From the IMG/VR virus record IMGVR_UViG_2857886120_000002: DNA of 64,000 nucleotides; one strand, written 5' to 3'. Positions 1 through 64,000 of this stretch are shown here, one piece after another. Numbering within the stretch: position 1 is the stretch's first letter; each line of letters opens with the position of its first letter. The notes beneath the pieces were generated by a model. The model worked only from the letters and a program-made list of their open reading frames with translations. It did not search any database and was not told the origin of the DNA. The DNA comes from an uncultured virus (IMG/VR IMGVR_UViG_2857886120_000002). Taxonomy: Duplodnaviria > Heunggongvirae > Uroviricota > Caudoviricetes. The position numbers and the translations under genes were made by a program.

Positions 1-274
1 GTCTAATTACTGTTACGGGGGGCAACAGCTAGCTAAGTAGTCTAATTACTGTTACGGGGGCAACAGCTAGCTAAGTAGTCTAATTACTGTTTACTGTAAC
101 GGGGGGTTACAGCTAGCTGAGTAGTCAAACTACTGTTTACTGTAACGGGGGGTTACAGCTAGCTGAGTAGTCCAATTACTGTAACGGGGGGTTACAGCTA
201 GCTGAGTAGTCTAATTACTGTTACGGGGGGTTACAGCTAGCTGAGTAGTTAATCTCTGTTACGGGGGGTAACAG
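1..274. repeat. Tandem array of 38-46 bp repeats with a ~19-bp palindromic core CTGTWAC-G5-GTWACAG (7 copies); oriV/iteron-like
   Basis: Cores at 10, 49, 94, 140, 179, 218, 256, mostly followed by CTAGCTRAGTAGT; an isolated eighth copy at 1563-1581; array may continue left of the window. Confidence 0.9.
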
Positions 275-318
275 TGAACTGAATTAATTTTAAATTTTAT
301 TTAAATAGGAGTATTCCC

Positions 319-981
319 ATGGAAATTGAAAACAATCAAGTTGGTGTTTTACGAAGTGATATTAAAATAGAGCTTCATACTGTTCCCGCAATTCAAATCT
401 GGTACGGCAGAAAAAAAACTGATGATAAGCATCCGATTCAAAGTATGACGAGGGCTATTGCTTATTTAAAAGTCATTGAAATAGCAACACGTCTTGATGA
501 TCCCTACGCAGATATCAGATTGACTAAATTCTATGAGCATATTACTAAAATTGAAAAATTATTAGATGTTGAGAATTATCGTATTGATGAAACACTTAAA
601 TCAGTCCCACCAGGTTTTAAAATAAGTGATGCGACATCAGTTAAACCCGTTGATCTGAACCTATTTATTAATGTTCCAAGTGGTTATCAGTTAGTATTTT
701 TACTGTGTAAATTTGATTTATTTGTCCGAAAAGTTCAGCTAGCTAAACATATTTCATTAATCAAAGGTGGCGATGCATCTGATAGGCAGAATATGATTGC
801 TCATGAATTACGTTCGTTAATTACTTATATAACTAAATATAAACGCACTGGTGTAACACGAAAAGATTTTGTCGATAATACCCCGTTAGCAACTAAAGCT
901 ATTGAGCAATTAGGGATTGTACCAGAAGAAATACTAAATGCAGATAAAATGCGAGACAGAACAGTATCAATAACTAATTAA
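319..981 (+). CDS. PFL_4669-family ICE protein (DUF1845, InrR/AcaB-like regulator)
   Basis: G-LRS-I-IELHT..A..IW-GR, DDPYAD and GVTR-D motifs; position before DUF3158 and ssb. Confidence 0.8.
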   Translation: MEIENNQVGVLRSDIKIELHTVPAIQIWYGRKKTDDKHPIQSMTRAIAYLKVIEIATRLDDPYADIRLTKFYEHITKIEKLLDVENYRIDETLKSVPPGFKISDATSVKPVDLNLFINVPSGYQLVFLLCKFDLFVRKVQLAKHISLIKGGDASDRQNMIAHELRSLITYITKYKRTGVTRKDFVDNTPLATKAIEQLGIVPEEILNADKMRDRTVSITN

Positions 982-998
982 CATAATAAGGTGAGCTA

Positions 999-1508
999 AT
1001 GAATGAGTTTTATAAAGATGAATATGCAAATACACTCTCTTCAACAGATTATCAATTTGCAAAACAACATCTATCCCTAAAAGGCCTTTTAAAGCCTTTT
1101 AAAGGTAAGGGGGAATATGAAATTCTTTTACAAGAAATTGAGTCCCACCTTTCTAGATTAGAAAACATTGCAGAAAGACTCATCAATGACACAAGAGATA
1201 AATTACCCATTAAGTATTTACCTTTTTATTTGAAAAAAAGACGCTTATCAAATGGTTCAGTATATTTAAGTTGGAAGTATAAGAAAATAGTCATTGTTGA
1301 TGGTAAAACTAGTCGTACCGAGATTGAGGGAAAACGATTGATATTAGATGCGTTGGAACAAAACAATTTGAGTCATGAGGATAAAAATTTTATCAGACAA
1401 CTAGAAATTGATCGCTTAACGTTAAATTTTCAAATGAGGGTATGTATTCGAATCAGACACTTAATTAATGAAATGTTGCCCAAGTTTGATGAGCTTAACA
1501 CCAACTAA
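999..1508 (+). CDS. DUF3158-family ICE protein
   Basis: SLKGLLKPFKGKGE motif, R-LN-Q near the C-terminus, synteny. Confidence 0.8.
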   Translation: MNEFYKDEYANTLSSTDYQFAKQHLSLKGLLKPFKGKGEYEILLQEIESHLSRLENIAERLINDTRDKLPIKYLPFYLKKRRLSNGSVYLSWKYKKIVIVDGKTSRTEIEGKRLILDALEQNNLSHEDKNFIRQLEIDRLTLNFQMRVCIRIRHLINEMLPKFDELNTN

Positions 1509-1649
1509 ATTAAATAGTTTCAAATGTGTGACTATGCTTAGAATCAGTTTGTAGCTAATTTACTGTAACGGGGGGTAACAGCTAGCTAAATACACTTTTA
1601 TTAGAAGTAAAAAATGAACACTTTAATTCATTAATGTGGGGTAAATAGA

Positions 1650-1850
1650 ATGAATGTTAAACTAATATATTATTTTCTAGGGGTCATTAGTTGTGTGCTT
1701 GGAATGACGATAGACGTGTGGCTCGGAGTTCCTATACCTACATATTTCGTGAGGCATATTTACTGTATTGCATTTGTGGCAGGGATGCTTTTGCTTATCT
1801 TTATATTTATCAACCTAATAAAAGTGAGGGGTAAAGATGGACGAAAATAA
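1650..1850 (+). CDS. Small two-TM hypothetical membrane protein
   Basis: 66 aa with two hydrophobic stretches; GGGG RBS-like sequence upstream. Confidence 0.5.
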   Translation: MNVKLIYYFLGVISCVLGMTIDVWLGVPIPTYFVRHIYCIAFVAGMLLLIFIFINLIKVRGKDGRK

Positions 1851-2164
1851 AACGGTAACAACAAAAGCTAAAGTCGGGGGATGTTATTTGGTTTACATGC
1901 GAAAATGCATTAAAACCACAAAACCTCATAATTGCAAAAATAACCGAAAATAGTGTTTATTGTGACAAGAAAAAAATTGATAAGAAGAGTTATTTATTGC
2001 ATTCAAGTTTAAACGACGCAACGCAAGCTGTAAATTTTAGATTAAAAGTACAAATTGAAAAAATACAGCATCAAATTAACGAGAATTTAAAAGAATTGGA
2101 GCAAGAAAATGGCAAGAGGAATAAACAAGGTAATTTTAGTTGGCAATCTGGGGCAAGATCCTGA
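1837..2164 (+). pseudogene. Hypothetical ORF frameshifted at a G5 run (1876-1880)
   Basis: ATG at 1837 with GAGGGG RBS; removing one G gives an open frame MDENKTVTTKAKVGDVIWFTCEN...GARS* to TGA 2162-2164. Confidence 0.5.
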
Positions 2165-2606
2165 GGTTCGTTATATGCCGAATGGTAATGCTGTTGCTAA
2201 TTTTAGTGTTGCAACATCAGAAACATGGAAGGATAAACAAACGAATGAAACCCGTGATCGCACTGAATGGCATCGTATTGTCGTATTTGGTAAATTAGCT
2301 GAGATTGCTGGTGAATACTTAAAGAAAGGTTCCCAAGTTTACCTTGAGGGGCAATTACAAACTCGTAAATGGCAAGATAAGTCTGGACAAGATCGTTATA
2401 CTACAGAAGTTGTGATTAACCCAATCGGCGGTACTTTACAAATGCTAGGTTCACGGGATGGTTCACAAAATTGGGGACAAAGTGCTAACAATTCTTCATC
2501 TGCACCAGTGCCACAATCAACAACGCAAAATGCACCAACTACAGAACAAGCTACAGCTATGCCTGAGGAGCCACCAATGGACTTTGATGACGATATCCCA
2601 TTCTAG
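2109..2606 (+). CDS. ssb: Single-stranded DNA-binding protein
   Basis: [23 protein letters not shown]-terminus, DFDDDIPF C-terminal tail. Confidence 0.98.
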
Positions 2607-2659
2607 AGTTTACTTTATAAATATTAAATAGATAATCTAGCTAAAAGTAGTTAGGCTAT

Positions 2660-2896
2660 CTATTTTTCGAGGGTTATCTTTAAAATTCTTAATATTTCTT
2701 TTTTAGGTTTATTTTGCATTTCGTTGTATCTCATTTTTAATGATAATGCTTGAGTTGCTAATATGACTATGTGGGGAACTGACTCTGATTTTTCGTAATT
2801 TTGATATGTTCTTGTTGTCACGTTTAATTGTTCTGCTGCAATCTCTTGACACCAATCGAAACCTCTCCTCCAAATTTTTAATTCATATCCGTTCAT
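2660..2896 (-). CDS. Small XRE-family helix-turn-helix protein
   Basis: LKIWRR..WCQEIAAEQLNVTTRTYQNYEK HTH pattern; ATG at 2896; palindrome AAAATACGAAA-ATT-TTTCGTATTTT at 2916-2940 upstream is a candidate operator. Confidence 0.75.
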   Translation of the reverse strand: MNGYELKIWRRGFDWCQEIAAEQLNVTTRTYQNYEKSESVPHIVILATQALSLKMRYNEMQNKPKKEILRILKITLEK

Positions 2897-3090
2897 ATCG
2901 TCATTCTCTAATTTAAAAATACGAAAATTTTTCGTATTTTGCTTCAAAAATTTATGTGAACTTTAATTATAATTATGCTGTATATGTTTTTTATTATTAA
3001 ATCAATATTCCATTTAGCAATATTGATTTAACTATCCCATATTTATTTCAATTAATTAATATTCAGTTATCAAAAACAATAAGAGAATGA

Positions 3091-5121
3091 ATGTTAATGA
3101 AATTATTTATTTGTGAAAAACCTAGTCAAGCTAAAGATATCCAGAAACATATTGGAGCTACAGTTAATGATAACGGTTTTTATCGTAGCTCCGATGGAAA
3201 AATATGTATTACATGGTGTGTCGGTCATTTGCTGGAACTAGCAGAACCACATGTTTATGACGAAAAATTTAAGAAGTGGAGCATAGACGATTTGCCTATT
3301 TTACCTGAAAAGTGGGTTTATAATGTTGCTCATAAAACGTCAAAACAATTCAAAGTGGTTCAAGGGTTAGTAAAAAAAGCTAACGTTATTATTATCGCAA
3401 CAGACCCCGACCGAGAAGGGGAAGCTATTGCGTGGTCTCTGTTAGAGCGTTTTAACTGGAAAGGTGAAACTAAAAGATTATGGTTTTCAGCACTTGATGA
3501 TACATCAATAAAAAAAGCCCTTGCTAGTCTTAATGCAGCTAGTGAAACTTATCCGTTATATTTAGCAGCCCAAGCTCGAGCAAAAGCTGATTGGTTGGTT
3601 GGATTAAATAGTACCAGACTATTTACTTTATTAGGTAGAGATTTGGGTTACGGCGTTTTATCTGTGGGTCGTGTTCAGACACCAGTCCTAAAACTAATTG
3701 TCGATAGAGATAGAGAAATTAAAAATTTCATACCCAAACATTATTTTTCTGTAAATATTCAGTTATCTAAGACATCCCAGACATTTAATGCTACTTGGAT
3801 TCCTGAAGAAAATATAGACGAAGCGGGACGATGTCTTAATGAATCTTTTGCAAGACAAATAGCACAAAAGCTACAGCATTCAAGAGAAGCAAAAGTTATT
3901 GATGTTAACACGGAACGGGTTAAATTCTCTCCTCCTTTAGCATTTAGTTTAAGTGACTTGCAGAAAGCGTGCTCTAAAAAGTACGGTATGTCTATGCCTC
4001 AAGTACTTAATATTGCTCAATCACTTTATGAAACACATAAAATTACAACTTACCCAAGAACTGATTGCGGATATTTGCCTGAATCAATGTTTGATGAAGC
4101 CGAAACCATAATTTCTGTTATTATGAAAAATGATCCTGAAATAGCAAAATTTATGCCACAGATTAATTTAGCTTATAAATCTCGACTTTGGAATGATAAA
4201 AAAGTAACCGCACACCATGGCATCATCCCGACATCAAAGACTATAGAATTGTCACAACTTAGTACAGATGAATTCAAGGTTTATGATTTGATTAGACGAA
4301 ACTATTTAGCTAATTTCATGGTGCATAATGAAGTAGATAAAACAGTAGTTAATTTAATTAGTTCTGAGCAGAAATTTCAAGCAAAAGGTACAGTGTTAGT
4401 TGAGCTGGGATGGAAAGTATTATTTACAAGAGACAACATTGAAAATGCTGAAGATGTTGATGATAAACAAAAACTTCCACTTTTATCTAACAATGATATT
4501 TGTACTATTTCTAAAGTTGACTTTAGATCGTTACAAACTAAGCCACCGACACATTTCGATGACGGTAGTCTGCTTGATGCAATGAAACAAATTGCCAAAT
4601 ATGTAGAAAACCCTCAATTAAAAAAAATGTTAAAAGAAACTTCAGGGATTGGTACAGAAGCAACAAGAGCAGGAATTGTAGAAACATTAGAAAAACGTAA
4701 TTACATTGAACGAAAAAAGAAAATGATTCTGGCCACAAATATTGCATATGCACTGATAGATAGCCTACCTGATGTATTAAAAGATCCAGGTATGACAGCC
4801 TTGTGGGAGCAAGAATTAGAAAATATTGCAACGGGTCAACAGCAACAAAGCGAGTTTATGCGTAAACAGTATATTTTTATTAACCAACTAATTCAAACGT
4901 ATAAAGGAGCTGAGTTACCTAAAAATACCACATCTAAAAAAGTCTCAAAAACAAAATCATACGATTGCCCTGAATGTCAAAGTGGTGCACTTATTAAAAG
5001 AGAAGGTAAAAACCAAAAAGGTAAATATATTTGGTTTGGTTGCTCTCGTTACAAAGATGGATGCAAATTTACTTGTTTTGGGGACAAGAAAGGTAATCCT
5101 GTTTTTGAGAAGACAGTGTGA
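3091..5121 (+). CDS. topB: DNA topoisomerase III (ICE type)
   Basis: LFICEKPSQ, ATDPDREGE, SVGRVQTP, ITTYPRTD catalytic Tyr, GIGTEATRA, C-terminal Zn ribbon. Confidence 0.97.
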   Translation: MLMKLFICEKPSQAKDIQKHIGATVNDNGFYRSSDGKICITWCVGHLLELAEPHVYDEKFKKWSIDDLPILPEKWVYNVAHKTSKQFKVVQGLVKKANVIIIATDPDREGEAIAWSLLERFNWKGETKRLWFSALDDTSIKKALASLNAASETYPLYLAAQARAKADWLVGLNSTRLFTLLGRDLGYGVLSVGRVQTPVLKLIVDRDREIKNFIPKHYFSVNIQLSKTSQTFNATWIPEENIDEAGRCLNESFARQIAQKLQHSREAKVIDVNTERVKFSPPLAFSLSDLQKACSKKYGMSMPQVLNIAQSLYETHKITTYPRTDCGYLPESMFDEAETIISVIMKNDPEIAKFMPQINLAYKSRLWNDKKVTAHHGIIPTSKTIELSQLSTDEFKVYDLIRRNYLANFMVHNEVDKTVVNLISSEQKFQAKGTVLVELGWKVLFTRDNIENAEDVDDKQKLPLLSNNDICTISKVDFRSLQTKPPTHFDDGSLLDAMKQIAKYVENPQLKKMLKETSGIGTEATRAGIVETLEKRNYIERKKKMILATNIAYALIDSLPDVLKDPGMTALWEQELENIATGQQQQSEFMRKQYIFINQLIQTYKGAELPKNTTSKKVSKTKSYDCPECQSGALIKREGKNQKGKYIWFGCSRYKDGCKFTCFGDKKGNPVFEKTV

Positions 5122-5289
5122 ATATAGTGATTATTACTAGAATAAAAACATACTTAATTAGATTCTATATTGTAAAATTAAACGAATTATGACAGAATCA
5201 AACTTCACTCCGCTTTTGTGGTTTTGCGGTCATAAAATCACTAATTTATTTTGGATTAATTTTTAACCCTTATTAATCTGAAATGTCCC

Positions 5290-5803
5290 AAGTCCATAAT
5301 TTATGGCTGCTTGTAACAACTCTGTGTAAGTTACAACTATACATACGGTTGGATAGAGCTGTATGTGTATCAGAGCTGATTCAATTCACATCAATTTTGA
5401 AATAATATACAACAAGGAGCAAGGTGGTTCTTGTTCCTGTCTTTCCTGTCTTTGTCCGAACTCAGGGTAAATACCATTGTAAATTGTAGCAAGAAAAACA
5501 GTGGTATTTACCTTGTTTGTTCTATAACGACTAATAACAACACCAAAACTGAATGGTAAAAAATCAGTAGCCCTTAGTGCGTTAACGCGTGCCTGATAAG
5601 ACTGTTTAAAGCAGGCTTGTTTATTCGGTTCATCTCAGCTAACTAAATAGCGAATCGAGAATGTGTATGAAATTGCATGATTTTTGAGGTGAGAGTGCAT
5701 TTTATCACTTTTTATTGAGTTGTCTTTAACTCTAATTATATTAATTACATATATACTTGGAAACAAAAGCCCATTTTGATAATTTTGATAAATGGGTTTT
5801 TTG
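5290..5803 (+). ncRNA. Candidate structured non-coding RNA or leader upstream of the conjugation operon
   Basis: Consecutive hairpins at 5311-5336, 5338-5369, 5415-5438, 5463-5515; their mismatches are all G-U on the + strand; terminator-like hairpin at 5766-5802. Confidence 0.5.
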
Positions 5804-5889
5804 TTGTACTCAGCATTGATTTATTTGTTTACTCAGTCATCATTGCATTTTACCTTTTTACTTTCTATATTAATCTAAAGGTAAATACA

Positions 5890-6456
5890 ATGAAAATCGC
5901 TATCTCTATGTTAGCATTGCTTCCAATATTTGTATTAACAGCATGTACAAATAACTCTAAAACTATTAGTTCTAAGTCTAAAATAGAATCTAAACCTACA
6001 CCAGTTTTGCAGACAGATCGATATACCATTGTGGAACTAGATGATCCAATTCATAAATATGTTTTAGATCAAATTATTAATATTTCACTACCTAAAAATT
6101 TAAATTTAACAGTTAAAGATGGAATGGAATATGCTTTAAAACAATCAGGTTATTCTCTTTGCACTAACTCAGATATCAATGTTCTTTATGAAAGCACTTT
6201 ACCTAAAGTTCAATATAAAATGGGGCCAATTTTATTAAATGATGCACTACATGTTATGGCTGGCCCTGCTTGGAATTTAGATGTTAATGACGTTGAACGA
6301 GAAATCTGTTTTCATCTAAAAAAAGGATATTCTCGAAAACAACAACCTATTTCCTCAGTTAAACAGGAACCTCAATTTGAAACTTATCAAGCACCTCCTC
6401 AAATGATAGAAACAAAAGAACTAAAAAATGTTGAAACAAAAGGAGGCAAAAAATGA
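5890..6456 (+). CDS. pilL: PFGI-1-class PilL lipoprotein
   Basis: Lipobox VLTAC; TDRYT, L-Q-I, SGYSLC, LP-V-Y-MGP-L-DAL--MAGPAW, REICF motifs. Confidence 0.85.
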   Translation: MKIAISMLALLPIFVLTACTNNSKTISSKSKIESKPTPVLQTDRYTIVELDDPIHKYVLDQIINISLPKNLNLTVKDGMEYALKQSGYSLCTNSDINVLYESTLPKVQYKMGPILLNDALHVMAGPAWNLDVNDVEREICFHLKKGYSRKQQPISSVKQEPQFETYQAPPQMIETKELKNVETKGGKK

Positions 6457-7253
6457 AGGATACGCTAATAAATAAATTAAATATAAACCAACCCATTGCA
6501 ATAACTAAAAAAATGGTCGTTTTAATATGTGGTGTATTTGTAATCTTGTTTATATTAGTAGCAATAGCATTGCATTTATCTCTCCTTAACATGAATCAAG
6601 CATCTAATAACTATAAAGAACTGGAAGATAAAATAAACACGAATAATGTAAGTATAAATAGTATTAACACATTGGAAAAAAAATTAGATGAAATTCAGTT
6701 GGAACAGAAAAAAATCAATGTTGATTATGATAATTTAAATACACGCTCTGCACGAAGTCAACAGGACATAACGTCATTACAACTAATTCTAAATGATAAA
6801 AATCTCGATAGTAAATTAGATAATTTTGAAACAGCTATAGCAAATATTGAAGTTGAGTTAGAAGCAGTTAAGAATGTTCAAAAAATGCAACAAGAATCAT
6901 TAGATGGCGTTGTGGCATCTTTCCAACAATTTAAAGATCAGATTATACAAAAAATTACAGTAATGCTATCAAATAACAATAGCAAGTCAACCAATACAAC
7001 AAGAAGTAATATAAAGGCTAAAACTGCAACGGCAATAAATTTTAAATATCAATTATCTAGCATTGAATTTAGAGCTGGTGAATTAGTTGCTGTATTCCTA
7101 CCTAAAAATGCGACATCACTATCTGCGTTGAAATTTGTAAATGAAGGTGAGTTTATAGATGATTTTTGGAAAGTTGCAAAAATTGATAAAAACTCTGTGA
7201 AATTAATAAATAGTAAGCAACAAACTTATACTCTAACAATAGATAAGGAGTAA
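6453..7253 (+). CDS. ICE membrane-anchored coiled-coil protein
   Basis: N-terminal TM, long heptad region, C-terminal L-SIE-RAGE motif; follows pilL. Confidence 0.7.
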   Translation: MKDTLINKLNINQPIAITKKMVVLICGVFVILFILVAIALHLSLLNMNQASNNYKELEDKINTNNVSINSINTLEKKLDEIQLEQKKINVDYDNLNTRSARSQQDITSLQLILNDKNLDSKLDNFETAIANIEVELEAVKNVQKMQQESLDGVVASFQQFKDQIIQKITVMLSNNNSKSTNTTRSNIKAKTATAINFKYQLSSIEFRAGELVAVFLPKNATSLSALKFVNEGEFIDDFWKVAKIDKNSVKLINSKQQTYTLTIDKE

Positions 7254-7255
7254 AT

Positions 7256-8017
7256 ATGATACTAAAAAAACAAATATGTTTGTTATTGCTATTAAGTTTT
7301 ATTTCTTGGGATTTATTAGCTAATTCTCAACTAGTTTCAAAGGATCTTGATTCCACAAAATCGGTTGAAAAATCTGATGAAGAATCTCGGAATACACAAG
7401 AAGAAAGAATTAAAGAGAAAGCATCTTATTGGGGATTGACAGTTACAGAATGGCAAAAATATGAAAAACTGATTAATGAAGGCGGGCGGCGTTATTGGTC
7501 TCCTAATCTTGATCCTCTAACTACCCTTGGAGTTGAATCTGAAACTCAAGAAGAACGAGAGTATTACGCAAAATTATTAGCCAAAAAAGAATTTGAACGA
7601 ACAACTAAAGAACTCGAGTTTCAGCGAGTTTATGATCGTATGTTTAAACAGCTTTATACAAACGTATTACCTATTGAATTGGATGAAAATCCTAATTTTG
7701 TAGCACCTCTAAATTACGATGGTGACAGAATGATTTTATTTATTGATATCAATGATAATGTAAGAGGTGAAAAATTATTAGGTAAGGCTTTAAAAACACA
7801 TAAAGAAATGGATGTTTATTTGCTGAATACCAAAGACGATCAAGCTGTCCAAAAGTGGGCTAGTCTAAATCATCTTCCAATTGATAAAGTAAAAAGTGGT
7901 GAGATTACGTTAAATCACAATAGCGGTCAGTGGGAACAAATCGGAAAAAACATATTGCCAATTTTGGTACAAAACCAAGGTGGCAAATGGAGACAAATTG
8001 AATTGGGTGATTTGTAA
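7256..8017 (+). CDS. TIGR03759-family ICE protein
   Basis: WGLT--EW-KY, SPNLDPLTTLG, EL-FQR-YD, ITLNH-G-W motifs. Confidence 0.88.
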   Translation: MILKKQICLLLLLSFISWDLLANSQLVSKDLDSTKSVEKSDEESRNTQEERIKEKASYWGLTVTEWQKYEKLINEGGRRYWSPNLDPLTTLGVESETQEEREYYAKLLAKKEFERTTKELEFQRVYDRMFKQLYTNVLPIELDENPNFVAPLNYDGDRMILFIDINDNVRGEKLLGKALKTHKEMDVYLLNTKDDQAVQKWASLNHLPIDKVKSGEITLNHNSGQWEQIGKNILPILVQNQGGKWRQIELGDL

Positions 8018-8532
8018 TGATTATAAACAAAAAAACATTAATTTTTATTATCTCTATAACAACTCATTCTGCAATAGCTGATTTGAATGTAATCAGTGAT
8101 TATGGCGGTAATTCGATGGGTGTGTATTATGAAATGTTAGATCCTCAAGATGAATATAGTGAGCAACAACAGCAATTTTTAGCTCCTGAAAACATGAAAA
8201 TTGATGAGGGAACCTATTTACCTGTGCATAGTGAAAAACTTTCTCCTGGTCAGTTTGAATCGTATTCAATTGATTTTCCGACATTACAACCTTTTATCAT
8301 TATTGGTGCAGATGATCTCTCAGTTGAATGGCTTAAGGTGAGGAATGATTATTTAGAGTCAATAAATGGTATTGTTGCCGTTGCTGTAAACATAGACAAT
8401 GTCAATCAGATTAAAACATTAAAATCTCTTACTAATATTCCTATATATGCCATGTCTGGCGATGAACTCGCAGAGAAGTTTCAAATAACATCATATCCCG
8501 CTCTAGTTACTGCGAAAAGTATTGAACAATGA
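8017..8532 (+). CDS. TIGR03765 (PFL_4695)-family ICE protein
   Basis: L-VI-DYGG, LPV-S-KLSPG, IIG-D-LS--WL, SGDELA, YPAL-T----EQ motifs. Confidence 0.85.
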   Translation: MIINKKTLIFIISITTHSAIADLNVISDYGGNSMGVYYEMLDPQDEYSEQQQQFLAPENMKIDEGTYLPVHSEKLSPGQFESYSIDFPTLQPFIIIGADDLSVEWLKVRNDYLESINGIVAVAVNIDNVNQIKTLKSLTNIPIYAMSGDELAEKFQITSYPALVTAKSIEQ

Positions 8533-8548
8533 TTATGGGAATAACATC

Positions 8549-10726
8549 ATGAGTAATGAGCACAATATTGAAGCAATATTTAGACCTGCTTCTGAGCTGT
8601 ATAGTGCTGTAACATCAATCAGTTGTGCATTTATTTGTCTTGTTGCACCTTGGGCCGTAGCTTTATCAACTTCTGTTAATGCTGGTGTTGCAGGTGCTTT
8701 TTTATTGTTTGGCATTTATAGGGCTAAGCAAGGTATTACCATTATTCGTTATAAACGGAATATAAAACGTTTACCATTCTATTCTCTGACTAGTGAACAA
8801 ATTCCTGTTAGCCAAAAATTTCTTTTTCTAGGGAAAGGGTTTAAATGGGAACAAAAACATTTACAACGAATTATCTTGTGCCGTCGAGAGGAATACAAAC
8901 GTTTTGTTCAACCATCAGCTATATATAGAGCTGCTAGGCAATGGGAACAAAAACATGAAAAAAGCCTGATAGCAAAGTGTACAAGCTCAAATCGTTGGTT
9001 TAATCCAGTAAAACCATTACCACCAGTAGGCGGAAACCCATTCTTACACGGTGTCGAAATTAATGAGGTCGATATTATGATGCCATTTGTGGATAGGGGC
9101 GGTCATACGTTAGTATTAGGAACTACAGGTGTCGGAAAAACAAGATTATTAGAAGTTCTGGTTATACAAGACATAGCAAGAGGCGATCCAGTTATCGTCA
9201 TTGATCCCAAAGGAGATGCAGATTTATTAAAAAGAATGTATGCAGAAGCTAAACGTAATGGTAGACAAGACGAATTTTACATATTTCATTTGGGTTACCC
9301 TGAAATTTCAGCTAGATATAATGCTATTGGTCGTTTTAGTCGAATTACTGAAGTTGCTCAGCGTGTTTCAGCTCCTCTTGCTGGAGAAGGCAATTCCGCA
9401 GCATTTAAAGAGTTCGCGTGGCGATTTGTTAATATCGTTACCAAAGCATTAATTGAACTTGGCCGTCGTCCAGATTACATTCAAATTAATCGTTATACAA
9501 ACAATATGGATACCTTATTTTTAGAATATGCTCAGCACTATTTTGATAAGCACGATCCAAAAGCTTGGATCACTATTAGTGAAATGGCAACAAAAGTTAA
9601 TGACAAAAATGTTTCATTAGCAATGAGGGGAAGAGACAAGCTTGTCGTTGCTCTTTATGATTATATTGCTGCTAAAAAAATCCGTGATGATGTTCTGGAA
9701 GGCTTGCGTTCAGCTATTCAATACGATAAAACGTATTTTGATAAAATTGTAGCCTCATTAATGCCATTTTTAGAAAAGTTAACAACAGGAAAAACAGCAC
9801 AATTATTAGCTCCAGACTACTTGGATATCAATGATGAACGACCAATTTTCGATTGGGAACAAGTCATTCGAAAAAAGGGTATTGTTTATATTGGGCTTGA
9901 TGCTTTGTCTGATGCTGTAGTTGGTGCTGCCGTTGGAAACTCAATGCTAGCAGATCTTGTATCAATAGCTGGGTATATCTATAAATATGGTGTTGACGAC
10001 GGATTACCAGGAGAAAATAGATCTAAAATCAATGTGTGTTTACATACTGATGAAGTGAATGAAATCATGGGTGATGAGTTTATTCCTCTTGTAAATAAAG
10101 CCAGAGGGGCAGGAATAAATGTTACTGCATACACACAAACGATTTCAGATATCGAAGTCAAAGTGGGGAGTGCCGCAAAAGCAGGGCAAGTGCAAGGTAA
10201 TTTCAATAATATAATTATGTTACGTGTTCGTGAAACCAAAACAGCAGAACTTATTACATCACAACTTCCTAAAGTTGATATCTACAAAAATACGGTAGTA
10301 TCAGGTGCAAACGATACACCGAGTCCAGATACAAAAACGGATTTTACATCAAGTACACAGGACAGAATTAGTACTGAATCAATGCCATTACTTGAGCCAT
10401 CGGAACTAATACAGTTACCAAGAGGACAAGCGTTTGTCCTGACTAACGGTGGTGTTTTATATAAAGTTCGCATGCCTCTTCCGTCTCAAGAGCAAGATAT
10501 TATGATGCCTGATTCCATTAATACACTTTCTAAAGAGATGGCAAAAAGTTATTCAACAGGTGAACAATGGTGGGTAAATTCAAATTCAGTATGGGAAAAG
10601 CCTGAATTAGATAATGATTCAGATAATTGTCCTGAGGAAAATGAATTACCTCTTCATCTAGAATTGGACATTGATGATGATGAAAAAGCTTTTTTACATA
10701 CTTTACAAGAGGAGAAAGATGAATAA
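8549..10726 (+). CDS. traD: Type IV coupling protein TraD (PFGI-1 class)
   Basis: Walker A GTTGVGKT, VIDPKGD, YDKTYFDKIVASL, DE Walker B, NKARGAG. Confidence 0.95.
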   Translation: MSNEHNIEAIFRPASELYSAVTSISCAFICLVAPWAVALSTSVNAGVAGAFLLFGIYRAKQGITIIRYKRNIKRLPFYSLTSEQIPVSQKFLFLGKGFKWEQKHLQRIILCRREEYKRFVQPSAIYRAARQWEQKHEKSLIAKCTSSNRWFNPVKPLPPVGGNPFLHGVEINEVDIMMPFVDRGGHTLVLGTTGVGKTRLLEVLVIQDIARGDPVIVIDPKGDADLLKRMYAEAKRNGRQDEFYIFHLGYPEISARYNAIGRFSRITEVAQRVSAPLAGEGNSAAFKEFAWRFVNIVTKALIELGRRPDYIQINRYTNNMDTLFLEYAQHYFDKHDPKAWITISEMATKVNDKNVSLAMRGRDKLVVALYDYIAAKKIRDDVLEGLRSAIQYDKTYFDKIVASLMPFLEKLTTGKTAQLLAPDYLDINDERPIFDWEQVIRKKGIVYIGLDALSDAVVGAAVGNSMLADLVSIAGYIYKYGVDDGLPGENRSKINVCLHTDEVNEIMGDEFIPLVNKARGAGINVTAYTQTISDIEVKVGSAAKAGQVQGNFNNIIMLRVRETKTAELITSQLPKVDIYKNTVVSGANDTPSPDTKTDFTSSTQDRISTESMPLLEPSELIQLPRGQAFVLTNGGVLYKVRMPLPSQEQDIMMPDSINTLSKEMAKSYSTGEQWWVNSNSVWEKPELDNDSDNCPEENELPLHLELDIDDDEKAFLHTLQEEKDE

Positions 10727-11421
10727 TGGCCAATGCTGAATCTGATTCAAATTCAAATAAGCCCAAAAAAAAGGGATTTATTTCATCTATAGTTTCTACA
10801 CTTTTTTTTTCACTTCTTATAAGTATTGTTATTGAATGTATTGGCATAACGTTTTTTTGGACTGAACTCGGTGATAGTCATAGCGAAGAAATGCTCAATG
10901 TTGAGTTTAGTTATCTTGAACAAGACTTTGTCAATAGCTTTATTTTGTCTGAGCCTGTAGTTTTTGCTGAAAATATTATTACCAATACATATCAATTCAT
11001 TGCTGTTAAAACGGGATTGATTGAAATAGTAGATGGAACTGTGAACGATGAAAGCTCGACTGTTTATAAATATATTAATTCGGTTGGTGTTTATGTAAAA
11101 GCCATTATTAATATTATATTGGTTTTTTTGGTTCGCTTAGTTATTTTGATTCTTTCAATACCAATTTTTATTCTTGCAGCTATTGTTGGTTGTGTAGACG
11201 GTCTGGTTCGGCGAGACATTCGGCGATTTGGAGCAGGTCGTGAATCGAGTTTTCTATATTATCATTCTAAAGCATGGATAAAGCCTTTGTTAATTTTGTC
11301 ATGGCTTATCTATTTATCCGTTCCTTTCACAATCCATCCAAATGCCGTTTTTATTCCCATGGCCTTTTTATTTGGTCTCAGTATTAGTATTACATTTGGT
11401 TCATTTAAGAAATATTTGTAA
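10726..11421 (+). CDS. TIGR03747 (PFL_4697)-family ICE membrane protein
   Basis: VDGLVRRDIRRFGAGRESSF-YH and terminal FKKYL. Confidence 0.92.
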   Translation: MANAESDSNSNKPKKKGFISSIVSTLFFSLLISIVIECIGITFFWTELGDSHSEEMLNVEFSYLEQDFVNSFILSEPVVFAENIITNTYQFIAVKTGLIEIVDGTVNDESSTVYKYINSVGVYVKAIINIILVFLVRLVILILSIPIFILAAIVGCVDGLVRRDIRRFGAGRESSFLYYHSKAWIKPLLILSWLIYLSVPFTIHPNAVFIPMAFLFGLSISITFGSFKKYL

Positions 11422-11516
11422 GCCAATTTTTTTTAAAAAATCAAAAAAGATTTAATTGATGTTTTTCGCATATTAATCATTATAGTAGAAATCCAGTTTA
11501 AAACTGGAGAAAAAAT

Positions 11517-11831
11517 ATGCGAAAGCATCCTAACATAATTCTTTCAATAGTTGGTTTATCTTTATTGTTAAGCTCTAATTTGAGTGTTGCAAATGAAAAA
11601 GAAGAACTTGCATTAGTGTTAAAACAACTTAAACAAGTTAAGCAATCTCTACTAAAAAGTGAGATTGTTTCAGGAACCGAGCAATCAGAACGTTATCATT
11701 TTAATTATAAAGCAATACAAAATGATATTGATCATGTCATGCACGGTATCGAAAGCTACATATCCCCGACAAGATCACAACCTCGTTCGCTTAACTTTCC
11801 AGTGATTGAAGGCGAATATCAAAATGAATGA
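11517..11831 (+). CDS. RAQPRD-family ICE protein
   Basis: Signal peptide, RYHFNY, YISPTRSQPR. Confidence 0.88.
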   Translation: MRKHPNIILSIVGLSLLLSSNLSVANEKEELALVLKQLKQVKQSLLKSEIVSGTEQSERYHFNYKAIQNDIDHVMHGIESYISPTRSQPRSLNFPVIEGEYQNE

Positions 11832-12069
11832 TATCAAAGAAAAAACCTATAACGCATTTAAAGATGGTGCAACATTCACGATGGATGACTCATTTAATTT
11901 TTTCGGTGCGATATGTTTTGCTGTAGGGCTATTTTTAATTGCGATCATTGTTTTATGTCTTTTGAAAGGATTAGGTGATGAAAGTGTCAAAATTGATGAT
12001 TTGCCATCAATTATTATTCGTGCAGTTGTTCTTGTCTTGATTCTAATGTCTTTCATTTATTTTCAGTAA
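11824..12069 (+). CDS. TIGR03758/DUF3262-like small ICE membrane protein
   Basis: AF--GA start, two TM helices, synteny between RAQPRD and TIGR03745. Confidence 0.7.
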   Translation: MNDIKEKTYNAFKDGATFTMDDSFNFFGAICFAVGLFLIAIIVLCLLKGLGDESVKIDDLPSIIIRAVVLVLILMSFIYFQ

Positions 12070-12092
12070 AATTTTAAAGGAGAAAAAAATTC

Positions 12093-12470
12093 ATGTTCAA
12101 AAAAGCAAAAAAATTATTTCAAGTAAAAAATAATAAGATGTCTATAAAACTAATATTACTGTCTTTAGCTTTATGGGGACAAAATGCGTTGGCAAAAATG
12201 CCGAAGATAGATGATCCCACACAAGGGAAAAAAAGCGGATTTTTAGCAAATATGCAAGCATATATATATGACGGTTTCGTTTTTGGCGGATTGATTATCG
12301 TTGGCGGTGTTTTTATTGTCGCAGCAAAAAATATCATCGTTGAGTATAACAATATCGGTGAAGGGAAAGGGTCTTGGGCAAAGTTAGGCACCTTAGTTGT
12401 TATAGGTATTGTATTAGTTGTCGCTTGTATTTGGCTTGCAACATTGGCTGCTGAAACACTGCAAGATTAA
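12093..12470 (+). CDS. TIGR03745 (PFL_4702)-family ICE membrane protein, pilin candidate
   Basis: A-MP-IDDPTQG, Y-YDG, Y-NI-EGKGSW, IWLAT motifs. Confidence 0.85.
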   Translation: MFKKAKKLFQVKNNKMSIKLILLSLALWGQNALAKMPKIDDPTQGKKSGFLANMQAYIYDGFVFGGLIIVGGVFIVAAKNIIVEYNNIGEGKGSWAKLGTLVVIGIVLVVACIWLATLAAETLQD

Positions 12471-12497
12471 TAGAAAGTTAATAAAAAGGTAAATAAG

Positions 12498-12872
12498 ATG
12501 AAAGAGAATGACATTGATATGCTTCCCGATCGGTTGAATCGGATGCCTGTTGTTTATAAAGGAATGACAGTCCGTGAAATCTTGCTGATGATAGGGATTG
12601 GTGTAATTATTGGTGGTTTGCTCGGAATTATCTTATTTATCTTATTTTGTCGCTGGGTGTTAATTCCCTCAGCGATCGTTTTCATGCCATTGCCAACCCT
12701 TTTTTTGGGCGGAAATAAGATTACTAAATTAAAGCGAGGTAAACCAGAAACCTGGTTTGCACGGTCTATTGATTTGTTTTTCGCCAAAAAAGGATTCAAT
12801 GGAAATAATCTAATTTTTAATGATCAAGAATTTATCGTTAGACGAAAAAACAATAAGGTAAAAAACAAATGA
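12498..12872 (+). CDS. TIGR03750-family conjugal transfer protein
   Basis: LPDRLNR-PVV-KGMT--E and KRGKPETW motifs. Confidence 0.9.
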   Translation: MKENDIDMLPDRLNRMPVVYKGMTVREILLMIGIGVIIGGLLGIILFILFCRWVLIPSAIVFMPLPTLFLGGNKITKLKRGKPETWFARSIDLFFAKKGFNGNNLIFNDQEFIVRRKNNKVKNK

Positions 12873-13537
12873 AATATTTACACGCACTTACAGGGCGAGA
12901 TAAACACATCCAATCACTGAGATTTGTGATTATTGTATTGCTTGTAATTATTTTAGCTGTGAGTTGGGGCTGGCGGTCAGCGCCTAAACATTTGACTATT
13001 CATATTCCTCCCGATACTCGTTCAGGTAGTACTAGGCTTTGGTCAGATATAGATCCAAGTAACATTTATGGATTTGCATTTTATATTTTTCAGCAACTAC
13101 ATAACTGGCCAACGAATGGCGAAGTTGATTATAAACGTAACATCAATACGCTTACTCCGTTTTTGACACCTCAATGTAAATCACAGTTATTGAATGAATA
13201 TGAGGAAAGAAGGCAGGGTGGTGAACTAAGAGAACGGGCTCGAAACATTGCTGAAATAGATGGCAGGGGCATTAATTCAGAAATTAAAAATTACGAAACA
13301 AATCAACTTGAGCCTCGAGTAAAAATTTTATCAGATAAAGCATGGATTGTGACATTCGATTTATACATTGATGAATATTACAAAGGGGAAGCGGTTAAAC
13401 GAGCAATGGTTCGTTATCCACTTAGTGTTGTTAAGAGTGATACAAATCCAGAAGAAAATCCCTGGGGTTTAAAGCTTAATTGCTATGCAAGTCAACCGTT
13501 AAGACTCACTTCGTCTACAGGAGAACACAATGAATAA
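12869..13537 (+). CDS. TIGR03746 (PFL_4703)-family ICE protein
   Basis: P-HLTIHIPPD-RSGSTR, FYIFQQL--WP-NGE-DY, NPWGL motifs. Confidence 0.92.
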   Translation: MKYLHALTGRDKHIQSLRFVIIVLLVIILAVSWGWRSAPKHLTIHIPPDTRSGSTRLWSDIDPSNIYGFAFYIFQQLHNWPTNGEVDYKRNINTLTPFLTPQCKSQLLNEYEERRQGGELRERARNIAEIDGRGINSEIKNYETNQLEPRVKILSDKAWIVTFDLYIDEYYKGEAVKRAMVRYPLSVVKSDTNPEENPWGLKLNCYASQPLRLTSSTGEHNE

Positions 13538-14354
13538 TAAGATGATTATAAAACTTTCTCAACTAATCATAACATTATTTATTTTTGTATCGTCAATCAA
13601 TAATGCTATTGCTGTTGAATTAATTACATGGGACAGAACACCTATTAAAATTACTATTAATCAAAATGATGAAAGAATGGTGATTTTAGAAAGAAATATA
13701 TCAGTCGGATTACCTGGATCATTACAAGATAAGCTTCGAGTACAAAGTCTAGGAGGTGTTATATATTTAAAAAGCAATGCGCCATTTACTGAAACTCGAT
13801 TAATGCTAAAAGATCTTGAAACAGGTGAAATTATTTTAGTTGATCTGACGGGAAATGGACCATCCAAAAAGAAATTAGAAACAATTAAAATCACGACCGA
13901 TAATGAAAGTGAAGCTAATTTAAAAAAAGCAGAAGAAAATTATACAACTGTGCATGATGAGCAGGTATTACCAACTCCCGTTTTGCTTACTAGATATGCT
14001 GCACAAAATTATTATGCTCCATTGCGTGCAATTGAAAAAGTACCTGGTATTAAACAAATTTCTATGTCATTACCCCCATTATTAACTAGGCTGGTACCAC
14101 AGCTTCCTATCAGTGCTGAGCCAAAATCAGTGTGGCGTTTAAAAAATTATGAAGTTGTCGCAATTAAATTAGTTAATCAGAGTAAAAATCATGTCAATTT
14201 AGATGCAAGATTGTTACAAGGCAACTTTTATTCTGCAACATTTCAACACAACACATTAGGCCCTAATGGTGATCCGACAGATACAACAATGCTTTATATT
14301 GTTACTAAAGGTAAAGTAATCAATGCATTTTTACCTGAGTTAAGAGAGGAATAA
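13530..14354 (+). CDS. TIGR03749 (PFL_4704)-family ICE protein
   Basis: E---WDRTP, LRVQSLGG-IYL, LTRYAAQ--YAPLR, ATFQH-TLGP-G---DTT motifs. Confidence 0.92.
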   Translation: MNNKMIIKLSQLIITLFIFVSSINNAIAVELITWDRTPIKITINQNDERMVILERNISVGLPGSLQDKLRVQSLGGVIYLKSNAPFTETRLMLKDLETGEIILVDLTGNGPSKKKLETIKITTDNESEANLKKAEENYTTVHDEQVLPTPVLLTRYAAQNYYAPLRAIEKVPGIKQISMSLPPLLTRLVPQLPISAEPKSVWRLKNYEVVAIKLVNQSKNHVNLDARLLQGNFYSATFQHNTLGPNGDPTDTTMLYIVTKGKVINAFLPELREE

Positions 14355-14355
14355 T

Positions 14356-15762
14356 ATGGCGACAATTAAAGGAAATAAGCTGTTACCTCTTATCGTTGGT
14401 GGAGTAATATTAGTTGGAATTTTTATTGTAGTCATTGCAAATAAAAATAAAAAAAATGAATCTTCATCAAGTGATGAAATAGTTGAAATAGCTGATTTAA
14501 ATGAAGAAGATTTATCTGTGCTCGGCATTACGGGTGATACGGAAAAAGATACCGTTCAGACGTTAGTGACGCTAGTTAAGACTCTAAAAAAGGATCAAGC
14601 GGATATAGTAAGTGAACTGAAAAAGTTAAAATCCGAAAATGAAAATTTGAAAAAGACAAGAGTACCACAGTATAAGATAGAGCCACCATCAAATGATTCA
14701 AAATCTAATGAGCCTACTGAGCTAGAAAAAAAAGTTTCAATTCTAACAGATAAGCTTAATCAATTAGCTTCAAGATCCCCTATATCTAGTGAAACAGCTG
14801 ATTCCAAACCAGTTTCAATTCCAATTGGGAGAGGGCAAACAAGTAGTAAAGTTGATATGACTAATGATGATGAAATTCAATGGATTAATCCAGCTGACCA
14901 AATTGTTAGTAGCAATAAAGGTAAAAATACGACGGGATTTCAGTTTCCGACTAGCTTTGGTAGCGATCCTATTCGTTCAAAACTAAAAGACCATAAAGAG
15001 AGTATCAATCAGCCTATTGGTGAACGAAAAAATGAAAAAGATCGTCAACCATTTTATACGGTACCCGCCAATTCAACGTTAACAGGCTCTGTTTCAATGA
15101 CATCATTGCTAGGTCGAGTTCCCATTGATGGTGTTGTATCTGATCCGTACCCGTTTAAAGCTGTTATTGGTCGAGATAATTTAATCTCAAATGGAATTGA
15201 ATTACCACATATTGAGGGGGCGATTGTTTCTGGGACAGCCTCTGGTGATTACGTTCTATCTTGTGTAAGAGGCAACGTTAAATCAATTACATTTGTTTTT
15301 GATGATGGGCGAATTATAACGATCCCCGATTCATCAAAAAATAGCAAAGATGAAAGTATTGGGTGGTTATCTGACGAATACGGTATTCCCTGTGTTTCGG
15401 GAGAAATCAAATCTAATGCGAGCCAATATTTATCAACTGTAATAGGTCTAGGTACAGCAGCAGCTGCTGCAGATGCAATGGCACAACAAAATACTACTGT
15501 TGTAACAGATGGCTCAAATGTTACCAATGCCGTTACTGGTAATAATGGTCAATACGTTTTAGGGAAAGGACTGAGTGGTGGAATTAATCAAACAATCGAC
15601 TGGTTAAATAAACGCTATGGTCAAACTTTTGATGCTGTTTATGTCCCTCCTGGTAAAGAAATTGCCATTCACATTAGCAAGGAGCTGCAAATTGATTATT
15701 TATTTGAGGGCAGACTTGTTGATTATGAGATGAGTACTAAAAAAATGGGAGGGCTTGATTAA
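14356..15762 (+). CDS. TIGR03752 (PFL_4705)-family ICE protein, VirB10/TraB-like
   Basis: GDT-KDTV-TLV, YTVPANSTL-GS--MT-LLGRVP, DPYPFK, FDAVYVPPG. Confidence 0.92.
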   Translation: MATIKGNKLLPLIVGGVILVGIFIVVIANKNKKNESSSSDEIVEIADLNEEDLSVLGITGDTEKDTVQTLVTLVKTLKKDQADIVSELKKLKSENENLKKTRVPQYKIEPPSNDSKSNEPTELEKKVSILTDKLNQLASRSPISSETADSKPVSIPIGRGQTSSKVDMTNDDEIQWINPADQIVSSNKGKNTTGFQFPTSFGSDPIRSKLKDHKESINQPIGERKNEKDRQPFYTVPANSTLTGSVSMTSLLGRVPIDGVVSDPYPFKAVIGRDNLISNGIELPHIEGAIVSGTASGDYVLSCVRGNVKSITFVFDDGRIITIPDSSKNSKDESIGWLSDEYGIPCVSGEIKSNASQYLSTVIGLGTAAAAADAMAQQNTTVVTDGSNVTNAVTGNNGQYVLGKGLSGGINQTIDWLNKRYGQTFDAVYVPPGKEIAIHISKELQIDYLFEGRLVDYEMSTKKMGGLD

Positions 15763-16175
15763 TGAAACAGAAACGAAAAATAACAATATTTTTATTAACT
15801 TTTGGCACAGCTCTATTTTTATTATCTGGTTGTAGTACTTCAAAAGAAAAAATGTTTCCACATAGTAGTGAGACGATGAGTGATATTTACAATAAAAAAT
15901 CGGGAGGGGGAGCTTCTCAATTGTTTGATAATCGACTTCAACTTAGGAGAGAAGTTGATAATTTAACGCAAAATGTTGAAGTGGTAACGCATACACGAAC
16001 AGCAGAACAAGAAATTAATAATCTTTTTCAACGATTACCAAATCCCGATTTAGTCATGTATGTCTATCCTCATTTGAGTGACGGAAAAGTTCCAGTTCCT
16101 GGTTATTCAACAGTATTTCCATTTTATGCGGAAGTGCAGTATGCAATGCCAGGTGAGAGGGTGGAGAATTACTAA
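15762..16175 (+). CDS. TIGR03751-family conjugal transfer lipoprotein
   Basis: Lipobox LSGC, F-RLPNPDLVMYVYPHL, VPGYSTVFPFY, YAMPGE. Confidence 0.93.
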   Translation: MKQKRKITIFLLTFGTALFLLSGCSTSKEKMFPHSSETMSDIYNKKSGGGASQLFDNRLQLRREVDNLTQNVEVVTHTRTAEQEINNLFQRLPNPDLVMYVYPHLSDGKVPVPGYSTVFPFYAEVQYAMPGERVENY

Positions 16176-18943
16176 TGAAGAAGTTGTTTGGTAAGAAAAA
16201 AGTTTCACAAAAAGAAGTTCAAGAGAAAAGACCGAAACGCAAAGGAAATTTGACTCATAGTCATAAAAAAAACTTTCTTTATGCCAATAATGGCAAAAAA
16301 TCAATTATTGATTATTTACCGTGGATTGAGTTTGATGAAGAGCATAATTCAATTTTATTAGAAGATGGTCGATCTGTAGGTGCTGTTTTTGAAATTACAC
16401 CCTATGGGACTGAGGCAAAACCGACGTCTAAACTTCGTGCAATAAGTGATATTGTAACAAATAGTATTGAGGACTCTTTTGATGAACGAGATATGAACCC
16501 ATGGGTTATACAATATTTTTGTCAAGATGAAGATAATTTACAAGATTATATCTCTTTATTAAAACAATATCCTAGATCGCATGCTCAAGGCACTGAATTT
16601 ACAAAAAAATGGCTAGATATTATGGAATATCATTTAGATAGTATCACTAAAAGTGATGGTCTTTTTTTTGATAACACAGTGACAAAAACACCGTGGAGAG
16701 GAAAGGTTCGGAAAACGAGGTTAGTTGTATATCGGTATATCGGACCAAAAGAACGTGAAGATTTAAATGCACAAGAAAAGCTAGATATCGTTTGTAACAA
16801 TTTGATACTTGCATTAAAAGGGGCTGGAATTGTTGTCAAAAGATTGGGGAAAAATGAGGTTTCTAGGTGGTTAGCTCAAATATTTAATCCCGCACCTTTA
16901 CAAGGTAAAAAAAACTTTATTAAGCAATTAATGGATGATCAAAAACAGGCTGATGAACTGCCGATCATTAATGATTTTGCCGAAAGCCTTTTCTACAGTG
17001 AACCAGAGATTAAAGAGGGTTACTGGCATTTTGATAATATTCCGCATGCTGTTGTTATGGTGGATCGATTAAAAACACCACCCAAAATTGGTCATATTAC
17101 AGGCGAGACAAGTAAAGCGGATGGAATAAATGCGCTTTTTGATGTATTGCCTGAATCAACAATGATGAGTTTGACAATTGTAACTCATCCTCAAGATAAG
17201 CTAGAAGACCATATCAATTTTGTCCGAGGTAAAGCCATCGGTGAGAATGCTGAATCATTGTCTGTCAAGGAGGATTGTGACGAAGCAATGGAGTATATCA
17301 GGCAACGAGAAAAAATGTATTACAGCTCTATTGCATTTTATGTGAAAGATTCAAGTATCGGTGGATTGAAACGTAAAATACAGGGGCTGAGTTCAGTACT
17401 TAATAATAATGGACTTGTCACAGTAGCTGAAGCTAATGAAGTTGCTCCAGCATCGTCATTTTTAAGATGGTTACCTATGAATTATAACCCTCAAAATGAC
17501 ATAAAACGACTGTATGTTAAATTTAATTGGTGCAAGCATTTAGCCAATTTATTACCTGTTCTTGGAAGAAGCAGTGGAACAGGTAATTCTGGTGTGACAT
17601 TTTTTAACCGCGGTGGAGAGCCGTTGAGTTACGATCCAATGGTCGATAAAGCACAAAATGGTCACAAGCTTATTTTAGGGCCAACGGGAGCAGGTAAATC
17701 AGCAACACTGAATATCGAAATAGCACAGCTTGTTGCTATGTATCGGCCTAGAACAATTATTGTCGAAACAGGTAATTCTTTTGGTCTTCTTGTTGATTTT
17801 ATGGAGCGACTTGGAGTCAGTGTTCATCGAGTAAGTTTAAAGCCTGGAAGTGGTGTAGTGCTTAATCCTTTAGCTGATTCTCATTTAATTTTACAAAATA
17901 AGGATATTCAGTTTGAAATTGATGAAAACAATTTGAGCGATGACATTGTTAATGAAGCACTAGAACAAAATGAGGAAGATGATGCACAACGAGATGTACT
18001 CGGTGAAATAGAAATTTCTATACGTCTAATGATCACGGGAGGGGAAGAACGGGAAGATGAATTACTTCGTCGTTCAGATAGAGCAATGATTAGACAAGCT
18101 ATAGTTATGGCTGCTCAAGTTGCTTATGATGAAAGACGGCAAGCTGTTCCCAGTGATGTTCAAGAGGCATTGTTTACCTTAAGCAAAGATACTCATTTAC
18201 CTGAAGCTAGGCGTGCAAAAGCATATGAAATGGGTGAATCATTAAGTATGTTCACTCAAGGATTTGAAGGTGAAATATTTAATAAACAAGGCACACCATG
18301 GCCAGATGTTGATGTCATTCATGTCGATTTGGCAACTTTTGCAAGGGAGGGTTATGAAGCTCAATTATCAATTGCGTATATTTCTCTTATTAATCATATC
18401 AACAATATGGGCGAACAATATCAGCACCAAGCCAGAGCTATCGTTAATATTACCGATGAGTCACATATTATTACTGTAAAACCACTAACAGCAGCATACT
18501 TAACAAAAGCGTCAAAAATGTGGCGTAAACTGGGAGTATGGTTGTGGTTAGCCACCCAAAACATGGAAGATTTTCCCGACGCAGCTTCAAAATTATTGTC
18601 AATGATTGAGTGGTGGGAAATGTTAGTAACAGAATCATCTGAAGCAGAGAAAATACGTCGTTTTAAAGCATTAACAGATGAACAAATTTCAATGATCACG
18701 TCTGCTTGTAAAGCTGCTCGTCAGTACACGGAAGGCGTTGTGTTATCAAAAAATGTGGAATGCCTTTTCAGAATTGTTCCACCAAGCCTTTTCTTAGCTC
18801 TAGCTATGACAGAGAAAGATGAAAAAGCGGAGAGAATGAAACTGATGAATGAGTTTAATATCAGTGAGCTTGATGCTGCCATTAAAGTATCTGAAAAATT
18901 AGATGAAGCTCGAGGTATTACACGAAAATATGAGGATTTATAA
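16175..18943 (+). CDS. Conjugative transfer ATPase (VirB4/TraC-like, PFL_4706 family)
   Basis: LLEDGRSVGAVFE, Walker A GPTGAGKS, DESH, KMWRKLG-WLWLATQN. Confidence 0.95.
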   Translation: MKKLFGKKKVSQKEVQEKRPKRKGNLTHSHKKNFLYANNGKKSIIDYLPWIEFDEEHNSILLEDGRSVGAVFEITPYGTEAKPTSKLRAISDIVTNSIEDSFDERDMNPWVIQYFCQDEDNLQDYISLLKQYPRSHAQGTEFTKKWLDIMEYHLDSITKSDGLFFDNTVTKTPWRGKVRKTRLVVYRYIGPKEREDLNAQEKLDIVCNNLILALKGAGIVVKRLGKNEVSRWLAQIFNPAPLQGKKNFIKQLMDDQKQADELPIINDFAESLFYSEPEIKEGYWHFDNIPHAVVMVDRLKTPPKIGHITGETSKADGINALFDVLPESTMMSLTIVTHPQDKLEDHINFVRGKAIGENAESLSVKEDCDEAMEYIRQREKMYYSSIAFYVKDSSIGGLKRKIQGLSSVLNNNGLVTVAEANEVAPASSFLRWLPMNYNPQNDIKRLYVKFNWCKHLANLLPVLGRSSGTGNSGVTFFNRGGEPLSYDPMVDKAQNGHKLILGPTGAGKSATLNIEIAQLVAMYRPRTIIVETGNSFGLLVDFMERLGVSVHRVSLKPGSGVVLNPLADSHLILQNKDIQFEIDENNLSDDIVNEALEQNEEDDAQRDVLGEIEISIRLMITGGEEREDELLRRSDRAMIRQAIVMAAQVAYDERRQAVPSDVQEALFTLSKDTHLPEARRAKAYEMGESLSMFTQGFEGEIFNKQGTPWPDVDVIHVDLATFAREGYEAQLSIAYISLINHINNMGEQYQHQARAIVNITDESHIITVKPLTAAYLTKASKMWRKLGVWLWLATQNMEDFPDAASKLLSMIEWWEMLVTESSEAEKIRRFKALTDEQISMITSACKAARQYTEGVVLSKNVECLFRIVPPSLFLALAMTEKDEKAERMKLMNEFNISELDAAIKVSEKLDEARGITRKYEDL

Positions 18944-19341
18944 TGAACGATAATAATTTTTTATTTAATGCTACTTCATTAAAAAAATCAAATATTAATA
19001 TTGATCACCGTAAAGATTTTGAACAATTCTGTTTTGAATTACTAGGAAAACTTGGGGCAATAATTTCGACTAAATTACGTTTATGCCGTATACCTGCAGA
19101 TGATCCTACAGAATTTGGAATACTGTATCAGCAATATGCTTTAATCGCTTTCGAAGGCAAAAAATCAGCCTGTTTAATTGAGGTGTCATGCAATCCTAAT
19201 TTGAACAAAATTCATTGGCCACAATTAGCTGATATTGAAACAGGGAAACGACTATGTATCAATGTTGTTGACTGGATAGATGCCTTTTTGCTGATTAAAA
19301 ATTTGATGGCTTTAACAGAAACAGAGGTAGCTGATGCATGA
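18943..19341 (+). CDS. Hypothetical protein in the transfer operon
   Basis: 132-aa ORF overlapping both neighbours at start and stop. Confidence 0.65.
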   Translation: MNDNNFLFNATSLKKSNINIDHRKDFEQFCFELLGKLGAIISTKLRLCRIPADDPTEFGILYQQYALIAFEGKKSACLIEVSCNPNLNKIHWPQLADIETGKRLCINVVDWIDAFLLIKNLMALTETEVADA

Positions 19342-19751
19342 AACGTATATTAGGACTGATTGTATTTGTAAGTTTTCAAAGTATTGGGGCAGATATTTAT
19401 AGTATTGATGTTTTTGTGAATCATGAGCAAGCAAGTCGAGTTAAAAATTGTCATGATAATTGTCAAATATATGATCTAGATAGCACTGAAGTACTTTTAA
19501 ATTCATTTTTTGGTGAGTTATCGAGTGATATTGATGAAGCTTATTCAGTTGTTGAAAAAAAATTAAATTTACCAGAATGGAAAACGCATGAAGCTCAAAT
19601 AATTGAAGCTCAAAAAACAATTACAAAAGCATTTTATCTCGGTGTTAAAAAATATCCTGCGATTGTTATTAATGAAAAAAATGTGATTTACGGAATAACA
19701 GATGTTGCACGTGCAGTTAATGATTTTATGAGTAATGAGGATAACCGATGA
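19338..19751 (+). CDS. TIGR03757/DUF1525-family ICE protein
   Basis: A--LGVKKYPAIV and VIYG-TDV-RA motifs. Confidence 0.85.
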   Translation: MKRILGLIVFVSFQSIGADIYSIDVFVNHEQASRVKNCHDNCQIYDLDSTEVLLNSFFGELSSDIDEAYSVVEKKLNLPEWKTHEAQIIEAQKTITKAFYLGVKKYPAIVINEKNVIYGITDVARAVNDFMSNEDNR

Positions 19752-20674
19752 TAAAAAAAATAAAATGTAGCTTACTTGGACTCATAATTACTATGCCGAG
19801 TTTTGCCACATCTATTAGTACTCAACAAATAGTTCGATCAGCTCTCTCGACTAGTTGTACTGAATATAAAATTGCTGGAACATGTTTTTGGCTGTTTTGT
19901 TCCTATGGTTGCAAAATTCGTACATCTGTAAAAGTAAAGCACTATATCCCCGATGTTGTTATGTCTGCATATGAACAGCCGTTTGAAAATCCTTGGACCG
20001 AAATTAATGCTATTACCTCATCAGCAAGTTCATTAGTTGGGGCAAATATTCAAGGAGGGGGAGATACAAATAATCGTCAAGCAAATAATCGAACAAAAAT
20101 TCGTTTTAAAGATGTTCAAGCAATAGGCCACCCAGGCGGTGCTGTTTTCTCTCAAATGCTATCAGGCATGGGCTACTATTGTAATAATGGGGTAACGCCA
20201 TTTTATCCTTATTTTGTGAGTGAACTTGATTTTATTGCGTGGCGATTAGCACTTGTTGAATCTGTATACCCAGAGGCATTAATACCAGGTAAAAGAGAAA
20301 TTGGTAATTCATCCGATATGTGGGGAAACATTTATCCAAGAGCTGGTGCTGTTACTCAAAATGACGACTTCAAAGCAGGAGCAGTGGTTGTTCAACGAGG
20401 TGCTGATGTATTAACAAATAGTAATTCATTGCATGTCGTTCAAAATTACACTAAGCGTAAAAAAGATGGATTTTGGCCACCAGCTCCTGTTAAAGAAAAC
20501 ACAAAAAATCATAAATGGCAAGAATTGGCTCCAACATTAAATATGTCATGCGGTATTTTTCCAAATATTAATGATACAGCGAGCGTTGATGGATCCTATG
20601 TTTATGCATTGTGGAGACCGTATGCGTGTTGTAAGAGACGTGGGCAAAAATTTTTATACAGTATTGGGGAATGA
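19748..20674 (+). CDS. TIGR03756-family ICE protein (TraU-like)
   Basis: C--Y---G-CFWL-C, TSVKVKHYIPD, WGNIYPR-G, YALWRPY-CC. Confidence 0.92.
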   Translation: MIKKIKCSLLGLIITMPSFATSISTQQIVRSALSTSCTEYKIAGTCFWLFCSYGCKIRTSVKVKHYIPDVVMSAYEQPFENPWTEINAITSSASSLVGANIQGGGDTNNRQANNRTKIRFKDVQAIGHPGGAVFSQMLSGMGYYCNNGVTPFYPYFVSELDFIAWRLALVESVYPEALIPGKREIGNSSDMWGNIYPRAGAVTQNDDFKAGAVVVQRGADVLTNSNSLHVVQNYTKRKKDGFWPPAPVKENTKNHKWQELAPTLNMSCGIFPNINDTASVDGSYVYALWRPYACCKRRGQKFLYSIGE

Positions 20675-22005
20675 GGGGGATGATGATCATGGCAAAGAAA
20701 ACAACAATGACTATAACAGCATTATTACTGACAATTAGCTCCTATAGTTATGCTAATTCAACTGGCGGGATATCTGATAGTCTTTATTATCGTATCGGCG
20801 GTGGTTCGGTAAAAGGATCTACATATACATTTGATAAACCCAAATCCATTATGAATACGGGCAAATGGAACTCTATGATGTGCGGTAATTTTGATATTAG
20901 CTCAACAATCTCTAATCAACTAAATGGTGTAACAGAGGGTTTTAACAATATTATGAGCGAAGTTGTTAACAATGCTAAAGGTGCTGTTGCAAGTTTACCA
21001 GCCCTAGTTATACAACGAGCTAATCCTCAACTGTACGATTTGTTAACAAATGGTGTGTTACAAGCAAAATTAGATTATTCAGACATTAAGACAAGCTGCA
21101 AGCAACTTGCTGGAAAAATGGCTGATTACACAGATTCTGCTAGTTTGGTTCAAGTAGCTAAAGCTGAGAATATGGCCGAGATGTTAAATGGAAAGAAAGT
21201 TGATGCTATTCGAGTTGATAAACAAATTGATAGTGATGCAGGGAAAAATGGCATTTCATGGGTTGGAGGAGTAAAAAAAGGAGGGAAAGGACAAGATCCA
21301 ATTAAAATAACAAGTGATGTCGCTTTAGCTGGCTATAACTCATTAATAAATCGAAACGTTACGGATACAACACCCGTTAGTGATGCAAAAAATAAAGGGG
21401 GTGTTTATAAAACATGGAATAAACCTAGTGACGCACAAGTGTGGCTAACTGATGTTGTTGGTGAGCGCACTATGATAACTGATAGTGAAAATCAAAACGG
21501 TAATGATACAGGCAAGCCAGGGACGGGTTTAAGTCCAAAGACCGAAGAATATTACGAATTTTATTATAAAAAGTTGGTTGATTTAGTAAATGGTACAAAG
21601 CCTATTAGTAAAGCGGAATTAGAAGCACTAGAAGGCAGCTCTGTAAGTGTCACTCGAAGTGTCATTGAAACATTAAGGGAAGATAATGAGCGTGTTGTAT
21701 TAGTGAAACGTTTAGCGAGTGAAATGGCGTTGTCTAGAACTATTGAAGAAGCGATGATGGCACGGCGTATCATGTTAGCTGGCCGTAAAGAACCAAATGT
21801 GGCAAAAAATGAACCCGTCCAGTCTAAAATTTTGGACCAAATAGATGAACTGGATATGGAACTGAATCAAATTAAATTAGAGTACGATATGCGTAAATCC
21901 ATTGCTGGCAATACTTTATCTGTCATACAAGAACGAAAACAGCAAAGACAGCAAGGCGCTATTTTGCATATCGATAATCATGAATCTTTTGATGCAAATA
22001 AATAA
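20671..22005 (+). CDS. TIGR03755 (PFL_4711)-family ICE protein
   Basis: YYRIGGG, MCGNFD, NQLNGVTEGF, GAVASLPALVIQRANPQLYDLLTNGVLQ. Confidence 0.92.
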   Translation: MRGMMIMAKKTTMTITALLLTISSYSYANSTGGISDSLYYRIGGGSVKGSTYTFDKPKSIMNTGKWNSMMCGNFDISSTISNQLNGVTEGFNNIMSEVVNNAKGAVASLPALVIQRANPQLYDLLTNGVLQAKLDYSDIKTSCKQLAGKMADYTDSASLVQVAKAENMAEMLNGKKVDAIRVDKQIDSDAGKNGISWVGGVKKGGKGQDPIKITSDVALAGYNSLINRNVTDTTPVSDAKNKGGVYKTWNKPSDAQVWLTDVVGERTMITDSENQNGNDTGKPGTGLSPKTEEYYEFYYKKLVDLVNGTKPISKAELEALEGSSVSVTRSVIETLREDNERVVLVKRLASEMALSRTIEEAMMARRIMLAGRKEPNVAKNEPVQSKILDQIDELDMELNQIKLEYDMRKSIAGNTLSVIQERKQQRQQGAILHIDNHESFDANK

Positions 22006-22015
22006 CGAGTTAAAT

Positions 22016-22348
22016 ATGGATAAGAAAAAAATTATTAAGCTTACAATTTCTCTTATTTTTTTAATTGGATTAATTTGTTGCATATTATCTGTTTTTTCAT
22101 TAACAGAACGTGAAGTCGCTTCTATTAATGTATTTTTGAGTAGCAATTACTATTTTTTTCTTGTAATGCGTTTGTGTATTTATTGTTTTACTGGTTTTCT
22201 TTTATTAAAACTAAAAAAAATGATAAAGACAAAAGTAGTAACAACTGAAAAAAAGATATATTACAACAGATTAGTTTTTAGAATTAGCATGTTATGTGTT
22301 GCTTTAATTTGTTTTAATGAAGTGATGCTATTTATTAAAATGGGGTAA
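22016..22348 (+). CDS. Small ICE membrane protein
   Basis: Three hydrophobic segments; conserved slot between TIGR03755 and traG_N; start uncertain. Confidence 0.65.
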   Translation: MDKKKIIKLTISLIFLIGLICCILSVFSLTEREVASINVFLSSNYYFFLVMRLCIYCFTGFLLLKLKKMIKTKVVTTEKKIYYNRLVFRISMLCVALICFNEVMLFIKMG

Positions 22349-22354
22349 TGATAT

Positions 22355-23965
22355 ATGTCTGCAATGAGTTTTTTTGATTATGTGACATTGTCACTAGCAT
22401 GGTTGGTAAATAACGGAATATGGAGCATTATATCATCTTCTGGTCTTTTTATTGTCCCTTTTATATTCAAAATGCTTAGCATCACGATAAATGTTATGGA
22501 GGATGGAGAATTAAAAGGTAAGCATGCAAACGTTATTCTGACTAGATTGGAAACGTACATTTATATTAGCATGGTTGTCATTTTCTTTGCATGTTATCCA
22601 TCAATTCCTCTTGATATTCGTGTATTACACTATGAGCACAGCGGATTTTCAGCAGCTATCGATAACGGAAAAATTACTCGACAGAAAATGGAATGTTCAT
22701 ACGCTGAAATATCTCCAGAATCGTCATCATTTAAAAAAAATAGTATTTTATTTAATGGGAAACAAATTTATGTTCCCATATGGTGGTATTTTGTTCATTC
22801 ATTATCTTCAGGCTTCACGCAATCTGTAGTTACGACATTACCGTGCAATACTGATTTACGAGAGATTCGTACAACAATTTCGGAGCTAGCAGTAAAAGAT
22901 CCAATTTTGAAAAAAGAAGCTAATGAATTTTATTCATTTTGTTTCAATCCTTCGTTTAACAAATTAAGTACTGAGTTGCCTAAATTACCTGATGATTTAA
23001 TTAGTGATGTGACATGGCCAGGATCGTCATACTATTTAAATACACCAGGATATTATGATTCGTTTAGAGCTCAAACTCCGCAACATCGCTGGCCATATGA
23101 TGAACAACGAGATGTTGGATTAACACCAGGAGAAGGTAATACTGGCTATCCTTCATGTAAAGCGTGGTGGAGTGACAGTAAAAATGGCTTAAAAAAAGCA
23201 CTGATTGCTGATATTAATCAGCAGATTAAGATCGAGTCTAATGAAAAATCAAAAACAGGTAATTTAAATCCAAACATTAATAAATTTTCGTTTTGGGAAT
23301 GGTTGACAAACAGTAAAGAAGAGCTGAATGGAATTGTTTTACGTTCAGTTTTAAATCCCAAAAAAATGTTACAAAGCTCAGATTATCTGTTTGTTGACTA
23401 CGAAAATAGGGATCCATCGATATCTGAGCAAGTTGGCAGTTCAATTGCGTCAGTCGGGGCATTTTTTTCTTCTATGTCGAACTTTATTGAAATTGATGCG
23501 TTGCGACAAGCAGCACCCATGGTTCAATCGATATTAATAATGTCTATTATTATTTTATTACCTATCATTATTTTAATTGGGGGATTTGAACCGAAGACGA
23601 TAATCACGCTAACATTTGTCCTATTTTCATTGATATTTTTAACATTTGTCTGGGAACTGGCACGTTTTCTAGATTCTAGACTGATTAATATTATGTATGA
23701 AAATAATGCTATTCATTTTATGTCCGATCGGTGGAATATTAATAAATCGTTAGTTGATATTATTACGTCATTTGTATTTATTGGGTTTCCGTTGATTTTA
23801 CTTACAAGTTTTTCGTGGGCTGGAGTAAAAATAGGGAATGCAATAAATAGTTTTATGGATAGAGGTTCGGATAAAATGCGACAGGCAGGAAAAGAAGGAA
23901 TGAATAAGGTTGAACAAGGTGGTAAAAAGGCAGCTAAAATAATAACGAAAGGTAAAAGTAAATAA
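22355..23965 (+). CDS. traG: TraG N-terminal-domain conjugal transfer protein (mating-pair stabilisation)
   Basis: W-VNNGIW, VPIWW-FVH-LS-G, WPGS-Y-L-TPGYYD, GYPSC--WW-D, RQA-PMVQ, WELARFLDS. Confidence 0.9.
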   Translation: MSAMSFFDYVTLSLAWLVNNGIWSIISSSGLFIVPFIFKMLSITINVMEDGELKGKHANVILTRLETYIYISMVVIFFACYPSIPLDIRVLHYEHSGFSAAIDNGKITRQKMECSYAEISPESSSFKKNSILFNGKQIYVPIWWYFVHSLSSGFTQSVVTTLPCNTDLREIRTTISELAVKDPILKKEANEFYSFCFNPSFNKLSTELPKLPDDLISDVTWPGSSYYLNTPGYYDSFRAQTPQHRWPYDEQRDVGLTPGEGNTGYPSCKAWWSDSKNGLKKALIADINQQIKIESNEKSKTGNLNPNINKFSFWEWLTNSKEELNGIVLRSVLNPKKMLQSSDYLFVDYENRDPSISEQVGSSIASVGAFFSSMSNFIEIDALRQAAPMVQSILIMSIIILLPIIILIGGFEPKTIITLTFVLFSLIFLTFVWELARFLDSRLINIMYENNAIHFMSDRWNINKSLVDIITSFVFIGFPLILLTSFSWAGVKIGNAINSFMDRGSDKMRQAGKEGMNKVEQGGKKAAKIITKGKSK

Positions 23966-23977
23966 TTAATGGTGTCA

Positions 23978-24012
23978 AAATAACTGGCATTAGATTAAAT
24001 GCCAGTTATTTA
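23978..24012. terminator. Bidirectional hairpin between convergent traG_N and DUF3742-like gene
   Basis: AAATAACTGGCATT-AGATTA-AATGCCAGTTATTT perfect inverted repeat. Confidence 0.7.
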
Positions 24013-24018
24013 AAATAA

Positions 24019-24294
24019 TCACCATTTTATCCTGCCATCTCTTGTGTAGCCATGACCTTCATCATCATCATAATACGATATTTCATTTCTTCTTTCTTCC
24101 TCTTCTTCTTTTCTTTTTTCTGGTGTCGTTTCCAAAAAAAACAGTAATACGTAGAGTATGCCTTTGAATATGAACAATATGAATTTTACAGAAACTGTTA
24201 AAATTTTTATAAATAATTCAAAACCGTCACTATTAAAAAGCATTTTATGGTTTGTGTCAGATTGTGTTGACTTATCTTTATTTTCCATTTTCAT
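24019..24294 (-). CDS. DUF3742-like small membrane protein
   Basis: TM segment, acidic stretch, G-GY--DG-R C-terminus; convergent to traG_N as in related ICEs. Confidence 0.55.
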   Translation of the reverse strand: MKMENKDKSTQSDTNHKMLFNSDGFELFIKILTVSVKFILFIFKGILYVLLFFLETTPEKRKEEEEERRNEISYYDDDEGHGYTRDGRIKW

Positions 24295-24365
24295 GTCTCT
24301 GATTAAAATTTATTCTTTTATATATAAAACATCTTTTATTTTGTGTCAATGCTAAATACTTAAAT

Positions 24366-24481
24366 GGCAAAAGCAAAGGGTAAAGGGGTAAGGTAAAAAG
24401 GGTAATGGTATTAAGGGTAATGGGCCATAATGGGAATGGCCCTACCTTGAAAAGGCTGAAAAGGCTAAAAGTAAAAAGGGC
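24366..24481 (+). repeat. Purine-skewed (G)GGTAA repeat tract with GGGCCAT/ATGGCCC hairpin; candidate oriT or protein-binding array
   Basis: Several GGG tracts, inverted repeat 24422-24442, TGAAAAGGC tandem at 24448-24465. Confidence 0.5.
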
Positions 24482-24558
24482 ATAACATAACTAGCTGTTG
24501 ATTTTTAATTTAATATTGAATTTAGTGAATAATTTACATTATAATGAAACCTGTTTCC

Positions 24559-24712
24559 GTTACTATTTAGTAGCAAACAACGAGAAGATGATCGTTAATT
24601 CTCAGACGTAGCCAGTAAAATGGGACGTTCCTTTTTTAAGGTGATCACGCACTAACAACCAACAAACTCACTGTTTTTTGCAGGTTGGTGACATCTATTT
24701 TGATGTTGAGTT
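24559..24712 (+). ncRNA. ~150-nt repeated structured leader, copy 1
   Basis: Homologous to the reverse complements of 31419-31571, 33185-33339, 34741-34895; TTGAAT(24516)-18-TATAAT(24540) promoter just upstream. Confidence 0.7.
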
Positions 24713-24750
24713 ATTTTAGACTATCACATTCACATATTGAGGTATACTCA

Positions 24751-25104
24751 ATGTCTTATGCAATTACTTTTGACTTCGATACAAGCAGGTTAGAGCACTA
24801 TTATCCTGGTGCATATACTAATGCTTATAAAGAAGTTAGAGATGAGTTAAAAAAGCTTGGTTTTGAATGGAAGCAAGGATCTGTATATTTTGGTAATAGT
24901 AGTATTAATGCAGTAACTTGTGTTTTAGCCGTTCAACAATTGGGACAAAAGTTTAGTTGGTTTACACCTTCATTGAAAGATATTCGAATGCTAAGAATTG
25001 AGGAATACAATGACTTACTTCCAGCATTAGTGCAACAACGAGAACTAACTCATGCCTCATTAGAAAAAAATGAGATCCAAAATAAAACAAGAAAATTATT
25101 TTAA
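24751..25104 (+). CDS. vapD: VapD-family (Cas2-like) nuclease
   Basis: YAITFDFD, AY-EVR-EL---GF-W-QGSVY, FSWF--S-KDIRMLRIEE--DL. Confidence 0.9.
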   Translation: MSYAITFDFDTSRLEHYYPGAYTNAYKEVRDELKKLGFEWKQGSVYFGNSSINAVTCVLAVQQLGQKFSWFTPSLKDIRMLRIEEYNDLLPALVQQRELTHASLEKNEIQNKTRKLF

Positions 25105-25200
25105 TAAGTAATTAATTGTTTTTTATCTTTTACCCATAGGGGAATATTTTCTCCTGTGGCGAAAGTATTCTCCTTATTTCACTTAATTAGGAGAATATCC

Positions 25201-25326
25201 ATGTTGACTAACGAATACATACTTCTTTCGACAGAATATTTTCTCGCTTTAATCAATTGCGAAGCAACTATTCCTGATGATGTATCATTAAGTTCAATCA
25301 TTCAACAATACTTACATAAGTCTTAA
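25201..25326 (+). CDS. 41-aa hypothetical protein (not in ORF track)
   Basis: AGGAG RBS, ATG 25201, TAA 25324-25326; preceded by a pseudoknot element. Confidence 0.5.
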   Translation: MLTNEYILLSTEYFLALINCEATIPDDVSLSSIIQQYLHKS

Positions 25327-25404
25327 TTTTAATGTCAACCGAGAGGGGGATTTTCACTCCTCTTGAGTGATACCTCCTGATTTTGTTTGAGGAGTTTTAT
25401 TATT

Positions 25405-25791
25405 ATGAGATGGTATTCAGAGCATAATATTCATACTAAATCTGAGTTAATTAATTTATTAATTGCTCCTGTTTATAGTGAACATTATGAAGAAAAAACA
25501 TTGCAATTTCATGTTTGTAATGACTATATTCATGGAGTAACCATATTATGGTCATTAATTGAATTTAATGTCATAAACGATTATCGAAACATTTTACTGG
25601 CAGGTAAATACCGTTACATAAAATGTAATTTGATTAAAAAAATTGACGAGGCTTGGAGTTATTCATGTTATTGTGAATTATCTTTTCCTCCTTATTATTC
25701 ATGTCCACTTAATTACCTTGAATTAGCTAATTTTGAAGTAAATCAAGAATGGCGAACTCAAGTTAGAAATTATCATCAACTACAAAAATAG
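25405..25791 (+). CDS. Conserved ICE hypothetical protein
   Basis: KSELI-LLIAP, LWS, RYI-C-L, P-YYSCPL-YL-LA, W R--VR-YH pattern seen in PFGI-1-class accessory regions. Confidence 0.7.
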   Translation: MRWYSEHNIHTKSELINLLIAPVYSEHYEEKTLQFHVCNDYIHGVTILWSLIEFNVINDYRNILLAGKYRYIKCNLIKKIDEAWSYSCYCELSFPPYYSCPLNYLELANFEVNQEWRTQVRNYHQLQK

Positions 25792-25877
25792 TTTTCCTAT
25801 TTCTATTTAAACCAGCTTACTTTATTACGCATAAAGTAGTTGGTTTTTATTTTTACTTTTTATACTGGAGCATTAAT

Positions 25878-26429
25878 ATGATTTCAATACCTGGTGAATT
25901 AGTCATTACGACCAGAACGGGGAGATATGGCAATTTTAATGTCGCCAAGCTTTTTACGTCTATTGGTGAATTTTCTTTAAAAGATAATAAATTATTGGAT
26001 CAGTATGAAGCTGGAAAATATGAAGGGTCGTTTGTTATTAAACAAATCAAATCTTCTTCATATAGTTATGGCAATCGTGTTGTTATTGAATGTTGTGCGT
26101 ATATTGAAGATATGGATCTAGTTAATTCATCTAAATTAGATGAAGCAGATTCAGAAAAAATACATGTATCAGAAGACCCTATTTGTCAGACTGAGTCATC
26201 TGAAGTTCAGAAAGTTAATACTGAGCATCAACATGAAGAAACTATGGCTACCTCAGATTCAGATGATGCTGAACTGTTTGGTATTTTATGGCCAATAGGT
26301 GATCAAGTTAAACTAGATTCAACGGAGGATCGCTTAAAAATACGTTCCCAGAAAAAACGTTTAATCGAACTTGGTTACCATTTTGACTATAAAAGCCAAT
26401 GTTGGAATAAATTGCCAGAACAATTTTAA
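25878..26429 (+). CDS. DUF3275-family protein
   Basis: MI-IPG-L-I----GRYG-FNV--L-TSIGEF, D-ELFG-LWP-G--VKLD-T-DR. Confidence 0.9.
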   Translation: MISIPGELVITTRTGRYGNFNVAKLFTSIGEFSLKDNKLLDQYEAGKYEGSFVIKQIKSSSYSYGNRVVIECCAYIEDMDLVNSSKLDEADSEKIHVSEDPICQTESSEVQKVNTEHQHEETMATSDSDDAELFGILWPIGDQVKLDSTEDRLKIRSQKKRLIELGYHFDYKSQCWNKLPEQF

Positions 26430-26508
26430 CTTAACTTATCTATCTCTGGGGAGAAACAGGTCTTCCTAGAGATCGTTTCTCCTTATATTGATTTAAGGAG
26501 AAACTTTA

Positions 26509-27087
26509 ATGAGTAACATTCTTACATTACAAGATATTCCTGATTTGAAATGTGATTGTTGTATTGCGAATAATGACTCCGAACTGATTTTTTTATCTGT
26601 ATGGGGGAAAGATACCGCAATGCAGGAACTCTTTGCAAAACTTACGATTGGCGAAACAACTAAACATGGTTTAACGGATATTAAGTTAAATCATCATCGG
26701 GTGTTTTTAGCCGAAGGAAAGCATTATGCAAAGCGCACATTGAAAGTAACTAAAACGTTATTTGGTTCGTTGATTCATGCTTTTATTTTTGATAAACGCA
26801 TTATTGAGCCAAACCGTGATTCAAATTCAATGATCTCTATTTATAAGGTAGAAGATGTTTCCACTAGACATAATCGTTACTTTGATGCAATTAAAACACT
26901 TTCATCTGTACCCATTTTAGAACATTGGGCTGACGAAATTGTATCGATTGCTAAACAACAAGGAATGATTAAAGAACATAAAGCAATTGTTGGTGATATT
27001 GATGCAACAACAATCATAGTAAACGACACAATATTAACTCAAATCATGAGCCAAAAAATTTGTGATGGTATTTTAACTTTATCATAA
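26509..27087 (+). CDS. Conserved ICE hypothetical protein
   Basis: LIFLSVWGKDTAMQE--AKLT, LFG-LIH--IFD-R, P-L-HW motifs; synteny before the MTase. Confidence 0.7.
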   Translation: MSNILTLQDIPDLKCDCCIANNDSELIFLSVWGKDTAMQELFAKLTIGETTKHGLTDIKLNHHRVFLAEGKHYAKRTLKVTKTLFGSLIHAFIFDKRIIEPNRDSNSMISIYKVEDVSTRHNRYFDAIKTLSSVPILEHWADEIVSIAKQQGMIKEHKAIVGDIDATTIIVNDTILTQIMSQKICDGILTLS

Positions 27088-27102
27088 TCATAGGGAGTAT
27101 TT

Positions 27103-28578
27103 ATGGTTGCACTTGTATCACCGAGAGTGGCGCATAATTTTGCTAAAAATGGCTATTATCCAACGGATGATGCTACAACAAATGCAATTATTAGCCATTT
27201 TGTAAGAACTGAGAATACTGCTATTCGAGTTTTAGATCCTTGCATTGGTGAAGCTCGAGCAGCAAGTAATATTGCGTATTCACTTAGTCATAAAGCAAAA
27301 CTATATGGTATTGAATACAATCGACATCGAGCAGAACTAGCTCAAAAATATTGTGATGTTTTGTTAAGAAGTGACTTATTTGATACCGTTATTTCACCTA
27401 ATTCCTTTGGTTTATTATTCTTAAATCCGCCATACGGAGATTTAACTAGTGAACATAATGGAGCAATTACAAATTATCAGAAAGACTACAAACGACTAGA
27501 GAAAATATTCTATCGTTTTACGATCCCGTCGCTTCAGTATAACGGTATTTTAGTATTAATAATTCCGTTTACTCAGCTTGATGAGATGCTTTCAAATTGG
27601 ATTGCAAATCAGTTCACTGATATTTCAATATTTACAGCTTGTGATAAACAATTCAAGCAAATTGTTATTTTTGGAAGAAAAGTTCGACAAAATAATATAG
27701 CACTTCAGGAAAAAAATGATGTGAAGGCGAAATTTAAGGCTATTTTTGAAGGAGAAATTGTTCCTGATGAGATAGCTGTTACAAATAAGCCAATGTATCA
27801 AATTCCTGAGCTAGAAAGTGAAATTAAGTCTTTCTATAAATTATCATTTACCGATGAAGAGTTAGGTCAGGAAGTTAAAAAGATAGGTGGATTATGGAAT
27901 GACTTTAATCTTTTTTTCAAAAAATGTTGTGAACGCAAACGCAAACCGTTGTGTAAAATGTCGGATTGGCATTTATCACTAGCACTGGCTGCTGGTGAAA
28001 TCAATGGTATTGTAAAATCCAATACAGGTAAAACTTATATCATTAAAGGTGATACTTACAAATCAAAGTCAAAAAGTGTTGAAAATACTTTTGATGATGA
28101 GGGCTTTATTGTTGAATCAAAAACAATTTTGACCGATAAATTTGTTCCTTCAATTAAGGCATGGGATTTCACTCCAAATTCAGAAACATTTGGTTCGTTA
28201 TTTCTAATTTCGAACCGAGATAATGAACCTGATGAATTGTGTGAAGATGATGGATGTCTTGAAAACAATCAATACAATTTGGTTATCACTGGAGAGATTT
28301 ATTTTACACAAGGAGTTAAGTCCTTAACAGATAGTGATTTTAATATGGCACTTGCTGTTTCAAAAGCGCTCAGTCGTTATGAAAAAGGTGATTGGGGTAA
28401 TGATATGGATGATAGTGACAAAAAATTAAATGATCGAGTTTTAAGGCAAGGACAAAAAAATGATCGCTTATTTGCAAGTTATAAGCTTTCTGATGATAAA
28501 AAACTATGGATTATTACAGAGTGGTATGATTATAAGCAAGCTTTTATGACTACACTAATGCTGCCGAATGAGTATTAA
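27103..28578 (+). CDS. ICE DNA methyltransferase (DUF6094/class I SAM, NPPY amino-MTase) with an extra C-terminal domain
   Basis: NF-KNGYYPTD, LDPCIGE, LFLNPPYGD, WHL-LALAAG; C-terminal GDWG...WIITEW...TTLMLPNEY module. Confidence 0.88.
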   Translation: MVALVSPRVAHNFAKNGYYPTDDATTNAIISHFVRTENTAIRVLDPCIGEARAASNIAYSLSHKAKLYGIEYNRHRAELAQKYCDVLLRSDLFDTVISPNSFGLLFLNPPYGDLTSEHNGAITNYQKDYKRLEKIFYRFTIPSLQYNGILVLIIPFTQLDEMLSNWIANQFTDISIFTACDKQFKQIVIFGRKVRQNNIALQEKNDVKAKFKAIFEGEIVPDEIAVTNKPMYQIPELESEIKSFYKLSFTDEELGQEVKKIGGLWNDFNLFFKKCCERKRKPLCKMSDWHLSLALAAGEINGIVKSNTGKTYIIKGDTYKSKSKSVENTFDDEGFIVESKTILTDKFVPSIKAWDFTPNSETFGSLFLISNRDNEPDELCEDDGCLENNQYNLVITGEIYFTQGVKSLTDSDFNMALAVSKALSRYEKGDWGNDMDDSDKKLNDRVLRQGQKNDRLFASYKLSDDKKLWIITEWYDYKQAFMTTLMLPNEY

Positions 28579-28659
28579 TTCTGTATTAATTAAAACATTA
28601 ACCCATAAGGGATACAATCCCTTGTGGAGCTTGTATCCCTTTTTATTTAAGGATTAAAA

Positions 28660-30966
28660 ATGGAACAAGTAACATTAAATACACAAATTGATTTAAATAG
28701 TTTTATTAATGAATTTAAAGATTCATTATTGGATAGTTTGAATGCATCTAATCCTCCAGTTTACCTTCAGGATGATATGTCATTTGAACGACAATCAATT
28801 ATGGAACAGTTAAAACGTAAACCATTTAGTGAACAAGCTAATGTTGTACAGGCTGTTACAAAATTGTTATTAGATCAGAATGAACCTGCAGCGATTATCA
28901 ATGCTGAAATGGGAACAGGAAAGACAATGATGGCAATTGCTGTGGCAGCAGTACTTCACTATGAAGCCCAGTATCGACGTAATCTGATAATTTCGCCACC
29001 TCATCTTGTATATAAATGGCGACGAGAAATTTTAGAAACGATACCTAGTGCAAGAGTATGGGTTTTAAATGGCTCAGATACGCTTGTGAAGCTATTAAAA
29101 TTGAGGCAAGAGCTTAAGTTAGGTATTACATCTAATGTGCCTGAATTCTACATTTTAGGACGTGTTCGAATGCGGATGGGATACCACTGGAAACATGCCT
29201 TGAAATCAAAACCTATTTACCAAAAGCAAAATATTCATGATGAGCACGGGGAGGTTAAAACAAAATACATAAAAAGAGACTGTGCTGCTTGTCCAGACTG
29301 TTATAATTTTTGTCGTGATGACGAGGGTGAGTTAATTCTTTTTAGCGATTTTGTTTTGAAAGAACATCGAACAACTTGTGTGAGTTGTGGCAGTGCTTTA
29401 TGGACTTTGATTAGACCATCAAATAACTCAAATTCTAGTTTTAGAGACAGAGTTAAAAAATCAATGTGTCAAATTCCGACAATTGGACCAGTAAAAGCTG
29501 AATCTTTAATTAATAAATTTGGTGACGATTTTCTATCTGATCTGCTTGCGGATAATGCATCAGATTTTGTTAATTTGATGGATGAAGATGGTGAGTTTAT
29601 TTTCACTGACAGACAAGCAATAAGAATGGAAAAAGCTTTAGCTAAACTTGAATTTGGTTTTGGCGAAGGTGCTTATCAAGCTACCGAATTTATCAAAAGA
29701 TATTTACCACAAGGATTTTTTGATTTATTGATTGTTGATGAAGGTCATGAGTATAAAAATCAAGGCTCTGCACAAGGGCAGGCGATGGGTGTGCTTGCCA
29801 GCCAAGTTAAAAAGATTTTACTTTTAACTGGTACTCTTATGGGAGGATATGCAGATGACCTATTTTTTTTACTTTTTCGTGTATTAACGTCTAAGATGAT
29901 TGAAGACGGTTATAAACCGAATAGCAGAGGTTCACTTGGTACCGCAGCAATGGAGTTTATGCGAGATCATGGAATCATTAAAGACCTATATACGGAAAGG
30001 CATGGAAATAGTCATAAAACAGCCAAAGGTAATCAGATTTCTCATCGAACACAAAAAGCTCCAGGTTTTGGACCAAAGGGTATTTTACGATATGTATTAC
30101 CGTATACAGTATTTCTAAAGCTTAAAGATATTGGTGATAATATTCTCCCGAATTATACTGAAGAGTATATTGATATTCCAATGTCATATGAGCAACGAAG
30201 TTATTACGATGATTTATCGAATAAACTTAAGAGTGAGTTGAGAAGTGCATTAGTGAAAAGAGATACAACATTACTTGGTGTTGTACTCAATACCTTACTT
30301 GCATGGCCTGACTGCTGTTTTAGAGCAGAAACAGTCACTCATCCAAGAGCACGAGAAGATAAGCTGGCTTTTGTGCCATCTGTATTTAGTGGTGATGAGG
30401 GTGATAGTTTTATTGAATGTTCGCCAAAAGAGCAATCTTTAGTTGAACATTGTTTAGCTGAAAAAACAGATGGTCGTAAAGTATTAGTATATGCAACTTA
30501 TACTGGTACTCGAGACATAACTGGACGGCTTAAGCTTATTTTAGAACAAGCTGGTTTAAAAACAGCTATATTAAAATCGAATGTGTCGCCAGAGAAAAGG
30601 GAGGATTGGATCTTAGACAAAGTGGATAAAGATTATGATATTGTCATAACAAATCCAGAACTTGTTAAAACTGGTCTTGATTTACTTGATTTTCCGACCA
30701 TTATTTTCTTGCAAACTGGTTTTAATGTTTACACATTGCAACAAGCAGCAAAACGCTCGTTTAGAATTGGCCAAAAAAATGATGTAAAAGTGATTTATTT
30801 GGGCTATGAAAATTCAGCACAAACAAGCTGTTTAAAATTAATGGCAAAAAAAATAGCAGTTTCACAAAGTACATCAGGAGATATACCAGATTCGGGATTA
30901 GATATACTCAATTCTGATGATGAATCTATTGAGATGGCTTTAGCGAAACAGCTAATTGCATCATAA
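28660..30966 (+). CDS. SNF2/DEAD-like superfamily 2 helicase
   Basis: NAEMGTGKT, DEGHE, LTGT, NPELVKTGLDL, QAAKRSFRIGQ. Confidence 0.92.
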   Translation: MEQVTLNTQIDLNSFINEFKDSLLDSLNASNPPVYLQDDMSFERQSIMEQLKRKPFSEQANVVQAVTKLLLDQNEPAAIINAEMGTGKTMMAIAVAAVLHYEAQYRRNLIISPPHLVYKWRREILETIPSARVWVLNGSDTLVKLLKLRQELKLGITSNVPEFYILGRVRMRMGYHWKHALKSKPIYQKQNIHDEHGEVKTKYIKRDCAACPDCYNFCRDDEGELILFSDFVLKEHRTTCVSCGSALWTLIRPSNNSNSSFRDRVKKSMCQIPTIGPVKAESLINKFGDDFLSDLLADNASDFVNLMDEDGEFIFTDRQAIRMEKALAKLEFGFGEGAYQATEFIKRYLPQGFFDLLIVDEGHEYKNQGSAQGQAMGVLASQVKKILLLTGTLMGGYADDLFFLLFRVLTSKMIEDGYKPNSRGSLGTAAMEFMRDHGIIKDLYTERHGNSHKTAKGNQISHRTQKAPGFGPKGILRYVLPYTVFLKLKDIGDNILPNYTEEYIDIPMSYEQRSYYDDLSNKLKSELRSALVKRDTTLLGVVLNTLLAWPDCCFRAETVTHPRAREDKLAFVPSVFSGDEGDSFIECSPKEQSLVEHCLAEKTDGRKVLVYATYTGTRDITGRLKLILEQAGLKTAILKSNVSPEKREDWILDKVDKDYDIVITNPELVKTGLDLLDFPTIIFLQTGFNVYTLQQAAKRSFRIGQKNDVKVIYLGYENSAQTSCLKLMAKKIAVSQSTSGDIPDSGLDILNSDDESIEMALAKQLIAS

Positions 30967-30983
30967 TAAAACAGTTATTCCAT

Positions 30984-31012
30984 AAAAAAACGCAACAATT
31001 GTTGCGTTTTTT
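30984..31012. terminator. Bidirectional terminator, duplicated at 31714-31741
   Basis: A7-CGCAACAATTGTTGCG-Tn palindrome between convergent genes. Confidence 0.75.
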
Positions 31013-31032
31013 TTGGTTTTTAAAGAGTTTGA

Positions 31033-31329
31033 TTACAATATACCATATTGTTCAAGTTGTTCAAGTATACTTAAATCTAAATTTTTTAATAATTTGATGA
31101 ATTTTTTATAATGACTAGCACTAACAATGATTTTTCTATCTACAGTTAGAAGAGAGTAGTTATATTTTAAACTCATCTTTTCATGATATTTTTTTCTGTA
31201 AGAAATAAAATCTTTCAGTGAGTCAAATATATAAACATCTTCATCATTAAAAACCCCATCTTTTGTAAAGACTATTAGACCAATGCAGCAAAGTCCGTCA
31301 TTTAGAAGAGTTTCTAGTTTATTATTCAT
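31033..31329 (-). CDS. Hypothetical protein (98 aa)
   Basis: AAGGAG RBS and ATG at 31329 downstream of leader copy 2. Confidence 0.65.
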   Translation of the reverse strand: MNNKLETLLNDGLCCIGLIVFTKDGVFNDEDVYIFDSLKDFISYRKKYHEKMSLKYNYSLLTVDRKIIVSASHYKKFIKLLKNLDLSILEQLEQYGIL

Positions 31330-31418
31330 GATATTCTCCTTGGAAATATGAGTGAAATTAAAAGGAGAATATTTTCGCCATAGGGAAAATTTTCCCCTAT
31401 GGGTGAGTGGATGACTGA

Positions 31419-31571
31419 AACTCAACATCAAATAGATGTTACCAACCTGCAAGAAACAGTGAGTTTGTTGGCTGTTAGTGTGTGATCACCTTAATTAAAA
31501 GGAACGTCCCATTTCTGGCTACGTCTGAGAATTAATGATCATCTTCTCGTTGTTTGTTACTAAAAAATAAC
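31419..31571 (-). ncRNA. ~150-nt repeated structured leader, copy 2
   Basis: Homologous to copy 1; TTGAAT(31611)-16-TATACT(31589) promoter on the minus strand. Confidence 0.7.
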
Positions 31572-31739
31572 TAAGGCAGAATCAGTATACTAATTTATCT
31601 CAAATATTCAATACTAGCATGAAAAAAATGTGGAAGTTTTGCTTTTTTATTTGTAATGTTACAGTCAATGTACGAACCTACTCCAGTTGAATGTAAGTCA
31701 AAAGTTATTTTATAAAAAAACGCAACAATTGTTGCGTTT

Positions 31740-32072
31740 TTATTGATTTTTAGATGGTTTTTTATCAAAACAAATCTCTTTTAACTGAGTTTCAGTGAAA
31801 TTATTTTGTTCAGAATCTGCAAAATCCGAAATAGTAAAATTACAAACTTCCCCCCATGTTACTAGGCACTCAACACACGTTATTGGGTATTTGTTTTCAG
31901 CGATTTTTAGAGAATCGCCGATTACTTCATTTTTTTCATTTCTTTTTATTGTATAGCTATTGCAGAGCGTGCCATCACTAGTTGCTATATGTGTTAATGT
32001 TCGTTGTAGAACTAGTCCTTTTTGTGTTTTAATTTGTTCGATTGTTGTAATTGTTTTTTTGATTGTTTCCAT
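31740..32072 (-). CDS. Hypothetical protein
   Basis: ORF with GAGG RBS, ending at a terminator copy. Confidence 0.6.
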   Translation of the reverse strand: METIKKTITTIEQIKTQKGLVLQRTLTHIATSDGTLCNSYTIKRNEKNEVIGDSLKIAENKYPITCVECLVTWGEVCNFTISDFADSEQNNFTETQLKEICFDKKPSKNQ

Positions 32073-32200
32073 TATTAGCCTCAACTCCTCTTTTTAAATC
32101 TATCTTCATTCAGTATTCCTTAATTAAATTTCTCACCTCTGCACTGAATAAAATCAGTTGTAAAAAAAGCAAGTTTCCTTGCTTTCTTATTGTGAATTAT

Positions 32201-32614
32201 TTAACTAGTTAAGAGACAAATATTATCAATAATTTCACCATCAATACTTAATACAGCTTCAGAATACAAATCAAAATAGGCATTATGACCTAATTCTTTT
32301 AAATGCTCCAAAAAACAAATCAAAAAACATTGTGTATAATCTCCTGATGATAAAATTTCTTTATAAGATGAATTGAAACGGCTAGCAATTTTATGATTGA
32401 AATCATTTAAATTATTACATTGCCATTGTTTTATCAACCAATCTTCCATTTTTGATAGATAGAGATTAAATTCAACGCCTTCTCCATCAGAGAATGAATT
32501 AATCAAATCATATCGTTTAATATTAGATAATATATCGTCATCAATTTTTATAATGTCATCTCTAAGATAGAGTCGTTTACTAGTAACATTATCAAGTTTA
32601 TTTTCAATATACAT
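32201..32614 (-). CDS. Hypothetical protein
   Basis: 137-aa ORF, AGGAG RBS within a pseudoknot element, terminator at 32163-32185. Confidence 0.65.
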   Translation of the reverse strand: MYIENKLDNVTSKRLYLRDDIIKIDDDILSNIKRYDLINSFSDGEGVEFNLYLSKMEDWLIKQWQCNNLNDFNHKIASRFNSSYKEILSSGDYTQCFLICFLEHLKELGHNAYFDLYSEAVLSIDGEIIDNICLLTS

Positions 32615-32699
32615 AAGTGTTCTCCTATAGTTTTAAGTTTCAAAGGAGAACCCTCCATTAGGAGTATTCTCCTAATGGAAATGGAATTGTGTAGAGTTT

Positions 32700-33092
32700 T
32701 TATAAAGCTAATTCATAATTAGATAGATCAATGAGTTTAGCTATTTCAATATTACGAACAATAGGTAATTTGCGTTTCAGATATTCGAGGAAATTAGTTG
32801 TTGGGTTTAACTGCCAATGAACTAATACTACATTTACTAAGCCACTAATTACTATGTTCTGGGTAGAATTGTCTACTATTGATGCACGTTTAACTTTACA
32901 TGGACGATTATTAATTTCACCATCCATCCAAATATCACCAAGAAGGTGAGTAATTTCATTTTCAACCTCAATAATTGAATTAAAACTACGCTCAGAAGTG
33001 ATAATTTCGACCTGATTATTGTCAGTAAAAGTGATCTCTAGTTTAAATCCATAATTATTTGTAAATAAGTCTTTAATGTAATTAATTGTCAT
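32700..33092 (-). CDS. Hypothetical protein
   Basis: GGAG RBS and ATG at 33092 downstream of leader copy 3. Confidence 0.65.
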   Translation of the reverse strand: MTINYIKDLFTNNYGFKLEITFTDNNQVEIITSERSFNSIIEVENEITHLLGDIWMDGEINNRPCKVKRASIVDNSTQNIVISGLVNVVLVHWQLNPTTNFLEYLKRKLPIVRNIEIAKLIDLSNYELAL

Positions 33093-33339
33093 AATATTCT
33101 CCAAAATTAAGTCAATAAAAAGGAGAATTTATGCCCGATAGGGATAAAATTCCCCTATGGGTGAGTAAAAGGTAAGTTAATAAGAACTCAACATCCAATA
33201 GATGTTACCAACCTGCAAGAAACAGTGAGTTTGTTGGCTGTTAGTGTGTGATCACCTTAATTAAAAGGAACATACCATTTTACTGGCTATGTCTGAGAAT
33301 TAACGATCATCCTCTCGTTGTTTGCTACTAAAAGTAGCG
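33088..33339 (-). repeat. 252-bp direct repeat A (leader copy 3 + pseudoknot + RBS + start codon)
   Basis: Matches 34644-34895 with two mismatches by eye. Confidence 0.95.
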
Positions 33340-33359
33340 AAAAAAATTAGTATAACGAT

Positions 33360-33650
33360 TTAATTAATGCGCTGCTTTGCATCGTTGTAAACATTTAAAG
33401 ATTCTCGCTTACCTATCGCTAACACTTTGATAATAATAAGCTCATCAATAACTTTATAGACCATTCTGAATCCAGACGACCTCAATTTTATTTTGAAACA
33501 CCCAGATAGTGAACCACTTAACTTAGCTGATTCAATATAAGGGTTAATCTGAAGTTTTTTTAACTTTTTTTTAAATTGAAGCTGTATACTCCGATCTAAT
33601 TTATTCCATTCTTTAAATGCCTTTTCATCGAACACGACTTTAAAGGTCAT
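33360..33650 (-). CDS. relE: RelE/StbE-family toxin
   Basis: F-EKA-KEW-KLD-SI--QFKKKL, KIKLRSSG-R-VY-V, AIGKRE. Confidence 0.93.
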   Translation of the reverse strand: MTFKVVFDEKAFKEWNKLDRSIQLQFKKKLKKLQINPYIESAKLSGSLSGCFKIKLRSSGFRMVYKVIDELIIIKVLAIGKRESLNVYNDAKQRIN

Positions 33651-34017
33651 CCACATTCACCTCAATAATTTTACCTGGGTTTCTGAGTCTATCTTCGGCA
33701 ATTCTAAGAATATCTTCATCTTCGTCAATACACGGAACTAAACGAATTATTTCCGGTTGGTTTGATTTATGTTTAATTTGCCATAAATCATACTGGGATT
33801 GTAATGATAACCACATTCTTGCAGTGCTAATTCCGGCTAGTTCTAATCGCCAAGCTAGGGTTGGCGAAATAGGGGCTTTACCATGTAACACTCTTGATAT
33901 TGTTTCACGTGAAAAACCTAGATGTTTAGCAAAATCAGTAATAGTCATATTTAATGTATTAGGTAAAATTTCGTCTAATAAAATTTCACCAGGATGTGAA
34001 GGGTTAAACATTTCCAT
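33640..34017 (-). CDS. higA: HigA-family HTH antitoxin with a RelB/StbD-like C-terminal tail
   Basis: HPGEIL, A-HLG-SR-T-SR, A-MWL-LQ-QYDLW; tail EDILRIAEDRL...EVNVDDL overlapping relE start. Confidence 0.85.
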   Translation of the reverse strand: MEMFNPSHPGEILLDEILPNTLNMTITDFAKHLGFSRETISRVLHGKAPISPTLAWRLELAGISTARMWLSLQSQYDLWQIKHKSNQPEIIRLVPCIDEDEDILRIAEDRLRNPGKIIEVNVDDL

Positions 34018-34025
34018 AAATGCTC

Positions 34026-34082
34026 CAATACCTCTAGTTGGACTAGTTTCAAAAGTTCCAGTCCTTTATGTTCAAAACTTTT
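34026..34082 (-). pseudogene. Remnant of higB toxin 5' end
   Basis: Minus strand reads KSFEHKGLEL then, after a frameshift, FETSPTRGI, resembling HigB N-termini; it runs directly into the higA RBS. Confidence 0.55.
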
Positions 34083-34183
34083 AAGCCTTTTTCCGTGATG
34101 AATTACATCACAAATGGAGAGTTGAAGCAACTGATTTAACAATTAAAAAAGCAAGTTTCCTTGCTTTTTTGAGTTGTTAATTG

Positions 34184-34648
34184 TTACGCAACATTACTGA
34201 GTTCTTCATCATGTTGAGGTTCACTTTGATTTTCTAAATGCTCGATTTTATCCGAATATTTAAGTTCACCATCAATTTTAATGCTGGAGATTTTTAGTAA
34301 TCGAGCTTTTAAATTGATTCCAACATTTCCTTTTTTAACTCCAGTGCTGTATGTAAATGTTTCAGCATAGATATCACCGACGCAAAAACTGATTAAGATT
34401 TTTTTGTTGGCTTTATTTGCTTCAATGCATTTTTCAACTAAGCTTTTTGCTTTTTCACCGGTAACGTTACAGTTAATGTAGGTATATTCGGCGTTTTGGC
34501 AATTTCCTCGCAGTGCGGCGATTGTACATGATAAATACGGTTTACCATTTTTGACTTTAACTTCACGGATTCGGTTTAAATAGCCAATTCCAGTTGTATG
34601 TAAATCAAAAAATTGTTTAGTTACTGTGTTATTAGTTAAGTTAGTCAT
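34184..34648 (-). CDS. DUF3577 / STY4534-family ICE protein
   Basis: FFDLHTTGIGYLNRIREV, L-CTIAALRG, LKARLL-I--IKIDGE. Confidence 0.9.
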   Translation of the reverse strand: MTNLTNNTVTKQFFDLHTTGIGYLNRIREVKVKNGKPYLSCTIAALRGNCQNAEYTYINCNVTGEKAKSLVEKCIEANKANKKILISFCVGDIYAETFTYSTGVKKGNVGINLKARLLKISSIKIDGELKYSDKIEHLENQSEPQHDEELSNVA

Positions 34649-34895
34649 AATATTCTCCAAAATTAAGTCAATAAAAAGGAGAATTTATGCCCGATAGGGA
34701 TAAAATTCCCCTATGGGTGAGTAAAAGGTAAGTTAATAAGAACTCAACATCCAATAGATGTTACCAACCTGCAAGAAACAGTGAGTTTGTTGGCTGTTAG
34801 TGTGTGATCACCTTAATTAAAAGGAACATACCATTTTACTGGCTATGTCTGAGAATTAACGATCATCTTCTCGTTGCTTGCTACTAAAAGTAGCG
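34644..34895 (-). repeat. 252-bp direct repeat B (leader copy 4 + pseudoknot + RBS + start codon)
   Basis: Matches 33088-33339; TTGCGA(34934)-16-TATAAT(34912) promoter upstream on the minus strand. Confidence 0.95.
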
Positions 34896-35018
34896 GAAAC
34901 AAACTAATTATACTAATTAAGTAAAAATTCGCAATATGAGTATTTATTTTTCTATATTAAATATGGTTCATCAAGTTTATATTGATAAACATACAGGTTT
35001 TTAAAAATTGTATTGATT

Positions 35019-36869
35019 ATGCTTCATTTCATAAAAAAGTTAATTGTTAAAAATAAACATGAGAGTATCAGTACTAATGAGAATTTATCATCATTGGAAG
35101 ACTGGTATATTCCAAAATCGGCAACAGAATTGCTTGATACACCTTCTCGAAAAAAGCTGATCTCACTAATTTGGCAACGAGTATCAATTGATCAACAAAG
35201 ATTTAATAAATTATATATGGATGTTATCAATAATTATGTTGAAATAGTGCAATTACTGCCCGCTTCGGAGGCACACCATCATTCGTATACAGGTGGTATG
35301 ATTGATCACGGACTTGAGGTGGCAAATTATGCATTGAAGTTGAGGCAATCTTACTTACTTGGAGCTAACGCAGAAGATATTCCAAGACAAGCTCAAGCTT
35401 GGAGTGCTGCAGTTGTATACGGTGCATTGTTACATGACATAGGTAAAGTTGTTGTAGATGTTCATGTTGAAATGAATGACGGTAACATTTGGTATCCCTG
35501 GCAAAGTAATTTAGCTTTACCATATCGGTTTAATTACAAAAAAGATAGAGATTATTCTCTTCATCCATGTGCAGCTACACTAATGGTTAAGCGAATTTTG
35601 CCAGATGAAAGTATCACTTGGTTATCTCAATTCCCAGAATTATTTAAATCATTTTTAAGTTTATGTTCTGGTCACACTGAAAAAGCTGGCGTATTATCTG
35701 AAATTATACAAAAAGCAGATATGTTTTCTGTATCGAATAATCTAGGTGGAGATCCAACAAAAATACTGAGCAAACCAGTATCATTAATGAGTAAAATGAT
35801 AGTTTCGATAAGGTATTTAGTTGAGTCGGAATTAATTTTGAATGGTCCAAAAGCTTGCGATGGCTGGTTTGATGGGAAAGATGTTTGGGTTATCAGTAAG
35901 TCATTCACCGATAAAATGAAAGCTAATTTGTTGCAAAATGGTATAACTGATATACCGACTGATAATGCAAAAATATTTAATATACTAAGAGAGCATGGGA
36001 TAGCAATAGCAAATGAAGATAAAACTATTTGGCCGTGTAAAATTGAATCTGAGGAGAGTGGTTGGATTGCTGAAAAATTAACACTTATCCGTATACCTGC
36101 TAATGTTGCTTTTCATAATATTACTAATGCTCCAGAACCATTCAAGGGTTCAATCACTCCACTGTTAACAGAAGCAGATGATCTTAACTCCATACGTGAT
36201 AATATTTCAACGGAAGAGGTTAAAGAAGAGTCTAAATTAAACATTGCATCTGAGTCTGTAGATGACAAAGCTTCTAGAATGCAAGATACAATATTGAACC
36301 TATTTTCTAATGAACAAACAAATACTGCGATATCTGAAGTAGATATAGCTGATAATCATGATGATTGCGACAATTTTAAAGAGGATCGTCAAATAAGAGA
36401 AAATGATTTAAAAAATAATAATATTTCTATTTCAAATGAGTGTATTTCTAACACATTAGATAATGATGATATCTATAATCACCCATTTTTTAAATGGGTT
36501 AGACGTCAAATTATTGATAAAAAATTACCTGTTAATAACCAAAATGCATGCATTCATACTGTTGATGGTAAAATATTCATGATAACTCCTAAAATTTTTA
36601 AAAAATATAGTTTATATATACATGGTAATGATGATGATAGTAACTGGAAACAATATCAACGTGAATTTCAAGAGTTGAAAATTCATACAAAATTCAGTGA
36701 TGAAGGATTTAATATCTGGAAGTGCCTAATTTCTGGGAAAAGAAAAAGCCATACTTTTATCAAAGGTTATTTAATTGATAACAAACCATTATTTGCTATT
36801 GAGAATAATTTGCATGATAATCCACATCTAACATTAATTCATGATGTTAATATTTACAAAAACAATTAG
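35019..36869 (+). CDS. mobH: MobH-family relaxase (TraI_2, HD domain)
   Basis: VQLLPASEAHHHSY-GGM-DHGLEV, ALLHDIGK, I-KAD; adjacent to integrase. Confidence 0.93.
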   Translation: MLHFIKKLIVKNKHESISTNENLSSLEDWYIPKSATELLDTPSRKKLISLIWQRVSIDQQRFNKLYMDVINNYVEIVQLLPASEAHHHSYTGGMIDHGLEVANYALKLRQSYLLGANAEDIPRQAQAWSAAVVYGALLHDIGKVVVDVHVEMNDGNIWYPWQSNLALPYRFNYKKDRDYSLHPCAATLMVKRILPDESITWLSQFPELFKSFLSLCSGHTEKAGVLSEIIQKADMFSVSNNLGGDPTKILSKPVSLMSKMIVSIRYLVESELILNGPKACDGWFDGKDVWVISKSFTDKMKANLLQNGITDIPTDNAKIFNILREHGIAIANEDKTIWPCKIESEESGWIAEKLTLIRIPANVAFHNITNAPEPFKGSITPLLTEADDLNSIRDNISTEEVKEESKLNIASESVDDKASRMQDTILNLFSNEQTNTAISEVDIADNHDDCDNFKEDRQIRENDLKNNNISISNECISNTLDNDDIYNHPFFKWVRRQIIDKKLPVNNQNACIHTVDGKIFMITPKIFKKYSLYIHGNDDDSNWKQYQREFQELKIHTKFSDEGFNIWKCLISGKRKSHTFIKGYLIDNKPLFAIENNLHDNPHLTLIHDVNIYKNN

Positions 36870-36895
36870 TGAGAAAATGAGAATCAGGAGTATTT

Positions 36896-37854
36896 ATGGA
36901 AATAAAAAAAGAAAAAATATCTTGGCAGGAATTGCTCATAGTATATCTAGAATTTAAACAATTGCGTAAACAAACTATCTATAATTATAGAAGGTATATT
37001 GAAGCATTTACTCGATTTTTTAATAGTGATTTTACAAATATTAACTCAATTAACCATAAAACAGTATCAAACTTTAGAAGCCATATTTTGGAGGTCAGAC
37101 AATGTAAACATGTAACGTGGAATAGTTATTGTCGTCATTTTAAAGCGTTAATGGGATTTGGTATAGAACAAGGCTTAGTTATTCAAAAAAAAATCCATTT
37201 GATAAGATGTTAATAAAACCAGGAAAGAAAGCTAAAAAGACTATATCACAAGCAGATATTGATATTTGTTTAAGTTTTCTTAAAGAAAAACAGCTAAAAG
37301 AATCACCAAGAGATTTTTGTTATCCCGCCCAATTTTGGATAACACTGATTAAAATTTTGCAGTATACGGGTATTCGACGTAATCAATTGTTGCATATTCG
37401 TATTTGTGATATTAATGATAAAGATAAAAAACTTTTTTTAAGAGAAGAGGGTTCGAAAACCCATAACGAAAGAGAAATTCCTCTGATTGACGATGTTTTT
37501 CAAGATATTGTTGAATTAAAGAAACAATTAAAGATGTTAAATAAAAAAACGACCATGCAGCTATTTAATATTTATCATTTTAAAAATGATAAATGTGATT
37601 ATTACAAAGAAATGAATTTTGATCGAATAGATGCGTTTTTTCAGCGATTATCAAAAGTTTGCAATGTTAAAGTTAGTCCGCATCGATTCAGGCATACATT
37701 AGCAACAAATCTGATGAAACAGCCAGATCGAAATGTAACATTAGTAAAGGAGCTATTAGGGCATTCATCGTTGTCAACAACATTAGAGTATATAGTAACA
37801 GATCATGATCAATTAAGATCTTGTTTAGATGAGCATTTTAATCAATTAAAATAA
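36896..37854 (+). pseudogene. Tyrosine recombinase (XerC-like ICE integrase) split by a frameshift at an A9 run (37185-37193)
   Basis: N-part with TWNSY-RH-KAL (36896-37213); C-part in the -1 frame with YTGIRRNQL, SKT, SPHRFRHTLAT, LGHS, Y; adding one A restores QKKNPFDKMLIKPG. Confidence 0.85.
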
Positions 37855-38093
37855 TGGGTAATTATATAAATAATTGTTTATTGATCATTAAAATTATTCA
37901 ATAATGGCTTACTATTAGTATTCAATGTAATTGATATAGAATACTAGTAGTAATACATACAATAATGGATGATTATTAATGTTGACAAAATTTTTAATTT
38001 ATTTATTATTTGTTAACAATATCTATCCCTCTATTATGAGATTTATTAATACGTAGAAATTAATTAAATATTAAAATCAATTAGTTGGTTGAT

Positions 38094-38142
38094 TCGACTC
38101 ATAATCGATTGGTCACTGGTTCAAGTCCAGTAGGGGCCACCA
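38094..38142 (+). other. att site: 3' ~49 bp of tRNA-Ile2 (CAU anticodon)
   Basis: TCGA-CTCATAA-TCGA anticodon arm, GGTTCAAGTCC T-arm, GGGGCCACCA end like ileX; the 5' acceptor strand and D-arm are absent. Confidence 0.88.
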
Positions 38143-38301
38143 CTCTAAATCAATATAATCAAAAGCTTACATTTAAAAATCACATTATGAAAATCAGTCA
38201 ATTTTATTAAGTGGCGGTAAAATGGCGGTTAAATTTTTTATTACTATTATTAAAAAAATAAAGCCCACTAGGTGAGCTTTAATACTAATAATTCTAGTAT
38301 T

Positions 38302-38502
38302 TTATAATTTTGCTTGCGCCATGACATTATAGAGTAGATCAGCGATACAACTCACCGCAATAATGAATTCGTTTTTATTGATATGATTTGAATTTAATAA
38401 AAATCGGGCGAGTAGTTCAGCTTGTTCGAGTTTTGCAAAGCTATCTAAGTTTAATTGAACAATATCATTTGAAGATGCAATGTTTAAAATCTGATGTTTC
38501 AT
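38302..38502 (-). CDS. Small hypothetical protein downstream of a C4-type antisense module
   Basis: 66 aa; AAGGA RBS overlaps the TCCACAAG target box. Confidence 0.6.
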   Translation of the reverse strand: MKHQILNIASSNDIVQLNLDSFAKLEQAELLARFLLNSNHINKNEFIIAVSCIADLLYNVMAQAKL

Positions 38503-38559
38503 GATTGAATTCCTTGTGGAGTAAATTTATTTAATCACCAACAGCACGCCAATACTGGA

Positions 38560-38634
38560 GGTGAACTGAACAAGGTTGGCGTACCGCTCCACAAGAATAC
38601 GGCGAGCCTTTCGGCTCCCTTATCCAGCTCACCA
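38560..38634 (-). ncRNA. C4/CI-like antisense RNA (P1 c4 / P4 CI type)
   Basis: Closing stem GGTGAGCTGGATAAGG/CCTTGTTCAGTTCACC, GAGCC-GAAA-GGCTC hairpin, loop CTTGTGGA and ACGCCAA complementary to flanking TCCACAAG and TTGGCGT boxes. Confidence 0.8.
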
Positions 38635-38801
38635 TTGAATAGGTACAACTAGATTATAGGCATAAAAATACCGCTTTTAGCGGCTATGCGCTTGTGGAAT
38701 AATGCAGGACGCCAATCCTGATGTTAGATTTTGCTAACGTGGTTTTAATATACATGAAAAAAAGCGTGTTAGTCAACATAATAAAGTTGGGCTTATAGTT
38801 T

Positions 38802-39029
38802 TTAATTAATAGTTTGTTCTTTCTGCGTTCTTATATTTTGTGAAAAAGGTATTTTTACATTTGGGTTGGGGCAGTTACTCGGTACAATTGTTTCTGATAT
38901 TGATTGCATCGCTGTAAAGGTATGGCCACAAAATATATTTGAACACTGATAATATTGTTTTCTGGTTAATTCGGATAACGCTTCACTTGAGCGAATAACG
39001 GCTTTTAGTTTACAGTGTGGGCATTTCAT
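38802..39029 (-). CDS. ogr: Ogr/Delta zinc-finger late transcription activator
   Basis: CPHC---A-IRSS, YYQCSNIFCGHTF. Confidence 0.93.
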   Translation of the reverse strand: MKCPHCKLKAVIRSSEALSELTRKQYYQCSNIFCGHTFTAMQSISETIVPSNCPNPNVKIPFSQNIRTQKEQTIN

Positions 39030-39092
39030 CGATACTTTACCTCTTTTTTAATTTTTAGTTAATTTTATATTAACTTTTAATTAAATCCAGTG

Positions 39093-40166
39093 TTATTCAT
39101 TTTCTTCTTTAGGTTTTTCGTCATCTTCTAATTTAATTTCGAGTTCAACATAAGTGGTATAACCGCTGTTTGTGTCTAAGCTGTGCGTGCATCGGGTTAT
39201 TGTCCATAGTGTTGAGTCGATTTCCTTTTTAAATCCTTCGACTGACGTTGGCATTTCTGGGTAAATGTCAGGGCGTCCTTCGGCAAGGGTGATGCTAAAT
39301 TGTGATGCACCACGTTGTAATTTGTACCATTCATTACGAGCCGCTCGGTAAGCATTTTGTTTTGATGCGTATGTGTGCCGTAATATTTTTACATTTCCAT
39401 CGGCGCCGACTAGCACGCCATTTTCATCTTTGTTTGTTTGGTTGTTTTTGTTTTTTGTTTTTCGAGTCGCTTTGGTTTGCTGTTTTTTCTGTTGGCGGTA
39501 GTCAATCCAATAAGCTTTTACACCCGTGTAAGCATTTCTATCGGCAATAGCAAAGCGGTGCTGGTCGCCAAGTTTGCGGGTAATTGTTGTTGTCGGGATG
39601 TCTTGACCATTTACCGTTTTTGCCAATCCTTTTTTGAAAATAATCAGCATGCCGTTTTTTAATGTTACAGCGGCATTAAAATCGTTGTATAGGCGTGTTA
39701 AAAATGAAGCATCAGATTCGTTGGTTTGGTCTATATGGGCAATGTGTTCATGCTCTATACTTTTATCTATCCTGAACAGCAGATCGTGCCGTTTTGCAAT
39801 TTCTTCGGTTATTGCCCCAAGTGTTGTGTCGGAGTAGCTTTTTTCGCGTTTTTCGTTTAGTGAGTCACGCAAATTGGCGCTTTTACCACGAATTGATAAT
39901 ACGTCGGGCGTTCCTGAATGCTCGCATTCGTCAATGGTGAAGATATTTTGTAAAATGACGTTATCATTAACCCAGCCTAGTGATACGCTAATTTGAACTC
40001 CTCGCTTTGGTAGTTCAAGTTTGCCGTCGCTATCGTCTAGTTCAATAGATATGGTGTCAGCATCTAACCCTCGATTATCAGTAATTTGCATCGAGATAAG
40101 ACGTTTATCAAAGTTAGATGTAATATCTTTGTTATCAATAGTAATTGTGTAGGTTGGTTGTTTCAT
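39093..40166 (-). CDS. gpD: P2 gpD-like late control/tail hub protein
   Basis: TDNRG-DAD, LDD-DG-L-LP-RG, HIDQTNESDASFLTRL, LQRG-SQFSI-LA-GRP. Confidence 0.93.
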   Translation of the reverse strand: MKQPTYTITIDNKDITSNFDKRLISMQITDNRGLDADTISIELDDSDGKLELPKRGVQISVSLGWVNDNVILQNIFTIDECEHSGTPDVLSIRGKSANLRDSLNEKREKSYSDTTLGAITEEIAKRHDLLFRIDKSIEHEHIAHIDQTNESDASFLTRLYNDFNAAVTLKNGMLIIFKKGLAKTVNGQDIPTTTITRKLGDQHRFAIADRNAYTGVKAYWIDYRQQKKQQTKATRKTKNKNNQTNKDENGVLVGADGNVKILRHTYASKQNAYRAARNEWYKLQRGASQFSITLAEGRPDIYPEMPTSVEGFKKEIDSTLWTITRCTHSLDTNSGYTTYVELEIKLEDDEKPKEENE

Positions 40167-40579
40167 ATCATTCCTATAATATCCGCGAAAGGTAACCAGT
40201 CTGGAGGGTCAACTTTTGTTAGTGATATAGTGAATTCAATTTTGCGTGGTGCACCATCTTTAAAAAATTCTGTTTTTGTTTTTTTTAAATTGGTCATGAC
40301 GAAGAAGCCAAGTGGTATGCTTGTACCTTCTATTAATGGCCATGAGTAACCAAGGTCGGCCATTCTTTCTAAAACGGCTAAACTTAATCTACCCCCTGTT
40401 AATTCTGGATACAATACGCCAGATAAGGTTATTGTTTCGTTATCACGGCCAATAAATTGTAATGCTGAACGCTGATTTACACGTGAATTTGCCGGAAACC
40501 GCCAATCTTTATTTTCTTCCGCAGTCTGATACGGTATTGTTTTTAAGCTGAAAACAAATAAGCCATAACACATCATCAT
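40163..40579 (-). CDS. gpU: P2 gpU-like tail protein
   Basis: GLFVF-L-T-PYQ, ITLSGVLYPELTGG, DGAPRKIEF. Confidence 0.93.
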   Translation of the reverse strand: MMMCYGLFVFSLKTIPYQTAEENKDWRFPANSRVNQRSALQFIGRDNETITLSGVLYPELTGGRLSLAVLERMADLGYSWPLIEGTSIPLGFFVMTNLKKTKTEFFKDGAPRKIEFTISLTKVDPPDWLPFADIIGMI

Positions 40580-40580
40580 A

Positions 40581-43547
40581 TTAATCGATATCCCTTAAAC
40601 TTGATCTGTAGCGTGCTGATTGATTGCGTTCACGTCGTTCTATCTCTTTAGCCACACAACGTGCTAATTCTTGTTCATTCATGCTTGGGGTGGCATTTAT
40701 TGTTATGTAATATTGTGGTGATACACTAGAAGTACCGCTAATAGGACGACGATTATCTACGATAACACCGCTTGAAAGTTGTGATCCTGTGGTTATTATG
40801 TTGTTTGCAAGTTGGCCAACACTTTGTATTGCGTCATTTTGATTTCTTTCAATACCGTTAACATACCCATCAACCGTGTGTCCTCCAAATTTTGCAAACA
40901 AACGAGAAGGGGAGTGAATGTCTAATGTATTTTTAAATCGGTTACTGATGCTTTTCCCTAGTTGACTCATTGAGCGGAACGCATCGCTTTGGTTATGTTC
41001 AATGCCGTGTATATAGCCGTCGATAGTATAACCGCCAAACTTAGCAAAAACTCTGGATGGCGAGTGAATATCTAAAGTACTTTTAAACCAGTTGCTAATA
41101 TTGGTGCCAAGATTTGACATTGTTACTTTGATATTTCCATATTTGTTATTAACCCCATCAATTAAACCATCAGCAATATAAGATCCGATTTTTGTAAATT
41201 TATTAAAGAAGTTTCCTTCTCCGGTAAGCGTTTCTTCTATTTTTTTTGCTAATTCCCCAATTTTTTGAGGTATTGAAAATAAGTCTTTAATTGTATTTAC
41301 AATTATCTCCTGTAGTTTTTTAAATAACCAAATTAATGATTTAATTGCAGTTCCTATGGTGTTGCCAAAAGATTTACCCGCTTCTTTTGTTTTTTGAAAC
41401 TCTTCTTTTGTTAATTCTACGGGTTTAAATAGATCACAAAACCAATTTATTAAGCCGCTTATTTTTTCTCCAAGCCATTTAAATCCATCTCCGATTGTTG
41501 TAACAAACGGTTCAAGATATGAAAATTCTTCAACTACGGGTGATAATGATTCTTTCAATCCCTCCCAAAATCCAATAAACCAAGCTTTAATTGGCTCCCA
41601 GTATTTACGAATTACTAATGCGGCAATAACAATAACAGCAATTATTGCCGTAATTGCCAACCCGATTGGAGTAAATAAAAAAGCGCGACCAACAGAAGTA
41701 AATATGAACCCTAAGCCTTTTAAAGCGGCTCCAAAGGTTTTTATCGGTGACCCCGCTATTGCAAGTAAAGCACGTCCAAGCGCTTTCAATCCTCCGCTAG
41801 CTATGTTTGTTTTAGTGAAGAAACCACCCAGAGACAATCCTAATCGTGATAATATAAATCGGGTCATCAACATTGGACCAAATACACTCATTAGCATTAT
41901 TGCAAATGCGCCAAATGCCGTGGTGATTGCTGCAAGTCCTGCGCCAATAACAACCAAGGCCTTACTTAATGCGGGATGTTTTTTTAGAAATTCACCAATA
42001 CCGTGCAAAAATTTAGTTAAGCCTTGGATGGCAGATCGTAGCCAGTCATTGTTTTTTTCGAATAGTTCAACGCTAATGTTTTCAAATGCGGCATGTAGCA
42101 TTGTCATATCACCAGCTAAATTGTCGAGTTTTGTTTTTGCAACTCTGGCTGCTTCGCCATCATATTCCCCTTGCTCTCCACGCATTTTTTTCAAAAAGCC
42201 TGTTGATGCTTGAGTTAGCAAAACTTCAAATCCAGTTAAACCAATTTGCCCTGCAATTTGTTTATTTATTTGGGCTCGTTGTACATTGCCCATGTGTTTG
42301 GTGGCTTCAGATATTTCTGACATGATATCAATAACATCACGCATATTGCCGTTTTTATCGGCAACTTTAACGCCCAGTTTTGCTACAGCATTCGATGTGC
42401 CAAGCCGCACTAAAATTTGACGTAATGTTGTACCTGCTTGACTTCCTTGAATACCTGCATTACCCATTACAGCTGTTAGTGTTGAAATAGTCTCTAAGCT
42501 TTGTCCAAAGCTAGCTCCAACTCCTGCGCTATATTTTAGGGATTCGCCTAGCATAGGAATATCAACATTATTGCGAGTAAACATGGCCGTTAGAACATCA
42601 GCAACGTGATCCATTTTTTCTGCAGGTAATCCCATAGCCATTTGAATGTTTGATGCAATATCAGCTGTAGTGCCGAGATCAACATCACCAGCGGCGGATA
42701 GATTCAGCATGCCAGGCATTGCTTTTAATATTTGATCTGGGTTATATCCCGTTCTTCCTAAGAAATATTGTCCTTGAGCAACTTCGCTATCGGTAAATTT
42801 AGAGACTAATGGCAATTCTCGTGCTTGTTTTCTTAGCGCTAACATACGAGGATCGTTTTTGTCATCAATTCTTGTTACTGCTTGGGTTGCACTCATGCTG
42901 GCATCAAATTGGTAGCCTACACCTAATATATTCTTCATGCCTCTTGCTACGGTTCGCCCTGTTGATAAGGCTCCATAGCCAACACCGCCTAGTATGGCAA
43001 CTCGTTGCATACCTGTGTCATATTTTGCACGGATATTATTCAACTTTTTTAAGTGAGTATTGTATTTATCCCATTTTAAATTTTGTTGTTCAAGCGCTTG
43101 TGTAGTAGCTACAATTTTTGATTTTAAGGTTTCCTGATGATTTATTATATTTTTGGTACTAATTCCTGCCCTTATGAATTCGGTATATTGCCTTCTTTGT
43201 TTAGAGGCTAATGAAATAAATGAGTCTTTTAATTTATTAGCTTCTTTTTTTGCTTTTTCTAACTCTCGCCTCATTTTTTTTGTTGATGACGATGTATTAG
43301 TAAATTGTTCAGAAAGTAATTTTACTTTATCCCGAGCATCATTAAATGCTTTTCGTGAATCTTTAACTTGTTGCTTTAATTTGGCAAAACCATCAAGATT
43401 TTTTTGAAGATCATTTAGTTGTGATAGTTTTTCTTTTGTTTCTTTAATTTGTTGAGCAAGTCCTTTTGCACCGCCTTTTATATTGCGAAGCGGCCGACTT
43501 GTTTTATCTATGCCGTTTAACGTAATTTTTAATTGTAAATCATTCAT
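40581..43547 (-). CDS. gpT: Tail tape measure protein
   Basis: 988 aa, TP901-type core (GIQGSQAGT-LR, DNLAGD), DIHSPSRVF C-terminal motif. Confidence 0.93.
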   Translation of the reverse strand: MNDLQLKITLNGIDKTSRPLRNIKGGAKGLAQQIKETKEKLSQLNDLQKNLDGFAKLKQQVKDSRKAFNDARDKVKLLSEQFTNTSSSTKKMRRELEKAKKEANKLKDSFISLASKQRRQYTEFIRAGISTKNIINHQETLKSKIVATTQALEQQNLKWDKYNTHLKKLNNIRAKYDTGMQRVAILGGVGYGALSTGRTVARGMKNILGVGYQFDASMSATQAVTRIDDKNDPRMLALRKQARELPLVSKFTDSEVAQGQYFLGRTGYNPDQILKAMPGMLNLSAAGDVDLGTTADIASNIQMAMGLPAEKMDHVADVLTAMFTRNNVDIPMLGESLKYSAGVGASFGQSLETISTLTAVMGNAGIQGSQAGTTLRQILVRLGTSNAVAKLGVKVADKNGNMRDVIDIMSEISEATKHMGNVQRAQINKQIAGQIGLTGFEVLLTQASTGFLKKMRGEQGEYDGEAARVAKTKLDNLAGDMTMLHAAFENISVELFEKNNDWLRSAIQGLTKFLHGIGEFLKKHPALSKALVVIGAGLAAITTAFGAFAIMLMSVFGPMLMTRFILSRLGLSLGGFFTKTNIASGGLKALGRALLAIAGSPIKTFGAALKGLGFIFTSVGRAFLFTPIGLAITAIIAVIVIAALVIRKYWEPIKAWFIGFWEGLKESLSPVVEEFSYLEPFVTTIGDGFKWLGEKISGLINWFCDLFKPVELTKEEFQKTKEAGKSFGNTIGTAIKSLIWLFKKLQEIIVNTIKDLFSIPQKIGELAKKIEETLTGEGNFFNKFTKIGSYIADGLIDGVNNKYGNIKVTMSNLGTNISNWFKSTLDIHSPSRVFAKFGGYTIDGYIHGIEHNQSDAFRSMSQLGKSISNRFKNTLDIHSPSRLFAKFGGHTVDGYVNGIERNQNDAIQSVGQLANNIITTGSQLSSGVIVDNRRPISGTSSVSPQYYITINATPSMNEQELARCVAKEIERRERNQSARYRSSLRDID

Positions 43548-43713
43548 CAGTTGAACCGCTTCTTAGGCGGGCTTGTTCCCGCCATTCCATTAGTTCGGAT
43601 AATGTAAACTCATACATAGCTGATGGTTGCCAATGAAATATTGAAGCAATATCCGCTATAGCATCTTCTACTCGGTTTGGGATCCCGTTGTTGCATTGTT
43701 CGATTTCTCTGAC
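43540..43713 (-). CDS. gpE' extension expressed by -1 frameshift (E+E')
   Basis: TTTTTTG slippery site at 43713-43719 in E; -1 frame reads VEDAIADIASIFHWQPSAMYEFTLSELMEWREQARLRSG. Confidence 0.85.
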   Translation of the reverse strand, partial: VREIEQCNNGIPNRVEDAIADIASIFHWQPSAMYEFTLSELMEWREQARLRSGSTDE

Positions 43714-43982
43714 AAAAAACCAGCAATTACTTTTGTTATTTCGGAAAGGTCAATTAAATCTAAATTGAAAACTTCATGTTCAGCAATTGCTGGAGTTGCA
43801 ATGCGTGGTAGTACTTTTGCTAGTGAATCAATATCTAGCTCGATAAAATCGACCAATTTTACTCCACGAAGATCACCCGTTAAAGGTTTGCGTATTGTTA
43901 ATTCAGTAATAGTTGTTTTACCTGATTGTAAGCCTGATTTTAATTTAACTTGTTGTGTGTTTTGCATAACTTTTACCCTCAT
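43668..43982 (-). CDS. gpE: Tail assembly chaperone gpE
   Basis: RKP-TGDLRGV-L, L-KVLPRI--P. Confidence 0.9.
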   Translation of the reverse strand: MRVKVMQNTQQVKLKSGLQSGKTTITELTIRKPLTGDLRGVKLVDFIELDIDSLAKVLPRIATPAIAEHEVFNLDLIDLSEITKVIAGFLSEKSNNATTGSQTE

Positions 43983-44035
43983 AATAATTTTATTGATAAT
44001 TGTGATAGCCCTTGCGGGCTATGTTTGTTGATTTA

Positions 44036-44548
44036 TTAAATTCCGATGGCGTGGCGTGCTTGTTTTAAACGATCTTTTCCGCCAATTTTATCTATCATAT
44101 TGATATAATCGATTTCTGCGGTTTCTTCGTTGTCAATAACTTCCTTATAGTAGGTGCAGTGTGTTGTAATCTTAGTCGAGTTACTTTCGCCTTGTTTGAG
44201 TTCGCCGCGATCTTGTTCTTTGTGCCGCCCAGTCATAATAATTTCGACTTTAGTGAAATCCTCACTATCATCTTTTTGGTAAGCACCCGCAAAGCGTAAT
44301 TTAACACCATTTAATAACCCACCATGTTGTTTTAGCACTTCGTATGCTAAGCCGCCGATTGACCACTCCACAACTAAGGCGTCATCGTCATAACCAAGAT
44401 CGATAGGAGCAGAACCTGGCATACCACCGCCGCGGAAATTTTCAAGCTTGCGAGTTAATTTCGGTGGCGTAAATGATTCGACCTGACCGATATAAGATGT
44501 ACCGTTAACATAAACGTTAAAGTATTTGAGTTTTTTAGGTAAAGCCAT
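44036..44548 (-). CDS. gpFII: Major tail tube protein
   Basis: MALPKKLKY-N, PKLTRKLENFRGGGM. Confidence 0.95.
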   Translation of the reverse strand: MALPKKLKYFNVYVNGTSYIGQVESFTPPKLTRKLENFRGGGMPGSAPIDLGYDDDALVVEWSIGGLAYEVLKQHGGLLNGVKLRFAGAYQKDDSEDFTKVEIIMTGRHKEQDRGELKQGESNSTKITTHCTYYKEVIDNEETAEIDYINMIDKIGGKDRLKQARHAIGI

Positions 44549-44563
44549 TTAGTTGATCTCCGC

Positions 44564-45739
44564 TTAATTAGTTGCTACCGAATCAGCCAGATCGACCAAA
44601 TACTTGTCAGTAATGCGCTGGCGTAACATAAGGTTTTCTAATGGTGGTACTGGGGTGTAGTCGTAATCAATATAGAGCTTACCCGCTTTTAGAATGTCTG
44701 GTGTGTTCGCTTCTGGATCAAACCATGCTTTGCCATCAACAATGTAACCGTTCGATTTTAATTCACGGAATTTATTGTTGATGGATTCGACTAAGTCTTT
44801 AATTAATGATGCATGCATTGGCGCATCGACTAAGGCAAATTGTGCTTCGGCGATTGTGTCGGCCAATACTTGTGCTGTTCGTGTATAGTTTTCAAATGCA
44901 AATAGGTTATCAGCGGAACATGTGCGAGATCCCCAAAAGCGGTAACCTTGGTTACAAATTAATGTGGTTACTTCATGTTCGTTTAGGTAATTTGAATCAG
45001 AGCTTTCTTCTTGCAAATCCCAAAAGACATCATGAGAAATACCCGTTACACCATTAACGGTGACATTTGATAATGTTTTATGCCAGCCGACCTGTTGGTC
45101 GATTTTGGCACGCAAACCAATGGCCCTAGCAGTTGCGGCCAATGTGACATTTTGTTTTTGTGTTGTATCAAAACCAATAAAATCAGGCCAAATCACCATG
45201 GCTTCACGGGCGCCAAGTTGATCACGATAAAGTACTGCATCTTCTTTGGTTTTTGCTCCGTAAGCTGATAAATAACAAAATGCACGCAATTTTTGTGCTA
45301 GCGATATTAATGCGGTTGCAACTGGTAACGAATCGTAACCCGGTACACCCAAAATACGAGGTTTAACTTTAAGTTGGGTTTGCGCTGAAAGCAGGGCTTT
45401 CATGCCAGTATATTTGCCGTCGTTTGTTGTTGTACCAATGATATTTGCCGTTGTGTCGGCTTCTGTCGCACCTGTTTCAACACGCACAGCAACAATAACG
45501 GGTGAACACTGATCCGCAATGGCTTCAAGTGTTGGTTTTAGCGTGCCTTGTGAACCCGCTTTACCAATTACAGAATTAACGTTGGTAATTAAAATCGGTG
45601 TATTAAGTGGAAAGTGGTTAGCGTCCGCATCATCGCTGGTACACACAATGCCAATGACAGCCGTTGATACTGTTCTGATTGCTCGTGCACCTTCATTAAT
45701 TTCGATAACTCGGACGCCGTGATGGTAATCGTTGGCCAT
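44564..45739 (-). CDS. gpFI: Tail sheath protein
   Basis: YHHGVRVIEINEG, KPRILGVPG, GWHKTLSNV, YDYTPVPPLENL. Confidence 0.96.
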   Translation of the reverse strand: MANDYHHGVRVIEINEGARAIRTVSTAVIGIVCTSDDADANHFPLNTPILITNVNSVIGKAGSQGTLKPTLEAIADQCSPVIVAVRVETGATEADTTANIIGTTTNDGKYTGMKALLSAQTQLKVKPRILGVPGYDSLPVATALISLAQKLRAFCYLSAYGAKTKEDAVLYRDQLGAREAMVIWPDFIGFDTTQKQNVTLAATARAIGLRAKIDQQVGWHKTLSNVTVNGVTGISHDVFWDLQEESSDSNYLNEHEVTTLICNQGYRFWGSRTCSADNLFAFENYTRTAQVLADTIAEAQFALVDAPMHASLIKDLVESINNKFRELKSNGYIVDGKAWFDPEANTPDILKAGKLYIDYDYTPVPPLENLMLRQRITDKYLVDLADSVATN

Positions 45740-45830
45740 AAGATCTCCGTAGCAGTTTACATATGTAAGGTTATAAAATAAATGTACGGAGATAGTTGCA
45801 CATTAAAAAAAATGGTGTTAGTTGTTCAGG

Positions 45831-45851
45831 TTGTAGATTTTGTTTTTACAA
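45831..45851. promoter_or_regulatory. Putative Ogr-binding dyad at the FI late promoter
   Basis: TTGTAGA-N7-TTTACAA; same dyad upstream of V and between O and P. Confidence 0.7.
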
Positions 45852-45874
45852 GTTGAACAACTAACATCGATATT

Positions 45875-46324
45875 TTAAGTAACGTTTGGTTTTTCAGGCC
45901 AATTTATATCAGACTGGTTAATATCGACACGCATTAACAAGATCCGGTATTTTTTCCATTGCTTAAGTTGTTCTTCTTCGTTTGCTTCTTGCATATCAAG
46001 ATCAATGGTATCTTGAAGCACTGCTATTTTTTCGTTGGCTTCATTGATTAATGTATTTTTTGTAATTGTATTTTTCTCATAAAAATGTTGATTACGCTTA
46101 TTAATATCTTCAACCCATTTTTTTGTTTTTTCATTCCATTTATGAAAAGGAGAAGGTTTAGGATCAGAGTACGTTAAATCATTAAATATAACGCAACCTT
46201 TGCTCATTGCGTTATATAATTCGTCATGCTGTTCAGCTGTGATTTCAATAGAATCAACAGGGATTTCATGATTAATTTCATCTATATAAAATGATTGTGT
46301 TGTATGACTGTAAAAATGTTTCAT
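45875..46324 (-). CDS. gpG: Tail fibre assembly chaperone
   Basis: LQD-IDLD-----E--QL--WKKYRILL-RVD, I-WPEKP. Confidence 0.88.
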   Translation of the reverse strand: MKHFYSHTTQSFYIDEINHEIPVDSIEITAEQHDELYNAMSKGCVIFNDLTYSDPKPSPFHKWNEKTKKWVEDINKRNQHFYEKNTITKNTLINEANEKIAVLQDTIDLDMQEANEEEQLKQWKKYRILLMRVDINQSDINWPEKPNVT

Positions 46325-46326
46325 GT

Positions 46327-47280
46327 TTAGAATCCTATAGCTATGTAAAAAAATCCAGTGTCCGCATACGCACCCAATGGGCTTTTACACCAGCATTTGA
46401 AATGTGATTTAGATATTGGATTAGCAGCAGTAGAATTGACGCCAGCGTATCCATCGCTTGTTATAATTGACATGCATACATTTGGGAATGTTATATAAAA
46501 TGGCACAATATCTCCCTCCTGTCCTTTTGCTGATGCATATTGTGCTAGCCCCCATTGAACAAATAGCCCATTAGGTAATTTAATGTAACCATTTTTAGTA
46601 AAGGAGGTATTAAAATCACTAAGTGTGATTATTTCTGAGTTATTAAAAAAAGGTCGGTTTTTAAATACCGATGGTTCACTTATTTCATAAATAGATTTTT
46701 TCCCATCCATTTTTTTTACGGCTGGTAATGCATTAATATCGACAGCATTTAAAACGATGTCTTGCTTTAATTCCTTGTTATTAATTTTGCGTGTGATTGG
46801 TACATGCTTTTTTATACCCTCGTCAACATATTCACGAGTTGCCAACACAACAGATGGATCGATTTTTATTGCCACAGAATCAACATTATCAACAACAATA
46901 ATCATTCTGATAATTTGTGTTCTGCCACTACCTTCGGCAAGTTTTGGCTTATAGGTTGAAGGACAATTACCCACAGCTATTAAATTGCCTTTATCATCAT
47001 AGAGACCCACTTCGTGAATAAACCAACCTCCCTCCGTTTCGGGTATAACTTGTTCAGCAATGATTTGATTAGGATTGTTTTTATCAACAGAAAGTACATT
47101 AATTGCCGCACGACGTACTTCGTTAACAAGTGCGGTTTGAGTGGCGGTGGGTTTAGGTATTGAACCATTACCATCACCAACTGCAATACTGGTTAATTTT
47201 AGTGGGACTCCTAAAGCGGTTGCATTGGCTAAAAGTTCCGCCCCTAGTTTTGTTAATATTGTATAGTATGTTTGACTCAT
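46327..47280 (-). CDS. gpH: Tail fibre protein (short, 317 aa)
   Basis: DUF3751-type N-terminus (AVGDGNG, YKP-L-EGSGRTQ, IDPSVVLATR); C-terminal NGY-KLPNGL-VQWG. Confidence 0.9.
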   Translation of the reverse strand: MSQTYYTILTKLGAELLANATALGVPLKLTSIAVGDGNGSIPKPTATQTALVNEVRRAAINVLSVDKNNPNQIIAEQVIPETEGGWFIHEVGLYDDKGNLIAVGNCPSTYKPKLAEGSGRTQIIRMIIVVDNVDSVAIKIDPSVVLATREYVDEGIKKHVPITRKINNKELKQDIVLNAVDINALPAVKKMDGKKSIYEISEPSVFKNRPFFNNSEIITLSDFNTSFTKNGYIKLPNGLFVQWGLAQYASAKGQEGDIVPFYITFPNVCMSIITSDGYAGVNSTAANPISKSHFKCWCKSPLGAYADTGFFYIAIGF

Positions 47281-47966
47281 GGTTTTATTCTCATTGTGTC
47301 GATAAAATGTATAGCCACGCTTAAGTGGCGCTTAGATGAAGTAGAAATCGTATCTGTAATATAGGGATAAACATTAAGTGTATTAATACAATGAATTGTT
47401 GCACCTAAATGGCGTTTTGTTGTTGTATGGATGGTTTGGGTAATATACGGGTAGATATTTAATGTGTTCCCATCATAACAACTGGCTCCTATTGTTGTGC
47501 TACCGCTTGTTACCAGTTGCAGTGATAAACCTGATAAATGCCGTGAGACAGGTTTAACATCATCAATGATACGGCTTAACTCTTGGTAAGATTCATCGGT
47601 AATACCCTTATCTGATATACCAATTTCAATTGCAAATGTGCCAGGTGTTTTGCTGTTTTGCCACCATTCGATAACATTTATCAAATAACCAAATGGTTCA
47701 ACTGCACGGCGAATGGCTTCCTTGGTACCTTTTAGTTTGTGAATTTCGAATGCTTCAGCAATAACTTTGCGTTTTGTTTGTTCTGGCCAGTTTTCATCCC
47801 AGCGATCAACACTATATTGCCAAGCTAAATAGGGTAATAGTTCGAATGGGCAAGTTTTTGGGTCCCAAAGTGAACGTAAATGAATAGGTGGATCACAAAT
47901 CATAGCTTGTGATAGATTTTTTTCAAGTTGAGTGGCAGATGGTGGTAATAGCGTCCTATTCGTCAT
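47277..47966 (-). CDS. gpI: Tail/baseplate protein gpI
   Basis: LW-P-TCP--LLPYLAW--SVDRWD, H--KGT--AIRRAVEP, KPVSRHL. Confidence 0.93.
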   Translation of the reverse strand: MTNRTLLPPSATQLEKNLSQAMICDPPIHLRSLWDPKTCPFELLPYLAWQYSVDRWDENWPEQTKRKVIAEAFEIHKLKGTKEAIRRAVEPFGYLINVIEWWQNSKTPGTFAIEIGISDKGITDESYQELSRIIDDVKPVSRHLSGLSLQLVTSGSTTIGASCYDGNTLNIYPYITQTIHTTTKRHLGATIHCINTLNVYPYITDTISTSSKRHLSVAIHFIDTMRIKP

Positions 47967-48867
47967 AACCGGCAACCTCAACGTGATAATTTGTGCAATA
48001 ACTGGCTTGTTCTCGATTGATTAATATATCTTGTGCAGGTTGTAGTAATTCGACACGTTGAACGCCAGCAACATGTAATGCTGAAATTATTGCACTGCGA
48101 TTAATTCTACGTCCAATGCGGTGTTTTTCGGTTATATACTCTTGCAAATTTTTGGTAGCCGCTTTTTTGATTGGTTCCGATTCGGGACCAGGATATAAAT
48201 AAAGCTTGGCTTTTATTTCATACTCAATCAGGGTGACTGATTTAACCGTGACACGATCGGCAATAGGGCGACGATTATCTTGATTGACAGCATCGGCAAC
48301 AATACGAATAAGATCGCTACTGGCTATACCATTATTCTCACGAGATAGAATGGCGAGAGTTACGCAAGCAGGTGCGGGGCTTTCGGCGGCGGCATCTAAT
48401 ACTCGACCGTCAGCACTGCGAGCATAAAACTCATAAGCGGCACGAGGACCAGCAACGGATAAACCTTCAAATGCGGCTTGAATTCGCATTCTAAAATCGC
48501 TATCTGATTCTTTTATTTCGGGGATTGATGGCGTGACTGTATTATCTTCGTGCTGAATGATTAAGCGATAAACATGAAAGTTAGCCCCTAGATTATCTAA
48601 GTCATTGCCTTTAGCGTGGGCAATCATTAATGCGTGCGATGCTTCGTTTATACGCTGGCGTATAATTAACTCATAATACGTGCTTTCTTGTAGTAGCTTA
48701 ACGATTGGCTCACTTTCATATTGCAATGTTTTTGCCACTTCATTTTGTTGATCTGCTGGATATAGCGATATAAACTTTTCTTTACGTTGAGCAAATAAAG
48801 CTTCAAAGTCTAGTGACTCGATAATATCTGGTGCAGGTAGTTTTGATAAATCAGTTAACGTGGCCAT
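47956..48867 (-). CDS. gpJ: Baseplate assembly protein gpJ
   Basis: DLSKLPAPD, ESEPIVKLLQE, AFEGLSVAGP, RPIADRVTV. Confidence 0.95.
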   Translation of the reverse strand: MATLTDLSKLPAPDIIESLDFEALFAQRKEKFISLYPADQQNEVAKTLQYESEPIVKLLQESTYYELIIRQRINEASHALMIAHAKGNDLDNLGANFHVYRLIIQHEDNTVTPSIPEIKESDSDFRMRIQAAFEGLSVAGPRAAYEFYARSADGRVLDAAAESPAPACVTLAILSRENNGIASSDLIRIVADAVNQDNRRPIADRVTVKSVTLIEYEIKAKLYLYPGPESEPIKKAATKNLQEYITEKHRIGRRINRSAIISALHVAGVQRVELLQPAQDILINREQASYCTNYHVEVAGYDE

Positions 48868-49208
48868 GTTGCGATCTCTATATCACTGGTAAAAGTTTGA
48901 TTAGGTTTGTCTGTGCGTGAGCCTGTTAATTGCATTATCAGTTTTTCTTTATCGGCAAAAACGTCTACAGCATCTAGTTTTATACGTGGTTCCCATTGAT
49001 TTAATGCCATGACTGTCGCTGAAATGACACGCAATCTGGTTGCTTCGGTGTTTGGGTTGTCTAAAAGCAAAAATAAAAATGAACCATAATCACGGCGTTC
49101 TACGCGTGAGCCTATCGGTGTTGTTAAAATATCTTTAACTGATTGATTAATGTGATCCATATCAGTAATAGTTCGACCGTTCTGGCAATTCATTCCGATA
49201 TAACTCAT
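48855..49208 (-). CDS. gpW: Baseplate wedge protein gpW
   Basis: HI-QSV-DIL-TP-GSRV-RRDYGS, WEPRI. Confidence 0.95.
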   Translation of the reverse strand: MSYIGMNCQNGRTITDMDHINQSVKDILTTPIGSRVERRDYGSFLFLLLDNPNTEATRLRVISATVMALNQWEPRIKLDAVDVFADKEKLIMQLTGSRTDKPNQTFTSDIEIATWPR

Positions 49209-49846
49209 TTTTGAGGTCCCCCAGTTAGATCGCCACCAGCTTTGACTCCATTATGTTTATGCGTATCAAGTACAACCCCGTTTGATGACAATTTGCCTTG
49301 CTGATGAATTACGTTTCCAGTTAATACACCAGTATTACCGCTAGCACTGCCACCTGTTGCGCTAAATGATTTAAATGTCACATGATCACTACATTCAACA
49401 AGTGGTGTATCAAGGTGGATTTTGGTACCCGCTTTAGCGGTGATTTGTTCACTTGCTTCAATAACAGCAGTTTTTATGCCTTTTATGGTTAAACTGCTGT
49501 TTTTCGGTTCATATTCAAATGTTGCACCGTCTGGAAATGTTACTAAATAAGCATCTTCTGAAGTTGATGGCGCAGGGTTATCATTACAATAAAGGCTTGG
49601 TAATACGCAACCAAGTTCAAGATTACCATTTGGACTTAATATAAAAACCTGTTCACCAATAGAAGGGCGCCACCACGATCGGCTTTTACCTGCACGGTGA
49701 GTAAACCATGGTAACCAGGCAGTAACCAATTTGCCAGAACGCACTTTTACCCGATCGCCTTTGGTTTGACAAACAACGCCTTGGCGGATCAGGTTTTCAA
49801 TTTTTCGTAATATATCGACTAGGTCGGCAGGGTGATAATTTTGCAT
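49205..49846 (-). CDS. gpV: Baseplate spike gpV
   Basis: WLPW---RAG--RSWW-PS-GEQV, SNGVVLD-HKH-GV--GG. Confidence 0.95.
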   Translation of the reverse strand: MQNYHPADLVDILRKIENLIRQGVVCQTKGDRVKVRSGKLVTAWLPWFTHRAGKSRSWWRPSIGEQVFILSPNGNLELGCVLPSLYCNDNPAPSTSEDAYLVTFPDGATFEYEPKNSSLTIKGIKTAVIEASEQITAKAGTKIHLDTPLVECSDHVTFKSFSATGGSASGNTGVLTGNVIHQQGKLSSNGVVLDTHKHNGVKAGGDLTGGPQK

Positions 49847-49891
49847 AGCGCTATCATTATTATTTATAGGTAAACAATAAAGCTTATCGAC

Positions 49892-49912
49892 TTGTAAAAT
49901 TGATTTTTACAA
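49892..49912. promoter_or_regulatory. Putative Ogr-binding dyad at the V late promoter
   Basis: TTGTAAA-ATTGATT-TTTACAA. Confidence 0.7.
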
Positions 49913-50368
49913 CTTACTAGCCAAGTGGGCGATAGTGATTTGCTCAATTATGTTATAGTCGTGTTGATTGAAGCCAAGCAACTTTCTGGACGGATATTTA
50001 ATGGTCCAATCATCTTTTTTATTTACTCGTGCACGTAATCCGTAATGATGAATGTGTGTTATACGAGATACCGAATTAATAAATTTTACGGTAGCGCAGT
50101 TGCTGTTTGCTGATATGCGTAGATATTTAGTTGTTCGTAGCTTGGTAAACATTTTACGGCGAATCTTTCCCGTTTTTTTTCGAAACGCCTGTGGTCTTCT
50201 AGGTTCAAAAGAGGTGCCGTTTGGCTGTTTCTGGGCTGTAATACGTTTACGGTTACTTTCCCGTAGTTTTTTAGCAATTTCACGCGCTAATTTGGTGCGA
50301 TTACTGTTATTTAGTTGAGTGAGTATGCCGTTTGCATACTCATGTAATTTATTTAATTCGTCGGCCAT
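49907..50368 (-). CDS. gpS: Tail completion/virion morphogenesis protein gpS
   Basis: RI-AQ-QP-G--FEPR, MF-KLRT, HHYGLR, YP-R-LLGF. Confidence 0.92.
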   Translation of the reverse strand: MADELNKLHEYANGILTQLNNSNRTKLAREIAKKLRESNRKRITAQKQPNGTSFEPRRPQAFRKKTGKIRRKMFTKLRTTKYLRISANSNCATVKFINSVSRITHIHHYGLRARVNKKDDWTIKYPSRKLLGFNQHDYNIIEQITIAHLASKL

Positions 50369-50799
50369 ATTTCATTAACCCAATCAGGACGCATATCTAT
50401 GGGTGGTTCGTCGGTAATGTGTTTGTATTCCAATCCGTTGCTTCCTTTTTTTACAATAACACGCTCTGTCAATTTCAGTTCAATACTGACATCGGTTGTA
50501 TTATTGTTTAATTGCTCAATTTCAAATTTAATGGCACCTTTTCTTAGTTCAGGGTTTGCCATAAATTCTTGCTGATTGATATACATCCAACTCATTATTG
50601 GTACAATCAAATAATCAATGGGTTGTTCATAGTCAGTAATGATTAAATTAACTTTGTACTCATACTCAAAACTTAATGATTTGGCAGCCGTTGCTGTTAT
50701 GTCACCGTCATCCACAAATATATGTAATTTATCGGGATTGTTTTTGATAAATAAATTATTGTCTTCAAGTACTTTTCGAAGTTGATTAATTTTTTTCAT
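50353..50799 (-). CDS. gpR: Tail completion protein gpR
   Basis: NPDKL-IFVD-G, SLSFEY-Y, L-LTERVIV. Confidence 0.92.
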   Translation of the reverse strand: MKKINQLRKVLEDNNLFIKNNPDKLHIFVDDGDITATAAKSLSFEYEYKVNLIITDYEQPIDYLIVPIMSWMYINQQEFMANPELRKGAIKFEIEQLNNNTTDVSIELKLTERVIVKKGSNGLEYKHITDEPPIDMRPDWVNEIWPTN

Positions 50800-51052
50800 G
50801 CTGCTCCTGTTGGCATTGATAAATCATTTCGACTTGAACCGCACATTGATGCCATGCCGTTAAGATGGCTTGATTGTCGTCAATTAATGAGCGGTTCTGC
50901 TTTAAATTATTCATGGGAAGATAACAAGGCGTTACGGCTGGACAGCCAGTTTTGATAATCTGTACTTCCTTTGATTTCTGGCCGTGCGTACAACCGCTTA
51001 ATAACATCAGGCAAATCAGTATCAGACCACATACGTAATTGTTTATTTTCAT
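50786..51052 (-). CDS. lysC: o-spanin lipoprotein (LysC/Rz1-like)
   Basis: Lipobox LLSGC, GCP-VTPC-LP, W--CAVQVEMIYQCQ; overlaps lysB. Confidence 0.88.
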   Translation of the reverse strand: MKINNYVCGLILICLMLLSGCTHGQKSKEVQIIKTGCPAVTPCYLPMNNLKQNRSLIDDNQAILTAWHQCAVQVEMIYQCQQEQHEKN

Positions 51053-51353
51053 TGATAAGTTGCTCCAACTGTTGTTGATATTGACGATTTAACGTATCAA
51101 CTGCTTGCAGTTGATTTTTTTGTTCTATTAGTTTTTGTTCGTTTGCTTGATATTGATCACTAAGGTTAAGCAATTCATTGTTTTTATAATCAATGATTTC
51201 GATCAATTCTTGCTTGTCGTCTTGAAGTTGTAGATTGCTTGCCTGTAATTGTTTATTTTTGGTGCTTAATAGTTGATCTCGTAAATAGCCAAACGATAAA
51301 CAGAGCAGGAATAGCAACCACGGTAACAATTTATTTTTTAGTAGATTTTGCAT
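50907..51353 (-). CDS. lysB: i-spanin (LysB/Rz-like)
   Basis: N-terminal TM, coiled coil, ENKQLR-W--T-LP-VI-RL. Confidence 0.85.
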   Translation of the reverse strand: MQNLLKNKLLPWLLFLLCLSFGYLRDQLLSTKNKQLQASNLQLQDDKQELIEIIDYKNNELLNLSDQYQANEQKLIEQKNQLQAVDTLNRQYQQQLEQLINENKQLRMWSDTDLPDVIKRLYARPEIKGSTDYQNWLSSRNALLSSHE

Positions 51354-51918
51354 AGCTTTCGTACGTCTCTTTGAGTTTTGTGTCATAACTGTTTTTTTTA
51401 TAAGCTGGACCGTTGTAAAGTTTGGCAAACGTTGAAAAATCGTTATTTTTCATTGCTTGTAATAGCTTGCAATTCGATTTATGAGAAATAAAGCGGTAAA
51501 ACGCATCTAACTGCATTACTTCGCTTTCTGTCATACATTGTTCAAATTGTTGAGCTGATTCATAACCAAGTAGTTGCCAGTGAAAGCCCATAATCTGAAA
51601 TAAGCCCCAACTTGCACTTTCAATTGCCGAATCAATATCAATTTGTTTGGCCAGCGTTAGCCGATAGTTTTCACGAGCACCACCTAAATAACCACCAGCA
51701 ATTGAGTTGACTAAATCTGGATAAGTATTTGTTAATTTTTCTGCATCAAAGCCATGCTTTTTAAGCTGACGGTAAAAGATATGCCTTTCAAATAGAATTA
51801 CGGGCAAGCCGTTTTTAATACCTGATGAGCGAGCTTCAACTTTGGTTACTGCTTGTACCATAGCCAGCTCAACTTCTAGCTTATTAGCCACATTTTGCAA
51901 TTGTTCAGTTGTTATCAT
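51331..51918 (-). CDS. Endolysin, DUF3380 N-acetylmuramidase family
   Basis: AV--VE, ILFERHIFY, ESASWGLFQIMGFHW, FA-LYNGPAY-KN-YD-KL. Confidence 0.92.
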   Translation of the reverse strand: MITTEQLQNVANKLEVELAMVQAVTKVEARSSGIKNGLPVILFERHIFYRQLKKHGFDAEKLTNTYPDLVNSIAGGYLGGARENYRLTLAKQIDIDSAIESASWGLFQIMGFHWQLLGYESAQQFEQCMTESEVMQLDAFYRFISHKSNCKLLQAMKNNDFSTFAKLYNGPAYKKNSYDTKLKETYESYAKSTKK

Positions 51919-52208
51919 TATTTATTTAACCTCTTATGATGCTGATGTTGATTTGGAGAACGGCAAAGCGTGCCAATGTTGCCTTTGCTTTTTAAAAAGC
52001 AGATCAGCAGTGCTATATTCATAACTACCTGAGCGCAGTAAGCACGGCTTAATAAACCGAAAGATGAGAATAAAAATACTGATGCACTTGATGTAATCAT
52101 TAGCCATGCTAGCCAGCTATATTTGGCTTTGTATTGGCAATTTTCACGATCAAAGGTAAATAATCGAATAGCAATTAATAAACAAAGAAAAGCGTTAAGG
52201 GTTATCAT
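51918..52208 (-). CDS. Phage holin-family membrane protein (DUF754-like)
   Basis: Three TM segments, RL--F-R and GN motifs, inside the lysis cassette. Confidence 0.7.
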   Translation of the reverse strand: MITLNAFLCLLIAIRLFTFDRENCQYKAKYSWLAWLMITSSASVFLFSSFGLLSRAYCAQVVMNIALLICFLKSKGNIGTLCRSPNQHQHHKRLNK

Positions 52209-52582
52209 GGTTTTCCCCCTTTAAATTTATCCAATAAATCAGATGGATCATCAAACTTTTTAATTAACCAAAGAAGTAGTTTGACACTTACCGCTGATGC
52301 CACTAACGCACCAAGACCAAGCGGTACCTTGGTTTGAATGTTGGATGGAAAAAGTGGTATTAGTAAATATAATGTTATTTCGGCCAACAATATTCCAAGC
52401 ACAAACGATATAAAAAATAGAATGGTGCGACGAAGAACCGAGATATGCTCTTCACTAATTACCAGTAAGATTGATCCACACAGTGCGCCTAAAATAATGC
52501 CATTTTCAATATTGGGATAAATCATTGATATTGAAAATGCACTAATCACTGCGGTGAAGGTTGTTGTAGTTGGTTCTGTCAT
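52205..52582 (-). CDS. Putative holin
   Basis: MTEPTT start, several TM segments, between gene X and endolysin. Confidence 0.7.
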   Translation of the reverse strand: MTEPTTTTFTAVISAFSISMIYPNIENGIILGALCGSILLVISEEHISVLRRTILFFISFVLGILLAEITLYLLIPLFPSNIQTKVPLGLGALVASAVSVKLLLWLIKKFDDPSDLLDKFKGGKP

Positions 52583-52586
52583 TCGG

Positions 52587-52790
52587 TTAATCCCATAAAT
52601 TTAAGCGTTTTTTTTCTGGCTCTGGCACCACTTCAGGCACATTTACGGCGGTACCCATGGGGAGTGTTGCTGGCAGTTCACAAAGTGTTGGGTTTTGTTG
52701 GTAAATAATTTCAACAATCCCTTTAGTTTTGCCAAAAACTCGATACGCCAATGCGTCAACGGTTTCATTTTGCATTGCATAAACAATCAT
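52587..52790 (-). CDS. gpX: Tail protein gpX
   Basis: A-Q-ETVD-L-YR-FG-T, NP-L, LP-GT-V-VP, LNLWD. Confidence 0.92.
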   Translation of the reverse strand: MIVYAMQNETVDALAYRVFGKTKGIVEIIYQQNPTLCELPATLPMGTAVNVPEVVPEPEKKRLNLWD

Positions 52791-53260
52791 TAAATTAATT
52801 CCATGGTCGATCGTGATTTACCTAAAATGTCACGAATGGCATAACGTGCATTGCGGTATAAGTTGCCCACACTTTCGATGTTAGGTTCAATGTCGCCTTT
52901 GGCTTTTGCTGTTGCATCAAAATTAATGTACTGTTCATTCAATAAGGCGTTTGCCCATGAATAAACCGCATGCTTGTATAAAATCAAATATTTTGATTCA
53001 CCATTAATTTGCTCATCATTTAGATCGTTAATCGATGTAATACCTGCCGCTTGCTTTGTTAGCCGCCAGTTATATAAGTCGTCATTCACTGCAATAATTG
53101 CACTGGCAATTGCTGTTTTTAATCGCTCTGTTGTGACGGTACCGTCTAGCCGTTGAGTTTTTCGAACATCACTGATATTAATTGCTGGAAAAAACGAAAT
53201 ATTACTGATTTCGAGATTGTCAGCTTCGTTAGCGCTTGCGATAGCAGTAAAGTCGTTCAT
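52790..53260 (-). CDS. gpL: Head completion protein gpL
   Basis: FFP-I, RLDGTVT-ERL, R-ARYAIRDI, MELI. Confidence 0.92.
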   Translation of the reverse strand: MNDFTAIASANEADNLEISNISFFPAINISDVRKTQRLDGTVTTERLKTAIASAIIAVNDDLYNWRLTKQAAGITSINDLNDEQINGESKYLILYKHAVYSWANALLNEQYINFDATAKAKGDIEPNIESVGNLYRNARYAIRDILGKSRSTMELI

Positions 53261-53353
53261 AATTTACCTTTGTTGATCGGCGGTGGACAAAAGCGCTAAT
53301 GTGTAAAATACATTTATTGCTTTTGTGCCGCCGAGGTGTGAGGGTTCACCCAG

Positions 53354-54001
53354 TTAAGAATCCGCCTTATTTAAGGCCTTTTCTAATTCTTTAATAGCTG
53401 TTTTTACGCCTGAACTTTCGTCAAGTTCAAGTGCTCGTTTTAAATAGCCTAAAGCTTGCTCTGGCTGTGTTTCTTTTAACACATAGCCAATAGCTTTATT
53501 TAATTTTGCTCTGACCTGATCAAACATATCTTTATCAGCCACTAATTCGGCAAATTTAAGCAAAACATCAGCGTTAACTGTTTGCTTATTGCTAATTTGT
53601 GCTAGCGTTGTATTAGCTAATTCTTCGGTAATTAGTGTGGCGGTTTGGCGTTGGTACTCATCGGGTGTAACCCAATTGTGTTTTAATGCATGCTCAGCAA
53701 GCGGGTAGGCAAGCTCAAATTGTTTGGTGTCAATCATCCATACCATTAAACGCATAAAAACATCATCTTGCTGAGCATTATCAGACTCAAGCACGCCGTT
53801 AATCCAATCCATGTATTCGGGAATAAGTTGCTTTTTAAGCTCAATTTTTGCTTCCGTTGATTGAAATTTTTTTAAACGAATACGATCGTTATTTAGCTTG
53901 GCTAGCATCATTTCGTAAGCGTTGATTGCTCGCAGGTTGTCTGTATTACGCTCCTTTTGAGCGTAATGTTTTTGTAAAAACTTTTGTGCTGGTGATATCA
54001 T
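53354..54001 (-). CDS. gpM: Terminase small (endonuclease) subunit gpM
   Basis: SPAQ, KIELK--L-P-Y--W--GVL, QDDV, RAKL-KAIG, GVK--I--LE. Confidence 0.92.
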   Translation of the reverse strand: MISPAQKFLQKHYAQKERNTDNLRAINAYEMMLAKLNNDRIRLKKFQSTEAKIELKKQLIPEYMDWINGVLESDNAQQDDVFMRLMVWMIDTKQFELAYPLAEHALKHNWVTPDEYQRQTATLITEELANTTLAQISNKQTVNADVLLKFAELVADKDMFDQVRAKLNKAIGYVLKETQPEQALGYLKRALELDESSGVKTAIKELEKALNKADS

Positions 54002-54012
54002 CTATCTTTCCC

Positions 54013-55023
54013 TTATCTGACTTCAATATTTTCAATTAAACAACCGGCATCATAACGTTCTACAACAAAGGCTTCGTTGGCAGATTGGAAGTCTTCAATG
54101 CGATCACGTTTAGGGTTATCAATAATTTGACGGCGAGCTGTTTCATTTTGAATATAGATAGCTAAATTGTTAAAGGATGTAATTAGCATTGCTCCTTTAG
54201 GGAAGTAGGGCACTCGGTATGCTGGTAATTCACCAATTGATTTTTTAGCAAGTAAGATTTGACCTGCTACTTTTTCGGTGTTCTTATCTGCTTCGTTAGC
54301 AATAGGGAAGTATTTATCATGAAGTAATCCACGACCACAAATAACAACTAGATCGGTGTCTTCTGAATAAACTGGATCGATTAAGTTTTCAACGGCATCA
54401 TAGACTAATGCGTCAAGGTTTTTATAGTCACCACCGTTGCTGGCAATAATAATTTTACCTGGTGTTACTGTACCTTCGTTCATTACTCTTTCAGGTGCAT
54501 CTTCTCGGTAATGTTGTAACCAGCCTTTATTTACATCTTGCAGTAAAGGGTATGTGGTTTTATTGGAAGTTGGTGCACGATGGGTACCATTAAATCCAAT
54601 CATAATCCGATCTAATGCTTTTTGTTTAATTAGGGCATCACGCAAAAGGGTTTGAAAGTTCTTTTTGTGGCGCCATGCATCCAATTTTGCATAACGAATT
54701 GATGTATCGTAATTGGTTTGTTCACAACGGTAACTGAATTGGTTTAGATCTGAGATATCTACAGCTTCACGTTCTTGTGCTGTGGTATCGGTTGTACTGG
54801 CTGTTGTGCCTGTTACACCAACGCCAACTTTTTCACCTTCTTGGGCATCAACAAATTCAAAGTTAATTTTACTTAAGAATTCAGATGATTGTTGGGTGCG
54901 TTTTTCTAATGTCTGGTTTACCTCTGGATTGACAGCAAAACTTTCACTGGCATCATCAATGCCATTAAGCTGTGCAATGCGGTGTTTAAATCCATTAAAT
55001 AACTTTCGGGTTTCATTTCTCAT
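54013..55023 (-). CDS. gpN: Major capsid protein gpN
   Basis: QQSSEFL-KIN, ALDRIMIGFNG, PLLQDVNKGWLQ-YR, Y-NLDALV-DA. Confidence 0.96.
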   Translation of the reverse strand: MRNETRKLFNGFKHRIAQLNGIDDASESFAVNPEVNQTLEKRTQQSSEFLSKINFEFVDAQEGEKVGVGVTGTTASTTDTTAQEREAVDISDLNQFSYRCEQTNYDTSIRYAKLDAWRHKKNFQTLLRDALIKQKALDRIMIGFNGTHRAPTSNKTTYPLLQDVNKGWLQHYREDAPERVMNEGTVTPGKIIIASNGGDYKNLDALVYDAVENLIDPVYSEDTDLVVICGRGLLHDKYFPIANEADKNTEKVAGQILLAKKSIGELPAYRVPYFPKGAMLITSFNNLAIYIQNETARRQIIDNPKRDRIEDFQSANEAFVVERYDAGCLIENIEVR

Positions 55024-55085
55024 TATGGGTTTCCTAATTCGGTTAATCTTATTTGTTTGTTATCGTTGGTTTTAATCGTCTGCTT

Positions 55086-55925
55086 TTAGCAGTCGGTTTC
55101 AATATCCATGGAGCCGCCCGCCGAAATTGGACGTTCTGGCGATTCAGGAAGTTCACTCAATAGCTCGACAAGCTCAGTATTTTGTTTTTTTACTTTGGTA
55201 AGTTCGTTGGTTAATTCAACAATTTTGGCATCAAGATTAGTAAAGCGTTCAGTTGTCGCTGTTGCGAACTGTTCGATAATCTCACCAAGTTGTACAAACT
55301 TAGTAGAGTCTTTTTCTGATTTACTTTTAAATAAACCTGTTAGGCGATCTAACATGGCACTAAAAGCGGTATCACTTTGGGGATCCACCTCTTCAAAGTC
55401 GATCACTGTTTCTTCGGCAACGGTGAAAAGGTTATTTGGTGATTGTTTACGGCTAGCTAACGGGTTAACGCTTGCTTTTGCACTGAACTCTAAAAATTCG
55501 GTACCAAGGCTTGCAGGGTCGTCAGTGACAGCAAGACCAACAAGGTAAGCTTTGCCTGTGTCAGCAAATTCGGCATTAACTTCAATAGAGGTATAAACTT
55601 TTTGCTTAGCTTTATTAAGCTCAATGAGTTCATCAGTTGGTTCAATTTGTGCAAGTAATGCTAGCTTTCCTGCTAATGGACCGGTTTTGATTTCTTCGGC
55701 TCGTAATGCTAATACATCGCCATAGCGTTTAAATTGGCTATCAGGTGAATAACCTTTGATATGTTCCAAATTGATACGTGCACCATAAACATCACGATTA
55801 TAATTTTCTGCCATTTGCTCGATCCATTCTTTTTGGATCTTACGGCCGTCGGTGGTAGCACCTTCGACCGCAACACGAAACCATTTTGATTTAATTTTTT
55901 TTGACTTTTTAACTTCTGTGCCCAT
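55086..55925 (-). CDS. gpO: Capsid scaffolding protein gpO
   Basis: WFRVAVEGATTDGR, ARINLEH, YLVGLAVTDDPASLGTE, terminal TDC. Confidence 0.95.
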   Translation of the reverse strand: MGTEVKKSKKIKSKWFRVAVEGATTDGRKIQKEWIEQMAENYNRDVYGARINLEHIKGYSPDSQFKRYGDVLALRAEEIKTGPLAGKLALLAQIEPTDELIELNKAKQKVYTSIEVNAEFADTGKAYLVGLAVTDDPASLGTEFLEFSAKASVNPLASRKQSPNNLFTVAEETVIDFEEVDPQSDTAFSAMLDRLTGLFKSKSEKDSTKFVQLGEIIEQFATATTERFTNLDAKIVELTNELTKVKKQNTELVELLSELPESPERPISAGGSMDIETDC

Positions 55926-55995
55926 TGTTGTAATCCTTAGCTGATTGTTTTGCCTTATGTTGAATTGACAAACAAAAGAGAGCAATTGGGGCAAC

Positions 55996-56016
55996 TTGTA
56001 AATTAGAGTTTTACAA
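55996..56016. promoter_or_regulatory. Putative Ogr-binding dyad between divergent O and P promoters
   Basis: TTGTAAA-TTAGAGT-TTTACAA. Confidence 0.7.
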
Positions 56017-56076
56017 CCAGAACAAACATAAAAAAACAAAAATCATAGGTAAATTGGCGTTACTAAAGGAGAACAC

Positions 56077-57858
56077 ATGGTAAACGTCAATTTATTAGAT
56101 CATTTAATTAGCGATAATACCGATCCAAGAAAAGCGGCCAGATCGCTGTATTGGGCTGGGTATCGTATTAGCCGTATTTCTGAATTGTTGAATGAAAATA
56201 TTAATACTATCCATAGCTGGAAACGGCGTGATAGGTGGGATGAGTCAACCGTATTGGATAGGGTTAACGGCGTTCTTGAAGCGCAATTAATCCATCTTGT
56301 TATCAAGCCAAATAAAGAAGGCAAAGATTTTAAAGAGATTGATTTACTTAGCCGTCAGCTAGAACGTACAGCCAGAATTGAAAAATATCAAAACGGCGGT
56401 AATGAAGTTGATTTAAACCCTAATATTGCCAACCGTAATGCCAAGCCGAAGCAAAAGCCTAAAACCAATCTTTTAACTGATGAGCAGATCGAAAAAATTA
56501 ACGAACTATTTAATGATGGCTTATATGAGCATCAAAAAGTTTGGTATCGGGCTGGTATGCAAAATCGCATTAGAAACATAAATAAATCACGCCAAATTGG
56601 GGCAACTATGTTTTTTGCGCAGGAAGGGGCGGTTGATGCTGTGAATACTGGGCGTAATCAGATATTTTTATCCGCATCAAAATCACAAGCATTTCAATTT
56701 CGGCAATATATTATTGATTTTTTCCACGGTATCGATATGGATCTGAAAGGGGAAGTTATCCACTTTCCGCATAATGACGCTCGCCTTTACTTTTTAGGTA
56801 CCAACTCTAAAACGGCACAAAGTTATCATGGTAATTTATATCTGGATGAATATTTTTGGATTAATAAATTTTTAGAATTGCGTAAAGTTGCATCTGGTAT
56901 GTCGAGCCAAAAACGTTGGCGACAAACTTACTTTTCAACGCCTTCCAGCATTAATCATGAAGCGTATAAATTCTGGACTGGCGAGCTATTTAATAAGGGA
57001 CGTAGAAAAGAGCAACGTATTAATGTTGATATTTCTCATCAAGCTTTAAAAAATGGCAAATTATGTGCTGATGGACAATGGCGGCAGATTGTTACTATTG
57101 AAGATGCCGAGCAATTGGGATTTGATTTATTCGATATTAATCAACTAAAACTAGAATATAGCCCCGATGAGTTCGCTAATTTATTTTTATGTAATTTTAT
57201 TGATGATTCATCATCAGTTTTTCCGCTATCGAGTTTACAACCGTGTATGGTCGATTCTTGGGATATTTGGGATGATTATAAGCCATTTGCAATGCGCCCA
57301 CTTGGTGAGCGGCCAGTATGGATCGGCTATGACCCGTCACATACGGGTGATAGTGCTGGGTGCGTTGTTGTTTCACCGCCATTGGTTGAGGGTGGAAAAT
57401 TCCGAGTCATTGAAAAGCATCAATGGACAGGTATGGACTTTGCCACACAAGCCGAAGCCATTCGAAAAATGACCGAACGCTATAACGTTACCTACATTGG
57501 TATAGATGCCACCGGGCTAGGTGAGGGTGTTTATCAGTTAGTTAAGCAATTTTATCCTGCTGTAGTGGCATTTAAATATTCAATTGAGATTAAACAAAGG
57601 CTAATTTTAAAAATGCAAGATGTGATCAGGCGTCAGCGTTTAGAGTTTGATGCAGGTTGGACAGACTTAGCCCAATCATTTATGGCAATTCGAAAGACAT
57701 TAACGGCCAGTCAACGTTATGTAACGTATGTGGCTGATCGTAATGAAGATGTATCACATGCCGATATTGCATGGGCAACCATGCACGCAATTTATAACGA
57801 ACCGCTAGAAAGTATTAGCGGAGCTAACAGCAACAGCGGATTTATGGGAGTATTTTAG
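56077..57858 (+). CDS. gpP: Terminase ATPase subunit gpP
   Basis: KSRQIGAT, QIFLSASK-QA, LYLDEYFW, VWIGYDP, HADIAWATMHA. Confidence 0.96.
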   Translation: MVNVNLLDHLISDNTDPRKAARSLYWAGYRISRISELLNENINTIHSWKRRDRWDESTVLDRVNGVLEAQLIHLVIKPNKEGKDFKEIDLLSRQLERTARIEKYQNGGNEVDLNPNIANRNAKPKQKPKTNLLTDEQIEKINELFNDGLYEHQKVWYRAGMQNRIRNINKSRQIGATMFFAQEGAVDAVNTGRNQIFLSASKSQAFQFRQYIIDFFHGIDMDLKGEVIHFPHNDARLYFLGTNSKTAQSYHGNLYLDEYFWINKFLELRKVASGMSSQKRWRQTYFSTPSSINHEAYKFWTGELFNKGRRKEQRINVDISHQALKNGKLCADGQWRQIVTIEDAEQLGFDLFDINQLKLEYSPDEFANLFLCNFIDDSSSVFPLSSLQPCMVDSWDIWDDYKPFAMRPLGERPVWIGYDPSHTGDSAGCVVVSPPLVEGGKFRVIEKHQWTGMDFATQAEAIRKMTERYNVTYIGIDATGLGEGVYQLVKQFYPAVVAFKYSIEIKQRLILKMQDVIRRQRLEFDAGWTDLAQSFMAIRKTLTASQRYVTYVADRNEDVSHADIAWATMHAIYNEPLESISGANSNSGFMGVF

Positions 57859-57860
57859 TC

Positions 57861-58847
57861 ATGACAGAATTAACACAACAAAAAGAAAAAGTAGAGTGTT
57901 TTACATTTGGCGATCGTGAGCCTTTAGCCGATGCCAAAGACTTATTAAGTTATTTACAATGCACATCGTGCGGCAATTGGTATGAACCGCCAGTTAATTT
58001 TGATACGCTAGCCAATACCTTTAGTTCATCGTCATATCATAGCAGCCCGATATACGTTAAACGAAATATCTTAACCAGTACTTTTATTCCTCATAAATAC
58101 TTATCACGTCAGGCATTCGAACGCATTGCTAATGATTTTTTAATATTGGGTAACTGCTATCTCGAAAAACGAACAAATATGCTAAAGCAAACCGAGGGGC
58201 TAAAACCAACACTGGCGAAATACACACGGCGAGGTGTTGAAGAAAACGAATATTGGTATATTGATAAATATTGGGAAGAACATAAATTTAAAAAAGGTTC
58301 AGTTTGGCATATGCTAGCACCTGATATAAATCAAGAGATTTACGGATTACCTGAATATTTAGCCGCCATTAATTCGGTTTGGCTTGATAACTCGGCTACC
58401 GTATTCCGTCAACGTTATTATAAAAATGGTTCGCATGCAGGGTTTATTTTATATTTGTCTAATCCATCACATAACGAAAAAGATATTGAAGAATTAAAGA
58501 AAGCATTGCAAAGCAGCCGTGGACCAGGCAACTTCCGCAATTTGCTCATGTACTCACCAAACGGTAAGCCAGATGGATTAAAACTGATACCCGTTGGAGA
58601 AGTGGCCGCTAAAGATAATTTTGCAGATATCAAATCAGTTAGCCAAGATGATATTTTGACAGCGCACCGAGTTCCACCGTCACTGATGGGAATTACTCCA
58701 AAAAATACGGGTGGATTTGGTGATCCTGAAAAAGCCTCTAAAGTGTTTGCTCGTAATGAAATTAAACCGTTGCAAGATAGGTTTTTACAGCTTAATGACT
58801 GGATGGGTGAGGAGGTAGTTAAATTTAATCCATATCTGCTTGAATAA
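57861..58847 (+). CDS. gpQ: Portal protein gpQ
   Basis: FTFGD-EP, WYEPPV, DINQEIYGLPEYL, YYKNGSHAGFI, AHRVPP-LMG. Confidence 0.96.
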   Translation: MTELTQQKEKVECFTFGDREPLADAKDLLSYLQCTSCGNWYEPPVNFDTLANTFSSSSYHSSPIYVKRNILTSTFIPHKYLSRQAFERIANDFLILGNCYLEKRTNMLKQTEGLKPTLAKYTRRGVEENEYWYIDKYWEEHKFKKGSVWHMLAPDINQEIYGLPEYLAAINSVWLDNSATVFRQRYYKNGSHAGFILYLSNPSHNEKDIEELKKALQSSRGPGNFRNLLMYSPNGKPDGLKLIPVGEVAAKDNFADIKSVSQDDILTAHRVPPSLMGITPKNTGGFGDPEKASKVFARNEIKPLQDRFLQLNDWMGEEVVKFNPYLLE

Positions 58848-58849
58848 AA

Positions 58850-58900
58850 ATAAACAAAAATGTTTATTTTTAGATTGAAATAATAAACATTTTTGTTTAT
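58850..58900. promoter_or_regulatory. Tandem palindromes ATAAACA-N4-TGTTTAT, candidate HicB operators
   Basis: Two copies just upstream of hicA. Confidence 0.55.
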
Positions 58901-58933
58901 TATTTAACTGTCTTAAAACAGCACGGAGCAATA

Positions 58934-59110
58934 ATGAAACAAAGTGAGTTTTTAAGATGGTTAGTTGCTCAAGGTGTTGAAGTAAAGCAAGGAAGTAATC
59001 ACCTGAAACTTTATTACAACGGAAAGCAATCAACAATGCCAAGACATCCTAGCAAGGAGTTAAAAAACGGTACAATGATAGCAATCAAAAAGCAACTAAA
59101 TCTAAAATAA
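58934..59110 (+). CDS. hicA: HicA toxin (58 aa, not in ORF track)
   Basis: MKQSEFLRWLVAQGVEVKQGSNHLKLYYNGKQSTMPRHPSKELKNGTMIAIKKQLNLK; GGAG RBS. Confidence 0.93.
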   Translation: MKQSEFLRWLVAQGVEVKQGSNHLKLYYNGKQSTMPRHPSKELKNGTMIAIKKQLNLK

Positions 59111-59152
59111 CTAAAGCCCTCGTAAGGGGGCTTTTCTTTAAAAGAGGTTATT

Positions 59153-59566
59153 ATGTTTTATCCTGCAAAACTAACTAAAGAAGATGATGGCTATACAGTA
59201 ACATTTAGGGATATTCCTGAAGCAATTACTTGTGGTGATGATTTGCAAGATGCGTTAGATATGGCTCAAGATGCATTAGTAACAAGTATGGATTTTTATT
59301 TTGAAGATCATCGCACCGTTCCATTACCAAGTAAGGCTAAAAAAGGGGAATATTTAATTGAATTACCCGTGAGTATTTTTGCCAAAGTGCTTTTACTTAA
59401 TGAAATGGTTGAACAGAATATTTCTAACGTCGAGCTAGCAAAACGTATTCACGTAAAACCTCAAGAAGTGCAACGTATTGTTAATTTAGAGCATGCAACA
59501 AAAATCGATACGATCAGTAAAGCATTGTCTGCTTTGGGTAAGCGTCTTGAATTAAATGTAGCTTGA
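59153..59566 (+). CDS. hicB: HicB antitoxin
   Basis: YP--L, VTFRDIPEAIT-G, PLPS, C-terminal HTH with TKIDTI--AL-ALG. Confidence 0.94.
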   Translation: MFYPAKLTKEDDGYTVTFRDIPEAITCGDDLQDALDMAQDALVTSMDFYFEDHRTVPLPSKAKKGEYLIELPVSIFAKVLLLNEMVEQNISNVELAKRIHVKPQEVQRIVNLEHATKIDTISKALSALGKRLELNVA

Positions 59567-59590
59567 CTTAATCACATAATCAAACAAATG

Positions 59591-59615
59591 AAAGCTCCGA
59601 AAGGGGCTTTTTTTT
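59591..59615 (+). terminator. Rho-independent terminator after hicB
   Basis: AAAGCTCC-GAAA-GGGGCTTT followed by a T run. Confidence 0.75.
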
Positions 59616-59804
59616 GTTATTAACATATATATACAATTCAGCTAACTAAATGTAATATTTAAAAATTTAATTTTAACTATAAAGCGCATAGAGAAGCGAT
59701 TTTTATTTTACACATAGCTGTTCACAGATTTTGAGAACGCTTTACTATGAGCGTTTTTGGTGGGTTATATTTGATTTTTTGATCTGACCCTAGCTAAAAG
59801 TTAT

Positions 59805-59868
59805 TGCGCCAGAGAAACCCCACGTCACCCCCACGTTAAAAGTGTGGGAAATTGTGCAAAGTTGCAAA
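59805..59868. other. Candidate cos region
   Basis: GC-rich GCGCC..CCCCACGTCACCCCCACG..TGCAAAGTTGCA island downstream of portal gene Q where P2-type cos lies; diverged from P2 cos. Confidence 0.45.
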
Positions 59869-59954
59869 CATCACAAAAGAAGCCCTAGTATAAGGGCTTT
59901 AGCGATCCGTGATTCTTTTTAGATCTTTCATTTTCGTGCAGTGTAGGTGTGCAT

Positions 59955-60875
59955 TTACTTTTGCATTGCTAGTATCATATTTTTTGCAATAGCTCTTATT
60001 ACTGGAACGCATACACTATTTCCGAATTGTTTGTATGCTTGTACATCAGATACGGGGATTTTAAAATTTTCAGGAAATCCTTGTAATCTTGCTGCTTCTC
60101 TAGGTGTTAATTTCCTAGGATTTTTATTTTTTTGCTCGATTAAAATTTCACTTCCATCTTTATAATACCTAGCAGAAATTGTATTAGTATATTCGGAATC
60201 AAAATTGACGAGGCTATAACCAAATCCTTTACCTTTGGCTTTATTTTCAATTTTTCGCCTCTGATGTCCAGCCCACAGTCTATCGGAAATAGTGTATTTT
60301 TGATCAACATTCTTTTCCAAGATATCACCAACTTTTGTCGGTTTATTCAGCGGTTCAGGAAAAGAGAATTGAACTGCATGGTCAAGAAAACCAATGATAT
60401 AAATTCGTTCTCTATTCTGAGGAATGCCAAAATCTCTAGCTTTTAAAACATCATAATAGACTTTATAACCGGCCTGTTCTAAATGCATCAGAATAGTTTT
60501 TAATGTATTACCTTTGTCATGTCCTTTTAGTTGCTTTACATTTTCTAGCAAGAAAGCTTTAGGTTTTCGTTTAAGTAAAATACGTTCGATATCAAAAAAC
60601 AACGTTCCTCTTGTATCTGAGAAACCTTTTTTTAGTCCAGCTTGAGAAAATGGCTGACAGGGAAAACCTGCTAATAAAATATCATGCTCAGGAATATCCT
60701 CTTCACTAATCATGGTTATATCACCAAAAATATTTTCATTACCATGATTTTCAACATATGTTTTTATAGCATGCTGATCTATTTCTGATGTAAATACGCA
60801 TTCAATATTATTAGATGCCAACTCAAAACCTAAACGTATGCCACCAATACCGGCGAATAAATCTATAATTTTCAT
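59955..60875 (-). CDS. C5-cytosine DNA methyltransferase (type II R-M)
   Basis: DLFAGIGG, AGFPCQPFS, LENV, PQNRER, TISARYYKDGSE, QFGNSV. Confidence 0.95.
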   Translation of the reverse strand: MKIIDLFAGIGGIRLGFELASNNIECVFTSEIDQHAIKTYVENHGNENIFGDITMISEEDIPEHDILLAGFPCQPFSQAGLKKGFSDTRGTLFFDIERILLKRKPKAFLLENVKQLKGHDKGNTLKTILMHLEQAGYKVYYDVLKARDFGIPQNRERIYIIGFLDHAVQFSFPEPLNKPTKVGDILEKNVDQKYTISDRLWAGHQRRKIENKAKGKGFGYSLVNFDSEYTNTISARYYKDGSEILIEQKNKNPRKLTPREAARLQGFPENFKIPVSDVQAYKQFGNSVCVPVIRAIAKNMILAMQK

Positions 60876-60880
60876 AAAAT

Positions 60881-61777
60881 TTAATTATCAATCCAATAAC
60901 TTAATACACTAGGGATGTCCCTGTTGAAGTAAGTTTCAAAATCTATAACATTATGTCTAGATGCTAATTTTTTAGATATTTTGACAGAATTTAAAACAAC
61001 AATAATAATATTATGTTGTCCCATTTGTTCTGCTTTGCTTTCAGAAATATCATCGTCAACAGTTAATAAATAAATATTTGGCAAATTAGAACGTTGAATT
61101 TCTTCAACTACTTCTTGCCAACGTTCCCTTAAAGTTGTTTTCATTGACCCGACGATAGTTCTATTTCTTAATTTTTTAAATGCCTCAACGCTTGGAAGAA
61201 TGGAATCAACGACTTTACCTAATCCAAGATTATCAAAGGCTTTTTTACCAATATTAGCTTGTGACTCAAAAGAATATCCAAAATAATCGTATAATGAATA
61301 AATTATACCTTCAAATACTTTTCCTGCACGAGATCTTCTTGATTGTGTGTTACTTAAGCAAAGCTGATAAATATATGGACTTATATAACCAGAATAAACA
61401 CCAAATAACTGATTTAAGCGAGTATAAAAATCCTCTTTTGACACACCAGATAGTGTTAATAATTCATCACTAATTTTATTTAATAAATTTTTAGGAGCAT
61501 CAAAAATATTAGCAATTTCCTTCAAAATTTCGCCATTAAAAATTGATTCTTGTTTTAAAAATTCATCGTAAGATAATTCTCTCAACTGTACAATTGCCTC
61601 TGAAATTCTTCCATTTTCAAGCAATTTATTTATAAAATCATGGTGGTTATTTCTTGCAATCGTAGTTGTTTCTTTTGGTGGAAGAATCAATTCTTTTCTT
61701 TTTGCTTTAATAAATTCTGAAAAACGTTTTTCTTCATCTTTGGGTAACCGAATTAGCGGAGTAAAATTATTAATCAT
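60881..61777 (-). CDS. Type II restriction endonuclease, SsoII/Ecl18kI/EcoRII-C family (likely CCNGG)
   Basis: SNTQSRRSRAGKVFE, VDSILPS, SMKTTLRERWQEV motifs; adjacent C5 MTase. Confidence 0.88.
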   Translation of the reverse strand: MINNFTPLIRLPKDEEKRFSEFIKAKRKELILPPKETTTIARNNHHDFINKLLENGRISEAIVQLRELSYDEFLKQESIFNGEILKEIANIFDAPKNLLNKISDELLTLSGVSKEDFYTRLNQLFGVYSGYISPYIYQLCLSNTQSRRSRAGKVFEGIIYSLYDYFGYSFESQANIGKKAFDNLGLGKVVDSILPSVEAFKKLRNRTIVGSMKTTLRERWQEVVEEIQRSNLPNIYLLTVDDDISESKAEQMGQHNIIIVVLNSVKISKKLASRHNVIDFETYFNRDIPSVLSYWIDN

Positions 61778-61822
61778 TTTTTGCCTATAAGATAAAAATA
61801 GTCGGACAATATTACAGTAAAT

Positions 61823-61996
61823 TTAATTTTTTATCTCGTTATTATTAGTGACAAATTCTTTTAAAGGTTCCAATAAATCACGAATCCAAAATAGTGTGAT
61901 ATCTTTATCACGCTCTGTTAGATGTTCGGATTCTGTTACAACACGGATAAGTAATTCAGCTCTCTCTACTTTTTTTGCTTTTTCTAATTCGTCCAT
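61823..61996 (-). CDS. tum: Phage 186 Tum-like SOS antirepressor
   Basis: ERAELLIRV-TE-----RDKDI-L--I resembles 186 Tum; located after gene A; GAGGT RBS; LexA box upstream. Confidence 0.7.
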   Translation of the reverse strand: MDELEKAKKVERAELLIRVVTESEHLTERDKDITLFWIRDLLEPLKEFVTNNNEIKN

Positions 61997-62009
61997 TTCT
62001 AATACCTCA

Positions 62010-62025
62010 CTGTTTTTATATACAG
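62010..62025. promoter_or_regulatory. LexA (SOS) box
   Basis: CTGTTTTTATATACAG (CTG-N10-CAG), with an overlapping imperfect box to 62038. Confidence 0.85.
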
Positions 62026-62117
62026 TATATTTATACAGTAATTTTTTAGCAAGAAAAAAGTAAAAAAATGTGATCAATGTCTAGTTGCATGATTTTATTA
62101 CATAAAACAATATAAAG

Positions 62118-64000
62118 CTAAAAATAAAACTCAACAAAATCATTTTTAACGGGCTTTCTAGGCCGACTTGGCGAATTGCTAACGATGAGATGTACACCGT
62201 TTAAAGTGTTATCTAATTTTAAATATTGATTGTGGCTGATTTTTATACTTTCACGTAAATAAAGCCGGTTCACAGTGAAATTATCGTCAGGCAGACCGAT
62301 TATTTTTAACTGTTTTCTAATTTCTTCACGCTGATCGTCTAGCGATGATTTTTTAACCTGCGTACAGTTATTGACAGAACTCCAAGGCGTGCGTGCCGCA
62401 CGTTTTTTAAGGTCAAGGTCCTTGCTTGTTTTTTCTTTCTTAACTATTTTCCATTTAATAAGCCTTGTGCAAATAAAGGACGTTAGCCCCGATAATGGTG
62501 AAAATACGCCTTTTATTTTTTTAATTACTTCCTCATATTGATTCAATTCTTCTTCGTAAGATAGCCTAACTTTTAAATCTTTGCGCAAAACCATTGGACC
62601 ACCTTGGTGATTAGTATATGCGGCCCAATCACCAATATCAGCGGACGCTAAAACAGGATCGATAATTTTATCTTCCACTTTTTGGCTTTTTAATCTTCGT
62701 AGTTCCCGCCAAACGGTGACAGGTGCGCCGCCTAATTGTTGGAATTGGCGTATTTTCCAACGGCTTGCCCATGCAGTAACAGCTTTAGATGTTTCTTTTA
62801 AGTTTTCGCCAGTTTCATCATCTACTTCATTATCCAACGCATAACCATCAATATTTTTAGAAATATATTTAGCAATGTAGCCAGTTGCTGAGCCTTTTTC
62901 TTTATCGATCATGGTAAATTCAAAGCGGTTTTTTGCGGCCCCTTTTTCTTGTCCGTCTTCATCCATGGCATAGATCCACATTACTTTAAAAGCTGTTTGC
63001 AAATCTTCGGGACGCATAAAAACTAAAATATGCCAATGAGGTGTGCCGTCGTGATGAGGTTCTGCGACGCGGAAGCCAAAAAACTTAATATCTTCACGAT
63101 TGAGCTTTGCTCGAATCCTTGACCATACTTTACACAAATAGGCTTGGGTTTCACGTGGATTATTACCTTGCCAGTTTTCGACAAATCCACCTTTTGAGTA
63201 GGCGCTATGGTATTTTGAAGGGGCCGTTAGTGTAATAAATGCACCGGTATACCCCATTTCATCAGCCAAATCTTCAAAGCCCCTCATGCGGGTCATTAGC
63301 TCAGCACGACGAATAGCTGGATTGGAAATCGATTTATATACCTGCAAATCAAGTGCTATTTGTTCGCCAGTTTCTTGATTTTCAATTGCCATTTGTTCTA
63401 AATATTTTTTATTGCGTCGCTTTTGTTCTTTCCATTCTGATTGGCAAGATTGACTGGCATACGGGGTAGCTTTCTTTTGTACTTGCCCAACTGCAATGGC
63501 TAAATGTTCATGTTGAAAATCTCGACGGGTTTTTAACTTGTTATACCACCAATCCTCATTGGTTAATTTTGCCAACGCTCTAACAATATTTTCATTGGTT
63601 AACTTTCCATTTTTATAATCGGCAAAGTAGGGCGGTACCATATTGATGCCATCAAGTTCATTTAAAACAGATTTATAAAGTTGATACTCAAGCCCAAGCT
63701 GATTAACCTCATTGGCAGATAAACAAAACTCATGATCTGCTAATAAGTGTTGTATAAGTTTATCTATATAACGGGCTATTTCTACGCTAAGTTCAGCAAT
63801 TCGCTCTCTGCCAAATATAGGCAAGTTCTCAAACTCAGCAGAAAAGTTAATAGATAGTGCGCTTGGTTTAATAAATTCATATTGTTTATTAACCAAATCA
63901 AGCCTTGATTTAATATTACCGCCAAGTGTTTTACGCAAAAATGTATTGGCGGCTTTTCGGCTTTTTGTTTGAAATAATTTGATGTATTCATTTGCAAAAT
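62118..64000 (-). CDS. gpA: Rolling-circle replication initiator gpA (5' end outside the window)
   Basis: ELM-RMRGFE, TLTAPSKYH, RVAEPHHDGTPHWH, GYIAKYISKNIDG, IRQFQ. Confidence 0.96.
   Translation of the reverse strand, partial: FANEYIKLFQTKSRKAANTFLRKTLGGNIKSRLDLVNKQYEFIKPSALSINFSAEFENLPIFGRERIAELSVEIARYIDKLIQHLLADHEFCLSANEVNQLGLEYQLYKSVLNELDGINMVPPYFADYKNGKLTNENIVRALAKLTNEDWWYNKLKTRRDFQHEHLAIAVGQVQKKATPYASQSCQSEWKEQKRRNKKYLEQMAIENQETGEQIALDLQVYKSISNPAIRRAELMTRMRGFEDLADEMGYTGAFITLTAPSKYHSAYSKGGFVENWQGNNPRETQAYLCKVWSRIRAKLNREDIKFFGFRVAEPHHDGTPHWHILVFMRPEDLQTAFKVMWIYAMDEDGQEKGAAKNRFEFTMIDKEKGSATGYIAKYISKNIDGYALDNEVDDETGENLKETSKAVTAWASRWKIRQFQQLGGAPVTVWRELRRLKSQKVEDKIIDPVLASADIGDWAAYTNHQGGPMVLRKDLKVRLSYEEELNQYEEVIKKIKGVFSPLSGLTSFICTRLIKWKIVKKEKTSKDLDLKKRAARTPWSSVNNCTQVKKSSLDDQREEIRKQLKIIGLPDDNFTVNRLYLRESIKISHNQYLKLDNTLNGVHLIVSNSPSRPRKPVKNDFVEFYF
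62364..62389 (-). other. P2-type replication origin inside gene A
   Basis: Minus strand CGCCTTGGAGTTCTGTCAATAACTGT, close to the P2/186 ori sequence. Confidence 0.8.

What the first reader, a model, noticed from the sequence alone, without database searches (positions are those of the whole stretch)
24516..34934. Four copies of a promoter-led ~150-nt structured leader head the ICE accessory operons
Seen: homologous blocks at 24559-24712 (+), 31419-31571 (-), 33185-33339 (-) and 34741-34895 (-). Each starts shortly after a -10 box (TATAAT or TATACT; a -35 is clear in three) and precedes unrelated genes (vapD-to-helicase block, hypotheticals, DUF3577). Changes between copies preserve pairing: GACGT..ACGTT in copies 1-2 versus GACAT..ATGTT in copies 3-4 (G-C to A-U), the 5' hairpin GTTACT/AGTAGC, GCTACT/AGTAGC, GTTATT/AGTAAC, and the 3' ACATC/GATGT hairpin. 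Known analogues: CUP repeats of IncN pKM101 and EGeRS leaders of Bacillus pLS20 co-regulate establishment genes. Inference: an undescribed RNA-based regulon for transient expression after transfer in PFGI-1-class ICEs. This is the best candidate for a new system in the window.
Basis: partly seen in the sequence, partly recalled or inferred. Interest (0 to 1): 0.85.

Follow-up and report, generated by a model that had tools for sequence, protein, structure and literature searches.

The report
Uncatalogued structured leader RNA in ICE
Four operons of a conjugative island in a bee-gut bacterium each begin with the same folded, pseudoknotted RNA leader of about 155 bases, which is absent from the RNA catalogue and occupies the place that the known but unexplained STAXI RNA holds in related islands.

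Summary
The window holds exactly four copies of a ~155-nt element (24555-24716 +, 31415-31575 -, 33181-33342 -, 34737-34898 -), each 4-10 nt behind a -10 box and 34-88 nt ahead of a co-oriented gene.

In relatives (8 of 49 genomes of the host family, none elsewhere) the fold is strongly supported: 48 pairs including a pseudoknot, 98% of cells paired against 23-42% when slid, and 13-23 pairs with compensatory changes. G-U pairs place the fold on the sense strand.

No Rfam family matches, STAXI included. However, in other PFGI-1/MPF_G ICEs of the same order, STAXI (RF01728, function unknown) sits at the same place upstream of DUF3577. STAXI is also multi-copy there and is followed by the same conserved switch: a hairpin carrying a pseudo-SD, then an anti-SD, then the SD.

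I therefore read this as an uncatalogued variant of a known kind, the promoter-proximal leader RNA of ICE establishment operons. It most likely acts in cis on a translation/attenuation switch that is OFF by default.

Copies within one ICE are kept alike, which points to a shared trans factor. Transcription, that factor, and the claimed "transient expression after transfer" all remain untested.

The parts
24516..24545 (+). promoter-like site of copy 1 (TTGAAT-18-TATAAT)
   Evidence: 10 of 12 matches. The -10 ends 9 nt before the model start.
24555..24716 (+). leader element copy 1 (c1)
   Evidence: R1 hit of 178.6 bits; alignments.
24717..24753 (+). c1 3' part: hairpin that buries the SD (GAGG) and the AUG of the VapD-like gene
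   Evidence: MFE is -50.4 kcal/mol against -42.5 with the SD forced open.
24751..30966 (+). operon behind c1: VapD/Cas2-like (24751-25104), small ORF (25201-25326), hypothetical (25387-25791), DUF3275 (25878-26429), hypothetical (26509-27087), DUF6094 methyltransferase (27103-28578), SNF2 helicase (28660-30966)
   Evidence: Pfam; NCBIfam.
25133..25200 (+). internal lock module before the small ORF: hairpin with pseudo-SD, then anti-SD TTCTCC, then SD GGAGAA
26442..26508 (+). internal lock module before ORF 26509
31584..31611 (-). promoter-like site of copy 2 (TTGAAT-16-TATACT)
31415..31575 (-). leader element copy 2 (c2)
   Evidence: R1 hit of 165.4 bits.
31330..31414 (-). c2 platform: hairpin A, anti-SD plus U-run, SD. 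The gene behind it is 31329..31033 (98 aa, no family).
33349..33354 (-). -10 box TATACT of copy 3. There is no -35; the upstream region is the 3' end of the ParE/RelE gene.
33181..33342 (-). leader element copy 3 (c3)
   Evidence: R1 hit of 181.3 bits.
33093..33180 (-). c3 platform. Genes behind it: 33092..32700, 32614..32201 and 32084..31740 (no family).
32615..32681 (-). internal lock module before ORF 32614
34907..34934 (-). promoter-like site of copy 4 (TTGCGA-16-TATAAT)
   Evidence: 10 of 12 matches
34737..34898 (-). leader element copy 4 (c4)
   Evidence: R1 hit of 181.0 bits.
34649..34736 (-). c4 platform: hairpin A CCCATAGGG/CCCTATcGGG carrying the pseudo-SD GGGGAATTT, then anti-SD AAATTCTCC plus T-run, then SD GGAGAA
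34184..34648 (-). DUF3577 / STY4534-family ICE replication protein, with a predicted SSB/PriB-like OB fold. A terminator follows at 34172-34143.

Best explanation
Each copy is the 5' leader of an mRNA made from an ordinary double-strand sigma-70 promoter.

The first ~155 nt fold into a compact domain. It comprises a 5'-terminal hairpin; hairpin P3, whose loop forms a pseudoknot with the invariant GGUGAUCAC stretch; a bulged hairpin; a CCUU/AAGG hairpin; a two-tier hairpin with the invariant internal loop AAACUCA; and a 3' hairpin.

In three of the four copies a conserved switch follows the domain. It consists of a GC-rich hairpin carrying an SD look-alike (pseudo-SD), an anti-SD (UUCUCC) followed by a U-run, and the real SD. 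In copy 1 a plain hairpin buries the SD and the AUG instead.

By default the anti-SD pairs with the SD, so translation is locked. If the anti-SD pairs with the pseudo-SD, the SD is freed. If that happens during transcription, a terminator forms.

I propose that the domain is the common handle through which one trans-acting factor sets this switch on all four operons at once. That would make the accessory and establishment genes (DUF3577 OB-fold protein, VapD-like, methyltransferase, SNF2 helicase, hypotheticals) one post-transcriptional regulon. The arrangement is the counterpart, in this bacterial family, of STAXI-led operons in other PFGI-1/MPF_G ICEs.

Shown: the repeats, the fold, the strand, the position of the -10 boxes, the switch and its covariation, the likeness of copies within an ICE, and the STAXI parallel.

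Inferred: that the element is transcribed, that the domain controls the switch, that a trans factor exists, and the timing after transfer.
For: Fold.
- RNAalifold on 18 copies gives 42 pairs, 11 with compensatory changes.
- With the pseudoknot added there are 48 pairs; 98.1% of cells are paired against 23.5-42.1% when slid; 13 pairs change on both sides; 0 of 500 shuffles reach the observed value on 4 of 5 measures.
- On the wider model-fitted alignment (23 distinct rows): 97.7% paired, 23 pairs with changes on both sides, 0 of 500 shuffles on all five measures.
- The pseudoknot helix is 99.1% paired and 2 of its pairs covary (UGAUC/GAUCA becomes UGGUU/GACCA).

Strand.
- 68 of 862 cells are G-U, so the sense strand is 98.1% paired and the antisense strand 90.3%.

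Leader position.
- 19 of 21 copies have a -10 hexamer matching at least 5 of 6 positions, ending 4-10 nt before the model start.
- 18 of 21 copies have a co-oriented ORF starting 34-92 nt downstream.
- Copies lie on both DNA strands of one ICE and always face their gene.

Switch.
- Pseudo-SD, anti-SD and SD covary as a trio across lineages: AAUUU here, AAACAU in family f9, AAAAUC and AAAUACA in STAXI-led leaders.
- Duplex energies are 2-5 sd below shuffles in 17 of 19 modules scored.
- The probability that the SD is unpaired is about 0, and the closed state is 7.6-10.6 kcal/mol more stable.
- The pattern TTCTCC-N8-38-GGAGAA occurs 7 times against 0.07 expected, always within 25149-34683.
- A run of at least 4 U follows the anti-SD in 12 of the 13 leaders that carry this platform.

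Selection.
- In orthologous DUF3577 loci the element is 73.5-86.4% identical, the CDS 73.8-91.4%, the platform 85.9-95.5% and the upstream 100 nt 59-72%.

Shared factor.
- Paralogous copies within one ICE are each other's nearest neighbours (98%, 98% and 95%) although they head different genes. Orthologous copies are less alike, e.g. 87%.

STAXI parallel.
- STAXI lies directly upstream of DUF3577 in 5 of 5 loci from families f18 and f21.
- It is present in 3-14 copies per genome.
- Its leaders have the same anatomy.
Against: - There is no evidence of transcription. No listed run is on record as RNA, and laid contigs cannot show RNA ends.
- No pairing that links the domain to the switch is supported by covariation. 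The candidate contact UGAGU/ACUCA is invariant in the domain and missing from the linker in 3 leaders.
- The switch also occurs inside the operons without the domain, so it can work without it.
- All covariation comes from 8 genomes of two genera. Related sequences inflate shuffle tests, and A4 is fitted to the model's structure.
- The promoter consensus matches are not enriched in this AT-rich region.
- Likeness of copies within an ICE could result from gene conversion alone.
Confidence: 0.6

Rival explanations
1. Processive antitermination RNA, as with put of phage HK022 or conAn of pLS20. The nascent domain would bind the RNA polymerase that made it and let it read through the leader terminator and the terminators inside the operons.
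For: - The domain is promoter-proximal and cis-located at every unit.
- The pseudo-SD/anti-SD helix followed by a U-run is a terminator-like structure right behind the domain in 12 of 13 platform-bearing leaders.
- Further terminator-like hairpins lie within or between the units, at 32185-32166 and about 25810-25855.
Against: - Copy 1 has no terminator between the domain and its gene.
- STAXI-led leaders L054 and L056 lack a clear U-run.
- The anti-SD/SD pairing, which is translational, is the best conserved feature.
- No likeness to a known antiterminator RNA was found in Rfam.
Confidence: 0.12
2. Trans-acting small RNA or decoy. Transcription would stop at the leader terminator, releasing a ~235-nt RNA in four copies per ICE that titrates a host or ICE protein, for example a defence or DNA/RNA-binding protein.
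For: - Terminator-like structure lies behind the domain.
- Rfam files STAXI as an sRNA gene.
- Cury et al. link STAXI and radC RNAs to anti-restriction (PMC5587801, passage read).
- STAXI RNA was detected by RT-qPCR in vesicles (PMC12370729, passages read).
- Multi-copy, homogenised copies would fit a need for dosage.
Against: - The closed state (hairpin A plus anti-SD/SD) is favoured by 7.6-10.6 kcal/mol over the terminator form.
- Copy 1 has no terminator.
- Every intact copy is tied to a gene at a fixed distance, which a free-standing sRNA gene does not need.
Confidence: 0.1
3. Ligand-sensing riboswitch. The domain would be an aptamer for a small molecule and the switch its expression platform.
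For: - The layout is aptamer-like: a multi-helix, pseudoknotted domain with long invariant unpaired stretches.
- It is followed by a bistable terminator/SD platform.
Against: - The downstream genes are unrelated to any metabolite.
- The equivalent slot in sister ICEs holds a quite different fold (STAXI), which is hard to reconcile with a single ligand.
- The distribution is narrow.
Confidence: 0.06
4. Single-stranded DNA signal of the transferred strand, either an Frpo-like ssDNA promoter or a priming (ssi) site.
For: - The genes nearby handle ssDNA (ssb, topB, DUF3577 OB fold, relaxase).
- Weinberg et al. raised this possibility for STAXI (PMC2864571, section 26 read).
Against: - Copies lie on both strands of one ICE (c1 + against c2-c4 -; the same holds in 5 other genomes), whereas only one strand is transferred.
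- The fold is on the non-template strand.
- The -35 and -10 hexamers lie outside and upstream of the fold.
- Orientation and distance to the gene are fixed.
Confidence: 0.04
5. Passive element: a duplicated promoter-plus-5'-UTR cassette that mainly stabilises the mRNA through its 5' hairpin, spreads by recombination, and has no regulatory input.
For: - A 5'-terminal hairpin is present in nearly all variants.
- Copies are homogenised within ICEs.
- A contig in one run joins 33244 to 34115, hinting at recombination at the copies (weak).
Against: - 13-23 pairs are maintained by compensatory change, as is a pseudoknot.
- Long invariant unpaired stretches are more than a stabiliser needs.
- The element is about as conserved as the coding sequence.
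Confidence: 0.08

Closest known systems
STAXI RNA motif (Rfam RF01728; Weinberg et al. 2010, PMC2864571, section 26 read)
   Same: - Length about 150 nt, with a pseudoknot.
- Found in PFGI-1/MPF_G ICEs, several copies per element (PMC5587801 passage).
- Lies directly behind a promoter-like site and directly upstream of DUF3577.
- Begins with a 5-6-bp hairpin.
- Followed by the same hairpin / anti-SD / SD switch.
- Function unknown.
   Different: - The STAXI model does not score it even when only 321 nt are searched at E<=10.
- The reverse search gives only 6-8 bits.
- STAXI is 2-3 tandem copies of one pseudoknot unit with a CUGAGAGGAG-type internal loop. This element has five different hairpins and one loop-to-linker pseudoknot.
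- Homology is neither shown nor excluded.
EGeRS1 sequences of pLS20-family plasmids (Val-Calvo et al. 2021, PMC8708921; abstract and sections 12 and 20 read)
   Same: A conserved, inverted-repeat-rich non-coding block repeated upstream of several establishment operons of a conjugative element. The mechanism is unknown, and the authors judged an ssDNA promoter unlikely.
   Different: - EGeRS1 is 400-600 bp, GC-rich, from Gram-positive plasmids, and has no strong sigma-A promoter.
- No covariation analysis is reported.
- I did not compare sequences, as none was at hand.
Frpo / ssi single-strand promoters of F and ColIb-P9 (named in PMC8708921 section 20; listed; details recalled)
   Same: Homologous non-coding repeats ahead of leading-region genes, giving co-ordinated early expression.
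   Different: Frpo folds the transferred template strand so that the -35 and -10 lie within the stem, and all copies share one strand. Here the fold is on the sense strand, the promoter lies outside it, and the copies face both ways.
Autoregulated leader of phage T4 gene 32 (recalled, not read here)
   Same: A 5' pseudoknot in the leader of a gene for an OB-fold single-strand-binding protein. There, translation is tied to the amount of free ssDNA.
   Different: In T4 the protein binds an unstructured tract over the RBS. Here the RBS is buried in a helix, the leader also heads unrelated operons, and no binding is shown.
put RNAs of HK022 and the conAn system of pLS20 (recalled, not read here)
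   Same: Promoter-proximal cis-acting structured RNA at the head of long operons of a mobile element.
   Different: There is no sequence or fold likeness, and antitermination is untested here.

Membership tests
STAXI (RF01728) | Scores at or above the family's gathering threshold (40.5 bits) with the Rfam covariance model | tested here: not met
   No STAXI match at gathering on the whole window, at E<=10 on 24300-35100, or at E<=10 on 34640-34960 alone. The same model scores 39.6-97.6 bits on 5 DUF3577 loci of other families.
STAXI (RF01728) | One pseudoknot unit repeated in tandem two or three times | tested here: not met
   The consensus fold has five unlike hairpins and one pseudoknot between the P3 loop and the stretch after P6. 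Only the P7/P8 hairpin resembles a STAXI unit in outline.
STAXI (RF01728) | Lies in ICEs near ssb, topoisomerase, integrase or antirestriction genes, in several copies | tested here: met
   The window carries a PFGI-1-class ICE with ssb, topB, MobH relaxase and integrase and four copies. The diverged copy in G006 lies next to topB fragments.
STAXI (RF01728) | Promoter-proximal, directly upstream of DUF3577 (seen here for STAXI; not part of Rfam's definition) | tested here: met
   c4 heads DUF3577, and 6 of 21 tabulated copies head DUF3577. STAXI does the same in L052, L053, L054, L056 and L066.
Frpo-type single-strand DNA promoter | The -35 and -10 are formed inside the hairpin of the transferred template strand | tested here: not met
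   The hexamers lie upstream of the fold. The fold is on the non-template strand (98.1% paired against 90.3%).
Frpo-type single-strand DNA promoter / ssi site | All copies on the one transferred strand | tested here: not met
   c1 is on + and c2-c4 on -. Copies in opposite orientations also occur in G019, G030, G037, G044 and G046.
Riboswitch | A conserved aptamer that binds a ligand, coupled to an expression platform | not testable with these tools
   A platform-like switch is present. No ligand or coupling helix could be shown.
Processive antiterminator RNA (put-like) | Acts on the transcribing polymerase to suppress downstream terminators | not testable with these tools
   Terminator-like sites exist downstream.
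EGeRS1 (pLS20 family) | Sequence likeness to the 400-600-bp EGeRS1 blocks | not tested
   No EGeRS1 sequence was at hand. blastn of the element against 72,556 plasmid records found nothing.
Gene-32-type autoregulated SSB leader | The downstream gene encodes a single-strand nucleic-acid-binding protein that binds its own leader | tested here: inconclusive
   The DUF3577 model (pLDDT 81.9) matches PriB and SSB OB folds at Z 8-10, rmsd 2.2-4, with 86-102 residues aligned. Foldseek E-values are only 1e-3 to 1e-2. There is no sequence likeness to the ICE's own SSB. Binding is untested.

The most novel reading that the evidence does not exclude
The leader would be the RNA arm of an ssDNA sensor.

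The DUF3577 protein has a predicted SSB/PriB-like OB fold and is the one gene that this leader, STAXI and the f9 variant all precede. It would bind the pseudoknotted domain and set the anti-SD switch on every leader of the ICE.

While ICE single-stranded DNA is present, after entry or during rolling-circle replication, the protein would be titrated away and the state of the regulon would flip. Once the DNA is double-stranded it would flip back.

This would give ICEs of this class a protein-plus-RNA route to transient establishment-gene expression, in place of the ssDNA promoters of F-like plasmids. It would also assign a function to STAXI, a motif unexplained since 2010.
Probability: 0.15. Interest if true: 0.85.

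Novelty: new variant of a known kind. Interest (0 to 1): 0.6.

Why it matters
How ICEs time the expression of establishment and anti-defence genes is largely unknown. F-like plasmids use ssDNA promoters and p576 uses a repressor, while STAXI and EGeRS1 remain unexplained.

The result here is that two unrelated-looking folds, STAXI and this element, occupy the same slot. Both lie in front of the same conserved three-part SD switch and the same OB-fold gene. This points to a shared post-transcriptional control module in PFGI-1/MPF_G ICEs and makes it testable.

The host appears from record titles to be Gilliamella. It is not a pathogen, and published plasmid toolkits cover Orbaceae (PMC10209150, search listing only). 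The element also adds a well-supported candidate family to the RNA catalogue.

Tried and rejected
- **RNA evidence.** The look-up of sequencing runs listed no holder on record as RNA. I laid four runs, but all are contigs. One run guessed to be RNA has a contig over 24638-25326 and one over 33088-33260; this shows neither starts, strand nor expression.
- **Wider relatives.**
  - blastn against plasmids and phages found no match.
  - An order-wide blastn of 401 genomes gave real matches only in family f1; the other hits were 20-25-nt matches at E>0.003.
  - A class sample of 151 genomes with the model gave 0 hits.
  - The pattern scan of genome contigs gave 18 loci. Eight are in records titled Gilliamella sp.; the other 10 score nothing with the model.
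  - The pattern scan of metagenome contigs gave 16 loci, and 0 of 16 score with the model.
- **Small peptide in the leader.** The short ORFs inside the element differ between copies (read) and were dropped.
- **Dam sites.** The two GATC sites in the pseudoknot arms are lost together in G044 and G046, in a way that keeps the pairing. RNA pairing, not methylation, is therefore the conserved feature.
- **Homology to STAXI.** The reverse search with R1 gave only 6.2 and 7.8 bits over two STAXI sites, among 43 hits at E<=10. This is not evidence.
- **Coupling of the domain to the switch.** UGAGU/ACUCA pairing has no covariation and is absent from the linker in G044c, G046a and G006.
- **DUF3577.** Its profile found nothing convincing among PDB sequences (best E 0.2) and nothing against the ICE's SSB by hhalign.

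Full report
**What is there**

- Their alignment shows a sharply bounded conserved core of about 155 nt, with diverged sequence on both sides.
- The repeat finder recovers the same blocks.
- blastn gives 91-99% identity between copies.
- A covariance model (R1) built from 18 copies in this window and in relatives hits the 64-kb window exactly four times, at 165-181 bits: 24555-24716 (+), 31415-31575 (-), 33181-33342 (-) and 34737-34898 (-).

**Setting**

The window carries a PFGI-1-class (MPF_G type) integrative conjugative element.
- Backbone and transfer genes: PFL_4669/AcaB-like regulator, ssb, topB, PilL2, the type IV secretion genes up to TraG_N at 23965, a MobH/PFGI-1-class relaxase at 35013-36869, and an integrase at 36896-37854.
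- The four leaders lie in the accessory block between TraG_N and the relaxase and head two converging sets of genes.
  - c1 leads to VapD/Cas2-like, a small ORF, DUF3275, a DUF6094 methyltransferase and an SNF2 helicase.
  - c4 leads to DUF3577 (NCBIfam: STY4534-family ICE replication protein).
  - c3 leads to three hypotheticals.
  - c2 leads to one hypothetical.

**Distribution**

The window's own assembly is not held.

| Search | Result |
|---|---|
| blastn, nearest bacterial family | 6 of 49 genomes |
| R1 model, same family | 8 of 49 genomes (5 of 38 in the nearest genus, 3 of 5 in a second genus, 0 of 6 in four others), 1-3 model matches each (4 blastn pieces in G044) |
| blastn, 401 genomes of the order | nothing convincing outside that family |
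| R1 model, 151 genomes of the class | 0 |
| blastn, plasmid and phage records | no match |
| Pattern scan, 185,579 species genomes | 18 loci: 8 in records titled Gilliamella sp.; the other 10 do not score with R1 |
| Pattern scan, metagenome contigs | 16 loci, none scoring with R1 |

The family is real but narrow.

**It is a folded strand, and the fold is on the sense strand**

- RNAalifold on 18 copies predicts 42 pairs, 11 with compensatory changes.
- I added a pseudoknot seen by eye: the P3 loop UGAUCG pairs with UGAUCA just after the CCUU/AAGG hairpin.
  - The structure then has 48 pairs.
  - 98.1% of cells are paired, against 23.5-42.1% when the partners are slid by 1-3 columns.
  - 13 pairs change on both sides.
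  - None of 500 shuffles reaches the observed value on four of five measures; for further pair types, 51 of 500 do.
  - The pseudoknot helix is 99.1% paired. It covaries from UGAUC/GAUCA to UGGUU/GACCA in the second genus.
- Two diverged copies were added: G006 at 54 bits and G046b at 95 bits.
  - In G006, helices P3 and P8 are rewritten entirely.
  - This raises the count to 23 of 48 pairs with double changes.
  - That alignment is fitted to the model and leans towards it.
- 68 of 862 cells are G-U, so the gene-sense strand is 98.1% paired and the opposite strand 90.3%.

**It is a leader**

- 19 of 21 copies have a -10 hexamer (TATAAT or TATACT, at least 5 of 6 matches) ending 4-10 nt before the model's first position.
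- 18 of 21 have a co-oriented ORF starting 34-92 nt behind the element.
- The three exceptions are a rearranged copy (G019b) and two degenerate ones (G046b, G043).
- Copies lie on both DNA strands of one ICE and always face their gene.
- Together with the sense-strand fold, and with -35 and -10 lying outside the fold, this argues against an Frpo-like ssDNA promoter or a priming site on the transferred strand, and for an RNA.
- Transcription itself is not shown. No listed run is on record as RNA, and laid contigs cannot show RNA ends.

**Comparison with the catalogue**

No Rfam family matches the element. This holds at gathering thresholds, at E<=10 over 10.8 kb, and at E<=10 over 321 nt around c4.

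The decisive comparison came from the downstream gene.
- DUF3577 occurs in 15 of 401 genomes sampled from the order.
- In all 5 loci from two other families, the Rfam STAXI model hits directly upstream of DUF3577 on the gene strand: 97.6, 89.6, 40.5, 40.0 and 39.6 bits, against a gathering score of 40.5.
- STAXI is also multi-copy there: 3, 3, 14 and 9 matches in four genomes, and 0 in a complete genome that carries the present element.
- It heads other units too, namely an integrase and small hypotheticals.
- Weinberg et al. described STAXI in 2010 as a tandemly repeated pseudoknot near ssb, topoisomerase, antirestriction and integrase genes. They left its function open, and left open whether it acts as RNA or ssDNA (PMC2864571, section 26).
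- Cury et al. noted that radC and STAXI make up 80% of RNA hits in MPF_G ICEs (PMC5587801, passage).
- Earlier notes of this scan on E. coli ICEs say the same of STAXI: promoter-proximal, multi-copy, ahead of DUF3577-ssb. My searches agree with them.

**A shared switch behind both leaders**

Reading the leaders side by side shows one common anatomy:
- a promoter-like site;
- a 5-6-bp 5' hairpin;
- a structured domain of about 150 nt;
- a GC-rich hairpin (CCC...GGGAA / UUCCC...GGG);
- an anti-SD;
- the SD and AUG.

Only the domain differs: STAXI, a STAXI-like but Rfam-negative form in six loci of a third family (f9), or the present element.

The three short segments of the platform covary as a trio.

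| Lineage | Pseudo-SD | Anti-SD | SD |
|---|---|---|---|
| This window | GGGGAAUUU | AAAUUCUCC | GGAGAAUAU |
| Family f9 | GGGAAACAU | AUGUUUCUCC | GGAGAAACAU |
| One STAXI lineage | GGGGAAAAUC | GAUUUUCUCC | GGAGAAAAUC |
| Another STAXI lineage | AAAUACA-based trio | | |

- Duplex energies lie 2-5 sd below shuffles in 17 of 19 modules scored. Both alternative pairings are therefore under selection.
- Thermodynamically the SD is shut. The probability that it is unpaired is about 0, and the closed state is 7.6-10.6 kcal/mol more stable for c1, c2 and c4.
- The pseudo-SD/anti-SD helix is followed by a run of at least 4 U in 12 of 13 platform-bearing leaders. It can therefore also act as an attenuator.
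- The same lock, without the domain, stands before internal cistrons. The pattern TTCTCC-N8-38-GGAGAA occurs 7 times against 0.07 expected, always within 25149-34683.
- In orthologous DUF3577 loci the platform is the best conserved part (85.9-95.5%). The element (73.5-86.4%) is about as conserved as the coding sequence (73.8-91.4%). The upstream 100 nt is least conserved (59-72%).

**One regulon**

Copies within one ICE are each other's nearest relatives although they head different genes:
- window c3 and c4, 98%;
- G037a and G037b, 98%;
- G044a and G044b, 95%.

Copies ahead of the same gene in different genomes are less alike; for example, window c4 against G012b is 87%. This is what co-evolution with one shared partner would give. 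Gene conversion alone would give it too.

**Mechanism**

My best reading, at 0.6, has four parts.
- The element is a cis-acting leader RNA.
- The operons are locked at the ribosome-binding site by default.
- The domain is the handle by which one factor sets the switch on all leaders.
- It is the counterpart of STAXI in this bacterial family.

The link between the domain and the switch is inferred. The only candidate contact, the invariant 3' UGAGU with ACUCA, has no covariation and is missing from the linker in three leaders.

Rivals:

| Rival | Probability |
|---|---|
| put-like antitermination | 0.12 |
| Released sRNA or decoy | 0.10 |
| Passive stabilising cassette | 0.08 |
| Ligand riboswitch | 0.06 |
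| ssDNA signal | 0.04 |

**The boldest reading not excluded**

DUF3577 is the one gene preceded by all three leader types.
- Its AlphaFold model (pLDDT 81.9) matches PriB and SSB OB folds at Z 8-10 over nearly the whole domain.
- Foldseek gives only E 1e-3 to 1e-2 for these matches.
- There is no sequence likeness to SSB.

An OB-fold protein that binds its own pseudoknotted leader and is titrated by ICE ssDNA would tie the regulon to the presence of ssDNA. The T4 gene 32 case is the precedent, which I recall rather than read here. I put this reading at 0.15.

**Verdict**

- The element is a well-supported structured RNA family that is not catalogued.
- It is a new variant of a known kind rather than a new system.
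- The claim about timing after transfer is untested.

Noticed in passing
window 1-274 and 1554-1613: Array of 6.7 tandem 39-46-nt repeats (unit GTCTAATTACTGTTACGGGGGGTTACAGCTAGCTGAGTA) at the window's start, upstream of the PFL_4669/AcaB-like gene (319-981). One further copy lies at 1554-1613. They could be binding sites for a partition or regulator protein.
   Followed up: no
window 24360-24480: Purine-rich tract with 2.9 copies of a 15-nt unit (AAAAGGGTAATGGTA; 24382-24423), between the end of the secretion genes and the c1 promoter.
   Followed up: no
window 30970-31030, 31700-31760; 34143-34172, 32166-32185: Two pairs of near-identical terminator hairpins: a two-way AAAAACGCAACAATTGTTGCGTTTTT pair (87% alike) and a GCAAGGAAACTTGC pair. 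They bound the leader-led units.
   Followed up: partly
window 36896-37854: The integrase is read as two overlapping ORFs in different frames: the SAM-like N-domain at 36896-37213 and the catalytic domain at 37207-37854. This may be a frameshift, in which case the ICE may not excise.
   Followed up: no
window 38554-38740 (-) and 39093-40166 (-): C4 antisense RNA (69.8 bits) and isrK (53.2 bits) lie next to a baseplate-hub (GPD) gene, so a P2-like prophage abuts the ICE. Weinberg et al. noted that STAXI is occasionally near c4 RNAs (PMC2864571).
   Followed up: no
window 5122-5775: A 655-nt gap without a listed ORF after topB. There is no Rfam match at gathering and no R1 match. In E. coli ICEs this is where STAXI lies, according to earlier notes.
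   Followed up: partly
L055, L057, L058, L059, L060, L062 (upstream of DUF3577): Six loci of a third bacterial family carry a ~150-200-nt leader with a 5' hairpin and STAXI-like units (CUUGAAAGAG / CUGAAAGGAG internal loops). The Rfam STAXI model does not report it at E<=1. The same anti-SD switch follows it. This may be another uncatalogued variant.
   Followed up: partly
window 34184-34648 (-): DUF3577 (STY4534-family 'ICE replication protein') is predicted to fold as an SSB/PriB-like OB domain: Z 8-10 to PriB and SSB chains, with 86-102 residues aligned. No experimental study of the family turned up in two literature searches.
   Followed up: partly
window 33244 / 34115: One contig of run X2 joins 33244 (inside c3) to 34115, skipping the HigA-ParE pair and the c3 promoter (only 21 letters on the short side). 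If real, the leader copies serve as recombination points.
   Followed up: no

Follow-up and report, generated by a model that had tools for sequence, protein, structure and literature searches.

The window, as we call the whole 64-kb stretch of DNA analysed here, is an integrative conjugative element (ICE) of Gilliamella that also carries ssb and topoisomerase genes. The Gilliamella host is a bee-gut bacterium. Eight leader elements lie directly before start codons of this ICE (Table 1), which confirms the observation of an earlier sequence-only reading; the example sequences quoted there were found as written, and the layout reported to recur at the eight sites folds at each of them as two hairpins before the start codon. 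From 5' to 3', the segments of an element are B, b', B' and the SD with a spacer, where B is an SD-like decoy within the 5' arm and loop of hairpin H1, b' is the 3' arm of H1, and B' is an anti-SD. H1, the 5' hairpin, is closed by an outer CCC/GGG clamp (A:A'), and H2 is the anti-SD:SD hairpin.

Table 1. Leader elements and neighbouring features in the window, with E values of the covariance model R1.
Feature	Coordinates	Strand	Parts	Context	Basis	R1 E value
E1	25130..25203	+	H1 25134-25159; H2 25166-25197; ATG 25201	before 41-aa ORF	MFE fold	8.7e-9
E2	25335..25407	+	H1 25340-25365; H2 25374-25394; ATG 25405	before 128-aa ORF without family	MFE fold	1.8
E3	26440..26511	+	H1 26442-26473; H2 26475-26504; ATG 26509	before 192-aa ORF without family	MFE fold	0.0039
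E4	28598..28662	+	H1 28603-28627; B' 28631-28641; weak H2 28638-28652; ATG 28660	5' leader of SNF2-family helicase	fold	0.018
E5	31327..31407	-	H1 31402-31378; H2 31372-31331; ATG 31329	before 98-aa ORF	fold	1.2e-8
E6	32612..32682	-	H1 32681-32652; H2 32651-32619; ATG 32614	before 137-aa ORF	fold	0.017
E7	33090..33165	-	H1 33161-33134; H2 33133-33090; ATG 33092	before 130-aa ORF	fold	1.8e-8
E8	34646..34721	-	H1 34717-34690; H2 34689-34646; ATG 34648	before DUF3577 / STY4534-family gene	same sequence as E7	
Structured leader copy	34720..34905	-		directly upstream of E8	repeat families D1-D3; three-copy consensus fold	
Structured leader, second copy	33164..33349	-		upstream of E7	repeats and consensus fold	
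Structured leader, third copy	31404..31580	-		upstream of E5	repeats and consensus fold	
Sigma-70-like promoter, TTGCGA-16-TATAAT	34907..34934	-		upstream of E8 leader	consensus match only, 10/12	

All module energies given here are nearest-neighbour predictions without pseudoknots. In the MFE folds of all eight sites, H1 is followed after 0-5 nt by H2, which ends at the start codon and in which the pyrimidine-rich B' is paired to the SD region immediately upstream of the ATG; most of B is part of the H1 stem instead of an open loop. Fold energies range from -21.0 to -34.3 kcal/mol per ~80 nt, the latter being the MFE of E3. When the RBS was forced open, the MFE folds of E1, E3, E6 and E7 used the pairing B:B', a duplex that comprises 14 bp in E1 (-18.2 kcal/mol). 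The B:B' and B':SD energies were -15.5 and -16.1 kcal/mol in E3 and -14.0 and -10.7 kcal/mol in E2; the B':SD pairing of E4 is weak (-4.2 kcal/mol). The proposal of eight diverged elements holds for the sites themselves and less well for their diversity: E7 and E8 are identical in sequence, both lying within a 259-nt repeat of 98% identity, so that seven elements are distinct, and E1, E5 and E7 are recognisably alike, not fully diverged. A structured leader of ~165-185 nt is present in three copies, of which the one before E8 gave zero Rfam matches at E<=10 (301 nt scanned) and no match to a radC nhmmer profile.

Four results exclude chance as the source of the elements: three from the window, given here, and the recovery of the sites by an independent model, given below. 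For 11 of the 74 genes called in the window, the 88 nt upstream fold at -21.0 kcal/mol or below, and seven of these 11 are module genes; the 41-aa gene of E1 falls below the calling limit of 80 aa and is therefore uncounted. The motif CCCATAGGGG, with at most one mismatch, occurs six times against 0.87 expected, five times inside modules. For the seven distinct copies, the duplex energies of cognate H1 and B' total -100.1, where permutations average -75.5 (8 of 5040 as low), and those of B' and SD total -82.4, where they average -67.0 (10 of 5040). Since both cognate sums beat the permutations, the three segments change together between copies, as had been claimed.

The covariance model R1 was trained solely on 13 modules of Pseudomonas, Ventosimonas, Kushneria and Thiotrichaceae, without any Gilliamella sequence. 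It recovered seven of the eight window sites at E<=0.018, with nothing else significant in the 64 kb; the one site that failed, E2 (rank 10, not significant), is the copy that had been described as the weakest. Across 80 related ICE loci, R1 matched 218 sites, 216 of them on the gene strand, and for 148 of the 150 best matches the 3' end is the start codon of an ORF with 50 aa or more, as compared with 47% for random ATGs. The ACCC...GGG clamp of the modules is conserved; the H1 loops vary in both sequence and length. The same module, unannotated, is found repeatedly in related islands from Pseudomonas, Halomonas and further proteobacteria, and no description of it was found in Rfam families or in the literature.

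The elements had been likened to the STAXI motif (RF01728), which, in the parts of PMC2864571 that treat it, lies near Ssb, topoisomerase, antirestriction and integrase genes of mobile elements and is proposed to form a pseudoknot. The mobile-element setting is indeed alike, down to the ssb and topoisomerase genes, but the kinship did not hold: the Rfam STAXI model has no match in 23000-37000 even at E<=10, and identity was rejected also on the different architecture. In STAXI, two to three units stand in tandem, in which CCAAUG, CUGAGAG and UUCG-capped hairpins are conserved; it is classed as an sRNA and has no RBS joined to it, whereas the module ends at the start codon. Genuine STAXI matches were tandem CUGAGAG/UUCG-hairpin units away from an RBS. 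What stands of the earlier interpretation is the pair of alternative anti-SD partners.

The radC RNA motif (RF01754; Weinberg et al. 2010, PMC2864571) shares with the module the ICE neighbourhood and the RadC, DUF3577, methyltransferase and helicase families, and it is immediately followed, in relatives, by the module. We found 108 radC-like matches in 49 of the 80 loci; 55 of them precede one of the 150 best module matches within 120 nt, 27 of these at 8-12 nt. Some rows of the radC seed alignment in the supplement of that paper bear an H1-like hairpin at the 3' end (ACCCACA-AGGGA...UCCCU-UGUGG), but the 149-position Rfam model stops before the module. In addition, the module occurs without radC in 95 of the 150 best matches and at all eight window sites, radC being undetectable in the window by either the Rfam model or the nhmmer profile. 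In PMC2864571, radC figures in a main-text table row and in supplementary tables, drawings and alignments; these parts describe no anti-SD/SD switch for it, and the word radC is absent from the descriptive text of the supplement.

The statement that B' can pair with either B or the SD was borne out by both pairings being copy-specific in the window copies, in helicase leaders and among 33 non-redundant modules. With segments taken from the covariance model, the 33 modules gave sums of -450.3 against -292.2 for B with B', -388.7 against -278.8 for B' with SD, and -452.2 against -329.0 for B with b', in each case with 0 of 100,000 permutations as low. For 13 subfamily representatives of the helicase leaders, whose segment windows came from a structure-blind MAFFT alignment, B with B' summed to -268.0 against -164.6 +/- 13.8 (0 of 200,000 permutations), and for B' with SD 720 of 200,000 permutations were as low. 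The leaders orthologous to E4 covary: in an alignment of 42 helicase leaders, B:B' was paired in 84.7% of cells, against 23-54% in slid controls, with changes on both sides in five of ten pairs, and the inner H1 stem in 82.5% against 34-51%; columns 28-33 are used by both. In a second alignment, of 16 modules, H2 was paired in 82.9% of cells, with a covariation of 0.205 against 0.126 (0 of 500 shuffles); the slid controls for B:B' were high there (55-75% paired) because the segments are of low complexity. At the level of sequence, these comparisons show that H1, H2 and B:B' exist as copy-specific complementarities and that H1 and B:B' are mutually exclusive, and they support the view that both anti-SD pairings, B:B' and B':SD, have been kept by selection.

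Because H1 and B:B' share nucleotides, the RNA should have at least two states. The single static fold that had been set against a switch cannot accommodate H1, H2 and B:B' together, since B also pairs with b', and B:b' is equally supported. Among 24 orthologous helicase leaders, the MFE fold read from dot-brackets was the long B:B' hairpin in 11, H1 with H2 in 12 and another in one, a split that fits the pattern expected of a near-balanced two-state RNA. For E4 itself, the two states are predicted to be almost iso-energetic (-19.2 and -17.7 kcal/mol), with barriers of ~18-20 kcal/mol.

We propose, with a probability of about 0.6, that the elements are self-contained RNA modules acting in cis, each placed in the 5' leader before an ICE accessory gene, and that they gate translation initiation through strand exchange. 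In the OFF state, B would pair with b' in the clamped H1, and B' would pair with the SD region in H2, hiding the RBS; in the ON state, B would capture B' in a single long hairpin, leaving b' and the RBS single-stranded. On our best reading, the module would be OFF by default, since freeing the RBS in Gilliamella is predicted to cost the 7-15 kcal/mol by which OFF is favoured, and the outer H1 clamp would hold it OFF. The spontaneous OFF-to-ON barrier in Gilliamella is estimated at ~16-22 kcal/mol. Thermodynamic prediction points to the clamp as the lock of the switch: with 2-8 of its nucleotides blocked, the RBS was predicted to be freed at a median cost of 3.1-4.2 instead of 8.4 kcal/mol, and with at least 14 nt blocked at ~10 kcal/mol. 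RBS exposure would be ~5 kcal/mol cheaper with the first 2-8 clamp nucleotides unavailable, and covering B too would raise the cost again. In the energy comparison, the Gilliamella open state gained only ~1-5 kcal/mol from B:B' over keeping H1; the decoy would therefore hardly matter at equilibrium, and a trigger must be postulated. Candidate openers of the clamp are a protein or RNA on its 5' side and the upstream structured leader (radC in relatives); alternatively, a pioneer ribosome might free B', letting B latch onto it. No trigger was found in the two features examined, the spacing of upstream stop codons and complementarity to radC: the stops lie at least 11 nt from H1, broadly spread over 11-42 nt without a peak, which speaks against a terminating ribosome as the direct cause of unzipping, and radC is not complementary to any module segment in a copy-specific manner (p 0.14-0.49).

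The same energies and barriers, the lack of a trigger in these searches, and the start of modules at least 11 nt past the upstream stop, as if kept clear of the terminating ribosome, would also suit a fixed occlusion of the RBS. H2 would then set a constant translation level, H1 would stabilise or insulate it, and B:B' would be a by-product without a functional second state, left by an inverted duplication of the SD helix at the origin of the module or by concerted evolution; we consider this unlikely. B:B' reaches H1 loop nucleotides that are unpaired in H1 and is kept with wholly different sequences in each subfamily, and it is the predicted ground state in the 11 helicase leaders mentioned above. 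Moreover, the pairing of b' with SD, which a duplication would also keep, is barely above chance among the 33 modules (just -153.1 against -142.4; 4078 of 100,000 permutations).

The 8 nt after the B' arm contain a mean of 4.06 U, against 1.88 expected from the composition of the locus, and at least five U in 13 of 33 modules. This U-rich tract fits a terminator as well as an S1/standby-site reading, and raises the alternative of a transcription attenuator, in which the B:B' hairpin and U tract would form an intrinsic terminator (OFF) and H1 the antiterminator (read-through). In line with it, a GC-rich B:B' stem followed by U runs is present in every helicase-type subfamily, GC-rich genomes included, many helicase-type B':SD pairings are weak (-4 to -9 kcal/mol), and a terminator scan flags H1 of E3 and E6 with the downstream U-rich run. 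However, the terminator "loop" would span ~25-35 nt and include a stable competitor hairpin whose transcription comes first, many of the U tracts have interruptions, and the copy-specificity of B':SD would be needless for a terminator. In addition, the read-through state of E1-type modules still hides the SD, so that both states would be OFF. Attenuation thus has little probability in our estimation.

Returning to the translational switch, the likeness of B to the SD, which it attributes to RNA-RNA exchange, might instead reflect protein recognition. CsrA targets have a two-site architecture, and in most modules B contains GGA or GGGGA and the SD contains GGAG, ~40-50 nt apart, where one dimer of a CsrA/RsmA-type repressor could bind both. 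We deem this very improbable, in that the likeness extends to flanking bases that differ between copies and are matched by B', helicase-type B segments (GGGUAU, GGGCAG) lack GGA, and the GGA of B is predicted to be paired in the H1 stem, not presented in a loop. Even less credible is a single-stranded DNA structure acting in conjugative transfer as a priming site, ssDNA promoter or recombination site. In its favour, the ICE genes concerned belong to DNA metabolism, and such a role was raised as an idea for STAXI by its authors in the pertinent part of PMC2864571; yet the modules, found on both strands of the window, are always gene-sense, include the SD and end at the start codon. G-U pairs, frequent in H1, H2 and B:B', fit sense-strand RNA and would be A-C on the other strand.

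The elements had also been called pseudoknots. The median linker between H1 and the B' duplex is 2 nt long, the median B:B' helix has 10 bp, and at most ~4 nt of the 5' arm remain outside it. Under the stereochemical rules for pseudoknots, such short linkers would not permit both full stems together and would allow a truncated second stem of ~6-7 bp at most. The full pseudoknot is thus sterically doubtful; only a partial pseudoknot or an exchange of folds could form. The operator of E. coli rpsO is an established precedent for an equilibrium of double hairpin and pseudoknot, its two RBS hairpins, a layout shared with the module, interchanging with another fold in which the loop of the first hairpin takes part (PMC3985624, in the portion on this operator). 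A partial H-type pseudoknot, with the clamp kept and the H1 loop paired to B', might likewise be read by an ICE or host protein, through which the ribosome would be trapped or released. Nucleotides of the H1 loop do pair with the 5' portion of B', and the conserved clamp could serve as a recognition feature; nevertheless, the short linker and the ~4 nt left 5' of the B duplex disfavour such a fold, and with loops that are not conserved a single protein could read shape only. Whereas rpsO is one gene, autoregulated through a specific protein ligand (S15), the module precedes many unrelated genes. We regard such a protein-operated pseudoknot as distinctly unlikely.

The strand exchange we favour has parallels among known RNA switches. 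In ermC attenuation, pairing of 1:2 and 3:4 is OFF, and an exchange frees segment 4 with the SD. The OFF pairing of four segments is like that of the module, but the exchange of the module is 1:3, not 2:3, and no leader peptide ORF overlaps its segment 1, with upstream stops at least 11 nt off. In hok of plasmid R1, metastable anti-SD hairpins keep the mRNA untranslated until refolding. Successive or alternative anti-SD pairings do so in H. pylori aapA3, as set out in sections of PMC6733600. These type I toxin mRNAs share alternative anti-SD pairings with the module, but each serves one toxin gene and is coupled to mRNA processing and antisense RNA, neither of which is evident for the module. 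The platform of the thiM TPP riboswitch consists of anti-anti-SD, anti-SD and SD, the anti-SD having both the SD and an upstream competitor as possible partners. The module follows the same three-strand logic as such translational riboswitches, but has no conserved ligand-binding core, its H1 loops varying freely in sequence and length, and a fourth strand locks the competitor itself into a hairpin.

The recurrent hairpin layout before accessory gene starts is real and general. At all eight sites (E1–E8; E1–E4 on the plus strand, E5–E8 on the minus strand), the MFE folds share one shape, comprising a 5' hairpin of 10–13 bp (H1) and, a few nucleotides on, a second hairpin (H2) whose 5' arm is a pyrimidine-rich anti-SD (B') and whose 3' arm is formed by the SD and part of the spacer, with the start codon located 3–7 nt 3' of H2. 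This common fold bears out the A-B-A'-B'-SD layout that a sequence-only reading had described at the same eight places, where A:A' is the outer clamp of H1, B is an SD-like decoy in its 5' arm and loop, and b' is its 3' arm. That reading had also counted eight sequence-diverged copies; eight sites are indeed present, but E7 and E8, which lie within a 259-nt repeat, are identical, so that seven distinct sequences are left. When the 74 window genes are ranked by how structured their upstream regions are, modules account for seven of the top 11, and the H1 5' arm motif occurs six times in the window, compared with 0.87 expected. The modules belong to an integrative and conjugative element (ICE) at ~300 to 37,850, which we take to be of the ICEclc/PAPI-1/SPI-7 kind and which encodes an AcaB-like regulator, Ssb, a topoisomerase, a coupling protein, TraC, TraU, TraG_N, DUF3275, a DUF6094 methyltransferase, an SNF2 helicase, a HigA/RelE-type pair, a TraI_2 relaxase, an integrase and DUF3577, the last matching the NCBIfam 'STY4534 family ICE replication protein'. 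The window has a G+C content of 34.7%, its SNF2-type helicase is 97–99% identical to those of the Gilliamella records L001 and L002, and a P2-like prophage comes after the ICE. The C4 and isrK RNAs of this prophage were the only Rfam matches in the window, and an Rfam search of 23000–37000 at E<=10 gave no credible match.

The segments of the module are complementary in a copy-specific manner. Among the seven distinct copies, the cognate H1 x B' duplexes summed to -100.1 kcal/mol against -75.5 when permuted, a value reached by 8 of 5040 permutations, while the cognate B' x SD sum (-82.4 versus -67.0) was reached by 10 of 5040, as anticipated by the earlier claim that the three segments change together between copies. 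The B:B' duplexes in the window comprise 10–14 bp and are equal in strength to B':SD. A raw 'three-way' duplex score, effective in the AT-rich window, gave no discrimination in GC-rich loci (median -9.3 kcal/mol). The segments would form a pairing chain, b'-B-B'-SD, with two alternative states: in the first, B:b' and B':SD would hide the RBS (OFF), and in the second, B:B' would leave it free (ON).

A covariance model of the module (R1) was built on the nested H1 + H2 structure from 13 modules, none of which came from Gilliamella. In an unfiltered search of both window strands, its top seven matches were E1 (E=8.7e-9), E5 (1.2e-8), E7 and E8 (1.8e-8 each), E3 (0.0039), E6 (0.017) and E4 (0.018), followed by the antisense of the E5 H1 at E=0.13; no further sense-strand match with E<1 was found in the 64 kb. 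E2, which had already been singled out as the weakest copy, fell below these seven at a non-significant E=1.8. We further gathered 80 ICE loci (1.58 Mb) via the helicase gene, from Gilliamella, Pseudomonas, Halomonas and relatives, Thiotrichaceae and many Burkholderiales, in which R1 gave 218 matches at E<=0.01, 216 of them on the helicase strand. Of the best 150 of the 218, 148 have as their 3' end the start codon of an ORF measuring 50 aa or more (47% for random ATGs), and in full-length loci 121 of the 124 matches belonging to these 150 lie within 10 kb upstream of the helicase. In a class-wide sample with one genome for each genus, 12 of 151 also carried clustered R1 matches. The invariant columns of the module are the stem GGG/CCC, the SD GGAGAA and the ATG; the H1 loops are variable in both respects, sequence as well as length. 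When the model set the segment boundaries in 33 non-redundant modules (A6), the cognate B x b', B' x SD and B x B' values were each reached by 0 of 100,000 permutations. A fourth helix, b':SD, was rejected as weak, its value being reached by 4078 of 100,000 permutations of the same 33 modules.

An independent, cruder scan of gene starts pointed the same way. It used a two-hairpin grammar that is too permissive alone, as 592 of 2050 gene starts pass; filtering left 253 modules whose intergenic space measures 60 nt or more, 126 of them non-redundant and 117 testable. For 49 of the 117, the cognate B:B' ranked in the top decile when compared with controls matched for GC and length, and the median rank was 0.125. 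The genes behind these 117 leaders encode the SNF2 helicase (9), DUF3275 (7), DUF5983 (5), RadC (4), DUF3577 (3) and DUF6573 (2), as well as DUF6094, DUF932 and DUF2958; no Pfam family matches 72 of the 117 proteins. A few of the 117 are probably chance matches before cargo genes (e.g. FAD oxidase, P-type ATPase, sulfate permease). DUF3275 genes are preceded by the module in seven other loci; in Gilliamella, the DUF3275 gene (25878–26429) has no module, and its upstream region carries a terminator-like hairpin and a plain SD.

The leader of the SNF2 helicase, to which E4 corresponds, retains its architecture across loci but not its sequence. B is specific to each subfamily (AAGGGAUACAA, CAGGGUAUG, GGGGCAUGC, ACGGGCAGAAC and GAGGUAUUAAA among them), and each has its own matching B'. 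Since automatic H1 finding chose the B:B' hairpin in several orthologues, segments were taken from alignment columns or from the model; for the helicase leaders, the segment windows came from a structure-blind alignment of 42 leaders (A1), with one representative per subfamily (n=13). Across these 13 subfamilies, the cognate B x B' sum of -268.0 (permuted, -164.6 +/- 13.8) was reached by 0 of 200,000 permutations, and that of B' x SD (-112.0 versus -91.2) by 720 of 200,000. On A1, paired cells amounted to 84.7% for B:B' (slid controls, 23–54%) and 82.5% for the inner H1 stem (slid controls, 34–51%), and the covariation score of each helix was above 500 of 500 shuffles; as several MAFFT rows are out of register, these column counts are conservative. 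B:B' and the inner H1 stem both occupy columns 28–33, so that they cannot coexist and are strictly exclusive. Ground states predicted for 24 orthologous leaders and read by eye fell into 11 with a long B:B' hairpin, 12 with H1 + H2 and one other. These comparative data on mutually exclusive, selected pairings support the 'switch' that had been proposed from sequence.

The term pseudoknot, used for these elements in the sequence-only reading, fares less well. The H1–B' linker has a median of 2 nt and B:B' a median of 10 bp, with ~4 nt located 5' of B, and clamp plus full B:B' together would leave ~0–1 nt to span the 10-bp stem and 2 nt to span the clamp. In H-type pseudoknots, linkers this short are not expected to cross full stems. 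By these stereochemical rules, a full pseudoknot of the clamp and the complete B:B' is disfavoured and probably not feasible, and the label is doubtful; a truncated form with a second stem of ~6–7 bp may still arise.

The 8 nt after B' are U-rich (4.06 U versus 1.88 expected in A6, with at least five U in 13 of the 33 modules), also in genomes of ~60% G+C, and could serve as a terminator tract or as an S1/standby site. In helicase-type leaders, where H2 is weak, B:B' and this tract together resemble a terminator whose loop is too large, and modules of this type might act by attenuation. A terminator scan also flags two H1 hairpins. As a general function, attenuation is countered by the copy-specific B':SD pairing, by the transcription of H1 before B:B' could form, and by the interior of the B:B' hairpin, which measures 25–35 nt and is not a short loop. 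As for a ligand-sensing RNA, no Rfam riboswitch family matches the modules, and they display no conserved aptamer core with invariant unpaired nucleotides. No Rfam thermometer family (ROSE, fourU and similar) matches, and the predicted opening cost is 7–15 kcal/mol, probably above that of the marginally stable SD hairpins of known RNA thermometers, which melt near physiological temperature. In mechanism, the proposed strand exchange would have parallels in the rpsO operator, in the expression platforms of riboswitches and in toxin mRNAs with metastable anti-SD hairpins; the module has no aptamer, known protein or antisense partner.

In the Gilliamella modules, freeing the RBS carries a predicted ensemble cost of 7.2–15.2 kcal/mol, and E1, E3, E6 and E7 are predicted to take B:B' once opening of the RBS is imposed. 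Path estimates gave barriers of 15.6–22.2 kcal/mol from OFF to ON and 4.9–11.2 kcal/mol from ON to OFF; E4 is an exception, with two states within 1.5 kcal/mol and ~18–20 kcal/mol between them. For a set of 50 well-supported modules, opening had a median cost of 7.9 kcal/mol. Given these costs and barriers, a strongly OFF state with no spontaneous opening is predicted for the modules. Blocking 2–8 nt at the 5' end of H1 (the outer clamp) lowered the median cost from 8.4 to 3.1–4.2 kcal/mol, and blocking at least 14 nt, B included, brought it up to ~10 kcal/mol. From these predicted energies we infer that the outer clamp would act as a lock and that B would be required for opening.

Candidate openers would be a protein or RNA acting at the 5' side of H1, or a change of conformation brought about by the structured leader upstream; alternatively, the first ribosome would displace B', and B would then hold it as a latch. 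Two further candidates were rejected. Translational coupling would require clamp unzipping by a terminating ribosome, which is unlikely because no upstream stop codon is closer than 11 nt to H1, the distances being broadly distributed over 11–42 nt without a peak (a looser set had given 8–18 nt). The other is radC RNA as a base-pairing trigger, but none of A, B, b'/A', B' and SD shows cognate complementarity to it. A bolder reading, to which we give about one chance in four, sees in the module a portable strand-exchange gate on translation that needs no ligand and stands before most ICE establishment and maintenance genes (at least seven copies per element); it would supply the expression platform that the orphan radC motif lacks. 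A single event at the 5' clamp of H1 would open every copy at the same time, or the first ribosome would latch them, so that the entire gene set would be either on or off in a given mRNA, and possibly in a given cell. The bistability of transfer competence known from such ICEs would then be joined by a further, post-transcriptional layer.

The closest annotated neighbour of the module is radC (RF01754; 149 positions, four hairpins), the only Rfam 15 family matched in the loci scanned. ICE loci of Pseudomonas, Bordetella and others each hold 3–4 Rfam radC copies; among L007, L012, L016, L057, L069 and L077, the number is 2–4 (e.g. L016 4110–4254 and 4739–4886). An nhmmer profile built from 17 matches identified 108 radC-like sites in 49 of the 80 loci and none in the window; 55 of the 108 have one of the 150 top-scoring module matches downstream of them, 27 of these 55 at 8–12 nt. 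The Rfam model stops short of the module, which in relatives sits between radC and the start codon. Since radC and then the module precede the start codon where this was inspected, the module may be the expression platform of radC. Modules also share the setting of radC, namely 5' UTRs of DNA-metabolism genes on mobile elements. In the original publication (PMC2864571), some rows of the radC seed alignment include an H1-like hairpin at their 3' end, and no text on radC was found beyond a table row of the main text. Our search of the radC literature, with few subscription journals covered, found no paper on its mechanism.

The window gave no Rfam radC match, nor did the 301-nt leader at E<=10. 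The Gilliamella ICE instead carries another structured leader (see table), which holds the position taken by radC in Pseudomonas ICEs; it matches no Rfam family and is not detectable as radC by Rfam or the nhmmer profile.

Copies of the structured leader in the Gilliamella ICE
Feature	Position	Strand	Remarks
Structured leader, ~165–185 nt	31404–31580	-	Directly upstream of E5; 91–100% identical blocks among copies
Structured leader, ~165–185 nt	33164–33349	-	Directly upstream of E7; 91–100% identical blocks among copies
Structured leader, ~165–185 nt	34720–34905	-	Directly upstream of E8; 91–100% identical blocks among copies

Sigma-70-like promoters are located upstream of two of the three copies (34934–34907 and 31611–31584, minus strand). 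Two copies of a 259-nt leader-plus-module unit (33088–33346 and 34644–34902) are 98% identical and precede two unrelated genes, a 130-aa ORF without assigned function and DUF3577, which suggests duplication or recombination of whole promoter-leader-module cassettes. Between two leader-module units lies a HigA-type antitoxin and RelE/ParE-type toxin pair (33360–34017, minus strand) without a module of its own.

The kinship with STAXI (RF01728) put forward in the sequence-only reading proved wrong. The covariance-model scan it had called for gave no match in the window at the gathering score, nor in 23000–37000 at E<=10, although the model is functional elsewhere, matching in 2 of 151 genomes of the order. 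STAXI consists of 2–3 tandem units with a CUGAGAG internal loop and a UUCG-capped hairpin, whereas the window modules are single, have neither motif and run up to a start codon; STAXI is thus a different RNA. In a genome of the same order (L084), an EFASI RNA (RF02957; 2935–3067) lies ~1.3 kb from a STAXI match.

The module appears to be undescribed so far, no paper describing it having been found in the literature on STAXI, radC, DUF3577, ICEs and anti-SD/anti-anti-SD elements, with few subscription journals covered. It would be a widespread RNA regulatory module absent from Rfam, controlling the least-understood genes of a major conjugative-island family (DUF3275, DUF3577, DUF5983, RadC, a methyltransferase, an SNF2 helicase and many small uncharacterized ORFs), and would provide the orphan radC motif with a concrete downstream partner. 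At ~70 nt, it would also be a compact, sequence-programmable RBS switch with three helices open to mutation and compensation.

Further observations concern the genes of the ICE. The first ORF of the plus-strand operon carrying E1–E4 (24685–25104) is VapD/Cas2-like, scoring 1.4e-16 against NCBIfam VapD, below the curated cut-off, and 5.7e-6 against Pfam Cas2; it is possibly a ribonuclease fold adjoining the RNA modules, and nothing ties the two together. The integrase is encoded by two overlapping ORFs (36896–37213 and 37207–37854), with the SAM-like N-terminal domain and the catalytic domain split between them, which may reflect a frameshift or a split gene. Finally, two pairs of near-identical bidirectional terminator-like hairpins, at 30984–31013 / 31716–31741 and 32163–32188 / 34145–34170 (AAAAACGCAACAATTGTTGCGTTTTT and AAAAAAGCAAGTTTCCTTGCTTTTTT), are reused behind different accessory genes.
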